Assembly: GCA_047495785.1 (NCBI GenBank)
Contig: JBLDXI010000013.1
Location: forward strand, 1,178,001-1,242,000
Direction: 5' to 3'
Origin: Lepidodermella squamata
Taxonomy: Eukaryota; Animalia; Gastrotricha
Length of the DNA: 64,000 nt
Part shown: in pieces, positions 1 to 64,000 of the stretch
Position numbering within the stretch: position 1 is the first letter of the stretch
Layout of the letters: every line of letters starts with the position of its first letter
Position numbers and translations under genes: made by a program
Notes under the pieces: generated by a model
Told to the model about the DNA's origin: nothing
Seen by the model: only the letters and a program-made list of their open reading frames with translations
Database searches by the model: none

Positions 1-478
1 CGTCTCCACCGTGACTACTTTTTTGTCGTAAATTCGCCGCACGTACGAGCTGTTATTATCAGGCGCAATGAGCATACATGTGCGTACATAGATCTTACTG
101 TTGTTGCTTGTGACACATTGTTAGGGTGTTGTTTCTCGCTGCTTATCGCATGCGGCTAATGCTCTGCGCTCCTCGTATATGTTGTTACACATGCGACAAA
201 ATTATGTTGACAAGATTCATGCTATTACACCTTTGATGCTAGGTAATAGATAATAGATGATGTAGTGCTTCTAAGTTTAGCTCTTGGGCACGTTTGATGA
301 GGTTCAAACCCCTTGTGTTTGTTTGTTCGTCCGTTCACCTTCAAATTAATTTGTTTGCATTTTAGGGTAGCAGATATCATTACTTTTTTCTTTAGTTCTA
401 GCCTAAAGAACACCCCGTAAACACGAGCAAATTGATCAAAACAGCGGCTCATTAGTCGCTGAATTCGCACGATAAAAA

Positions 479-3400
479 ATGCTTCCGTTAATACTCGGTA
501 TGTCTTGAAAAATTCGAGATTTTTTTAATAATTAATATATATTTTTTCCAACCAGCATTGGCTGCGATATTAGCCGATGCAAGTTTAGGACAGCAACCAA
601 GCAGTAACAGTGTCGAGTTATTTTCCCTGCCATACTCGCCAACTCAACGCCGATTTACACTGGCGATCGAAGAAGAAAGCCGGCTGGGCGACGCTATTTT
701 TCGCGTTGTCCCATCCGCTGATAGTGGAATTTCATCATTCAGCCGCATCGATATCGCGCCGAATTGCTCAGGAGCGGGTTACTTTGTTGTAACAAATGCT
801 TCGGCCGGCGAAATTCGCCTCGCCCGTCTTCTTGATTACGAATTTGCCCAAACGCTGGACCTGGACGTTCGGGCCTGGCTCGCCCCGCCAGTTTCCGGCA
901 GTTTATCCGCCGCGGCTGTGGTTTCACCCATGGCCCACGCCCTAGTTTCAGTTCAAGTTGTTAATATCAACGATCATCAGCCGGTTTTCGACTCGCCGAA
1001 AGACCCGCTTACAGGCGAACTCTACGCTCAGGTTTCCGAGAATGCTCCACCGGGCACGCTAGTTGCCCAGCTGCACGCGGCGGATACGGACCAGGGCGAG
1101 GTCGGCGAGATGCGCTACGTCATTGTCGGCGTTGCACCAGGCACGCCGATCGGCTTTGCCAGTGCATTTGGCGTCGAGCCCATCGAAGGCTCAGTGCGAG
1201 TCATCAATTCAACACTGCTGGTAATTTATTTCGGCTCACGTAGATATTTAATTATCAACTTGCCAGATGTTGCTTTCTTAACTGCTTCTGGCACGGAATC
1301 ATTTTACTCAGCACTAAATTAATAGGAAAAAATTCAATAATATGTTTTATCACCTGCTCTACGTGGTCTTGAATAATTTGCTTAGTAAATTGAAAGAAAA
1401 AAACATGAAAATCTGAATTGAAATGAGAGCAATTTTGAAAAATTCAATATTTTATTACATTTAGCTGATTTTCATTTTTTAATGCGAATTGTTATTTCTC
1501 TCTTTCAGGACCGAGAATCTATTCGCGAGGTTGATTTGCTCGTTGCAGCTGTTGATAACCCGAACCATCCAAACAGGCAATACGCTGCTATCAATCGAGT
1601 AATTACGCCGTTTCTTTATTTTGATCATTTTTAGAAAAATTTATTTTTTCCTTAGTTGACCATCGCACTTTTAGACCAAAATGATAACGCGCCGAAATTT
1701 AACGCCAGTCTCTTTACGATTTCGTCAAATGTGTGCGAATGTGCGAAAACAGGCACAGTCGTCGCTCAAGTGGCTGCAGTTGATTTAGATGAATCATCGC
1801 AGAATCAGCTGTCATACAGGCTGGTGGACGCTAACGTAACCTACGCATCTTTCGTCCCACCTTCGCTGATTCACACTGATCCGAGAACGTTATTTGCTGT
1901 TGACCGAGCAACGGGAAAAATCACCGTAATTGCCGGCTCGTTAGCCAGCTTAATCGGCGGCTATTCCCTGCTTATCGAAGTCGCAGATCAGGGCGGTCTA
2001 ACTGCCAGGACCCTGCTGACCTTCAATGTAACCAGCGATAACAAAAACGCCCCGGAATTTACGGTGGCGGCTAATTTGTGGGCTGAAGGCGCTTCGCTAT
2101 CGGAAAATATGCCTACTGATACCCGGGTTTTTCAAGTAACAGCAAGTGACCGCGACAGCTTTGGCACGAATGGCCAAATCGAGTTTTACTTTTACGACAA
2201 GCAAACTGACTCGCTCGTATCGCAACTCGCCGGTTTTCGTATTAACAAAGCATCGGGTTTGGTCACCTCGGGAAAATCGTTTGACGCTGAATCAGACCCG
2301 GCTGTTATTGAATTACCAATTGTAGTGAGAGACCGCGGTACCCCGGCGTCACAAGCCAACGCCACTTTAACCGTTAAAATTCTCGACCAAGACGAATTTG
2401 CGCCTCGTTGGGCTGTTACGCCATCAGACGGCTGTAACATCCAGTTCAATTTTTTCACACCGGAACGATCGCCAATCGGCGGTAGGATTGGTCGCGTTTG
2501 GAGCCAGGATGACGACCGAACCAACCGATCTTATTTTAGGCTTGAGTCGAGAAATGACGCCAAGTATTTTTCAATCAACCCAACAACTGGCGTCATTTCC
2601 ATCGCAAACCCGGACGCTAATTCGGCAACTACAACGCCTGGAGAGCAGGTCACGGCAACCTTTTTGGACTACGAAGATAAGGAACGTCGCGATTTTGTGT
2701 TATTTGTCGCTGTTTCTCCGCCAGCTTCGATCGGCCCTGAAACAGCTGGTTCGACAACCACGGCATCGACTGGTTCCAACCAGCAGGGAGGAATGCCGGC
2801 TGGTTGTGTTAGGGGTAACATTGCTCGAGTTCACATTCATTTGACGAACATGGAAGACGCAAAGCCAGCGTTTAGCCGCGGCAATAAGCCTTACTACTAC
2901 TGCGTGGCTGGAAATGCCGTGAAAAATACCCTGGTGTCCTACCTACCGCCTCTGACTGCCACCGACCCGGATGGGTCTCGGCTGACCTACCGAATGTCGT
3001 CAACTGAATGGCGATCGGCGTCTGGTTTCGTTTCGGTATCATGCGCTTTCCGCCTGATTCAGTCGAATGCCCAGCCGGCTAATCAACCGGTCGAGGGGCA
3101 GATTATCGTGAATTCAGCCATAGGTAATTACACCCGGTCGTACTTCCGCCTGCCAATCGACGTTCGCGATCAGGCTGGCCAGGCCGCTGCGACAACAGCC
3201 TACGTCTGGGTAACACCGCCTGAGGATGACTCAACCTCGGAAGCGTCTGATGTCTCGCAATCCTCGTCATCCAGCTCTTCAGATTCCGTTATCATCCCAA
3301 CCCCGCCGACTGATAAAAGCACCTACTACGCAACGCTGACTGTTGCTCAGAAGTACGATGTTTTCGTCAATAATCTCGCGGCTTGGATTGACTGCGTATC

Positions 3401-5147
3401 GGAACGGTTGTTGGCTAGTGACCGATGGCTGGCTGGTGCGCCGATTTGCGTCGCCAGTGTCGCTGCCCATCCAAGCGAGCCGAGCAGTTTGACCGAGGTC
3501 AGAATTGCCGCTGCGTCGAAATCCGACATGCTGCTAACCCCGGCTGTTCTACTGGTCGCTGCCCTTCAGCAGAATATCAACGCAACTGGGGGTGGGCTAT
3601 GCGGGGTGATTGGTGCAACTTGCTACAACTGCGGTACTGGCATCAGTGGGCCGATTGTCTCGGGCATTGCCGTTGCAGAGGGTGGAGGATTCAACCCGCT
3701 GGCGTTGTTGATCGCCCTAGCAGTTATCTTGCTGCTGTTGATTTTACTGCTGTTAATTTTACTCGCGATTTGTTGCCGCGCCCGTCGGAAGGCGCCGATT
3801 TTAATCCCGGCCCCGCCGCCACCGCCGACAGTGCCAGTTTTCCCGGTTAAACCGGCTCGTCTTTACGAGACGCAGGAGGCCTACATGGCAGTTGATGCTG
3901 ATCTGGTTCGAGAGCGTGGCTTCGAAGAGCAGGAAGTTTGCCTCAACGAGGGCGTTGAAGAAGCGGAGGAGGAAGTGTTCGAAATCCCGTTGCCTCGTGA
4001 ATACGAGACGCAAACCGTGCTGCTAGATATGCCGACATGGGCGGCGCGAGAGTACGGCCACGACAATCCGACGTTGATTCTCGACCACGAGTCGCACCAG
4101 CAGCAGATTCCGTTGACGCAGCAACACGGCGCGCGGCATTTGTCCGGCTCGGTCTACTCGGAACCGTATTTCAGATCGGCTCACAGCGAGCAGCGCGCGT
4201 TTTCGATGCTGCACATCGACACGAGACCTCAGCCTGTACTGAGCCAGCCGATCGCGAGAGGGGCGCCGCCTCAGCCTCGCCGCGGCCAGATACCATCGAC
4301 CGCTGAGTTATCACCCACCCCGTCCAGTTCGCAGATCATCCGCCAGACTATCGTACAGACCCCGCAGCAGCAACAGCCAGCGCCGCCGCAGCCTCAAGGC
4401 AGGTTGTCTCGCGCTGGAAATGCCACCCCGAGTGTGACGAACCTGCCCGGGGCGATTTCGCACATTTCGCGCCGAATCGGTGACGCGCCCCCGCAGTCGC
4501 AGTCGCAGCACTATCACCACCACCCGCCACAAGCTCCGAAACGCTTGAGCCCTCGCCCCATGCCCGGCAGCGGGTTGTTGCGGCCGGCGATTAGTGCGGA
4601 TAGCATCACGTTGATGTCGCAGCAGCAACAGGCGAGAAGAGCTGCGCTGCAACAGCAACAGCCGGACGACCACCCTGAGATTAGAATGGGCCACCCTCAC
4701 CACCACCACCATCACGGCGCGAGGACAGACGAGTCGGAGCCGTCGGAAGCCGAGGATGTCATGAGGAGGCATCACATCGATGAGGAGGAGCTGCGGGCGG
4801 GCAACGGGCGGTTGCGACGAACGCGCTCGCTGCCCAAGTACCTGCAACCGCCGGCTGAGTTGCAATCGGTCATGGCCGAGTTGCACGACTATATCAAGTC
4901 GCCGGAACAGAAGGCGCGCCGGCGTCGCATCTCGCAGAAGTACCGCGCCAAGTTGCTCGCTTCCGGTGGAGGCGCGGCGCTGGGCAGCCAGCCGGATCAG
5001 ACGAGTCCGAGCAGCAGCAGCGGCTCGCTCGACCAGGACTCGCAGACGCAGCAATCGCAAAGCAGCAGCAGCCAGCAGCATCAACATCATCAAAATAACA
5101 ACAACAACAACGGTGGCAGCAGGGGTCGCGACTACATGATGCTGTAA
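479..5147 (+). CDS. Atypical cadherin (6 EC repeats, membrane-adjacent SEA/MAD-like domain, TM, long low-complexity tail); PCDH15/Cad99C/CDHR-like
   Basis: Exons ~479-497, 556-1220, 1509-1598, 1656-5147 join in frame with GT-AG introns. They give a signal peptide MLPLILALAAILADASLG, cadherin motifs LDYE, LDRE, NINDHQP, DQNDNAP, DQDEFAP, AxDxD, a hydrophobic TM (LALLIALAVILLLLILLLLILLAICC) and a Pro/Gln/His/Ser-rich tail. Confidence 0.92.
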
Positions 5148-6808
5148 AAATAATAATTTATTGAAAAAAATAATCATTTTTCTATCCACCCATTTTTCGG
5201 TTTTTTCTCCCCCCTGGAAAAATCTCTGCTGTTTTTTTCAGATCTCTCCAAGCAATAATAATTGATGATTTTTCTTATTTTCTATCCGTGTACGATTTCT
5301 TCCAGCATTTCACGTCATCTGCCGAATCTCGAATGCATTTTATTGGCAGTAAATGAACGCAAAGATACTGCTGCTTTTTATCATCGTCACCTTGAATTGT
5401 GCCACATGACCTCAAAAAATCAGCCCATTTTTATTTGCTGCGCGTTTTAAGGTGGATTTTTTTGTTTTGTGATCGTGTAAATGTAATACGAAAAATGTTA
5501 TTTATTTATTTCATCATTATTCAATTACCGCCTCTTCCTGTTGCTTCCGTTTTTTTTGTCTCAAAGCTCCAATGCATGACGACTTATCAGCCAAGAAAAT
5601 ACTGCTGCTTTTGCGAATTTATAACTCACGAAACTGAAGATGCTATCAATCACGATATTAGTCTCAAGTATTATTTAAGCAAAATTTGAACCAAAAAACC
5701 ACGCAACGCTGCGACAGATCAAACGAAATCGATTCAAATCGTTAAAAAATTCATAATGGTTGCTATTTTTTGTACGTACTCGTGTTTTGTTTATCTGGCT
5801 TTTGTTTTCAAATGAAAAGCCACATCGCTGGCTCTTCTCCTGCGTGACTTGACTGTTAATGCTAACCAAAACACAGAACTGAAGCTCTTTCCTGTCTCAA
5901 AATTACTGTTATTATATTACTGTTACACGAGCCTTTTATCGCTTAATATTTGCACGTTGCATTATTGTTATGATGCTATTGTTGTTTTGCGTTTTCAAAA
6001 AAGTGCGAAATGGTCGCAAAATTTGGTTTGCGTTTAATGCGCGTCGTCGGCACTGCTAAACGCTTTTGGTTGTTTTATTGTGCGCAAAACACTGAAGCGT
6101 ATCGCCACGCTTCTCGCATATTTATGCTAAACAAGCATTAATAACGGAGCAACATCTCATTGCTGAAAGGATGACTTCAAATTGTTTATAAAAATTTTAC
6201 AAGCTATGTTATATTATAATTTAATTTATTCATATATTACTAATTAATTATTATGATATAGTTTTAATTTCTTACGTGTATAAAAATGTCAGTGAAATTA
6301 TGTTACATTTATTTAGTAACTGTTTGCGTTATCTGTCCAAAATACTGTTGTTAGCAAAAAGGTGTAAACTATTTGCGGAAATGAGAATGAGAAAAAAAAC
6401 GAATGATTCGAATAAAAAACTGCTTCAAAAAATTGGCGGCGATTTTTTGGTAGATTTCGTCGAGGATTGCCTTAATAAAATTGGCAATGTTTACAAACGC
6501 AGTGCAGCTGAATATGCAATTGGCCGGCCTATTTCACGCTGGTGGTATGTAGGTAGGTATATGTTGTAGTCGTAAACACGTGCTTCTCGACCTGCATCAT
6601 AATGTTGTGCTCGCTCGCGTGCACTCATCAATAGTCTCGTTCGTCTATATACCAATACCTAGCTAGTTGTGTCGCTCCTGCTCGTAAAAAATAACGACTG
6701 CACAGAAATGAAGACTACATATTACTATGCTTTTTCTTGACTGTTTTTTACCGGTATTCTGTTTTAGAACGGCTCATCATCGCCGTTGTTATGTACTAAT
6801 ATAACATT

Positions 6809-7887
6809 ATGATGCCAAGTTATCGGCAGCTCGAGGATGACCCGCTAGCGGCATCGGTACCTAGTCTCGTGCAGAATCCGCCCGTTCCTCGGGCTACAAG
6901 GGTTTGCTTCACCGTATTCAATGCCATATACTTGGTTGGCGGGCTGGTTTCAATCGCCTGCGCCTGTCTTGCGCTTTTCTGGTACCAGCGCGACAACATG
7001 GCGATAGCCAACGATTGGATAGCCCACTACGGCGTGCTTCGCAGTGAAGCCGTGTATATCTCAGCCCAAATGCTCCTGGCTGCCGGTGTCCTAAGTCTTA
7101 TAGTCTCAATTTATGGCTTTATATCAGCAAAGTATAACAACGGGCCTGCTATAACGGTAAAATTAGAATTTCAAATTTAATTTATATGATTTTTTAAATT
7201 AATTTAAAAGTTCGCTTTACTTCTTGGAGCGACCATGTTTTTCCAATGGATGACAGCTTATGCTGCATTTGATGCCGATCATTCAGTAGGCTGTGAAATG
7301 ACTAAATTCTGCTATTATATAACCGATCTCTTTTTATTTCAGCAATCTCATTTATTAAAAAAAAGCATGCTCCACTTGCGTGACCTAACTGTGGGAAATG
7401 CAAGTGCTGACAGGCCGACGCGACTATTCACCGACATACAAACAAAGTGGCAATGCTGCGGCGTGGAAAATTCTTCCGAATGGCTGCTGCACGTGCCGTG
7501 GTTCCGCGATAAATACCTGAACATATCTAAGCTTAACCCCGGTCAGTCGGTTGTTCTCAGCGGCTGTTGCGCCGATGCCAAGTGTAAATCTTGCGGCGAC
7601 GAGTGCAGACTAGCCGAACCTAACGATATTTATCCAGATGTAAAAAATTCCCGAACCTGCCTAAAATTGCCATATTACAATTGTCTTGCAGGGTTGTGCT
7701 GATAAGCTGAGTACCAACTTGCACGTATTTTTTATGGTCATTTGTGGCGTTGCTGCTTGTTTCGGTTTCCTTCAGGTGAGCAAAATTGGGAAAATTTGAA
7801 AAAAATTACAAAATTTATTTTCAGTTATGCGCGTTACTAGTTGCTGTCAACTTGGCGACTTCATTCGTTGACAGGTCGCGCCACTGA
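6809..7887 (+). CDS. Tetraspanin-family protein (multi-exon)
   Basis: TM1 CFTVFNAIYLVGGLV, further hydrophobic segments, large-loop WQCCG motif, GCC..C..C..C..GC pattern. Last exon ends VDRSRH-TGA at 7887. Confidence 0.88.
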
Positions 7888-8259
7888 TTTCGGCTCTTTC
7901 CACCTTAATCTGAGCTTTCTGTGTTGAAAAAAATGACTTGAAATGTAATGTTATCTCAGTAGTTTGTTGCTGCGTTTTTTAAGGAATAAATATTGAGAGG
8001 AAAGTTTGTCAAAATTTCGGCTCATTTATCCACCGTTAAAAAACTATACATGAGCCATTTGGCTGTTTACGCGACTGCTATATACTTGAGTGTATAACGT
8101 CTCGAGCCGGCTACAAAGCCAAGTGTTAGCGCAGTAGTTGTTGTCATCGAACAATGGCTGGCTGTGCTGGATAATTGAACAAATACCTAACATTGTTTCC
8201 TGAAATAATGTGGCACGTTTGAGATTTTACACGTAGTTCTCTGTCAAGTGGCATTCAAG

Positions 8260-9500
8260 ATGGAATCAGCGTGTAATTTTATACACACGCCGCAAGGCCG
8301 CCGATTGATCGGATATTCATTCCTGGCATGCAATTTTTTTGTCATGGTAAATTCCGTTTCCAATACTGATCAGGCGCAGGTCATGCGAATTTCAACATGT
8401 TTAAGCTAGGCGGCCTGATATGCTTTCTTAGCGGAGCTGGAACCTTGATCGCTTATCACACACAAGCCATGGGCTACATACATCAAGCCATTGGGACCTA
8501 TGGAATACTCAATAGCGAATCGCTTACTTCATCATCGACAGTTTTAGCCGTGATTGGGGCGATGATTTTGGTAACCTCGATAGTTGGCTGCTTCTTACTG
8601 TTCAAATTCAAGCAAACAGCCCTAATCATTGTGAGTAAATCGCTTTTGAAGCCTTGAATAGTCTGTATAGTCGTCGCGTTGTATTCAGTACATTGTTCTT
8701 CTATCGGCGATTCTAATAATTCACTTCTCATACGCTCGATCGGTGATGGCTGAAAATCAGCAGGTAGGTATTCATTTCTCAACTTTTTATGAAGATGAAA
8801 CAAGTATTAATTCGCAGGTAGTTGATGAGGTTGGGAAAACATTGCTACAGCTACAAAAATCTATGACAACGCCAATGATAACGAACGCGGGACCTGTGCT
8901 AGATCCAGCCAGTTGGCTATTCAAATTACTTCAATCAACGGTATTCCCTCTTAATGTTGATTTTCATTATTTTCAAAATATTTTTCAGTGGCAATGCTGT
9001 GGCGTTGACGGGCCAGATGACTGGCTGAAAAATGTGGATTATTTTAGAGAAAAATACAGCGTCGTCGCCAAATCTTCAGCTCCTCTAATTCCTGTCTTGG
9101 TTGGTTGCTGTAGTGGGCAATGTAAGTCGTGCAGCGATACGGAGGTGACTGCCGATTGCATTGCAGCACCACGATCCGACATCCACAAACAGGTATCAAT
9201 GAATTAGAATAATTATCTTGAATTTTTACAGTTTTTGTTTAGGGCTGCGATGAAGTTATCGCTTCTTACTTGCAAGGAATCTTGGATGCAATATCTGGGA
9301 TAGCAAAGACGTTTGCGGTTGTTGAGGTGACATTTTTCGACAAATCAAACTTATCTATAGCTTTATTTCCGCAGATTCTAACTCTCTTCATTTCGGTTCT
9401 AAGTCTCCTGTCTTTCTCCGATGACGATGGCGGTCCTGCAGGGAACAACAAAAACAACTTCAAGTATCGACCTTTGCCGAACACATACAACAAGCCGTGA
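8260..9500 (+). CDS. Tetraspanin-family protein (multi-exon), paralog of 6809 gene
   Basis: ATG at 8260 (MESACNF...FLACNFFVM), four hydrophobic segments, WQCCGVDGPDDW, GCCSGQCKSC...GC. Same Cys spacing as its neighbour. Confidence 0.86.
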
Positions 9501-9911
9501 TTACAAAACGAAACCGTATTTCCAAGAAATAAAGTGTAGAATCTTCGACAATAATGGTATCCATGACACATCGAACAAGTTCGAATCGCGTCGTTTTTTA
9601 ACGCTTGAATAATTCAATAGACGGCGGAATCTTTTGTTATCGAAGCGCATAGGTTCCTAGAAAATTAATTAGACACCGCTTCGATGCGCAGTGAAGCGTA
9701 TTGATTTCTGTACAGGCTTCTTGAGGGAGGTTCCTTGTATAGCGATATTCGATTTTCGAGCGCTGCGACTCGCCACCAAACTTAAACAATAGAAGTGATC
9801 ATTATTATTTAAATAGCCAGCCCCTAACGGAACGGCGAGATTGAATAGATAAAAACCGAGATGAACGGTGAGATTGGAACCATTCACGAGTGAAGTATTA
9901 CTCTCGTAAGT

Positions 9912-12649
9912 ATGCTTCAAGCAATATCAGGCTGCATCTTCGCAGTCTTAGTGGCACTTGCTGCTGCTGAAACAGAATGGACGTCTCCGGACGAATTTGC
10001 TGACATGATTCCAGCAAGTATAACGCCATTCCAAACCGCACAATTAAACTCGAGCAGGGAATGCTTGTTTCTTTGCGAATTCAAATCAGCGCAATGCAGT
10101 AGCTTTGCCTATAGCCAACGCCTGCAGCAATGCAGGTTGTACCAACACGACCTGAATTCACCCGTTCCAATTCTGAAATCGGATTCCGATGGGTTCCGCA
10201 TCACCTTCAAAGTCTGAATCCTACATCTTTGATTAAACCGAAGTGTTGTATTACCTATTTTTCTTGCAGGCATCATTCTGTCCGAAGAATTGGGCTTGGG
10301 ATACGGCTAATAGGAGATGCTACTACTTGGACACCACTGCTAGACAAAGGCCAAAATCGTGGGAAATTTGTGAAGGTCGACTTGACTCGGAGTTGGTCAC
10401 GTTTCAGAATAGGGAGCAGCGATCTGGGCTCTACCAGGTGCACTAAATTCAGCTATCACCGCTAACTAATAATTTGATATATGATATATGATATTTGCAG
10501 ATTTTGCTAGCGAAGCAACCTTCTGTGTCTAAATGGTGGACAGGTTACGCAATGTTCGATGGATCACTATGGCCAAGAGCTGTTGAAGGTTCCTTAATGT
10601 CCTTACGTGTAATTCTCAGTTGTTTAAACGTATGTTTATAGACTTCCCCAACTACGTCAAACGTCGCGGTGATTGCGGTGGTTTCGATATTTGGTGCGAC
10701 TATGTAAGTGTTCAGGAGTGTTACGCCAGTTGCGAGAAGAAGTACAAAGACCGATGCGTCGCGTTTAATTACAACATGAGGACTGGTTACTGTTGCAACA
10801 AATATCGTTCGTGTGAACTATCTGGTATTGGAAACCCGGTCAATGATTACTGGTTCTACTTCGACAAGGTGTTTGAAACGCGCCCTCCTGCTAAACACAT
10901 CGATGCTTATTGTCCTGACGCGCTTTTCCTGTATGGCTTCCAGGCATCTTCGCCTCGTGATTGCTTGCTACGCTGTCGCCAGACTCCGCATTGCGTTACC
11001 TACGCAGTGAGACGAGCCGATAACTATTGCCATCTCTACAACAAAACGTGCCTCAGCAGAAGCGGCATGAGCGGCTGGGACTGGTTTGACATGCACGAAG
11101 TCGCGAAAGGCAAATGTCCCTTTGGCGTGCGATTTCGCGATCACTGCATGTACTTCCACAAGACGCGTACCAATTTCTGGCAGTCCGAAGATAACTGCCG
11201 CCGTTTAGGAGGCAAAATAACTCGGCCAACGTCTTGGTCACGCAAGAATCAGTTGGTTTGGTCGCAACTCGATCGCCACGGTCTCGCTAACGTTTGGTAC
11301 GATTGGACACGGGCCGACAAGCCGGGTTGGCGAACCAGATTTGACGACGTTGATGTGATGAGTAATGGCGTATATGATGCCTGGGCCTACAACAGCGGGT
11401 AGGATTTACAAAACATGTAAAGAAGACGCTAGAGCATATGCTTTTATATAGGGAGCCGAACAACTGCTGCGGTGATCCTCGCTGCGGCGGTGCCTATGGA
11501 ATGTACAGCGACCCGACTGGTAATTACATCCGTGGAGACGACTATGATTGCGGCAACACAGGTCCTGCTGCTATGTGCGAGACGCGTAAGCTTCAGGCTG
11601 ACAGCAATAATTTAAACTCATATTTTGCTCGTATTACAGCTATTTCCCAATCTTGGCCGCAAACCTGCAAATTTACGCCGAACGGGCGCGAATACTTTGG
11701 GGGTCAGTTTTTGACGGCAACCAATGTATCGTGCCGTAACTGGGTAAACGTGCCAGCCTACAAGGACAATTGGCGTATCTTTCCCGAATGGTCCACCAGC
11801 AATGCATTTTGCCGCAATCCCGATCCAAATCTATTCCCGAACAATCCATGGTGCGTTCGTGACACTGATGGAGCCAATGAAGCGTGTGCGGATATCCCGC
11901 TGTGTCGTAAGTTCCGGAAAATTGACCCCGAAATTGTCAAAATTAACCGTCGTTCTTTCAGCCGAAAGTGACTGGGCAGCCGGCCAGACTTATACCGACG
12001 CAAACAAGCCGTTTGCTGCGATAACATATGGTAGTTCGTTGACGGAAAAGTACGATTGGACAACGGAAACAGCTCCATCGACAGCAGCAACTATTTGCAG
12101 TCTCGACATGAAAAATTGTTCGCATCTCCGAGTATTCTCTGATCATAATTTCATAATTTCTAAGTATAGGGTGTCCCTATTACTTCCGAGGAAGCTGCTA
12201 TACCATCTATCGAATTCCTGCGAATCACCAGGAAGCTCAATCAACATGCCAGGACAATGGCTGGAATCTTGTTTCGATCACTTCGTTAGACGAGATGCAT
12301 TTCATTACAGGTTTTACAAACGCTCTGGGATGTACGTTTTATAGACTTGTTTTGGCAATGGATATAATATATTTTCTTTCCAGACACTTGGATGAATTAT
12401 AAAATCGGCTATCACATTGGATTACAGCGAAATACTACGACGAATAAATACTATTGGGAAACGGGAGAGAATGCTGACATCGACTATTTATGGCACAAAT
12501 CGAGTACTAGTCCTGGTACAAATCAGCCGAATGGAGGTTCAGAAACGTGCACATTCATCTGGACTGACATGTCCGGTATGTGGGCTGACTATTTCTGCTG
12601 GTTTAAAACCTGGTTCATTTGCGAGCTTCGCCTCGGCAAAGAGCAATAA
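9912..12649 (+). CDS. Secreted mosaic protein: PAN/apple + C-type lectin + kringle domains
   Basis: Signal peptide; PAN-type CxxxC...CxxFxY...C motifs (3 copies); CTLD motifs with EPN and QPN; kringle FCRNPD...PWC; final CTLD ending WADYFC..FICE. Exons join in frame across ~50-60 bp introns. Confidence 0.88.
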
Positions 12650-12782
12650 GTTCGCAAATCCTCAACCCTGACATCAAAAACTTTATTTTTGATTTGAATC
12701 CCTTTGAAGTGATTTTTTATTTTAATTTCAATTGGACGATGGACATCGCAAAATAAAATCCGAATCGAAAATATTCATGCGT

Positions 12783-15700
12783 TCAAGTCTTGAAACTTCT
12801 TATAAAAGTGGACAGAATAGATTGGAAAATAACTGCCAGCCGCGACTGAAAGGTACCCGTTTCAGCATTCTTGCTTCCATCAATCTGCTGCTCGTCTTCT
12901 TGAACTGTCATCATCTGCTCCAATTCGGAGAAAGAATAACGAATAGATTTCCCCTTGCTTTGGTCGTAGTAAGAATAGATGCGGGCTAATGGGCGTTCAA
13001 CATTTGAAACTTCTGATTTCAGATTAAGACGGGCCGTAAAGCAAGTAGGTGACGAAAGTTCGTCGAAGTAGAACACAATTTTACGATCTCTGCCACCAAG
13101 CTCAACACGCTTCAAAGGACTCGTAGCTTTCAATGGGTTCAAAGTTTTGGTAGCTTCTAGATCTGCCGCAAACCCGGTAGGCACGTCTAGTTCGACAACA
13201 ACCATTCCGGATCGAGCTGCAGATGTCAAAGCCTCGACGCAAGACTTCAGATTGGTGGATGAACCGGCAGGATCGGATGAACGTTTCTTTCTAGCGCCGA
13301 ACTCTTCAACAATTATAATTTTGTAATCCCCCGAATCCTTCACCTTGTTAGCTTTCATGTTGTACCGCATCGCCAGTTGTACTATGCCGACACCTGTGCC
13401 GGAAACAGTCAAATCAACAGATTTCAGCGATTGTCTTGAGCGCGGCAGATCGAATGATTGAAGCAGAATTGCATTTGACGGAATCAATAGAAAATCTTTA
13501 AGAAGGCTTTGACCTCGATCGCCATAATTCATGGTGGCCGATACCCTCAAGTTCTGATTCAGTCCGCTGACTTTCGATGCGAACTCACTCAGAGCTTGAA
13601 GACCAACGACTGTATCTTGGGTTGATGAAAATCCACCCAAGGAATTACGTTGTGACATGAGCCATCTAGCGACTAGAACAGCCTCTTCCATCCAGTCATG
13701 ATTCACCAGAGCTAGAAGGGCGTAGGCAGCGGTTTCTATCCGGCCTTGACTTTTGCCACCGGGCCAGAACTTGGCATTATCTTCTAGGGTCGCCGAAGCT
13801 AACAAACGGTTCAAGATCTCAATTGAATGACCCTTGTCATCCGCTCGAAGAGACAAGGCGTAGGAGATCAAAGCCATTTGGTAGGCATCATTGTTGGTCT
13901 CATTTTGAGTCTGCTCAATAAGCACACCGCGGGTCGAATCTAACGAGCTCCACGCTGATGATTCTCTTCTATCAGATTCGGCAAAAGTAGTGTAGATATA
14001 AGCCGCCAAATTGATGCGACTATTAGCCCGACCCTTCATGTCGTGGTGAATAACACGGCCCGATTCATGGAAAAATCCGTCGAGTAGGGCCTGCGTTTTA
14101 AGAAAATTCCATGCCCTATTCATCACGCTAACGTCAACCGACGTCTTCATATACTTTTCAGCGGCTTGGAAGCATCTGATCACAAAGGCTGTCAGCCAAG
14201 TCGATGAAGCTGGGTCATTTTCTCCAAAGGCACTGAACCCGCCGTCTTTTCGCTGGTAAGACAGTTCACGCTGATATCCCTTCAGGACAAACTCTGTCGT
14301 TTTCCCGGCAAGCTCATCACTCAAAGCGCCAACATCTTTCAGGTACTTGTAAATGAAGACATTCGGCGCCAGGGTGACCATGACTTGCTCACCGCAGCCT
14401 GTTGGAAGTCGAACTTGGTGACCTAATTCTGCGATTGCTGGGCCTAAAACATCGCCAGTTGCTTGAAGTTGAAAGAAGCGAGAACCATCCACAATGTGCG
14501 ACACTGGAGTAGCTCCAAACATCTCGCTGACATTGATCCTCACCGAAATAGGTGCTCGCGTCAAATCATCCTCTCGTTTGACGAAAATCGGATAGTTGGC
14601 ATAACGGACTTCGCCTTCAGGTTCGACCAAAATCTTCTTTTGCAAGGCATCTGAGACAGTTGGATCGTCCCGAGAAACTCCGTGAAGTTCTAGAGTTATT
14701 TCGCCAAGCTCTGTTGGCTTCACCCAGATAGTAAGCGACTCTCCCGAGTTCGGCTTGACATCGACATTCATTCGCAGCATAGTCGAAGCATAAGGCCGAT
14801 CGCTGTTCAAACGAACCTCAAAGTCGGGTGATTTTTTCAAGGTCAGTGTAACAGTTTGTGATGTGGTCTGGTAATTGAAGACAACAGCTTTGATGGCGAT
14901 CTCTTCATTCCTGATGACTGTGGCATATGGTATGTCAAGATTCACGAAGAATGGCTGGAACACGGTAAGTTCTGTTGGTTGTTGTAGCGCTCCGAAACCA
15001 TGCTGATCGCCGATCGCAAAAGCGCTGAGTACCCATGATGTCACGGTATCTGGGGCTTTGAATGCCTGTGAAAGCTCTGCGCTTCCAGTCGACATATTGG
15101 CAGTTGACCAAAACCATGTCTCCGGAAACAGACTGCGAACTGTAACAACCGGAGGCTCTGTCGACGACATTAGCTGCTTTGGCTGGGGGTCTGATGATTT
15201 CATTCTGGCAGCTATAACGGAGTCCATTACGGCAGCGGCTCCCTGACGCCCAGCCGACCATGGCGTCCTACCTCTCATTTCCGATGACAGATAGACAACA
15301 TGAAACTCCGGTTCCGGTGGTTTTGCGTCAGTGTGTGCGTTACTCGAGATGAACATGCCAACGCCCTATAAGAAATAATATATTTTGAAACAATTCTACA
15401 GCATGAATTCTTTACCTTGAAAACTGCTTCAGCGCTCGAGCTGTCAACGAAATATGGCCACCAGCCACAGCGCCAACATCGCCATAAAACAGGCCCCACG
15501 GGACGATGGCCGGTTGTCTGCTTGGTGCTCACCTTTCCAAGAACATCATCGATAGTGACATCATTGCCCGACCGTAACAACTTGACACTCTTGTCGACCG
15601 CAAACATAGCCACCGTCGATCCTGTATCATTTGTTCGAACTTTCAGTTCAGTCATGCCGCCTGGTCTGACTACGGCAGGATTGAACTCGGCTGTAACAGA

Positions 15701-17755
15701 TTGGCGGACCAAGCCGTCAACTTTGAATTCAAAAGCATCCGCCAAAACTTCATGGTGTTTGTTTTCGACCGTCCACGCAAGGGCAGCACACCTCGGCGCA
15801 GCGTCGAAAGGTAGCTGAACGTCAACAATAAACTCTGAACCTGAATTCATATTCTCGGGAAACATCAATTTTCGGTACTCAAATGTATGGCCATTCTGAG
15901 CCATCTGTGAATAAATTATTTAATATTTCAAAATATTTTCTGTTAATTATCAAATGCTTACCAGGAAATAGACGTAGTCGGTTGGGAAGCTGACTCTGAT
16001 TTTGAACTTGAGCTTTTCTCCGACCTTTAAAATGCAAGTAAGATCTATCATTAGAAACTTAAAATGTTGCAGTTTCCTTATACCTTGGGAACAGAATGCA
16101 GTAACTCTGACGGGCGATCCATTGATATGGAAACGGCTTGTTTGCTTCGAGAATGCGAAGGATAATTACGTGTTTCGCAGATTTGAACATCCGGAGCATC
16201 ACGAATGAAGGCTGAAAATACCAGTTTATTAGCTCCCAATGGTATGTTAAGATCCAATGAGACCACGCCGAATTCGTCAGACTGATAGATGCCATAGTTC
16301 TCTCGATAAGTATACGGCTGCCTAATGGACTGGCAGGTAGCTTCTGCAGTTGTCGAATAGTAGACAACTACATCAAGTCTTTCCTGAACCGGGGTTTCGT
16401 CAGGGTAGGTCACTTGGAGACGAAGCGGGAACAACATTCCGGGTTTTATCGATTTGGCAACTGAATCGTGAACTTTTAGTTTGTAGGGTTCACGGTGCAT
16501 GGCAACGGCTACGTTGTCCACAGTTGATGCCTCACCAGTCAAATCTTCGGTGACGCTAGCCTTGAAAACTAAATGGCAAGTATCACGCTTCATTTCTCCG
16601 TTATTGTTGTTGTAATTTGTTGTAAACAGAGCTTTGTTCAACCCGGCTAGATGGAATCTTCCATCTTCTGGAGAACCATCTCCCTTGAGCAGGACATTGA
16701 CTTCGAGCAAAGGAGAGAAAACAGCTTTCTCGTCCCGCCATTCGCCGGGATATCGCCCGCGAAGATTGCAATCTCGAAGTAAAGATACAGTCGCGTTACC
16801 GCGAATCGGTTTCCCAAATGTGTACTTAGCTCGGACAAACCCTTGGTAATTCGACTCATTTTTCGAATAAAGCAAGTAGCCCTTCGGGAAATCCAACACA
16901 GCCTCATACTTTGGTAGCACGTACTGCTGAACTAGGAAAATTTTCTCAGTTGATGAATTTTGCCTGTTGACAGTTATTTTCCACTCGCCGAAGTTGACAA
17001 AATCTGACAGATTGAACTCATCGCCGAACAATCCACGTTGCAGTGCTTTGTCCTGCCATATGCTGATCTTATTGTTTTTCGCATCAGTAATTGTCACAGT
17101 TATCCGCCCATTTAGTGGCTGCAGTTCGCGATCAAGCGCTAAAATTCGAAAATACACCTTCTGACTCGGCTTGTACATGACTTTATCGGTTTGGATGAAG
17201 ATAAATTCTTCGAGGAGAGATTGCGGAAGAGCTGATATATCCTTCTCTTTGCTTAGCCCTTGGGTGAAACTGATGGAAACCTTTGGAGAAGCGATTGATC
17301 GTCCTGCAAGATCTTTCATCGAAAAGAAATGCTTCTGAAGCCCGTCTGGATAAATAATAGGAGTTAAGGTGGAAAGTGGAAAGGTAAGTATCAGGTCTCG
17401 TGAAATCTTACGCGAAGATTGGATGAAAGTTTTGCTTGCGATGGTTTCACCATTGTTATTTTCGATTAGTTTTGCAGTGAAAGTCACCGGGAGATTGTAC
17501 TCCCCAGATTCGAATAGAACAAGGTTAAATTCGAAATCCTTGGATTTCCTCGTGAAAGCTGGAAAGGTTACAACGTATCTATACAGATAACAGAACTTCA
17601 AGGTATTTATCACACTCTGGAGAGGGACAATATTACTTGACTGGCTCGCTCGGCTGGTACGGATATCGAGGAGGTCTGATCGGTGGAAGCCAAATCGATG
17701 TACCCAAACAATCAGCAAATATTACGGATAACACAAACAAATTTAGAAGAGACAT
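12783..17755 (-). CDS. Thioester-containing protein, alpha-2-macroglobulin family (CD109/iTEP-like)
   Basis: Signal peptide from ATG at 17755 (MSLLNLFVLSVIFADCLG); FIQTDKVMYKP; QYVLPKYE; AVDKSV; FPETW; thioester GCGEQ (~14385-14399); GGFSSTQDTVVGLQAL; receptor-binding domain SGMVVVELDVPTGF; moderately hydrophobic C-terminus. Confidence 0.95.
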
Positions 17756-18171
17756 GTTTCCCGTATTTCAGTATAATAAAATGTTCGAATGTTTGAACTA
17801 GCTCAGGCCTATTTATCTGTCGAGTTTTTTTCCAACTTAGCGTTCCGCTCTGATGTAGTCAGCTGATGCGTAATCTGAATAATTTACTCGATCGAATACC
17901 GCTTGATGAAAACGGATACCTAATTTCTGAGTAAGCTTTGTTTTTTTAATTGAAACTGTTTACCATCCATTAATTAATTACATGCTGTAGATATGTATGC
18001 GGGATCATGACCTTTATAGCAGTCGAAGCCAACGAAAAATTATACCGTGTTATACATTCACCTGACAACTCGGACTTTGATACTATCTACTGCTGGATTT
18101 AAGAGCTTTCGGCATCTGAAAATTCATTGGTTTACTTGACCGAGTTTCATTTGCGAAATTTTGCCCAAAAT

Positions 18172-18976
18172 CCCGAACGAAAATGGCCTGACTGGTTTTA
18201 GATAATTATTGACCGTATGGATGTTTTAACGATGTTTATAGACCAAGTCGTCCCAAAAATACGTTAGCTTGAGGTTGCTATGACGTTTTTAGCTAATAAA
18301 GCGCAACAGTCTAAACGGGTCGGAATAACTGCTAGCCCTTTTTGTTAATGGATCAAAGTTTTGGCGACTTTCGCAGACCCCATTTTTTGCGATGCCTTTT
18401 TCTACGACCTTTCTGCCAATTAGCTCTCGAGGCACGCGCGATATTTCTCGACTTGGTGGGTGCGCTTGACATAAAATGGAAATTTCTTGAACTTTATTTG
18501 GAATTGTCTGAAAACTTCCACGACAGCTTTCTAGTAAAATGAACATCTAGAAATATCCATAAAAAGTCGAACACCCGAAAGCCTAGTAAGGTCAAAAAAA
18601 TGCTGGAAATGATTATCTGGAAACCTCTAAAACATGTCAAGCCCTGTATCCAGGACATTGGACTTGGCAAAAATCACCAAGTCTAAAGTACAACTTATTT
18701 ATAAACCAATTGAAACAATAATAATCATGTGATAGCTGGTGGCGTAGTGGGTGAGGTGGTGGACTGAGTCTTCGAGGTCACAGGTTCAATCCTCATCAGC
18801 AACACTTTTTTAATTAAAGTTTAAATTATACCCCTGACATTACTCTGACATTTCTAGGTATTAACTTGGCTAGAGGTTCTGCAGACGTTTACTGACAATT
18901 CCAAATAAACGTCTAGAAAACATCGAAACGTAAATACCTAAAAACATCTAGAAAAGTCAGCAAATTTTCGTTCGGG
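18172..18976. mobile_element. Non-autonomous DNA transposon (MITE-like, CCC termini, CACTA/EnSpm-like)
   Basis: TIRs CCCGAACGAAAAT..CTGACT / AGTCAG..ATTTTCGTTCGGG, AT on both flanks (possible 2-bp TSD), internal inverted repeat TTTATTTGGAATTGTC (~18493) / GACAATTCCAAATAAA (~18894), repeated (A)TCTAGAAA motifs. Confidence 0.7.
18733..18811 (+). pseudogene. tRNA-like Pol III unit (tRNA pseudogene or SINE head)
   Basis: A-box TGGCGTAGTGG (18740-18750), B-box GGTTCAATCC, GCTGG..TCAGC acceptor-like pairing, then a T-run terminator. The T-stem and anticodon arm are imperfect, so no isotype is assigned. Confidence 0.6.
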
Positions 18977-19516
18977 ATTTGCACGTTCCACAACACTTTT
19001 AAGGATGAATCATCGTCCTAGTTTTTTACCAGAAGATTTGTCATTCTTGCGGAGACCCTACGACGCGGCCACACCTGTCTGGATTCACGATTTTACAACG
19101 GGGAAATTAATCTGGTATAATATATTTCATACAGGAGATCGTAATATATAGCCTATATCCAAGCCGTTCAACTGAGCAGGTTAAATAATAATAATATGAC
19201 ATGCGACGAAAAACTTTTATGACGGCGAAGCATCAAATGTGCTTATGCGGCAACTAGTCACCATATAGTTAAGTTAATAGTGACAAATTTCGCCGTCACG
19301 TTTGTAGCGACCACCTCCATATTCTCGCATCATATACAATGAAAAAAACGTCTCTTTCTCTTCAGGTAAACCTGTACACGAATCTACGTAAAACGTTGAT
19401 GCACGCTGCAGTGGTAGATGATTAATATTATTACATCAATGTCGATGCTGAAAAATCATTTTTTGTCAAGTCATTTTAAACAAATTTATTGAGATTAATT
19501 TCATATCCGGAATCTG

Positions 19517-20350
19517 ATGGGCTGCTGTATAACTGTGATCAAAAGTCCGCCTGCCGCCAGTGGTTATGAGAATCAAGCCGATGAGCAACAGGGATCTTCA
19601 ACCCCGAGTGGATGCTCTTCGCGATCAGCCTACTGCTTCTTCGTAACTTTCATTGACGCCAAACACGAGGAATCGGGTGTTTTAGAGATTAAACCGGACG
19701 AAATCGTTTTCAAAAGCCGCGCTGGTCGCCATGATCGTTTCTGGCCGTTATCTTCGTTGAGGCAGTTTGGCTGTAACGATGTCCAACTTACATTCGAAAG
19801 TAACCATGAATGTGAACCCGGCAAAGCAAATCTCGTTCACTTCAAAACAAAGTATCCGGAACTTTTGCTTCAATCTATCAGGTACTTAATCTTGACTTAG
19901 TCTGGTTTGGCTAATTACAAATATCTTTATTTCAGGCGACAGATGGAGAGCCAAATCGATCGAACAAGCCGTCACTCGAATGCCTTTGCCGAGGAAGAAA
20001 ATGACTACCATGAAGTCATCCGTTCCCCATCAGTCTCCTATCGGAATGCAGGTTTCAACGAATGTGATGAGTTACCCGCTTCACCTAAGTTACCGCAATT
20101 ACCGCGCCAAGATTACGCAGACCTTGTCGACGCTTGTGCCGAGGTAAAAAGGCAGAGTCAAAGCCAAGCGAGACCCGCCTCAGTCACCTCCATGTCGTCT
20201 TCGACCAATTCAAGCTCGAGCATGAAGCCCCTCGGTTACAGCAAAGTCGATATCACGAAGACCTTGGCAATACGAGCCGCGATGTTGCTTACCAGGAATC
20301 ACGTCCGGGATCGGAGAAGTAACACTGCACCCAGCAGCCCCAAGTTTTGA
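19517..20350 (+). CDS. FRS2: FRS2/3-like adaptor (N-myristoylated IRS-type PTB domain)
   Basis: MGCC N-terminus; PTB motif WPLSSLRQFG...FES..C.PG (cf. FRS2 WPYLCLRRYG..FESGRRC); Tyr motifs YHEV, YRNA, YADL; C-terminal YSKVDITKTLA resembles FRS2 YAVIDIERTAA. One intron ~19882-19936. Confidence 0.72.
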
Positions 20351-20459
20351 ATAATATATAAAAGGAAATAACGCCCGCAGCTCTTTCGATATTTTCATGT
20401 TGATTTCATACGTTGCTCAAAGCAAACAATAACAAAATGTTCAGTAAAGTCGCAATTTA

Positions 20460-21823
20460 TTACCTTCTAGAATTTTGACTCAATGCAAGAGAATATCTGT
20501 TGTAACTCATGTTGTTTTTGTAATCTTTATCCACCCAGTAGGATCCTTTTTCCTTAGCGATCAGCCGCGTGAAGACGCAGGTCGAAATGAAATTTCCGAT
20601 AAGAACAAGCGCTGTTAGAACGGCAAAGCAGAAAAATACGGTGAATAGACGATCGAAATCTTCAGCGATGACTCGACGACAATTACGGGATTGCAACTCT
20701 TTCGACGGGGGCCATTCGATTGCCCAATCGCTGTAGGTTTTCAGTCCGCACCATTTTTCGGCTGGCCAGTAAGTATCAAGCAAATAGCCGCTCGATTTCG
20801 ATGCATTCCTTGTAGTGGTCGAGCTGAATTTCGGGAGATGAGCTTCGCTGATAATCAACGAGGCTTCGAGGCCATGCAGCGTCAACTTTCGGCGATCGTC
20901 AGTGTTGGGTTTCGAGGGTGGATAAAAGCCAGTGCCTTCAATGAAGAAGCTAACTCCGCAGCAGTGGAACTGGAATATAAAAAAACGTAAACCGGGTTGA
21001 GGTTGAATAAAGCTATATTACTCTGTCCTGGAACTGGTTGAACAAATGGCCAGCGTAGTTGAGCTTCGGGAAATCTTCCTCTTCCTGGCTAGGCTCAAAT
21101 CTATTATTCAAAGTTCTGACTTCCTGGTGCAGATTCGTTATTGCCGTCGGCACGTTTTGTTTGAGCTGATAACAAAAAATGATCAATTCAATTTTTCCAA
21201 GCTCAAATGAATAAAATTGAAATTAGAAGCTATCTTCTATCAATAAATTCAAATTCCACATGTAAAAATCCTCACCTTCGTGAAAAGAGGCACTGATTGA
21301 ACTGTAAGGGTGATGCAGCTCAGAGCGCAAAGTGTCAGCAATACCAGGTACTGAAAGCATATACCGATTTAATGCAAAATATTCACAACTTCCCAGTAAC
21401 AGACCATTATTCTAGCAGCAAGACCGACTCGATGGCGCCAGCGACAGGAGATGATGAAACCAACAATGGCGCAGAAAAACAGCAAGGCGGCGGAAATAAC
21501 AGCGGCAGCCGCGGTTAATTTGGACATCAGAGCTACGTCATCGTTTGGAGAGGCGGTGTAGGATCTCAGCAGTAGTTTTGTCAGCAGGACGGTCTGAACT
21601 AAGAAATTTCCTCCTTCGATTTTTTCTAGGAAAAACTCAACGTAGACATCCAACAGGCCGAGTAAAATAGCCAAGAGCGTCACTCCGAGGAAGAAACTGA
21701 AAATCTGAAAGGGGTGGCTTTAGAATAATTACGACGATTATTGCCGGCGAATTTTACCAATAAAAATATATTGAAAACTGTTAAAATTGCTGATAAACAT
21801 TGCACGCGATTGCAGCAAGCCAT
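20460..21823 (-). CDS. Divergent tetraspanin (multi-exon)
   Basis: MACCNRVQCLSAILTVFNIFLL first exon, four TM segments, FHCCGVS at start of the last exon. Confidence 0.82.
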
Positions 21824-22866
21824 TTCATTGAAAACATATAAATTTTGCCTATAGGACGAGATAGAGCGGCCGCATCATTAAGGGTAATAAGTCATCTCAC
21901 ACATCGTTATCTTGATAGTGCGAAGCAAGAAAGGTGTAAGAAACGAGCAGTGCGCAGATGTGTGTAATAATTAGATTGAACTGAATGACCGAGCTATCTC
22001 TGCCCCAAAAAAATCATCAATCACTAGTTATTTTCGTACCAAAATGCCGGTTATCGATTTGAGGGAATGAAACGCATTGGAAATCATTCTCACTACTCTT
22101 CAAAGGTCATCTTCATACATTGCCCGAAGCTTAAAAATAATTGGTTTTCTGGGTAAAAAATCTAGCTGCATAACAACAAGATGATGATAAAAGAAACAAT
22201 GGTAAAATACCGAGAGTGATTTTTATGTATGGGTTGTTGCCACTCATGCATCGATATACACGCCGCGCAATATTGAAGTCAAATTACATGCTTGCTTTTT
22301 ATACCTTATTCCTTTATGTGGTCATCATCTCGTCCGAAAACAAATCATGATAATACACACCGATGAAGCATAACAGCCGATATTGCGGATATATATAACA
22401 CACTGCATAAATATATATAACGATACATTATTTTCAGGCTTATTCAGCGCCTCTCCCTTTATTTTTGTTGGCCTATATATTGATGATGAGGGCGTGAAGC
22501 AACTTGAAAAGTATACCCGCTTGATCAAAGCCATGTCTGCGAAGGAAAAAACCAAATACGCGCTAACGTAGTGTCGATCATAACCTAAAAGAAAAACAAT
22601 AGCTGCCTATATTATATCAATGATAAAGAATATAAATATGCGAATTCTGCGATGGTTTCGATTATAACCAACATTCTCGTGTACTCAAAAGGCAAAATTT
22701 TATTTCGAAAGAAAATAATCAAGCAAGCGGTTGAGTAGAAACGATATCTGGCTTAAAAAAGTCTCCTTAAAATTAAAGTGTGAATTTTTCATCACCGGAT
22801 TTCACCGTTTAAGTCGGTCACTCTTATTGCTTTAGAGGCCATTTTTTAAGGCTCGAATGATTGTTT

Positions 22867-24046
22867 TTACTTGCCAGCCTTCTCCTTAGCGATGATTTCC
22901 TGGCAAATAATGGCCAACTTATCGGCTTCAAGATCGCTGTAGTCCCGTTCCAGGTACTGCGGCTTGACGCTGTAATCGACACTGCGCTCGACAACAAGCA
23001 CGCGAGCTTCAGCAGTGACACGAGCAGCGTAAACCGCGGCGAAAATAAGGAGAAGCAGGAAGAAGGTGGTCGGGACACTGTAGATTTTAATAAATCCGTC
23101 AACTGTCATGTAGATGTTGTCAGTCACAGCCTGGGCACATCCGCCGCTGTAGGCCGGCTTTGCAAGGGTGCAATCCGGCTGTTTCGCGGCATCGCACGGC
23201 TGCATCATATGGGGCTGAACGGAGATATGACTGCAGGGGAAATTTGGCTGCCCGCGGCGTCCTAACTGACGACCATCTGGAAGGTATTTCGCCGAAAACC
23301 ATTCGACAAGCGACCACTCAGTCACACCACCGTCAACACCGCAGCACGAGTACTAAAAATTAACGCATATCTAGGTCAACTTTTTCAGGTTAAATTTGAC
23401 CTACTTGGCTCTGGACGTTTCTCATGAGTTGGCCGTACTCGTTAAGGGTTAATGTGCCAGGCTCGGCGCCATCCTCGACGGCAATTCGGCTCTGGACGGT
23501 GATCAGGCCCTGGCGAACTGAGCCTCCGAACCTATGGAGTGTTCCGATGGCGCCCAACAGGAAAATCAGATGCATGACGCCAGTGAAAGCAGCCAAGCCA
23601 GCGAACTAGTTCCAATAAAGAAAACGTACACATTTATTTGGCCTAATATCTCGGACTTACCCCTTTGGATGCTCGGACGCCGTGTTTGGTGCGGCAGCAA
23701 AGCAGGACGTAACAGAAAACAGTGGTGGCGATGCCGAGCAGGCCGTTGAGGACACCGAGTCCGAGACCCCCCTTGACAATATGTCCGCATCCGAAGGCCT
23801 TAGTCAAGATGTCGATGCGGTCAACCAAGTACGTGTTGTACGTAAACACGCCGCCCTGAGACCATTCGCCGTTCTTGACGCCAATCGAGGCTGCGATGGC
23901 GAAGTAAAAACAAGCGACTGCCAATATCTATCAGATCGCGGCAAAGATAATAACATTGTTTTCGGCTATATTTACTTGTTTACCATGGCAACAAAGTTGA
24001 TTCCAGCAAGAATCACGACGACCGACTGGGTTCCTCGACAACCCAT
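22867..24046 (-). CDS. Divergent tetraspanin (multi-exon)
   Basis: MGCRGTQSVVVILAGINFVAM; TM segments; YSCCGVDGVTEW; PNFPC..PC..PDC..GC loop. Confidence 0.86.
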
Positions 24047-25077
24047 TATTTTTAGTTTAATAAATCTCTGAAAAATACAAATTTATTGGCAAATAGAACA
24101 CCTGGAAATTTCATAATTATATATTATTCACAATCATAATAATATTCAGAAATGATTCGCAATTTTTACTGAAAAACAAGGAGCTGTAAACTGTTTTACC
24201 AAAATGAGAATATACTTCAGGTTAATCAGGTACGTCTTGTAATTGGCTTGTAATACCTATGAATCACTTCTGAATTTGTCATTTTCCCTAATTATGAATA
24301 ATTACTTCAATAATTAGAATCTCTCAACAATTTTATTAAAATTGTAGGCTGCATAACGAATTTTACATGTACGATTATCTCAAATATATGAACAAATTTA
24401 AGATTATATTAGGAAAAACTGGGTTGGAATCTGGGGTTGCGATTCTTGTGAGAAAGCTTGAAAAGCAGCCATCAAAAACAAAATCTTTGTAAACACATAC
24501 GACCACGAAATAGGGAGAAAGGAACGACAAAGCATGACATATCACGCCAAGTCTTTTGTTTTGGGTTTTCTTTAGAACCTTCTCGCCCCCTGCGCGTGGC
24601 GTCAGAACTAGGCATGCTCGTATAGCTAAACCCTGCTCAGGTAATCTGCATGCGTGTGTAAAAAAAAACATTCATTTGATCAAGCTGCAAGACGCAAAAC
24701 ATTGAACTTTTCGACCTCGTTCATGTGCTGCATGGTGAATTTTAAACAACGAAAGAAACTTGCGATTAGGTTTATGTTTACCTGAAGCAGTACGAGGGTC
24801 CATAAGTAGTTCTTTTTCGCGTCACTCTATGTAATTGATACCTCGTTGAGACTTGGAACAGATATTCGAGGTTTCGAGGTTTTAATTTTCAGTTTATTGT
24901 TAGCGTTAGCTTATTGGAAATATCTTGGGTTAATTTTTTAACAATTTTGCATAAAAAATGACTGCCAAAACATCGGGAAAATTATCAAATAATCAGAAAA
25001 AGTACTGATATCGCTCTTTGGAACCTAGTCAAAAGGTTCCAAGTCATTCGCGTCAGATAGGTTCGAAAGTAGAACGT

Positions 25078-26260
25078 CTACTTCCTGGCGTTTTGGCCGA
25101 AAATGGCCAACTTGTCAGCTTCAGCATTGCCGATATACTGTGATGACTTGACGCTGAAATCATCACTCCGTTCCATTGCGACAGCTCGGGCTTCGGCTGT
25201 AACACGTGAAGCGAAGATTGAGGCGAAAATCATCACAACTAGGAAGGCAACGGATGGAACCGTGTACATTTTGACCAAGGCGTCGATCGCGTGATAGATG
25301 TCATAAATCATCGCATCGTTACAGCCTGTCTTGAAAGCTGGCGGCTGTAAGGTACAGTCAGGCTGCCTAGTCGCATCACACGGCAATTTTTGTTCAGGCT
25401 TGATCCAAGAGCTGCTGCATGGGAAATTGGGGTATGTTCCGTTGGCGAAGGTTTTGCCCGTCGCGTTATATTTCGCTGCGAACCAATCTACACTTGACCA
25501 CTCGTTGTACTGAGCTGCCATCCAGTCCCACTCGGCCCACCCGGAAGAACCTTTCACGCCACAGCATTGGAACTAATGGAGAAATTTAGTTTCTCTGTAT
25601 CAAAAAATAATGATGCTCACCTCGGACTGAATGTTTTTCAATAAATAGCCGTAGTCGTTCAATTTCCAATCAACAGCCTCCATATCTACCTTGACATCGA
25701 TGCGGTTTTGAATTTCAATCAGGCGAGGAGCAATCGAGGTGGTATAATTGCTCCAAACACCGACTGCAGCGATGACGACGATAACATGCATAAAAAATGT
25801 TGCCGCAGAAAGTCCAGCGAGCTTTCATTTCATTATTTGCATAAGTAATTCTCAAATTATTTAAAGGGTAAGGCTTACCACTCGCGAAAGCCGGACGCCA
25901 TTTTTAACGCGACAGCAAAGCAAAGCGTAGCATAGAACGCAAGTGGTGATACCAAGGAAGGCATTCATCAAGCCTAAGGCTAGGCCTCCTCTGACTGCAT
26001 GGCTCAGCATGCCGCCCATTCGTTCGACAAGGAACAGTTTATAAGTGTACACGTACGCGTTGGTATACGTGCCTTGCGCGACTCCGATTGAAGCGGCTAA
26101 GAAAGCGTATAAGCTCCCGATTGCCAGGATCTTTCGAACAAAATATGTTTGTTTTATTGGAAATATCAGAGATTCGAGATGGATGAAAGCATACCATCGC
26201 GACGGTTGCGGCTCCAGCTAGCATAACAACTACCGATTGGGTACATCGGCACGACGTCAT
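25078..26260 (-). CDS. Divergent tetraspanin (multi-exon), paralog
   Basis: MTSCRCTQSVVVMLAGAATVAM; FQCCGVKG; PNFPC..PC..PDC..GC. Same exon layout as 22867 gene. Confidence 0.86.
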
Positions 26261-27000
26261 GTTTTTTAAATCAAAATTGATCAAATCTGTGATATAGAAA
26301 TGAATATTCTGGAGAATTCGGCGAAGATTCCAATTTTAGCATTTGAAGCAGGCAATTTCAACTTCCTGATGTCGACCTGTATCTTAAAAGAATGCCAACA
26401 TAATGTATGAAGAGATGAAATCTAATTACATTTTTAGTTTATCAACAACATAATCGGTGTTAACACGTTTGAGCAAGAATAAAAGCGAGAGGCTAATGAT
26501 TCAATAACAAAATATAGCCAACCCCATTGTTTAAGGCTTTGTGTTTGACGCATTACGAAGGTGGCTTAGAAATGTAGCAAAACTTGGAATCTAATTGGTA
26601 CTTATGTTTGCAGCCCTTATAACTGGCAAATAAACGTTCCGCGCAAATGATAATATTAGTCAAGATCGAAGATTAGAGAAAAATGAAGGCAGATCTACAA
26701 GCCAAACTTTCAGATCTGACTAATCACATTTTTGGCGACTTATCGGAATATCTGAGTCATTTTTGTGTGGAAATTTAAATTATAAACCTGAATCATCCCC
26801 AAACGTAGCTTCCGGAACAAAAGTTCTGTAAGTGCTCACAGAGACATAAAGAGGGAGTCTAATATACAATGTATAAGGAATTTGGAACAGGTATACGATT
26901 ATTAAAGAATTCCCACACCTTTCAAGGTTTAATTGTAACAGGGAGAAGTAGTTCGAAAGGTCGGCTTTCACCCCGTTAGTATGAACTATGAATAGATATC

Positions 27001-27106
27001 CAGGGTGTTCGTTAAATAATATCTAACTTTTAGCTCGAAAACGCTGAATCGCGTGCCAAAAGCAGCAAAGCTATTTATAGCTAGCTATTATTTCTTGAAC
27101 ACCCTG
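27001..27106. mobile_element. Tc1/mariner-like MITE (106 bp)
   Basis: ~28-bp imperfect TIR CAGGGTGTTCGTTAAATAATATCTAACT / AGCTAGCTATTATTTCTTGAACACCCTG. TA on the right flank; left flank is TC. Confidence 0.72.
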
Positions 27107-27207
27107 TACTTCAATCGCCATGCGTCCTTTTGGTAGGTCGTTTTCTCCAAAAACTATATAGACGTTGGTTCACAACAACTTCCAACTTGCGGGATGGGCA
27201 ATGGTCG

Positions 27208-27518
27208 CAGAGCTGTCCACGGGTCGACCCGGCCCGTGTCAGTAAATATATCCGAAACTGACCCGATCCGTAAAAAATATGACACGAAATTTCTATTCCT
27301 TCTTCCTTCTCGTTGATCAAAACCTTCAAAGAGACTTTATGTTAACTCAAAAGACACAAGACACAAGATCAAAGGATGGCTACGGGAATATCTTGAAATA
27401 TTATAATTTTACTTTCTGTCAAATTTGCTGAAAACAGTGGTAAAAAGACTGGTTTTTGATTTTTGAAAACCATAGACCCGTACCCGCTCGAACCCGGCCC
27501 GGCCCGTGGAAAACTCTA
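27208..27518. mobile_element. hAT-like MITE
   Basis: TIR CAGAGCTGTCCACGGG / CCCGTGGAAAACTCTA with subterminal ACCCG/GGCCCG repeats. No clear 8-bp TSD. Confidence 0.6.
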
Positions 27519-27750
27519 AATCACCATACGTCTTTTTGAACGATCGGTTTTTCCGAAAACTAGATGATCGTCCGCAACGAAATCAATCATGCGGGGTGGG
27601 TAGGTAGGGGTCGTCTTCCACTCTTCCGGTGATACACGGGTGATTGGCATATTTAGACCAACTTTTTCAGCCAATCTGACATTGCGTTTCCGCCATGGAC
27701 AGCAACCATCCTGAAATGAAACCTGTCGCGCTAAATTTTCTCCTAATAAC

Positions 27751-27992
27751 AAGTCCGATTCCGGTCATATGGCTTAGACAAGGCTATGATGGAGTCGCGT
27801 CAATCAGCATTCATGTATGAGATGCACGGCATGGATTGCGGTAAAAGCCATAACAGAAGCGACTAATGCGGCTCATTACTCATGGATACGTCGCCATGGC
27901 TTACCAGTCCATGTTGTGCATGTCATACATAATGCCCATTGACGCGATTCCATGATGGGTGTGTCCAAGCCGCCATGACCGGAATCGGGCTT
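27751..27992. repeat. Long foldback (inverted repeat, ~100-bp arms)
   Basis: Arm 27751-27850 (AAGTCCGATTCCGGTCAT...TCGCGTCAAT...GTATGA.ATGCAC..CATGGA) is an imperfect reverse complement of ~27893-27992. Confidence 0.75.
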
Positions 27993-28345
27993 TCAATTCC
28001 GGACGCAGTTGTGCGCGCAAGGTTTGATTCGTCCATGGCAAAAATATGCCCAATCTCTCATTGGCAGAAATTCCTTCGTTGTCTACGGCATTGTGGATAA
28101 TATTCACACCGCGGTTCAGTTCCAACTACAGATTATTATTCTCCCTTAATTACTAACTATTAACTGCAAGGTTATGTCTATCGCATCAGCCGCTTTTATT
28201 TTCCGTGGAGTTCTGCGAATGTATTCCCAGGTTCTCATATTTATTATTGGCACCTTGAGTAAAGCATACATTGAAACGTGCGCGGAAAACGTAATTTTTT
28301 TAAGATCGGAGCTTCGGTTTTGAACGGAGGAATAAATAACCCAGT

Positions 28346-29578
28346 TTATTTTGTTCCGCTGTTGTTCTTGGCGACAATTTCGTAGCAGATTTTAGCCAAC
28401 TCGTCAGACTCCAACTCGGCGATCGACTTGTCGAGGTACGAAGGCATCAACATCTGCGTCGATGCACAGCTCACACGATGTGTGCTGTCATTGTCGCGAT
28501 GAAGAGCGAGCGATTGCTTCAGGATGAGTTTCGCCGATCGCGAAACGCGTCGGGTGTAGATAGACGCGAAAATAAGGCCAATCACCTGAACAATTGCGAC
28601 GATCGCGAAGGCGATGTTGAACATGCGAAGGCTGTCGTAGATGTTCTCTTCGAGAGGTAAGGCACATCCGTACAATGCTGAAGGCTTTGCAACAGTGCAA
28701 TCCGGTGATGGAACCTCACCGCATGGTTCAAGGATGGTGGACATATCCGAAAAAGGCGTACAAGGGAAGGTTGGAAGTTGGCCCCCCGATCGCACGTTCT
28801 CATTGCCAACAATATACTTGTTTCTGAACCATTCGACTCTGCTCCACTCATCAAATCCATCGACGCCACAACAGCCGTACTAAACATGTTGGAATTTCGT
28901 GATATAATAGTTCTATGTTCGAAACCAAACCTGATTTTGAATGTCAATGAATAAACGGCCTTTGTTATTAAGCCTTTGTCTGCCTGTAAATTCATCGCTT
29001 TCAACGTTGATTCCGTCACGGAGACGAATCAAAGCCGGTCGGATGGACGTGTTGACTTTGGTCATCAGAATGATACCAGTGATCAGTACAATCAGATGAA
29101 AAGCTGTGTTGATCGCAACCAAAGCCAAGTACTTTGAGAAAAACAAACTTTTCATATAAATAAAACTCGCATATTAAAGTTTTACAGCTTTAGTAGCAGC
29201 TGGCGTTCCTTTGCATCGGCAGCACAATAGAATGAAGCCGTAAAGCGAGGCGAAGACGGCAAGGGCTGAGATGGTCATTGCAACGCCAAGCCCGAGCGAA
29301 ATAGTTGCACCTTGGCCGAAGACCCCAACGACATGAGTCAGGCGATTGAACAAAAATGAGTTGTACGTGAAGACATCAGCAACTTCCCAACGGCCTTTGT
29401 GTACTCCGATTGTAGTTATTACCGTCAGAGCGAATAGGAGACCCGAAAAAACCTGAATGAAACCAAAAATGAGGTTCGGTTTTTGTCGCTAAAATGTGAC
29501 CAATTAAATAATTACTAGTGAGAGGAAGTTGAACAGAGCCAGCAGAACTACCAACGACTGAGTTCCTCGGCAACCCAT
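28346..29578 (-). CDS. Divergent tetraspanin (multi-exon), paralog
   Basis: MGCRGTQSLVVLLALFNFLSL; YGCCGVDGFDEW; PTFPC..PC..PDC..GC; TM4 FNIAFAIVAIVQVIGLIFASIY. Confidence 0.86.
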
Positions 29579-30523
29579 ATTTTATATTCGATATAAGTAA
29601 ATAACTATTTTAATTAGAATATTCGAACTATAAGTGAAAAAGTGAAGATCCATGCATTTTCTGAAAAAATTAATTAAGCTATATCTGTGGGGATGGCTGT
29701 TTGAAGTTTGCTCATTCATTTTATTATTAGTTAGTGTTTTCAAGCAGTGCCAGAAATCCTTCCATACATTTTATATGACATCACCGCGCACACGGCGAGG
29801 TCGTGCTCGTGCGTTTTCTCAACTTCCACTGCGCCGTCTCCGCCTTTTATATGCCGTAATTTTCGTATACAGGTAATATACCACGAATAGAAAAAACGTC
29901 GTCATGTTTTTCAACCCTTCGACAGAGCGGCTCTGCTTGTGAGGCTGGTGTTTACTATTGCTCATATATTATGCACATCTTTACCACCTTTAGATTTCCC
30001 TTCACCGCGATTCGTACGTGAATCATCGCGCATAAATATCAACAGAGGCTTCTGCCCACATCTCTATGACTTGACGATATGAACTGCACTTCCCGCTTTG
30101 AAAACTGCGTCATGCGGTAAAAGTGCATTTGATTTCAAATAAAAAATTGGTATTTTAACGGGTTTTAAAACAAAGGAACGCGGAGACAGGATGCAGCTGA
30201 ACAAAATGAAGCCCACATGAAACATTAATATGGATTGAAATTCTTTATTTATTTTATTAAATATCATCATCATATGCAGCTGAGAAAGCAGGCATTAGAT
30301 ATTGAAGCTATTTTTTAATTGACAAAAAAAGTTTGTAGTCGATGCTTGCAAATTATCAATGCGTCTCACAATCTTATCAATGACAGGCCGCGTGGCGGAA
30401 ATACGTTGCAACGATATAATGAAACAGTGAGTGATAAAGTGTTTCCATTTTCGCACAGAATATTTTTTGCCCACAAGCCAAGTCGGCTTTCTGATCAACA
30501 AGTTGAGCAAAAGATCCATCAGC

Positions 30524-31492
30524 ATGGCTAGTTCATTGCCAAGTGCTATACGTTTGCACTATTTCAACGCGAGATCGAGGGGCGAACTTATTAGGTACAT
30601 CCTCTACTACGCCGAGGTACCTTTCGTCGACAATCGCATCGATCGAGCTGCATGGTCAAGCATCAAACCAAGTAAAAGAAATTAGCTTTAGCGTGGTTTA
30701 TAACTAAGCTAAAATTCATCCAGAGTTTCCTACGGGCCAAATTCCAGTTCTTGAATATACGGATGAAAAAGGCCAGGTCAAACTGCTGGTTCAAAGTGGA
30801 GCCATTGTTCGAGCTTGCGCCAAGTGGTTCGGTTTGGCTGGGCAAACACCGGCCGAGGAGGCTCAAGCTAATGAAGCTTATGAATGGTTCATAACCTATA
30901 CCACTCTGAAATGTATAATTTTACCCTGGTGATTTATAGCTTGCGGGATATAGCAGATGCAGGTTCACGAGCATTTTGGGAGCATGACCCAACGAAAAAG
31001 GTACCGATTGTTCTGTTCGAGCTTTTCCTCGATAATATATTTTTTAATTTTAAGGCTGAGCTGTTGAAGCAATGCGAGACGGAAACTACTCCACGCATAT
31101 TGGGGTTTCTTGAATCACGGCTCTCAGAGAATGGTGGTCAATTTTTAGCAGGCAAATCGGTACGGAGATTTCGCAATATCCTCTTGAAATTATCAATAAA
31201 TTTTTACAATTTTTACTCAGTTTACCTATGCTGATTTCGCAGTATCAACAGTCCTTGATCACGTCAGTCGCGATATTAGACTTGAAGCTAATAGCACTGG
31301 TATAATTGCCCCATGAGCTCTTATTCCATTTGATTTAATTTATTTATTTTTTCAGTTCCGTTTCGAACGGCTTTTGTTGACTTGAAGAAGTTGGAGCAGC
31401 AGTTTCCTGGCATCATTTCGCTGAAAAAGCGGGTTGAGAGCACGCCCTCCATCAAGTCCTACTTGGCTAAGCGGCCTGACACACTATTTTGA
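30524..31492 (+). CDS. Glutathione S-transferase, sigma-like (copy 1)
   Basis: LHYFNARSRGELIR, FPTGQIPVLE, QSGAIVR, TYADF, YLAKRPDTLF-stop; several ~50-bp introns. Confidence 0.92.
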
Positions 31493-31689
31493 ACTCGGAT
31501 TACAAACTCCTGACGGATTTTGTTGATGAATCGTGAAATAATAAATTGAACAAATTTCAAGAGCGTGTGCTTGTGTATTTCTGCTTTTTTGTTACAAAGA
31601 GCGGTGTGCCTCACCCTACTAGTGTATGCAATTTTATTATTCACATTGGTACCTTTTCCCATCGAATTGATCTTCAATTTTTTTGTAAA

Positions 31690-32642
31690 ATGGCTGCCAT
31701 TCGTAACGCAAAACTGATTTACTTCAATGGCCGCATGAGAGGCGAGACGATTCGAATCATGCTAAATTACCTCGGGGTGAGTTGCGATTCTCGGAGTTGA
31801 ATTTCCTTCGCCAATCGTTCTGACTTTTCTACGTCAGGTTCCATTTGAGGATCATCGAGTCCCTTTACGAGAATGGTTCAACTTTAGAAAGAGTAATATT
31901 TTTTAATCGAAAGACACTGTCATGTCAAAATTTCTTTGCGTAATAGGCACGCCACTTCAGCAGGTGCCGATTTTAGAATACGATGACGAGCAGAATAAAC
32001 GTGTGGTCATGGTTCAGCAGGGCACGATCGTTCGATCAATAGCTCGCTGGTACGCTTTGGACGGCCAGTCACGAAGGGAAACTGCTTTGGCAGACGAAGC
32101 TTATGAATGGTTTGTTACTTCATGACTCAAAACCAGCTTGACATAATTAGGAATATAGCACTCGTGAAATTATTGATAATGGAGGAAGGGCCGTTTGGGA
32201 GTCAAACGCCGAAAGAAAAGTTGAACTGACCGAACATTGGCAGCAGTCTATCGCTCCACGGTTCCTGACGCACCTTGAGAAAATGTTCACATCCGGGGGA
32301 TCCAAGTTCATGGCCGGCGGAAAGTCGGTGAGTGGATCAATTTATCTTCGAATCGCGATAGCTATACTTTATTTAAAAGTTCACATACGCCGACTTTAGT
32401 GTAGCAACCATGCTGGAAAATATCTCCGACAACGTTGTCATCATCCCGAAACGTAAGAAGATTTGTAAAAGTTTGCGCCATTCATGCATTTGCAATTTTT
32501 TTCAGTTGTTTTTATCGATGCCCCAATTACGAAGGAGGACTTGAACAAAAAGTTCCCTGGCTTGGTGGCTTTGCAGAAAACGGTTTACGAGCATCCCAAG
32601 ATCGCTGAGTACTTGAAGAAACGGCCGAAAACTAAGTTTTGA
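31690..32642 (+). CDS. Glutathione S-transferase, sigma-like (copy 2)
   Basis: LIYFNGRMRGETIR, QQVPILE, QQGTIVR, TYADF, YLKKRPKTKF-stop. Confidence 0.92.
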
Positions 32643-32758
32643 CGATTAACTTATGAGGTGTATGCTTTGATGATCGCAGTGAGAAGTGAAAGGCATGGAA
32701 AGGAACACTTGAAAATATGGTCCACTTTATTACTAGGCGAATTTGATCTTTGTGGAAT

Positions 32759-33718
32759 ATGCTGATTCGAAACGCGAAGCTAACCTACTTCAATGCTCGT
32801 GCTAGAGGCGAGACAATCAGATTTATGCTCAACTATTTACAGGTAAAAGTCGAACCTGATACTAACTAGACAAGACTCAATTCTCTCTCCGCCAGACACC
32901 TTTTGAAGATAGAAGATTCCAATGGAAAGAATGGAAACATATCAAGCCTTGTGAGTAACTTGGATGTTTGAAGTCGGGTGGTGGAATTTTCTTGTTTCAG
33001 CAACGCCAACTGGTCAAGTTCCCGTGTTCGAATTTGACGACGAGAATAACAACCGCGTGGTTATGGTGCAGCAGGGAACAATCGTCCGATCACTGGCAAG
33101 ATGGCACAATTTGAGCGGAAAATCGTCCGAAGAAGCAGTCAAAGCCGACGTAGCTTACGAATGGTGAGAACGAAATGATATGATGATGTTGTATTTCGAA
33201 GTGAAATGAAATTTTTAGTGTGCGAGATGTCGTAGATGGTGCCATCAAGGTGATGCAGTGCGTTATTCCAGATCAAAGGAAGGAGCTGAATGATTACTGG
33301 AAAATCAATTTAACCCCAAGATTTCTGAGCTACTTGGAAACACTTCAGAAGTCTGGCAAGTCTGATTTCATGGCCGGTGGGAATTCGGTGGGTGCAGATT
33401 CATCCAGCTTCGGCCTCGTCTAATTAATGCTGATTTTATAGTTCACCTACGCTGATTTCGCCGTAGCATCGCTGCTCGACTTGATATCGGAGAGAATGAT
33501 TGCGTCCTCACCACGAGTTTCCCCGCCAAGTAAGTTTCCGGAATAATGAATAATCTCTGATCAATTCTTGTCGTCAAACAGCCTCGTTTTGTGACGTACC
33601 AATGAACAAGCGAGACATTGATAAAAATTATCCGGGCCTGGCTAAAGTTCGAGATCAAGTGCTGCAGGATTCAAGGATCGCCAAATACCTGGAAACTCGC
33701 CCGAAAACAAGCTACTGA
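32759..33718 (+). CDS. Glutathione S-transferase, sigma-like (copy 3)
   Basis: LTYFNARARGETIR, PTGQVPVFE, QQGTIVR, TYADF, YLETRPKTSY-stop. Confidence 0.92.
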
Positions 33719-33860
33719 TTAATTATTAAAATTCATTCTTCGGTGACATCAATTGAAGCTGACTATGTGATAACTAGGGATAAATAATATTTTCAAAGCA
33801 ATTTTTCGGTATTCAATTCGGGATTTCATTCGCCAGGAAATAGAGGGTTTTATAGCCTCA

Positions 33861-34809
33861 ATGAAAAGCGTCAAGTTGACTTACTTCAATGCTCGCGGCC
33901 GAGGTGAAACAATTAGGCTATTGCTCCATTTTCTCGGGGTAAAAAGCTGCCTTGTTACCTTCAAATTTGTTTTAATCAGATTTAATGTGAGTTTGCAGAT
34001 CGACTTTGAGGATTATCGCATTCCACAGCAGGAGTGGCGAATGAATTATAAATCAAGTAGGTCTTGCAATATTCTGCGCAATTTTATTACAAGTGGTTTC
34101 AAAATAGAAATGCCTCTGCAGCAAATCCCCATTCTTGAATTCGAAGATGAAAATGACCAGCGCCACACGATGACACAATCAGCTGCCATTTTGCGATTAA
34201 TCGCGAGGACCTACGGAGCAGCCGGCCGGACACCTGAAGAGATGGCTGTCGTAGATGAAATTTATGAATGGTATATACTAGAAATAGCGAAAATAATAGT
34301 TTGATCATGATAATTTTCAGCCAACGTGAAATTGATGATTTCACCTACAAAATAATTTGGGAAAATAATGGCGAGCGCAAGAATCAATTGATGGAAACAG
34401 CGAGAAATGACCTGTGCCCGCGGTTACTTGGCTACTTGGAAAAGCGATTGATAGCTAATGGCGGGCAATTTTTCGCTGGTGATCAGGTTTGTGATTCGAT
34501 ATACATACTGCTTTCTAAAAGTGATCTGTTTTTTCTGTAGTACACCTACGCAGATCTTGCCGTTGCTGCTCTACTAGCGCACATAACGGGCCCTTTGGTC
34601 ATCAGGCCAGATGGTAGACAAATGAGCCAACATGATTCATCTGTTGGAAGAAATAATTTAAACATTTTTCAGTTGCTTTTTGCGCGGCAATTCTAACCGA
34701 GAACGAATTACAAAGCAAGTATCCTGGTTTGGCTGCTCTAATGAAATCTGTCCATAACCATCCGGCGATTTCGGGCTATGTAGCCAGCCGACCTGAAACG
34801 GCATTTTGA
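33861..34809 (+). CDS. Glutathione S-transferase, sigma-like (copy 4)
   Basis: LTYFNARGRGETIR, MPLQQIPILE, QSAAILR, TYADL, YVASRPETAF-stop. Confidence 0.92.
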
Positions 34810-35663
34810 TAACTTGGGCTTGCCAGAAGCCAGAAGTAACTTGGGCGCATCTTTCAACTATAATCAATGAGAACTGTTTTTACTATCAATGAGCTCCTGA
34901 TTTTCGTCGACGGAGACATTAGCGAACATTGGCTTCAGAACTGTTTTGTTTCATGCGAGAGCGATATTTTTCGGCAAGTAATATTTTGATTCAGACCGAT
35001 GAATTCCGCTTGGAATGTTCATGTAGCCAAAAAAAGAATAAAAATGACATTGTATCTGACGCGGTCTATGAAGTGATTCCCTGATGAATTTCCCGATCTA
35101 AGCCTTTGAAGGATTCAGTTCTCCATTCAGTTCTCAGTTTAATAAAGCTGGATTTGAATCCATAAAATGCCCTTTCTAGTTGAATATCTGCTTCCTGCAT
35201 CTGCGGAATCCCCATTACACGCACGGATCATGGCGATATAAGAATAATAATGATTTATTGGAAATTTTGAACTTCCAAGGCAAAACTGGCGTGTGTGTAC
35301 TTGTGGCGAGTTGAGGCGTGGAGTATAATTCTTCTACTTTGCAAGGAAGCCTGATTGAAAGGCATTTTTGCTTATAGGCGTATCGACAGTAAAGAGAAAA
35401 TCGAAATCAATGGCAAAACTGTTGGCTTGATTTTCTAAAAAAAAATCACATTAACAGCTACGCAGCGGATATTGGGTAAAACCGTCTGTTTGTCAAATTT
35501 TCGGGCTTTTTCGACCTTATTATTCCAAATTATTTTAAAAATTTAGCTGAAGTCAACACGCGCCCTCATTTAAAAAATTAGGCACGCGAATAAGTAGCCC
35601 CTATTATATTGAAATTCAAATTTTCATAGTAATTTTTAGTTGACTAAAATTCTGAAATTCTCA

Positions 35664-38230
35664 ATGCCGAAATCGTCCATTTTGTCTGATCAGTGGACTG
35701 ATCGTACGGATGATGAATACGACCTCGACTTTGGCCCGCACCTCAGCCCACCGTCGACAAGCACTCCAACTAGCAACAAATCTTCGAAAAAAAGTGGATC
35801 GAAAAATTTCCGCTGCTGTGGACTGCGAGGTACCGCTCGCAATTTATGCTGCTATCTAACACCCGTCGTTATCCTTAGCCTCATCGTTGTGACTTTTTTC
35901 ACCCTTACAACGCCAGCTCATATTTCGAACATTGTCTCCTCTGGGGTCCGATATTTTCAATCGCAATCGACTGCCGATGAAAGTGTTAGCTACGTGAAAA
36001 TAACCCTGGCAATGTTGGCTAAAAAGCAGCAACAACAAGGCGTAGCAGTTATTGTTAAATTCGCAAACAAAGAAACATCCCCGCGCTTTATCTACAAAGC
36101 TCTTGGCGAGGCCCTAGCGAACATCGAAAACCGGCCTGACGTTACCTACGTGTTATATCTGCCATTCTCTGGAAATTTCATCTTGCCAACTTGGCCTCCA
36201 GTTTCGCGAGAGATCGATGCTGAGATTCAATTTTTCCCGGCCCAAGATTTAACCAAATTCGAAATTGAAAGCCGATGTAATGCACCGAATAATTCTGTCG
36301 CTGTTATTTCGATCAAGCTGGAGCACAGTGTGAGAGAGCACTGGAAATGGTTGATGTCGGCTGAGCGGTTTCAGAGCTTCGACTTCGGCCTGGTTGCAAT
36401 GCAAGACAATTATGATCAGCCTATTACGTTACCCGAACTTGATCCAAGACTTCTTGACCCTTACCAAAAGTGCTACAACGGAGTTTTGATTAAGAAAAAA
36501 TGCTACGCTAAGTCTAGACCGGAAGCTGTGGTTGTTGAATCAATGGATGGAAAGGCAGGCAGCAAAATGCCAGTTGACGCCATGTTCTCTGAGAAATTAT
36601 TCGGTGGTTATGCGAAACATTTCAAATCTATCTGCGGCAATTTAGCGAACTGCGTTGAGGTTGAAAAATCAAGTTTCGGCCGATGTTTGAACACTCATCT
36701 CTGGCAGACTGAACAGCCTTCAAAGGTCATAACCATGCCTGGGGAAGTGAGCGTTGAAGACGAAATGGAGAGGAAAGACTGGTACGTCGAACTGATGAAG
36801 GCGATGGCGATTTCTCAGCGGCGACAGAAGGCTGCGAGGCAAGTGGAGGCGCGAATTCGAAAGCTATACTTTGCCAATGTTACACAATGGATGGTTGACA
36901 AAATTCATCGCCGGCGCAAAGCGGCAATTAAGGTAAGCTTCAGGTTAAAAGTGAAAAATTTATTAAATTCCAATTAATTTCAGTTTCTCAACTACAACTG
37001 CGAAAACTGGGTTGTATGTGGAGGTTAGTCTTTATAAAAATGCCGAGAATTAAATTACCAGAATTTTTCGTAGGCTTAGGCGACCGTCTTAAGGGAACTG
37101 CTTCGCTATTTTATGCTGCTATTTCAACTGGTCGAGCTTTTCATTTCGACTGGGAGAAACCTGTTCATATTGACAATTTTTTTATGGTCAACGCTAATTG
37201 GTATGCCGATAAGCAAGCCGGTCTGAGCGTGGCGAACTACAACTTTTTCCTCGCGAAAGCTAAACTTCATCGTAAATGGTGGTGGCCGGTTGATGGTCTC
37301 GGCGAAACTATGGTTGCCGACTTCAGAAACGAGTCTTTCGTTGATCAAATCGCTAATATATCGTCCTATGATATAACTACGAATCGCCTCAAAGGCTTGG
37401 AGGCGGCGCTGATGAACCCTGCGTTTAAATCGGTTTTATCGGAGATTTTTCCGGAATTTTCGGAGGCGAATTTCAATGCGACGCACTCAATTGATTTGCC
37501 GATTGCGATTTCGGCCGCTTATCGTGCGCTGTTAGGTCGACTTCAACCTGCTCTACTCGACTTTCTGGGCGAAATTATCTCCCGGGCAACAAATATAAAC
37601 AACACTGATACTTGGATAAGCGGTAATGATGGTCGGTTTCTTAAAGTTGGTCTTCAAATTCGAATGGAGAAGGCTGCGTGGAGTGAAGGCGGTGGAAGAG
37701 TGCAAAAGTCTCAGGTATGTTGCCATATTTTAGTTAATCATCATATAAATAAGTTTTTCCAGATTGGATGCTTTGCCGATCTGGCTTCGGAGCTGATTGA
37801 TATATTGAACAGCACAAAATTGCACGGGAATTTCGAGAAGATTTTCATTTATGTCACGTCAGATTCAGAAAATGCAACCGACATAATCCGGCAGAATCTG
37901 GTAAACAGTACGATCGGCGTAGACAAAATAGTTGTATTCGACACAAATTTCGTCCTTGAGTCTTTGAATTTAACGGCAAAGCATCTCGATCGATCAGAGG
38001 TATCGAGCGAACCCCACAAAGCCTGGCATGAAGTTGCGATGATCTACATTGATTGGCTGCTGTTGACGCATATGGATTTGCTGCTGATTAGCCGATCTGG
38101 GTTCGGCGAGACGGCATCTCTGTACTCGCTGGCGCCTACCTGGCGGCTTATGCACGACCTTGTGACGTCCGAAAATCAGTGTCCTTTCCAGCGATTCAGT
38201 CAAGCCGTGACTCATTTTGACTTCAGATGA
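35664..38230 (+). CDS. Type II membrane fucosyltransferase-superfamily protein (alpha-1,2/1,6/O-FucT-like GT-B) with extra N-terminal luminal domain, copy 1
   Basis: Exons ~35664-36932, 36984-37023, 37074-37714, 37763-38230. N-terminal TM; CGGLGDRLKG; motif I KVGLQIR; motif II IYVTSDS; motif III DWLLLTHMDLLLISRSGFG. Confidence 0.82.
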
Positions 38231-38394
38231 TCATGTGTTGGTTGAGAAACTAGGCGGAGAATAAAAATCCTTATTTTGAAATAGATTGTGAATTGTGACT
38301 GTTTCTCCCAATATCCTAATATTGAACAAAGTTCAGCATGAATCGAACTCCGGTCATATTTCGATTTGTAGAATATACCATTTTCATGACCATT

Positions 38395-38849
38395 TTGGGT
38401 CCAAATATTTCCACCACTAAAAATGAGTTTTCAGCACTAAATTTAAGCGTCCTGGCACTAAATTTTTCGGATTCTTTGCGATTTTGGCATTTTCGTGTTC
38501 TGATAGATAGGTACTGATGCCCTCCTTGAACCTAGGATTTTTAATTTAAGCTACATGGTGCCCTAAGCTACGTATAAAATTTATCGATGTTGGGTTCCAA
38601 GACGGCTGATAATGGGGAAATCACTGATTTGTAAAATCGATACTTTGAATCGATATCGGCTCTATAGGATGAAGAATAATTCGTAAACTGACCGCTCATA
38701 GCGCGAAATACGCGTAATACGAAGGTCTATCGGTTAGGCCGGATAGCAAAATATTTGAGATCCTGGTGAAGACTAGAAATTCGAAAAAGCATATTTAGGG
38801 GAAATATAGTGCTTGAGTCTCAAATTTAGTGGTGGAAGCTGGAACCCTA
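38395..38849. mobile_element. MITE-like element with ~50-bp imperfect TIRs
   Basis: GGGTCCAAATATTTCCACCACTAAAAATGAG..AGCACTAAATTT on the left vs AAATATAGTGCT..CTCAAATTTAGTGGTGGAAGCTGGAACCCTA on the right. Confidence 0.62.
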
Positions 38850-39447
38850 ATTTTGGAGTGCCCACTTGGCACACCCTATACTATTCAAACTTGACAATCT
38901 GTCGAAAATTCTCACTTCTTTTTTAGACGACATACCATCCAAATGATCGTCATCGTGTTTGGGTCACCTGAACTAATCCCAACAACGCGATACGACTTGA
39001 GTATTTTTTAGGCAATATGCATTGCGTGACCCGAGCTAGTTTAGAATTTTTTAAGAATTCACGCTAATTTTGATTCACGCAAATCCATTCTTGTGATAAT
39101 GTATCACGGCACGGGTGAGATTTAATCAAAGAGCAATGCGTATTTGCGGTTATTTTTGGCACTATTTTATATTGCAAAAATAAAAAATAAAAAATGTACG
39201 CACACCTGCTGGTCAGTGTTATTTTGCTCTACTACCCAAGTCCATTCCTATTTCGGTATTGTTGAAGCTCTTACTCCATTCGTGCGCCTGTTGAATTAAT
39301 TACGATGCGTTTGAATAATTGATGTGCGGATATAAAACCTCGGTCTTTGGTCCTTCAACCTTCAACCAATTAAAACAATGTTGCATCGATTCTGAGCGGA
39401 AAAGAGGAGATTTACTGCACCCTCATCTCTATTGAGAGAGGTATTAA

Positions 39448-41842
39448 ATGCTTACCATTAGCGCAACCAAGAGACATTGCACGATAGGAAAGCTATGCCT
39501 CATTATTATACCTGTCGTATCTCTTCTCGAGCTTGTGATACTGCTTTTCGGCAATCAACTTCTGGTTCATCTTTCGGCAACTCAACTCTACTTTCACAAA
39601 TTGACGGCTAGGCCAGCTGCTTCGAAACACAAATCTGAAACGAAAGTCGATCATTACGTTAGGATTTTGCTGTCTTATGAGCCGCGACTTCCACTCGCCG
39701 ATAATTTCACAATACCTTTAAAGCCAGCGAAGCGTATTGCTTTGATTATTAGGGTAGACGAGTCGTTCGCCGTTGACTGTTCGAAACCGATTTTCCAAGC
39801 TCAGCAAATAGTAATAGCCCAGCCTGGGGTGTCCTGCGCTTTGTATGTCCCATTCGACCGAAGATTTGTCTGGCGAAAAGCTTGGCTGGAGGACAACGTC
39901 AGAGCTGATATCGAAGTTATTACAGTAGGCGATGATTTGGAATTTGCACCTCGGTGCAAAATCGGCGAAAAAACGAATGCGATCGGAGATTTTTCCCACG
40001 TCATTTCGATAGATTTTCCGAAAGGGTATGGCACTCACCTGCAAACAGCTATTTTGCAGTTTTCAAGGCCCAGTAATTCGCTCAAAGGTTTAGTTGCCTT
40101 TGAGGATGAAATCATCGAAGAGGATTGCTTCAATAACGCTGACAACATCAGTTTCGACAAATTCTCAAGTTGCTACAAAGGAATTTTGTTGCATAGAGGT
40201 TGTTATGGCTCCAAATCTGCTAATCAGAAGAGACCGGGCCAAGTGCTGCCAATGGAACCTTTATCACTAGATTCTTTTCCGTCCAGCTTGAGCCCAAATT
40301 TCAAGTTTGCTGCATCAATATTCGCTGGTTCGGCTGATCACTTTCAACTCATGTGCCAAAGTTTAAGCGACTGTGGCTTTACCAGCCAATGCGTTAACAA
40401 ATATTTTCGAGAAGTCGAAGAACCAAAGCAAGTAATACTATCCAAAGACACTTCAGAGCCATATTACGGCGATCTTTCAGTAACGCAGAAGTGCATTGAT
40501 GTCACCCGCGCTCTGGCTGTTTCAAGGAGACGATTCCAGTTGGCTAAACTTATCGCCTTAAAAATACAACAGTCATACTTTCGCAACGTTACTAGATGGC
40601 TTCGAGAGGCTGAAAACAACTCTTCGTTTCTGGCTAGGAAATTTCTTGTTTACACTTGCGAAGATTGGATGGTTTGTGGAGGTAATTCGTAAATTTGTTC
40701 CTTTTCCCTCTTTTAATCTGAGAATTATTTAAACAGGGTTAGGCGATCGGTTGCGAGGGGTAGCCTCTCTTCTTTATGTAGCAATAGCTTCCGGCCGAAT
40801 CTTACATTGGGATTGGGAAAAGCCGCTCAACGTCGACAAATATTTTGCTGTAAATGATGAGTGGTATATCGACCCTGATCTCGGCGTGACGCAGATGATT
40901 TATGGCCGTCAACGGTCGTTGAGTAGAGCCCACCGTCATTGGTGGTGGCCGATAGATGGATTAAGCAAGACGCTACTAGCTGAGCTGAAAAACGAGACAT
41001 TCAACGAGGAGCACGAGCAGTATTGGTCTTACGACATGACTTGCAACCGGCTGACCCCGTTGGTGCCAACTTTTCACAACGCAGCTTTTCAGCAAGTGCT
41101 GAAAGAGATTTTTCCTGAAATTTCGGAATTATCCACCGAAAATTCGGCCTTTGACATAGACCTATCGATTATCATCTCAGCTGCGTATCAAGCCATGCTA
41201 TCGAACCCGCAGCCTAAGCTGACTCAACTGATGAAAGAAATCGTTTTGAACTCAACCGGAATCCCGTCTTGGAAGCAATGGTTGAACGGCAACAATGGGA
41301 AATTCGTAAAAATAGGCATGCAAATCAGGATGGAAAAATCGAACTGGCAAGAAGGTGGGAATCGTGTGAAAGATAAGCAAATACAATGCTTCGCAGCTAT
41401 GGCGCTCGATTTGTTGGAAATTTTTCGAAAAACAAGGCCGACTCCTGAACTTGAAAAGGTGTTCATATACATCACAACAGATTCGCCAAACGCAACTGCA
41501 ATGATTAAAAATTTACTGCCGAAATCAAGCGATGGCAAATTTATTGTTTTCGATACAGACTCTGCCTTTGTATCGCTTAACGTTTCGTTGAAACATCTGG
41601 ATAGATCTGGGGTATCGAAAGATCCGGAAATGGCGTGGCTAGAAATCGCGAAAGTTTACATGGATTGGTTGCTGCTGACTCAGATGGACTTTCTTCTGAT
41701 AAGCCGCTCAGGTTTCGGTGAGACTGCGTCGCTGCACTCCTTGGCGCCTACTTGGCGACTGATGCATGGCGAAGTGACTGAAAAGAGACAATGCCCATTT
41801 GTCGAATTTAGTCGTGCGCAAACTGATTTCGAATTTCGCTAG
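39448..41842 (+). CDS. Type II fucosyltransferase-superfamily protein with extra N-terminal domain, copy 2
   Basis: Two exons joined at VCGG|LGDRLRG; KIGMQIR; IYITTDS; DWLLLTQMDFLLISRSGFGETA; N-terminal TM. Confidence 0.82.
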
Positions 41843-42023
41843 TCATATTTTGCAATAAATGACTGCAATAAGATATTTAAAAAAACGTGGTTTTATTCAC
41901 AACAAACTTTTTCATTATCAAGAGACGGGCTATAACAAGAAAAGCGGGGAGATGTAAGTACCTAAGCAATTATTTTAGAAAAGTTGTCGAAGCGCCATAG
42001 TCTCAATTCCCGGCATGCCGAAG

Positions 42024-43326
42024 CTAGCTACACTGGTAACCGACGCAGTTACATTCATCATAATTACAGCAAGTGTTTATGTCGAAATCAGAATCAGAAG
42101 AGAAGAATGATGAAGCCAAACAGTCGTCCGAATTGCCAGTATAGCAGTATTGCGCAGTATATCCACTTTTTGCCTGCCGTTCGAGCTGAAGACATGTAAA
42201 TAGTTGGAAGAAAATGTAATATGATAGAGACAGACTGTAATCACCTTGCAATATTTAACTTCTTCGGGGCACTGAATCACAGCCGCCTTCTCACAAGTTG
42301 AAGAATCCGAGGTAGAACAGTTGTAGCACTTCAGAGCAGTAGACGCTATGATAAGGCAATCAACATCAAATTAATTTCACACATTTTTATTGGAAATCTT
42401 ACTTTTAGGCATAGAAAGCGTAGTTATCAGCAAGTTTTCCATTATTTTAGCTGTTGAAGTTGCTCCCTTCACGCCGTTTTCCACAACAGAATCGCACTGC
42501 AAACCTAGGTCATTGTTCAGTTTTGCTCTAAATTGAGGGAAAATAGACCAACATACCTACGCAATTGCAACCGTCGGAATCGCAGCAGGTACTGATATCC
42601 CATTTCGATTCAATTCCAACGGAGCTTCGCTTTCTTGCGACCTTTGGCATACATTTGCTTTCCGTAGCGCAAGACTGAATTGTAATATCTGTCTCTTGTG
42701 ACCACTCAAGCTACGATGCCGTGTAAATTTCACGGTGTAAAAACGAATTATATTAAGGTAATTTGCTCACCATGCAGTAGGGTGTTGCATCAGGACAAAT
42801 GCTGGGAGACGGCGAACCAGCGCATTCCGCCCTTTTGTTGTGGCATTGAAAGCAGCGAATTCCGGGGGTTTCGCCATGTTCAGGCAATGCTGTTTTTTTT
42901 GCGATCAATTCATCGCTTGAATCGAGTGAATCGCACTGTTCTCCTGAAAAGAAATTGAAAGTGCTTCAAGGCGAAAATCACGAATATAAACCTAAGCAGT
43001 TGCAGCCAGTGTAGTTGCAGCAGTCATTTATATCACCCGTAATATTATTCACGTGCCAACAATCATCTAAGTTATCAACGCAAACTTGATGAGCATAATC
43101 GGTTGCAGCAGTCCATTTTAGCTGCGGAAGAAAAAAATGCAGAGAAAAAAGTGACAAACGGCGCGGAAACCTGGCAGGAAACGGATGATTCAGGACACTC
43201 AGCCACACTTCCAGATTTGCAATCCTCCGAAGATCCTAAGCACGAGAAGCACCGAATCGCCGAGCTGTAGCCGACTGTTGCGCAGATGATGAATGAAAGC
43301 GTCAAAAATTCACTGTTTAATAACAT
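42024..43326 (-). CDS. Secreted three-domain Ly6/uPAR (three-finger) protein
   Basis: Signal peptide, then three units (I/L)(R/K)C(F/Y)xC...CCxxxxCN joined in frame over ~7 exons: IRCFSC..CCNYTGCN, IRCFQC..CCDSDGCN, LKCYNC..CCNYDECN. Stops with no GPI tail. Confidence 0.8.
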
Positions 43327-43956
43327 GATTTATTATTTCTGGTTGCTTCGCCTTGATTGTTCTTCGCCTTTGTACGATGCCTTTATATATGTGTGGGTCA
43401 CGTAATGGCCCAAATGGCCCACTTTGAGTCGTCATTTGGGGTCTTTGGAGTCGAGCCCAGTTTCAGCAAACTGCGTTACGTGCTTCGTGTGCACACCTGT
43501 TACAGCTTGTTCTGGTTCTGGATTTTTTTTACAAAAGAAACTGCAGTTTTACAGCATTGCAAGTCAGAGAATAATCTTGAATCTCAATCCTATAGTGGCG
43601 AAATCTGTGAAGTTTGGCACCTATCGTGCTTCATCATCGCTGTTTTAACTTGCACGCTATTTCAGAGACACAATGCATGTAATATTTCATCGCTTCATTT
43701 TTCTGAATATAATTCAACGTGAATATGCAATCTTCAAAGAACAGATGAGCTTATGAATGGCGAGTTGATAAGACACTACGGCCGCGTTGCGGTGTCAATG
43801 CGATGCGCCAACAAACGAGGACACTAAAGCACATTCAACCTGGCTATTTTTTGTGTTTTCAAAATCTCAAAATATACAAGCAGATGTACAAGCTAATTCA
43901 CATATTTAATTGCAAAAGCATCTAAAAAAGTTTAGTCTCACTTTGACTTTCATGCA

Positions 43957-46238
43957 ATGACAGGCTTCCAGCTTTGCCATCATCGTCGAGGTAACTTTCG
44001 GCTGATTTACCTTTACTTCGGCGTAGTCAGCCTGATCGTCGCCAGCGCTACTGGTCTTCAGTTCGTCTTGGGGAAATTCGACTTTTACAACATTGACGCG
44101 ACATCTAGTTATTGGAATGTAACTTCGGGCGATTTTTCGCCGTCTTTTAAGACCTTGAAATCGATCTACCTCCGGCACAATGACTCGGACAATTCAACCG
44201 TTTCTCAGGCCGATATTATAATTGCAATAAATTTCATCGATTTGACGAAAAATCAGGCCTACAGAAAAATCCCTCGGCTCAAGTCCGAAATCGCCTATAT
44301 GTCGCGCCGTAGTGGGATGAATATTGCTTTGATTTTCAACTTCTTCAAATCAGTTGATCCAGCGGCTCAGATTGTCAATTTTTACGACGCGTTCACTTTG
44401 CCCAGCTTCATCATTGCCTTGAGATTTCGCACAATCAACGAAACAGTTTCATTGCTGAAGGTCGTTTTCAGTGTAATGCCTGATTTGCTGGATTTTCACA
44501 AGCGACCAGCCTTAGCAGTGATGGCTAAATTTGCTGATGACACACCGTTGGTAACCAATGGCATTCTATTCGAGAAAAGCTCGCTGGTTCCTATGCGAAT
44601 GATGCCTTTCAACTTGGACCTGCTGGCGGGCCGAGCAAATGCATTCAATACTCTAGCTCATCAGGTCGGACAGTGCTATTTAGCCACAAGACCATCGCCA
44701 GATTATCGAGTAGCTGAAGCCGATTTAAGGCGGTGTTATAATCTCTACCTTAGATCAGCAGAAATCCCGGGTTTTGTAATAACCCTGTCGAATCTAGGAG
44801 ATGGGAAATCAAAGGAATTCTCTGCTCAAAAAGTCGAAGGAGATTTCAAAAAATTTCGACAGCAATTACGTATGAACATGACACTAGCAAGTCAATTGCG
44901 AAAGATATTTGCTGATTCCCAACGTCGACAAGCTCAAGTCGGCGAAATAATTTCTCGACTACGGCAACACTATTTCCGGGACACAACCGAGGCAATGTTG
45001 GCAAAGCAGGCGGAAAGGGAACAGGTGGCAACCTCGAAAAACTTGACATTACCTAGGCAATTCCTAGTATATTGCTGCGAGAAGTGGATGCTTTGCGGAG
45101 GTGATTTATCTAAAATATTTCTCATTTTTTTTTATTCGATTATTGAATTCCTATAGGGTTGGGTGATAGACTGAAAGGCGTTGTTTCGCTATTTTACATG
45201 GCCTTAGTAATGGGCCGAACTTTTCACGTGGCATGGGAGAAGCCTATTGATCTTCGGCAATATTTCCAGATGAATGCCGACTGGTATTTCGCCGAAGCCC
45301 AGGAACATGAAAGCATGCTCTATTTCTTTGAATTCTACGCCGAGCAGCGACTGGAAGCCCGCCGCAAACGGCATTGGTTCTGGCCAATCGATAATAACGA
45401 GCTTCAACTTAGCAACGAACTGTTAAATGGGACGTATGTGCTAGATCATTACGCTAAAATTGACAGCTTGGAAATTACCGCAAATCGCCTCAGAACTTTG
45501 CTGTCGATTTTTTCAAATCCAGTTTTCCGCGAGAAATTATCTCTCATTTTTCCCGAGCTTGGGACATTTTATAACACGGATTTTCATGGAATCGACTTCT
45601 CCCTGCCAATATCAGCAGTATTTCAAACATTATTCTCGAGGACTCAGGGCCGGCTGGGCCAAATCATTGATGCCGTGTTGATAAAAAATGAAATTGAACA
45701 TGGATTCAAGATTGGCGTGCAAATTCGTACTTGTCGTTCAAAATGGGACGAATTAGGAGAAAGGGTCACTCAAGGTCAAATCGGATGTTTCGCGAATCAA
45801 GTACGAAAAATCGCTGATTTCCTATCGTCTCGAAAACGCTCGCCCATCTTCGTTTACGTCACCAGCGATTATTCAAACGCGACATCGTTAATCGAATCCG
45901 CCTTGAATGATACGAATAGATTTAAAGTATTCGATACTCAGGAAACATTCCGCGATGTGTACAACGTGACTGAAATTCTGCACCTCGACCGATCGGCGGT
46001 TTCTAAGCATAGTAAACTTCAAGCTTGGTACGAAATGGCTTCGGTCTATGTTGATTGGCTGCTGTTGACTCAAATGGATGCCCTACTGATTAGTCGATCG
46101 GGATTCGGCGAGACCGCTGCCCTTTACTCGCTTGCTCCTACTTGGCAATTCGTGCACTGGCAAGCTAATGCCACCGATTCGTGCCGTTTCGAAGATTTCT
46201 CCATGGCATTTACTACCGATAAGTTATTCAATTGGTGA
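43957..46238 (+). CDS. Type II fucosyltransferase-superfamily protein with extra N-terminal domain, copy 3
   Basis: Two exons joined at LCGG|LGDRLKG; KIGVQIR; VYVTSDY; DWLLLTQMDALLISRSGFGETA. Confidence 0.82.
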
Positions 46239-46617
46239 TCAATTCCAATATGAGGAAATAAAATCTGAAGACGTGACATCAATTTTTACGTTTTGGCCTT
46301 TTAAAAATGTGAGGCGATGTTCGTTGAGTTTTATTCAATATTGTTAAATTCACTACAACAATCGAGTCAACAAAAATTAAAGCTAGGGAAAGAAACTACT
46401 ACACTCTCGACTAATAAGTTTGCCATTTTATTGCATAGGTCTAATTAAATTAGCATATATTATCTCGGAAAAAACACCAAAATAATCAAGAAAAATGAGC
46501 CCTACGGCTTCAAAAATAACACTATTTTTCTGGCACGAAAAGTGGAAGCGTGCACAGTTAGAAGGAAAGTTATAATTGCATTTCTTCAGGAGATTCCAGG
46601 GTTCTGCATCGTCGACT

Positions 46618-47562
46618 TTACCAGCTTGAATCCTGAGCCGATTCGTCAGTTCGCTCCTCCTTGTCGTCCTCGGTCAGCGAAGATGAAGCCATTTGAGTCG
46701 AAAGCAAATCCTGTTCAGTTTCGGCTGTCTTATCACCCAGCTCCTCAGTCTTTTTCGGCGTCGTCGGGACCGCTTCGTTCGTCGACGGCTGGCCAGGGGT
46801 CATCGGTTCAGCAGATGGTACAATCTGCTCGCACGACGGCTTCGGCGACTGGGCAGACGGCATGGGCGTCAGAGGCATAGTAATACCCCCCATGTCGTTG
46901 TTCGAGCTGCCTTCCTTCGGAGTTCCATGTTCATGCGGCGTGTCAGACGGCTTTTTAGTGCCTGACCACAGCAGACCGTCAGCACTTGGCGTGGCCGGGT
47001 CGCGGGGCGACGGCTTCACGTGCCGGATGCATGATGGCCACACTTTCGGGTTCAGGTTGGCGCGTTGGCAAAACACCTCAAGGTTGCGCCTGAAACCTCA
47101 TTAATTTAATAATGTTACATTGTGAATCAAAAGGAGACAGGTTTTATAATCGAGACTAATAAACTTGGGCAGAAAATATGAGTCAACAAAAATTGAGAAG
47201 ATCTCTCACCTGAATTCACTTTGATACTCAAGAAGCTTTCGTTGGCGCTTGGCAATGCCAGCATACAGTTGGTGGTTCGGGTCAAGATTGTCGAAGCTTT
47301 TCGCCAGTAGCTCAAGGCCGTCGAGGCTCAGCGTGCGAATCGTCGTGTTGTAAAGGGCATCCCACAGAGAATCGCCCGTAAGCTCCGAGTTACCTGTAGG
47401 TAAATTGGATCACTAAAAATACTTATAATAATTTTGCGATTGATCACCATTAGGAGCGGTGACACCCGTGCCTGTACTCATGGCCGGAATGCCGTTGCGC
47501 GAATAAGGCGTGCCTTGAAGGCTGCCGCCAACCTGGCTCTGCTGCTGGCTCGTAGTTATCAT
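46618..47562 (-). CDS. Uncharacterised protein (small helical core + Ser/Pro/Glu-rich tail)
   Basis: Three exons joined in frame (MITTSQQQ...; LWDALYNTTIRTLSLDGLELLAKSF...LLEYQSEFR; RNLEVFCQRANLNPKVWP...). No family recognised; start codon uncertain. Confidence 0.65.
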
Positions 47563-47685
47563 TAAAGACGTACGGCTTGGATACTAAAATCGAATGGTCG
47601 TCGCGGGAAAAATCTTATTTCTTCTCGAGCAAGTGCTGTTGTGAATGCGAATCGAGAAAAAAATCGCTGAATGAAGGTCGCGTGT

Positions 47686-47748
47686 GGCGCGTCACTAGAT
47701 TCGCAAAAAATGCGCTATTTCTGGTGACGTCACAATGAGGCGTGACGC
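47686..47748. promoter_or_regulatory. Cluster of CRE/ATF-like sites upstream of the orphan gene
   Basis: Perfect palindrome GTGACGTCAC at 47724-47733 plus half sites CGTCAC and GCGTGACGC within ~60 bp. Confidence 0.35.
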
Positions 47749-48367
47749 AACGACAAATCGGGCGCGTGTCCAGCTAGAACGCTCATGTTTTGTAGTGATT
47801 TATTTATCCGTTTATTCTTCGCCTGCTTAAACACCTGTCACGCTGGACGCTATTTATCCTGCATAGCATTTTTCATCCGAGCAAACAATGGCAGCCCACT
47901 CAACTCAGCAGCTGTGATAACTTCTGTAAGAGACGCGTAAAAACAATCCTTCAAGTTAACATTGTGGCGTTTATTTCTCTCTCATGTCACTTCAAACCCA
48001 AAAGAAATGATTGAGCTGTAAGACAAAGCTATCAGCTTGTAAGTAATACGATGAAAATAATAATATTTCAAGTAAGGCATAGAGTCAGTAATTTTATTGT
48101 TAAATTATAGCAGAAAAAATTTGTTAATACAGCAGTGTAACCGAAACCACAACCAGAACAAATTGAATGAACGAAACTAGTGCACCGCATTATTTTCGTC
48201 AGTGATAGAGATGATGTTTTGTCAAACATTTCTTAGATAATATTGCATATTAGAAGAACAGAATCCATCAAGTTTCGAAAAGTTGCATCTATACATTTGA
48301 GTTTCACAGCCAAATAAATTATCATTTCATCAACGAAATAAGGCCAAATGTTCAAGAACGATTTTAC

Positions 48368-49801
48368 TCAGAGAACGATTTGGTTCTTGCAATCGTTGAT
48401 CAGCTCTTTGTCGGGAAGCACAACTGAATTGAGGACAATTATCTCCGGTCCGATAACAACGTTCGAGCCTGGGAAAGAAATTATAAGTAATCAAATTTAA
48501 AAATAGCCAGTTTTCATACCAATTAACGTGATTGATGGGTTCAGACGTCCCTGTTCGGAGAAAAGTGGCGAGACTTCCAGCTTAGCATACGGCTTGTTCG
48601 GGTTCGGATCATTTGGCGTGCCCTCAATACGCGACCAAATTCCAATTGTTGACGACCATCCAATGATTGCGTTCAAAATACAGCAATTATCACTAAGGAA
48701 AGCGCCGTCTAGCACGATAGACTCGCGGATACGGCAACCAGCGCCGACAACAACATTTTTGCCAATCGATACATTCGGGCCCAGCTTTGCGCTAGGGTCA
48801 ACTTTAGCCGATGGATGAATGTAAACATCGCCGGTTATCTGAGGAACGCGATCATGTTTGTGATCTCCGTTAACAACGTGGCCATTTGTCATTTGATTTT
48901 GGCTCAAATTGCGACGAATATTCGTCTCGTTGGCTAGCCAATCAGGATGAGTACGTCTGTACATCTCCAAGTAGTGCCTGTTGGCGTAAATCGCAGCTCC
49001 AGCAGATTTGATTTGACTCCAAAAGCGAGTCGTTACATAGACGAAAGCTGGCGTTCCGCTACCTGCGAGATTCGGAAGAATTTCTTGCTCGATCGAAACA
49101 GCTTGGCACGAGAATGAGGTGTCCCCAGCTTGTATCACGTGACTTTTCAAAATTTGCTTGATCACAGGGATCACTTGAGATGAAATGATGTAGATTCCAC
49201 AGTTGATGTAGTTCGAAACGAAGGTTTCTGGCTTCTCAACATAATGCAAGAGCTTGCAAGTATCAGCATCGTGAACGATACAGCCATAGTTGACTGATTG
49301 AGATCGAATCGCCTCTGTCGACATGACGGTGAACAGAGAAGACTTGTCTCGATGGAATGCCAGCATATTCTCCAAATCGAAATCACAACAAACGTCAGAA
49401 TGCGTCACAATCAACGTATCAGTGTCGTCACCGAAAATCAGATCACGGAAATGATAGAATCCACCGGCGGTTCCAAGCGGGGCATATTCTTGCAGGTAAC
49501 GAATTTCGATCTTGGGAAAATCGCGGTTGATTTGCGTAAGGAACTTTGTCAAAGGTCCGTTTTGTTGATAAAACCCCAACAAGTAAATTTCTTTGATATC
49601 TTTCACCTGATAAGTACATCTCAACATAAGTATGAAATTTAATCAAAATCACTTCCTTACTTTTGATAATGCCTCAATATGATGATAAACTACCGGATGT
49701 CCAGCGACAGGAAACAGCGGTTTTGGAACATCAAGGGAAAGAGGTCGGAAACGCGTACCCTTGAGAGGTCCACCAATGAGCACGACACCCTTGACAGGCA
49801 T
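48368..49801 (-). CDS. GMPPA: Mannose-1-phosphate guanylyltransferase alpha (regulatory subunit)
   Basis: [68 protein letters not shown], hexapeptide repeats, [11 protein letters not shown], ends NQIVL-stop; 3 coding exons. Confidence 0.95.
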
Positions 49802-50720
49802 GAGAAACGAGAATTTTTTGAATATCAATAACAGACGCCCTATAAAACAATAAATAAGTAAACCAAATCCTACATAACCTACGTGAAGTCGCAAGTCCGT
49901 AGTCACGCCAAAAAGCAACACAATCACCCCAGAAAAAATGAAGGCCTACAAGAAATGAAGTCGCAAGTCCCGGACAAAGAATTAATACATAAAGTTGCTC
50001 CTCGAGAAGAAATAGAAATGAAGGATTATATAGTAAGAGATAGCAGTTAGGAAAACGGGAAACGCTATTATGAGATACCATTTGAATTTCGAGATCGACA
50101 ATTCAACAGGTTACGCTCACTTGATGATAGAACTCGTCACGAATCACGAACATCAATTCAACATGCACGATCTAACCTAATCTCCGATCTTATTGACAGT
50201 AATTATAAAGCCACAGTCAACGCCAACAATGCATAAGACACTTAGTCAGTCGCACGGCGACAGTAACATAAACCGATTAGTCTTCCGGTCTTTTCGCGGC
50301 ACTAAAAAACTGGAGCAGAAACTCTTTATAGACAATTTGAAAATGTGTTACAATTTTGTTTTGAAATTTGATATCATTTGTGCTCAATTATCATAATGAA
50401 AACACTTTAATTGCGCATGGTCATTTTTATGACAAAATAGCAACAAGAAGCTTCCTTAACAACACGTGACCCATGGGCAGTGTCTTGGCTTGAATGTAAT
50501 GCTGAGCCATCATGTAGATCGACAGATTGCTTCATCGACTTCATTGTTTAATGCACGTGCAGTTTGAATAATAAAACAAAATGCGCTGTTGGTTACTTAT
50601 GCGAAGTTTTCCTGCGCTTCCATACTTTTGATTTGGACTTTAGGACTTTGTCCGACCGATATATCTGTACTGATATTTAACATTGTGCTTATTGAATTTG
50701 GTAGTCATTACCGCATTCTA

Positions 50721-53700
50721 ATGACGGCTAGTCTTTCTTCACTTTGCCGAGGTTATGGATTTGTGGAGAGCGGAGGCCCGAAAGTAAAACTTCAGTCTTC
50801 GGTGAGCTTTTTTGAAATCAATTTAAGAAGTAATAATTATGTCACTGTCAACTCAGGAAATGGTTTTGCTTCAAAGCTCTCTCGATCGGAAAGCATCGGT
50901 GAAACGGAGCAGACAAACCCGACGGCGTGCACAGCTGCCTCAAACATTTTCAACTAGACGCGGATTAATGCTTCTATATCCAAATAGTCTATTGCAGAAA
51001 AAAGCGCTAGGGGACAAAGCAGATCTAGATGAACTCGAAGCTTCCTTACTATCGGAATCTAATTTTTTCTCCGCTGAATTTGAGAGATGGGCCAACACAG
51101 TGTTACGTCCTCCTAAGGATGACTCGTCATCTTCAGAGAGTGATGGTGACTCCTTTGATCAATCCAGCGAAAAGCAAAATACTTCTCAAAATACGTTGCC
51201 AATGCTGCTTTCCGCAGAAGATATAATTTCCTCTAATTCTCGCAAAAACAAGAAGATAAGACCAGGTCTATCCGCTCGACGATATTTGATCAATCTGGCA
51301 GAGGGTGCAGAATCTAGACTGAATTGCAACTGGAAAGGCAAAGGTCAGTTTTAAGCATTAATTTTATTGTAAAAGACATAATTGTTGAATACTTGTTTAA
51401 GCTGAGTAATGGGTGAGCAGTAAGTCTAGTAAGAATATTTTTTGTATTGCTATTGAGTTTTTATTTTATTTGCGCACGTTGCCATTTGCCAACATATTGA
51501 TTTGAGTTCTTAATTGATTGGTTGATAGTTTTAAAGTTGCCAATCTTTCAGGTTATGTGGCTGATTCGACTTTCTTCGAAGCGAATGCAGCTAATCCCAC
51601 GCTGAAGCGGAAAGTGAAAGCCGATTTATCGGAAATGCCTGAACCTTACAGTTTATCGCACTTCCTATTATCATCGCTGCCGCTTCATGTCTATGATTAT
51701 TCTCTACCGCTGTTGAATGAGGACGACTACATTGACATTTTCCCTGAAAAAGAAAAAGACGAATCAAGCGACAAGCCTCTTGATTCAGCAAAAGCAATAG
51801 AATCAAAGGAAAAGTTGCCTACTATCAAAAAAGCCGTCGATTATGCAAAACTGACGCTTGAAGCCAAACGTGCTTTATTGGTTGATCGCCTGATCAAAGC
51901 TGCGATTTCGATGGCCATCAGGAAGCATAAAGAGTTATTTGAGACGTTCTTGCGAAGCCAAGCAGTCGTAAACGATAGTAACGGAGAAAAGAATAGAAGA
52001 TTATCAAAATTGGACGACTCAGGAGCGGATGAAATGCGGCCTGCGCCATGGAATGACTTCAACGATATACTAGCGGCTATTGCTGCGGAACAAGAATTTA
52101 GTCGGAATAAGGCCAAAGCAAAAATCAGAGGTCGCCAAACCAAGTATGACGGAAATCCTGACACATATACCGCTCCGTTTTCTACCTATTTGAGACCTCG
52201 TCTCTTGGGAGGCGCGAAACCAAGTGTTTCGTTTCAAAAATTTGCTTCATCCAATCCCCGTACTAGCATACCTGAGACAGAAAAGTGGGGCATCCCTCAG
52301 AGGCACGAAGAAACGTATTATCGAGACCCTGGTAACCTGTTGAATGGTAGCGCTGATTTTCTTGGCGACGAAGATGAAGAATTAGTAGCACCGGAGCTGA
52401 TTAATTATGGAACTTATTCTACGGCAACAGGCGACCTCAAAAGTGACTTGCCATCAAATTTGAGCGAAGAGGAACAGCGCGAGGCGAACGCGGCCCCTAA
52501 TGATCCTGGCTCGATAATCACTCGAATTTTCGCCCAAGGTTCTTCGCCTGCGATGAAACGAATCCTCGAAAGCATTCCTGCCGAAGTATTCGAAGCAGTG
52601 GAAGACGATTTAGTGACAAATCTCGCAAAGCACGCGGATAGAATTGCGAAAACAGTTTTGGCTAAACCTGGTAATGGCAAAAATTTGGACAAGGACACAA
52701 AAGTTGCGCTTGATATGTGGACCAAGTTCTTGCTTGAGCCAATTCCACACCCACCGACTGTGAGTAGTAAGAAGCCAACTCCGATGAGTCGCGACTTTTC
52801 AAAAAGCTTCGGTGCGTCATTTTCTCCTAGTGGCGCGGACTCTGGGCGAACCGGGTCTAATGCGAATGTACCGCGTGAACACATCGATGATCAACAGAAA
52901 ATGCGTCTACCTGACGTAAAACACCACGTCCAAGCGTTAGACTTCAAAACACCGCTTGATTCACCGCATGACAAACAAGAAGAAACTACGCCAAAATCTT
53001 CGTCGCGAACCGTTTTTACGCGAGAGTTCAAAGGTGCGTTTGACTCTACGGTTGAACACCCCGTTCCCTCGAGCCGAGAATCTCATCATCCTAGCCGAAG
53101 TAGCCCGAAAACGAAGGAGCGATCCGAGCCTAGTCGAGGGCAATCCACAAGCCAATCGCGTCAAAGCCGAGATGAGCCGTCGAAACCATTTCACCACGGC
53201 AGATCTGAGCCAACTTTTGATTCGTATCTTGGAGGAGAGTATTCGTCGAATGAGCACAAAAAAGTGTCGACGCCACCTAAGCAAAACATCGGAGCTGATC
53301 TCTTTAAAGATTACCAAGCTAATTCGACTCATTCCCAGAGTAAAGAGTCGCATCGCCCTGAAAACGCAAAGCTTGACAATAAATCTGATCAAAAGTTTGT
53401 CGGAAATGAACATTTTGATAAATCCCAGAGTCACCATGAGAAAGCTGCAGTTCCACATCAAACCGCCTCTTCAATTCACTCGAAAAACGTCGCCCCTGTT
53501 CAATACTCTGATTCTTCACAGTCTTCACCTAAGCAGACGCCCCCTGAAAGCCATCAAGTTGAGTCGATTCATCACCAAGCGAAAGAACAAGCGGCGCCGA
53601 CTGGTAGCATGCCGAAGATCCCAGCCAAGTTTACTCGCCCGGTGTTGTTGGGGGTCTCCGACGAAAAACCAGTGTCTCAAATGGAAAACGAAGACGATGA

Positions 53701-55887
53701 AAACGCATCCTCAGATAATGCCGAAAAAGCCGCCGCTTCGAAGCCGAAAGATCAAAAAGCTACGAAAGACAAAAAACAAACGAAGCAACCCGTATCTAAG
53801 CAGGACAGTTATTTAGATTCTGTGAGAGAAGAAAATTTCGATTCTGGAGATGAGCTAACTCAGGATCAGAAGCAGAAAGGCGGCAAGTCGCGGCCGCCGA
53901 AAGCGGGTGGTCCATCAAAATCGAAACAGCCGCTAAAGAAAATGGATTCATCGGCGTCAAATGTCAGCTCAGTTGATTACACTGAAGATGACGAGGAGGA
54001 GCAGGCCGAAGTTCAGCCTAAACAAAAGCAAAAAGCTGTGAAAGCTGCTCCGAAGCAAAAATTAGGGCCAACTTTATCGATTAAATCCGATATAAGTGAA
54101 CGATCTGAGGAGGGAGAGCATGGAGATGAGTCATCCAGGACGAAGAAACCTGCGCCGCCTAAGAAGAAACCGATTGCAGCTCAAAAATCGAGGGCTATTT
54201 CGCGGCAGCATTCCGACGATGAAGAGGAAGTCATTTTGGATGACCATACTGACGGCACACAAACAACTCATAAGCAGCCGAAAAAGCAAGCGGTGCATCG
54301 AACCGAATCGAAGGGCGTTTCGAGAGGCGGCAAGGCGAAAGGTCATGGCAATGACGGCGATTTCGAAATAAATCTTGACCATATTGGCGAGGAAGGTTTA
54401 GGTGGCGATGGTAAACATCCTAAGGGTAAAAAGGAAAAGAAGCACAAGGAGAAGAAAGAGAAACCATTCATCACCGGCATGCCCGAGGAGCAGAAGGCAA
54501 ACTTTCTGGAAGGCGACGGAGCTAAGAAGAAAAAGGGCAAGAAAGGCAAGAAAAAGAAGGAGAAGGAAGAAGGCGACCAGGAGGGTGATCAGCCTGTAGA
54601 GGGTGAACAGGGTGACCAGGAGGGTGAGGGTAGCGGGTCCGATTCTTCCGATGAACATCTTGTCTTGGAAGGGGCTGTTGATGTTCAAGTCAACTTCAAA
54701 CGTGGCAAGAAAACCATAGTAGCAGGCCAGCCTCGTCGGAAGCCCTCGAAGCAGGCTGGGGCAGCTGCTCAGGAAGAAGATGTGCTGGTTGAAGATGTTA
54801 AACCTGATTCAACCGCAAGCCTTAGGAAAACGATAGCTACAAAAGAGTCGACAGAGCCTGACTTTATTTTCGTAGCTCGAAGCCCATCGAAATCGCCGAC
54901 TAAGCTTAGCATGAAAGGGCAGAGCGTGGTTGAGGAAGCTCAGCCAGAGTCTACTCCGGTGCCCGAAGGTACCGAGTCCATTGGCGATGAGTCGACTGGA
55001 TTTGTACCGGAACCTGTTGCTTTAGTTGCTGTTTCTCGCGACGAGTTGATTAAAAAGCGTCGCGAGGCCGTTGAAGCGAAGCGGCGAGAGCGGCAACTTC
55101 AGTTGGAGGAAGAAAGGCGAATAGCCGAGGAAGAAGCGAGTCGGAAGGACGAAATTCAGCGTGAAATTGAGAAAGAGGCGAAAGCGATCGAAGACGCTGC
55201 GAGGGCTGAATTCGACCGAAAATTGATGGAGAAGCAAATTGAGGAGGAAGAAGAAGCGTTCAGAGCCGCTGAAACCGAGCGGCAAGAGCAATTCGGAAGC
55301 TTCGTTGCTGATCAGGAAAAAGTCAAATTGGACGAATTTAAAATCAAATTCCAAGAAGAGCTAAAGCGGCGGAGAAGTGAGTTTTCAATTTTCCTTATTG
55401 AAAACTTATTTTTTTTAATATATTTTCAGCGTCTCGAGCTTTGCGAAGGTTTGACTCTAACGCAGTCGAGGGAATGCAGGCGTTTGGTCTTTGGCTAACT
55501 GACGAGGCTGTAATGGCAACTGTAAATTTTACTCATTTTTTTATCAATTTTGAAAAAATATAATTTTCGCAGGTTGTTGACGACGGAAATGAGGAACTTG
55601 AAGAGACAGGTGGGCCTAAACGCCAGTCGATGTTGGCTCACAAAGAAATGATGGCAGCAAGACGTCGGCAGGCAGAGTTGGAACGCAAAACACTTTTGAT
55701 GGGCTATCAACGCCTAACAGCATCAGCTTTAGCGCGGAGAAAGTTGTTCGCGCGACGCTTGGAACACTGGGGCTTGATGAATCATCAGTTCCGGCTCACT
55801 CGCGCTTTTGTCTGGTCTTACTTTTCTCTGCTGCAATGGCTGCGTTTCGACGCTGATAACGAAAAGCTGCCAACAATTGACAAATAA
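50721..55887 (+). CDS. KIAA2012-like (DUF4670) large low-complexity/coiled-coil protein
   Basis: N-terminal LSSLCRGYG and LPQTFSTRRGLMLLY, C-terminal coiled coil and LTRAFVWSYF. These resemble KIAA2012 LSLLSRGHG, PKTFSTRKGALILY and SRPWVYSYF as recalled from memory. Five exons join in frame. Confidence 0.68.
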
Positions 55888-56089
55888 TAAACAAAAAATA
55901 CCCGTGACATAAATTTTGTGATTGTTTATTGAATATATTAATTCGTCTTCCCCGCTGTGATTTTTTTCCTCCTTTCAAGCCTTTAGCTGACAACAAATTT
56001 TATCATTACTTTCATGACTATTACGTGCCATTTTGTACTATTTTTGAATCACTCGTTTTCATCGTCAAAAATAAAGATTCGTAATTTTT

Positions 56090-59000
56090 CTAAAGATTAG
56101 TCTTGCGATGACTCGGGTAAAGGTTGATTTCCATGTTGAGGTGATCGCCGAGTTTGTAATTCTTCTCAAACTGGCAATCTTCGCCTTCGTTGCGGTGATT
56201 GAAACGGCGCGTAGGTACCAACGAATATTGGCTAGCCGATTCGCCGAACCCGCTTCGGCTGATGATGAGGTAATCAGATTCAATCAGCATCAACCAGTCG
56301 GTGAATGAACGCACGTGATCCATCCACATTTCTTCTTTCTTCTTGGGTGAGAGGAATCTGGAACCAGGAATCAATAGTTAGGTTTTTGATATCCAAAGTC
56401 TGAACTTTACCTGTAAGCCCCACGATTTGTTCGATCGATATGAGTTGGAGCCTTGTGAACAGCATCGCTGAGAGCTGGAATGTCAGCCTCGGCGAAATGG
56501 TCCAGCAGTTCAGCTGTCGCTCCTTCGCTATCACTGGTAACGAAAACCATCGGCCTTTGAATCCGCTCTTCCTTGATCAGGTTCATTGCCTCTTCGAAGT
56601 AACATTTAATCTGATCCGCCGACACTCGAGCTTCCTCTTGCCATTCCGGCTTCTCCATGCGAAGTTGAATGCCGATTCGGGTCGACTCGCGCCAATTCGG
56701 TTTCGTCGGGCCCATCGCCACCAGTCGCTTGTACTCTTCCTGAAGCTGCTCAACCGGCTCGTTGAAAATGACACGAAGGGCAGCCGATACTAAAATGGCG
56801 TTCGTAATCTTCTCAGGTGATCGTATGTAACCAGGAAATTCTCCGAGAATCTCGCAAACATCGGCTTTGTAGACCTTATTCTGCACGGCCCCTCGAAGCC
56901 CGTATAGGGAATTCGTCATAACAGCAACGCGATCGGCTGGCTCACGGGAAATCATAGAAGAGAACAGGAATAGCTGCTGTTCAGCAGCAGCGTCCATGTA
57001 ATCAACCTTGGATCGCCGGGATTCGTTCAAAGCTTTCTCGTATTTAGACTCAGAAACGCCGTAGAAAGCTGCATTAGTTCTGTAGTATTTACCCATCTCG
57101 AGGGGCAGGATCCAATGGTTGTTGAAAATTCGGTTGCTCAGCATGCCAGTGTATAACATCGAAACGAGACCTGTTGAGAAACGAAGAGCGATGTTAAGAA
57201 ATTTTAGATTTCAAATGTCTACCTCTTGATCGATCTCCAAAGCCACCGCAATAAATTCTCTCGTCTTCGCAATTATATTCGATGAACTACAGGTATAAAT
57301 AAAATCAGGTGAAACAATCGGGTAAAACAGTTAAATTTTCTAACCTTTGTTTTCTTGCAATTAGCAGCGAAATGATCGTGCACTCTCTTCTTGTAATTTC
57401 TCATCAACCAATCCGTGAGCTCGACAGCGAGTTGCTTGTCCTCAGGTGCGCCAGGTTCAGACGTCGCCAGTTTGAACTTGCAGGTGTTCTGTTCAGTCAC
57501 AGGTAACGGAGAGCCGTCCATGCATCTTACGTCGCCTTGTTCTGCTTCCTCTTTCAATGGTTCAGCGGGTTCCACTTTTCGCTTGGTCTCTTCGGTGGCA
57601 GCAGAATCATCTTTCGCAACTTCGTCGTGCTGTTTGATTTCGGGCGCTTCTTGCGATGCAGATTCCGCTTTGGGTTGAGCAAGTGGCTCGGCCGGGTCCA
57701 ATTCTGCGGGAATGGCGATGTTGGCAGGCTGTGTCAATTTCGCCGATTTCTTGGCTTCAGCAGCAGTGCGAGGGGCGATTTCCGAATCTTTTCGTGGATT
57801 CAACTTCGAAGCCTTCGGCCTCTTCTCCTGGCTATTTTGGTCCGTGATATGGTCGTTGCTCAGCTTTTTCGAACTTGGCTGTTCACGAGTCTTCTTGTGG
57901 GCAATCGTTTTCCCTTCGGTCGAATCAGCAGTAGCAGCTACCTTGGTTTCGACAATTTGAACCATCTTTTTGCGCGATTCACTCTGGGTTGCACTTTTCT
58001 TAACGCTTTCGATAGATGCCGAGGCAGCTGTAATTTCTGGCTTCGCTTCAGCGTCCATGTCGTCAACTCGATTCCGGGTGACCACTTGTTTGACAGCGCG
58101 ATCTTCTTGCTTCAACGATTCAACCTTATCAACCGAGTGATGCGTCTTTTTAAGGCTGAATTTCGAAGACGAATGCTGATGAGATTTGCTTGAAGTGATC
58201 ACCTGTTCTGCTTCATTTGCCGTTTCCGTCGAAGCATCGTGCTTCTCCTCGTTCTTCGCAACGGATTTCAATGAAGACATCGACTTTACTACTTTTTTCG
58301 GAAATTTCAGCTGACCATCCGGACCGATTGGCGACTCGTGTTTCAAACGGTTCAGGCGATTATGCTGTTTGGGATGGTTGAGTTGAGCCGAATGAGGTTG
58401 AGCTCCAACTTTTTCCGATTTTTCCCTCGTGTTCTCGGCCAACACCTTTCGCTCGAAAAAGCTCTTCGCTTTTGTTTCATGCTTCTCTTCTGAATTCTTT
58501 TCAATTCGGCTGATCAACTTTTCATGTTCGCCATTTCGTTGACGATCAGAGTGAGGGTGCTGATGAGCGTTATTTGCAGCAACTTTGCCCGTTTTGTGAT
58601 GACTTTTGATGCCAGAAAAAGGAAGCTGACCTTGAGGGCCGATAGGCGAGTCCTTCTGCTGTTTCCTTTGATGGTTCTGCATTTGACGAGAAACTTCAGG
58701 AACAACTCTTTTAGCGGCCGAACCGTCGTTGTTATTTCTAGCCATAACCTTCTTTTCGAAGAAGCTCTTAGATTTGGCCGCAGGACCATTCAGCCCGACG
58801 GTTTCCTCGTACTCTTTATCCAAGGCATAATATTGCCCCTCGCTTTCAATAGCACCTGGTTTTGGTTCGTTTCCAGCAGGCATCTGGCCCATTTCCTGAT
58901 TGATCTGCTTCAAAGTAGGTAATTCTGGATTCTGCTGTTTCGCCAAAACTCTCCGCTCGAAAAAGCTTTTCCGCTTATTCTCCTCCGAAGTCAGCAAACG

Positions 59001-59372
59001 TTCAACAACTCCGGCTGATTCTTTCGGGGCTGTAATTTCAACCGGAGCCTCAACGGGTTTGCTGTCACCGCCAACCGACCACGGTCGTTTGAAGCCGGGT
59101 AAATCGCCGGTTGGCTGAGGAATTCGAGCAACTGACGAGCCATCGACTTCAACAAGCTTCTGCTGATCTTGCTGGCTAAACACCCTAGCAGCTGTCTTTG
59201 GCGAGCTCGACTGCAGCGTATTTTCAGTGGCCAAAAGGCTTGGCACGAATAGAGCTACTACGCCACCCAGTAAAATCAGCGACAACACTTTGAAAGGCTT
59301 CGAGGTCCACCATCGATACGATCGAAGTTTAAGGCGACCGCTCGAAGAATCGTGAGCACTACTGTTATTCAT
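56090..59372 (-). CDS. Type II fucosyltransferase-superfamily protein with very long repetitive stem, copy 4
   Basis: TM VLSLILLGGVVALFVPSLLA; ~600-aa low-complexity stem; YCGGFGDRSR|G; RIGIQLRMEK; VFVTSDS; HIDR; DWLMLIESDYLIISRSGFGESA. Confidence 0.8.
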
Positions 59373-59787
59373 AACGTTATCGAAAATGAAACGAATAAAA
59401 GTGATTGAATAACTGCATATCTCCGGTTGATTCGCGTGCTGGAACGCGTGTTCGGACACATCATCATAAATAAAAAACAACTCAATAATGAAATTTTAGG
59501 TTTTTTATTTTCTGCAGCTCTTTTGTTTCACGATTTCCGTTATAAATAAAAAAATTTATATTTTTGGTGATTAATCGAAAATGAAAACCTCATCTAACAA
59601 CAACATTGCTATTGAGAGAATATATTTACAAGAAGCATGGCTGAAAAATCGAGAACCACAACAAAAATGAGACGACCACGCGACACATGACAATAATCGA
59701 GTCGAACCAAATTGCATAATTTTTCTGAGAATAACACACACACGGCGCGATTTTAGGCACAAGGAAGCGAGTCGCCGCCATCGCTGC

Positions 59788-62700
59788 TCATAGCGAACTT
59801 GTCTTCTTCGACGCAATGGGCGCCGCACCGCCAGTGGTTTTCACAACAGTCGCGTGACGAACAGCGCCCGGAACAGGCAGCGAGATGACACCCGGCTGTG
59901 ATGTTTGCGAGGGCGCAGGCGAGGGCGTGAACGAAGCGGCCTGCTGTTGTTGTTGAACAGCCGCGAAGTGATAGTAATCTTGGCGCGCTAGAAGTTGCTG
60001 CGACGATGGCGAAAATTCGCGCACTTCGCAGTCGGCCTCGCCTTGCACGCGAGCCACGCCGCCGCTCGGAGTCGGGAAATCCGAAAACCATTCGAGAGAA
60101 TGCAACGACACGTTGTCGCGACGAGGGCTGCCATTCATAACAGCGGCATTGGGAGACTAAAAGAAAATAAAAACACACATTAGAAAAATGTGAAAATTCC
60201 TCCTTAAAAAATAGCAGATCTAAAAAATGGAGTAAGAAAACTCACTCGAATGATAGTTTGCGGCAGACTAGTTTCCGAGTAGACGCGTCGCAATTTCGCC
60301 TCGTTGCTTTCGGTCGCAACATCAGACGGCCCCCAGTTGGCAGATGGCTGCTCGCCGTCGATGCCTACAGTGACGAGGTTGCAGTCAGAAATCGACAAGG
60401 CGCGGCTGAGGCGATTCGGTGAGGTCGCCGGCGCGTTTTCTGCCAGCGGAGACGAGGTAGATTTCGGCGCGTTGAGGTTCTTATTCGAAGACGACGGTCC
60501 GCCGAAAAAGCGGCCCTTTACAACCTGGCGGATAGGCGTGCCATTCGCGACTGAATGTGAGCCGTTCAAGTTGATCGAAGCTGTCGAGTGTTGTGTCGAG
60601 TTCAGACCGGTTAAACCAGAGCCGCTCGAGCCAGTGCCAACCATTGAATCAGTCGACAAGATCGACGTGTTAGTCGACAGTCCATTCAACGGAATTTTAA
60701 TCGAATTATCCGTCGATATACGGCGAAGCTGGCCATTCGACGACGGCGGGAGAGGCTGCCGGCGGTCGAAGAACGTGCCCATTTCAGCTCGAACCGGCGC
60801 AACTGAGGTTGACTCGATCGATGAATTGAGCTGGTTAGCGATGGGCGAGGTGATGCACGACGTGTCGGTCGAGTCGAATGAAATGTCACCGAAGGCGGCG
60901 TTCGACAACTTGCCGCTTGACTTGTCGTCGGGAATCGCGTCGTTCTGGCCAAGCGCTGGGCCGCGGAAAATAACCGACCCGGCAATAGATGACAAACCCG
61001 AAGATGAACCACGACGGCACTTCTCGGGCGAATCACCACCGCAATCAGACGAGACAGATTGAGCGCCGGACTGATGACCCTGGCTAGCAGACCCCGACAT
61101 CATTTGGCTCATTAAAATAGCCTGGCAGTTAACGTCAGAGTCAAAACGACGGTAAGAACTCGACTGGTAGTGATGCGGCGACGCGCCATCGCAGTTTTCA
61201 GGCACGATAGAGCCGAGCGGTTTAACGTAATTTTGTTGTTGCTGTTGGCTGGCCTTGGTACTGGTCGATTTCGACGACGATGTTGGTTTCGCTTTTTGAG
61301 GCTGAGTAATTTTCGTGGCATTGCGAACGTTGTAAATGTGCGGGCCAGAACCTGCTGACGTGTCGAGAACGTCGTTGATTGACGAGTGCGACGAATTCTG
61401 GCCGCCAGACGGGGCGCGAGGTTGTTGTTGCTGTTGCTGTTGTTGTTGTTGTTGCACCGGCACTTGAGCGGCGTTGTTCGGCGGCGGGATGCCGTACAGA
61501 TCCCATAATTCCTGATCGGTGACGGACGAAGGCGGGCGCTGGCCGCTAATCGAACTCGGCACGGGCGGTGAGATGTCGTTATTCGAGTTAAACGACGGCG
61601 GCTTAGAATCGCCCGTTTTCGACAGTGTCTTCTTAGCAGCGAAGCGTAACTCAGCCTGAGGCGCCGGCGGTTGAGCGGCGTTGGGCGCACCGCCAAGCAG
61701 CTTAAGATTTGGCGGCGGCATGCGTTGCTTGTCGACAAGCGCCGGGTCTTCGAGATTAAAAACATGATGGTGCGTCTAGAAAAATAGAAAAAAGAATGTT
61801 AATACAGCTACTAATAAAAACCGAAGCGAGGTCAAACTCTAAAAAACTAGGTCAAAGTAATTACCTTGGGCGAGGGCTGGTCAGCAGGGAATTCGGTTTC
61901 AACCATGCCAAGCGCTTGCATTTGTTGAAGATGCTGTTGCAAAACCATGTTCTGGTTGTGTCGGGCTTGTTTCGAAAGAGTCGACGAGTTGGCGACCGGC
62001 AGTTGCTGGTCAGCGTCTGAGAACGAGAAAGTCGAGGCCGACAACGCGTCACCGATCGAGCGTTGCTGGGCGTTCTGGTGGTAACCGCCACCGGCTTGAG
62101 ACTGGCCGCCGTACGCAGCGTAGTAATCGTTAGCCATGTTCAGCAGGTGACCCATGCCAGTATCGATCATGATTTGTTCGAGCGTCGAGCAGCGCTTGTT
62201 GACCGAGTCGATCTGCTGACGAAGGGCGCCGCATTCGTCTTGCAGCTGCTTGTGCTGCATGACTTTTCGCACCAAATCGGCGCTGATCTGCTGGAAATGG
62301 CGCTCGTACGTCTGGCGTTGTTCGGCCATTTCGCTGATCTGTTCGAGCAGCTGATTGCGTTCGACCTCGAGCTGGCCGATACGAGCCGTCGAAGCAGCGA
62401 ATTCGGGCTGAAAACGAGGCAAGTCAAAATCAATTAACGTAAACATCGCAGTAGGAGGTTACGAAATGACGAGAAATTCGCAACGGAAGCGGGGCACTAG
62501 ACGTTTAGAGAGGCATGCCCATGTTTGTACTACGCATAACGGGTGAGAGAGTAAATTTTGACCCTTTCCCGTGCCTAATGACAACATTCAACAGTCGCGC
62601 GCGGGAAATCGCTACGCACCTACCTCGCCGAGTAATGAAAATAAAATAATAACAATTGTAAAATCACGTACCCTTTGCCGCTGTTGCTGCTGTAACTTCA

Positions 62701-63152
62701 TGTTTTGCTGGCGAAGGTCGTTGTTCTCCTGCTCGAGATATGCCATACGATCGCGCATTTCGTTGATCATACCCTGAAAAGACAAAAGGGAAAACAAAAA
62801 TTAACAAAATTCACATGACTTGAAAGGTAAGTGGTAAAGCGCTGCTGAAATATTTACAGCAAACACCGTCTGGGCGCAGCGAAAAACCGCCACCTTACGC
62901 AAATAAGATAAGAAAACTTACGCGGTAGGCAGAAATCTCCTGCGAGTTTTGCTGCTGCTGTTGCTGTTGTTGATTGTTGAAAGACATTTGCGATTGGGAC
63001 GGTTGAACCTGACGGAAGCGTTTCAGCTCGCTCTCCATGCCGTTCATGTTGTGCTTTTGATTTTCGATTTCGACCATGCTTTGCTTAAGCATAACTTCTA
63101 CTTTCGAACGCTTTAACTTCTCCTCCTCGATTTCCTTATGCAGATTCAAATA
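59788..63152 (-). CDS. NCKAP5/NCKAP5L-like coiled-coil protein (5' end probably outside the window)
   Basis: EIEEEKLKR...; QRQTYERHFQQISADLVRKVMQHKQLQDECGALRQQI resembles NCKAP5 QRE.YERCLDEVAN.VVQALL.QKDLREEC..LK. Long Ser/Pro/Gln-rich remainder; five visible exons. Confidence 0.6.
61421..61455 (-). repeat. CAA/CAG polyglutamine tract within NCKAP5-like CDS
   Basis: (TTG/CTG)n run encoding about 11 Gln. Confidence 0.8.
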
Positions 63153-64000
63153 CTAGAAGAGAATAAGAGAAAAGGTTGTCAAATCACGTCTAGTTAATCC
63201 TAAAATCCTCCTACGTAAACAGAGGCGGGTTCTAGAGAACAAAAATCTATTCCGGACAACAAAGAAGAGACGGGGTTTTAAAATCAGCCTGGTAATTCGC
63301 TAAGCCGACTAAAATTGGCCGCGTACGTGTCTCTCGTAAATCTCGAAACAAAACCGGGTCGAACAAGTGTACCAATGTATTATTAATACGAGCGCAGAAA
63401 TATGATGATGTATGGAGGAATTAAAGCACGAGCCTTGTGAATGCAAACATAAAAGTACTTGGTGCTTATTATGGCTTGCGTGTGCCAGACTGGGCGTAAT
63501 GTCGAGTCGAGGCAGGCACGTTAGGACGAGGTTAGCCTATACGTAGGATACGTAGGCAGAGCCCACAGACACAAACGGGCTCCCTGCTGCTCAGCTCGCG
63601 CTGCCTCGCGAATTTGTGTTATGCAAGTGGTGGGGTGATGAAAGCGCGCACGCACGCAGCTGTAGAACTGTAAATTACCTACAACGGTCCACTTGAACCG
63701 AAGACGGCAGCGGCATGCAGCGCGTCCTTTAATCTTCGCCCCGATCGCCCTGCCACTGGGGATAGCGAGCCGTCGGTATCATTGCGCTCTCAAAAAGCCA
63801 CACCGATAAATGAAGAGGCGTTTAACAAACTACTGGTGTCACGTCAAAACACGCCGAGTTATCGCATAGCTCCTGGCGCCTGGATTCAAAATGCAGCGGG
63901 TGGTATGAGTAACAAGCAATAAACGACCGTTAGATAAGAGAGGACGATTTTTTATTAGCCGTTATTTACGCGCTTGCCTATAATAATTTTGAAATAAATG

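Follow-up and report, generated by a model that had tools for sequence, protein, structure and literature searches.

Three tandem genes lie on the forward strand of the window, the whole 64,000-nucleotide stretch of Lepidodermella squamata DNA analyzed here, at positions 35664-38230 (copy 1), 39448-41842 (copy 2), and 43957-46238 (copy 3). An earlier, sequence-only reading had placed three tandem paralogs at this locus; all three were found there, and every peptide string that it quoted was present in the order claimed. Each gene encodes a short N-terminus followed by a transmembrane (TM) helix, a predicted luminal N-domain of ~230-300 aa, and a C-domain of ~365 aa. The five introns all have canonical GT..AG ends and are 48-56 nt long. 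The N-terminal hydrophobic anchor spans aa 61-83 in copy 1, aa 16-35 in copy 2, and aa 16-37 in copy 3, and hydrophobic segments of 20-23 aa near the N-terminus are found in all copies and in the relatives P0006, P0007, and L001. The products of the three genes would thus be type II membrane proteins of the secretory pathway, with the short tail, single TM anchor, and luminal catalytic region expected of type II Golgi glycosyltransferases.

Copy 1 is the most divided of the three genes. Its exon 1 (35664-36932, defined by its ORF and translation, with a GTAAGC donor at 36933) encodes a cytoplasmic tail and then the TM anchor (35844-35912), and carries the N-domain late block (LFGG, 36585-36608; CLNTHL, 36675-36701; EQPSKVI, 36711-36731) and a linker helix (36807-36872). 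A mini-exon, FLNYNCENWVVCG(G) (36984-37023), flanked by TTTCAG and GTTAGT and placed in frame by eye, encodes the first strand of the fucosyltransferase-like domain and the beginning of its motif I. Exon 3 (37074-37714) encodes the N-terminal part of the C-domain, including LGDRLKG and VGLQIR. Exon 4 (37763-38230), which follows an in-frame GT..AG intron of 48 nt, encodes the C-terminal part, with HLDRS, ISRSGFGETA, and the stop codon.

Exon 1 of copy 2 (39448-40681) was defined by its ORF and translation and is covered by RNA-like contigs of run X2. Behind the TM anchor (39493-39552) it encodes the N-domain (about 39733-40443), then a linker helix (40516-40581), and, at 40636-40680, RKFLVYTCEDWMVCG, with which the fucosyltransferase-like domain starts. 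Exon 2 (40737-41842) encodes the rest of the C-domain, with LGDRLRG, IGMQIR, HLDRS, and ISRSGFGETA. Copy 3 has the same arrangement: in exon 1 (43957-45100, ORF and translation), the TM anchor (44002-44067) is followed by an N-domain that is shorter here (about 44209-44781), then by the linker helix (44911-44976) and by RQFLVYCCEKWMLCG (45055-45099), and exon 2 (45157-46238) encodes a C-domain with all four motifs.

The N- and C-domains are parts of one polypeptide, as had been claimed, and copy 2 is transcribed and spliced. A spliced contig of X2 connects 40681 with 40737 in frame, skipping 55 nt with GT..AG ends. X2 represents spliced RNA, since its depth in the copy 2 intron is zero and, over a neighboring gene, it shows six more canonical joints and a poly(A) end. 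In copies 2 and 3, exon 1 stops inside CG|G LGDR, motif I of the C-domain, so that the first strand of the C-domain is already encoded on exon 1. The relatives P0006 (665 aa) and P0007 (700 aa), from animal metagenome contigs, carry both domains in uninterrupted ORFs. We found no support for the idea that the two halves come from different genes or transcripts. Prokaryote-style gene calls do split the halves of L001 and L003, but solely owing to an intron, and the N/C junction is contiguous in both. The spliced joint already refutes this idea for copy 2 and, together with the position of the first C-domain strand and the unbroken ORFs of the two relatives, leaves it with practically no credence.

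The C-domain retains three donor-binding motifs, GLG(N/D)R, xIQxR, and SRSxFG. All three copies have them, and they vary little or not at all across 10 family members, among which the arginine of QIR and the motif ISRSGFGETA never change. A profile of the family reached only four PDB sequences, AtFUT4, AtFUT1 (twice), and NodZ, which it aligned at GLGNRL, and the PDB alignment also pairs IGIQIR and SRSTFG. The Pfam family XG_FTase (PF03254) matched three of the 10 family members at E ≤ 1 (best E 7.7e-5), and a chytrid relative, P0004, scored 20.5 bits against a gathering cut-off of 23.4. The copies did not reach the PF03254 gathering score: the six window exons gave no Pfam match, and single window exons gave none in a PDB sequence search. 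Language-model neighbors of the C-domain were O-FucT, FUT8, XG_FTase, and NodZ, at 0.94. Motifs, PDB alignments, sub-threshold Pfam scores, and language-model neighbors together uphold the earlier assignment of this half as fucosyltransferase-type at the level of the superfamily, and they support plant GT37 as its nearest family. The C-terminal ~365 aa would then form an intact GT-B domain closest to AtFUT1/AtFUT4, which most likely uses GDP-fucose to fucosylate a glycan acceptor.

A fourth, divergent family member lies on the opposite strand at 56165-59480 (tblastn E 2e-19 and 8.6e-24; exon joins read by eye). Its TM anchor is followed by a K/E/S-rich, low-complexity stem of ~650 aa (ORF 57273-59480), then by FIEYNCEDERIYCGGFGDRSRG and an intact C-domain with IGIQLR, THIDR, and ISRSGFGESA. 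This gene has no GT6-like domain; a disordered stem stands where the N-domain would be.

The N-domains of the three tandem copies are genuinely paralogous (tblastn E 7e-28 and 1e-9), with identities of 24-28% among copies versus 43-52% for the C-domains; the N-domain evolves about twice as fast as the C-domain. The allelic differences listed for the copy 2 N-exon, 11 synonymous and 15 non-synonymous, are too few and the list too incomplete for measuring selection. Along the copy 2 N-domain, the forward strand encodes RIALIIRV (39733-39756), VSCALYVPFD (39829-39858), FSHVISIDF (39991-40017), GILLHRGCYGS (40180-40212), FKFAASIFAGSA (40300-40335), SQCVNKYF (40384-40407), and EEPKQVILS (40417-40443). 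The late block is kept in the other copies, as had been noted, in the forms LFGG...CLNTHL...EQPSKVI (copy 1) and LLAG...CYNLYL...EIPGFVI (copy 3).

From such landmarks, the sequence-only reading had proposed that the N-domain is a degenerate GT6 (ABO-like) domain. The GT6 landmarks that it gave agree with the consensus of 68 bacterial GT6 proteins of the Pfam-verified type (KIxxLYIATG, YFVFTD, DYxFFxNAN, HPGF, GGFNGG, WHDESHLNRY, and KxLxP), from which a GT6 profile was built. When this profile was compared by hhalign in local mode with an N-domain profile of seven sequences (three window copies and four relatives), the FFGG…CLNxYL block of the N-domain aligned to GT6 GGFNGG…WHDESHLNRY (P 0.0021, probability 13%). 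The corresponding block of copy 2, NFKFAASIFAGS...SQCVNKYFREV (40297-40416, forward strand), is the only stretch that aligns significantly. The same register was obtained with the window copies alone (P 0.003) and with the relatives alone (P 0.0022). For comparison, the reversed query gave P 0.36, none of 40 block shuffles reached the score, three unrelated profile pairs gave P 0.10-0.56, and a truly related pair, the C-domain and GT11, gave just 0.047. In global mode, the score was 25.8 versus at most 12.1 for shuffles (P 7e-5, probability 35%). The N-domain's N-terminal half alone gave P 0.14 and no independent signal. The proposed co-linearity with GT6 holds as far as the order of the landmarks goes, and rises above chance for the late block only. 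AlphaFold models of the N-domain had a pLDDT of only 37.5 for copy 2 (3 sequences) and 40.2 for P0007 (7 sequences), too low to be usable, and the Foldseek output from them, with nothing below E 0.2, was noise. A GT-A fold is hinted at by the alternation of beta and alpha elements and by the GT-A language-model neighbors only.

Other searches bear on a different explanation, in which the N-domain has no GT6 ancestry and is a luminal alpha/beta domain or stem particular to this lineage, its FFGG...CLNxYL block resembling GT6 by chance or convergence. The protein would then be just a GT37-like fucosyltransferase whose stem is unusually long. Pfam found no PF03414 match in the seven N-domains (three copies and four relatives) at E 1 or E 10, and the N-domain profile matched no glycosyltransferase among PDB sequences, drawing only noise (ribosomal protein S16 and an adhesin). 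A bacterial GT6 HMM yielded no match either: when the 338 window ORFs were scored with it, the N-exons did not stand out, ranking 47 and 74 of 208. Scored singly against the GT6 profile, the seven N-domains took unremarkable ranks of 5 to 84 among 207, the decoys being real bacterial ORFs, and decoys too are drawn to the most conserved block of GT6. Only two N-domain relatives were found among 1.84 billion representatives, and the fourth paralog carries a wholly different stem. Against this explanation, the hhalign match was the best of all pairings tried, beat every shuffle, and kept its register in two subsets; the language-model (atlas) neighbors of the N-domain that have a family are GT-A families including GT6 (0.90-0.92); and bacterial fusions show the same N-to-C order, GT6 then fucosyltransferase. 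We regard the absence of GT6 ancestry as a serious but doubtful possibility. The degenerate GT6 assignment finds a counterpart in the profile comparison and the GT-A/GT6 neighbors and none in Pfam, PDB, or HMMER searches, and the evidence for it is suggestive only.

The catalytic residues of GT6 are missing, as had been observed for DXD and WHDESH. In the hhalign register, copy 1 has G, copy 2 S, and copy 3 R at the position of the catalytic Glu, and the Trp, His, and Asp of WHDES are likewise absent. GT6 enzymes have a DXD (vertebrates) or NXN (bacteria) motif behind the DYLxx strand; at this site an extended alignment of low confidence puts VISID, VISIK, and LLKVV, and none of the three copies has either motif. 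If the GT6 alignment holds, these losses argue that the N-domain is not a second enzyme. A truly bifunctional protein, in which the N-domain would act through non-canonical residues and one chain would add fucose and then a second sugar, has some points in its favor: GT6-GT11, GT11-GT6, and GT10-GT11-GT6 fusions exist in bacteria, the first presumably working in this way, and the residue aligned to the catalytic Glu is acidic in two relatives (D in P0006, E in L003). However, this Glu is reported to be conserved in all known GT6 members, and an E192Q change costs 2x10^4 in kcat (PMC3516806). With G, S, or R in its place, no DXD/NXN, and low N-domain conservation, we consider bifunctionality very improbable for the window copies. 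The earlier suggestion of an acceptor-binding module gains no specific support either, because the equivalents of Trp189 and Glu192, which contact the acceptor in BoGT6a (PMC3516806), are not conserved.

Taken as a whole, the explanation that we hold best, with confidence slightly above even, is a GT37-like fucosyltransferase joined to a degenerate, non-catalytic GT6-type luminal domain. The N-domain would most probably be a GT-A remnant that has lost the catalytic Glu and DXD/NXN and now serves as a spacer, an oligomerization module, or a scaffold for substrate presentation. Such an accessory role is suggested by the residues at the Glu position, the lower identity of the N-domains, and the stem that replaces the domain in the fourth paralog. 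A bolder version, which we think improbable, is an invertebrate single-chain 'blood-group synthase', in which a GT6-derived domain was combined with a GT37-like fucosyltransferase and the gene then expanded, the GT6 half being retooled or non-canonically active and steering the fucosylation of H/A/B-like surface or mucus glycans. Such a fusion would parallel the bacterial GT6-GT11 proteins.

As Pfam recognizes neither half and relatives are very few among billions of database proteins, these genes represent an uncatalogued animal glycosyltransferase family. When a JGI metagenome collection was scanned for C-domain motifs, no relative could be confirmed, and the DNA pattern for WMxCGGLGDR gave two chance matches only, in bacterial DNA of 64% GC. 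A word-index search gave nothing with the N-domain and only the query itself with full-length relatives, and tblastn of the P0007 N-domain against phages gave no match. If the GT6 ancestry is true, GT6 would reach beyond vertebrates and bacteria, animal and bacterial ways of coupling fucosylation to GT6 chemistry would be linked, and the family would join EXTL3 as a second two-domain Golgi enzyme in which a dead transferase domain is retained. If it is false, the genes would still define a new animal clade of GT37-like fucosyltransferases with variable stems.

Among known systems, plant GT37 enzymes (AtFUT1/AtFUT4; PDB 5koe, 5kop, and 9nqh) have three motifs in common with the C-domain: GLG(N/D)R(I/L), behind which comes a hydrophobic helix; IGIQ(I/V)R, with its arginine; and SRS(T/G)FG. 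Type II topology is predicted for both. The similarity is sub-threshold (PDB E 0.063-1.4), and the window family is of animal origin and has an additional N-domain. GT6 enzymes (ABO GTA/GTB, GGTA1, and BoGT6a) resemble the N-domain in their co-linear landmarks, in a weakly significant FFGG...LNxY match, and in comparable domain size and luminal placement. Unlike GT6, the N-domain has no Pfam match, does not conserve the catalytic Glu, the Trp of WHDES, or DXD/NXN, and precedes a second glycosyltransferase domain. The claim that no such fusion had been described needs qualifying, since bacterial proteins also combine GT6 with a GT-B fucosyltransferase in one chain; we found no paper on these proteins. 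L079 and L094 (530 aa each) and L062 (647 aa) share the order of the window copies, with GT6 N-terminal, and other fusions are GT11-GT6 (L006) and GT10-GT11-GT6 (L015). Unlike the window copies, the bacterial GT6-GT11 proteins have both domains above Pfam thresholds, keep WHDESHLN, lack a TM anchor, and have GT11 rather than a GT37-like domain as the partner. EXTL3, a bi-domain exostosin, is likewise a type II Golgi protein with two glycosyltransferase-type domains; in one of them the nucleotide site is apparently inactivated, and this domain may be no more than a spacer (PMC9178029). It differs in combining GT47 with GT64, in the order inactive GT-B then active GT-A.

Three paralogs lie in tandem on the + strand (35664-46238). 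Copy 1 has exons at 35664-36932, 36984-37023, 37074-37714, and 37763-38230, copy 2 at 39448-40681 and 40737-41842, and copy 3 at 43957-45100 and 45157-46238. All five introns have GT..AG ends and are 48-56 nt long, and exon arithmetic gives proteins of ~741-805 codons each. From the N-terminus, every copy has a short tail, a hydrophobic anchor of 20-23 residues, a luminal N-domain, a conserved helix (A-x-S-Q-R-R-Q...R-I-x-x-x-Y-F), the segment F-L-V-Y-x-C-E-x-W-M-x-C-G-G-L-G-D-R-L-K-G, and the fucosyltransferase-like C-domain. Pairwise identity among the copies is 43-52% for the C-domains but only 24-28% for the N-domains. The peptide strings quoted in the sequence-only reading, which took the N-domain for a degenerate GT6 (ABO/GGTA1 family) domain, were all found at the positions it gave.

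Three independent lines of evidence place both halves on one chain, as had been proposed. In copies 2 and 3 the only intron, and in copy 1 the second one, splits a codon between CG and G of the peptide motif CGG/LGDR, so the C-domain's first strand and the beginning of its motif I lie on exon 1. Contigs from run X2 join 40681 to 40737 in copy 2, skipping 55 nt with GT..AG ends, and have no depth inside this intron. Given this joint and the empty intron, together with six more canonical joints and a poly(A) end in the - strand gene that separates copies 2 and 3, X2 represents spliced RNA; copy 2 is therefore expressed as a fusion. X2 coverage of copy 3 was thin, and no joint was seen there. Finally, when the N-domain profile was run with HMMER against all 1.84 billion representatives, it reached only two proteins, P0006 (665 aa, E 1.8e-15) and P0007 (700 aa, E 1.4e-5). 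These are uninterrupted N+C ORFs on animal metagenome contigs, with 7tm_1 and HAP1_N genes beside them. The CGGLGDR junction falls within a single exon at two metagenome loci with relatives (L001 and L003).

The window is animal DNA, as confirmed by a thioester-protein/alpha-2-macroglobulin (TEP) gene with domains MG2, MG3, A2M, TED, and A2M_recep (12783-17718, - strand) and a cadherin-repeat gene (1656-5147, + strand). Introns in the window are ~50 nt long. The spliced Cys-rich gene between copies 2 and 3 (41876-43358, - strand) has good X2 coverage, with six CT..AC joints and the poly(A) end at 41876; it repeats the motif CCNY(D/T)xCNC, and its exons, queried singly, had no Pfam match. Over the copy 2 region 39624-40891, X2 contigs were identical to the window; DNA contigs from run X1 differed by up to ~8% over copy 2, with small indels within the intron, which suggests that X1 comes from a divergent allele, haplotype, or strain. 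An intronless ORF 2.3 kb downstream of copy 3 (48497-49627, - strand) is, judging by its NTP_transferase and GMPPB_C domains, a GDP-mannose pyrophosphorylase-like gene. GDP-mannose is the precursor of GDP-fucose.

Queried exon by exon, as in all searches of the window copies, the C-domain had no Pfam match. A profile of 10 family members reached only four PDB sequences at E < 10, all of them fucosyltransferases: AtFUT4 (E 0.063), AtFUT1 (two constructs), and NodZ. GLGDRLKG...YAAI aligned with GLGNRL...YALL of these enzymes, IGVQIR with LGIQIRV, and ISRSGFG with SRSTFG. Pfam XG_FTase (GT37) matched three of the 10 members (best E 7.7e-5), and language-model neighbours, at 0.94, were the clusters O-FucT, FUT8, XG_FTase, and NodZ. 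The family shows no variation at the Arg of QIR or in the ISRSGFGETA block, and every C-domain motif is retained in all three window copies. From these matches, neighbours, and intact motifs, we interpret the C-half as an intact domain of the GT-B fucosyltransferase superfamily, nearest to GT37 though not a Pfam-level member, whose donor would be GDP-fucose. The chytrid relative P0004 scored 20.5 bits against XG_FTase, below the cut-off of 23.4. This protein (Fimicolochytrium jonesii, 480 aa) and the metagenome proteins P0003 and P0005 have the C-domain without the N-domain; they carry CGGLGDRLKG, IGIQFR, and ISRSGFGETA and have no assigned Pfam family.

The N-domain matched no Pfam family, even at E 10, its seven-member profile (three window copies, four relatives) reached no PDB sequence, and a word-index search returned no homologue. 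AlphaFold models had low pLDDT (37.5 with three sequences, 40.2 with seven) because relatives are too few, and Foldseek with these models returned only noise. In the protein atlas, the copy 2 N-exon had as neighbours the GT-A families GT77-type Nucleotid_trans, GT6, GT8, and DUF6625, at 0.90-0.92, a range that is weak by the tool's calibration.

A bacterial genome collection was scanned for the DNA pattern of W-H-D-E-S-H-L-N, giving 120 loci; 10 of 10 ORFs from these loci submitted to Pfam matched PF03414. An alignment of 68 bacterial GT6 sequences served as reference, and its consensus reproduced the GT6 landmarks cited in the sequence-only reading. Local hhalign of the N-domain profile gave one match of 46 columns (P 0.0021, probability 13%), pairing ~f~~~FFGG~a~~F~~iC~~v~~C...F~~ClN~YLr with Y~~GGFNGG~s~~fL......WHDESHLNrY of GT6. 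The register was unchanged with the three window copies (P 0.003) or the four relatives (P 0.0022). With the query reversed, P rose to 0.36; all 40 block shuffles stayed below the observed score of 29.5 (shuffle maximum, 26.9), and three unrelated profile pairs gave P 0.10-0.56; a truly related pair, the C-domain and bacterial GT11, gave only P 0.047 under the same settings. The global alignment was co-linear across 240 columns and scored 25.8, with shuffles reaching 12.1 at most; it matched beta1 to beta1, the DFxxxxS strand to DYLFFxNAN, and LLHRGCY to HPGF, but was given little weight because the relatives-only subset fails there. Other results speak against GT6 ancestry. The N-terminal half alone gave P 0.14. 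Compared singly with the GT6 profile, the seven N-domains ranked 5 to 84 among 207, the decoys being real bacterial ORFs whose alignments are also drawn to the conserved GT6 block, and a plain GT6 HMM ranked N-exons no higher than other window ORFs. Weighing profile matches, controls, contrary ranks, and atlas neighbours, we give GT6 ancestry of the N-domain about an even chance and a GT-A-like fold a somewhat better one; the GT6 link is unproven.

If the hhalign register is right, the N-domain would be catalytically dead. The position of the GT6 catalytic Glu is occupied by G in copy 1, S in copy 2, and R in copy 3; the preceding Trp, His, and Asp are lost, and neither DXD nor NXN is present, in agreement with the reported absence of DXD and WHDESH. 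Every known GT6 member reportedly has that Glu, and kcat falls 2x10^4-fold in the E192Q mutant (PMC3516806). The proposal of a pseudo-enzyme kept as an acceptor module thus fits in its first part; retention of a GT6 acceptor site is unsupported, the acceptor-contacting Trp (PMC3516806) being lost. Divergence about twice as fast as that of the C-domain argues for an accessory role, as does a fourth fucosyltransferase-like member (~56165-59480, - strand) that has an intact C-domain without the N-domain. Its TM anchor precedes a low-complexity, K/E/S-rich stem of ~650 aa with repeated KSFFE(R/K)KV(L/M)A, then FIEYNCEDERIYCGGFGDRSRG and the C-domain, with no GT6-like domain between anchor and C-domain.

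Our literature search found no paper on bacterial GT6/GT11 fusions or any animal equivalent. The statement that no such fusion is described needs to be qualified, because chains joining GT6 to a fucosyltransferase do exist in nature, in bacteria. With both domains above Pfam thresholds, single chains were GT6-GT11 at L079:1215-2804 (-), L094:6004-7593 (+), and L062:958-2898 (-), GT11-GT6 at L006:193-1686 (-), and GT10-GT11-GT6 at L015:3750-6407 (-). Other bacterial fusions seen were GT6-GT2 (L035), GT9-GT6 (L071), and GT6-FkbM methyltransferase (L011). We class the three-copy family with the bi-domain type II glycosyltransferases, a known class. EXTL3 provides a precedent: of the two domains of this Golgi transferase, one is inactivated and may serve as a spacer (PMC9178029).
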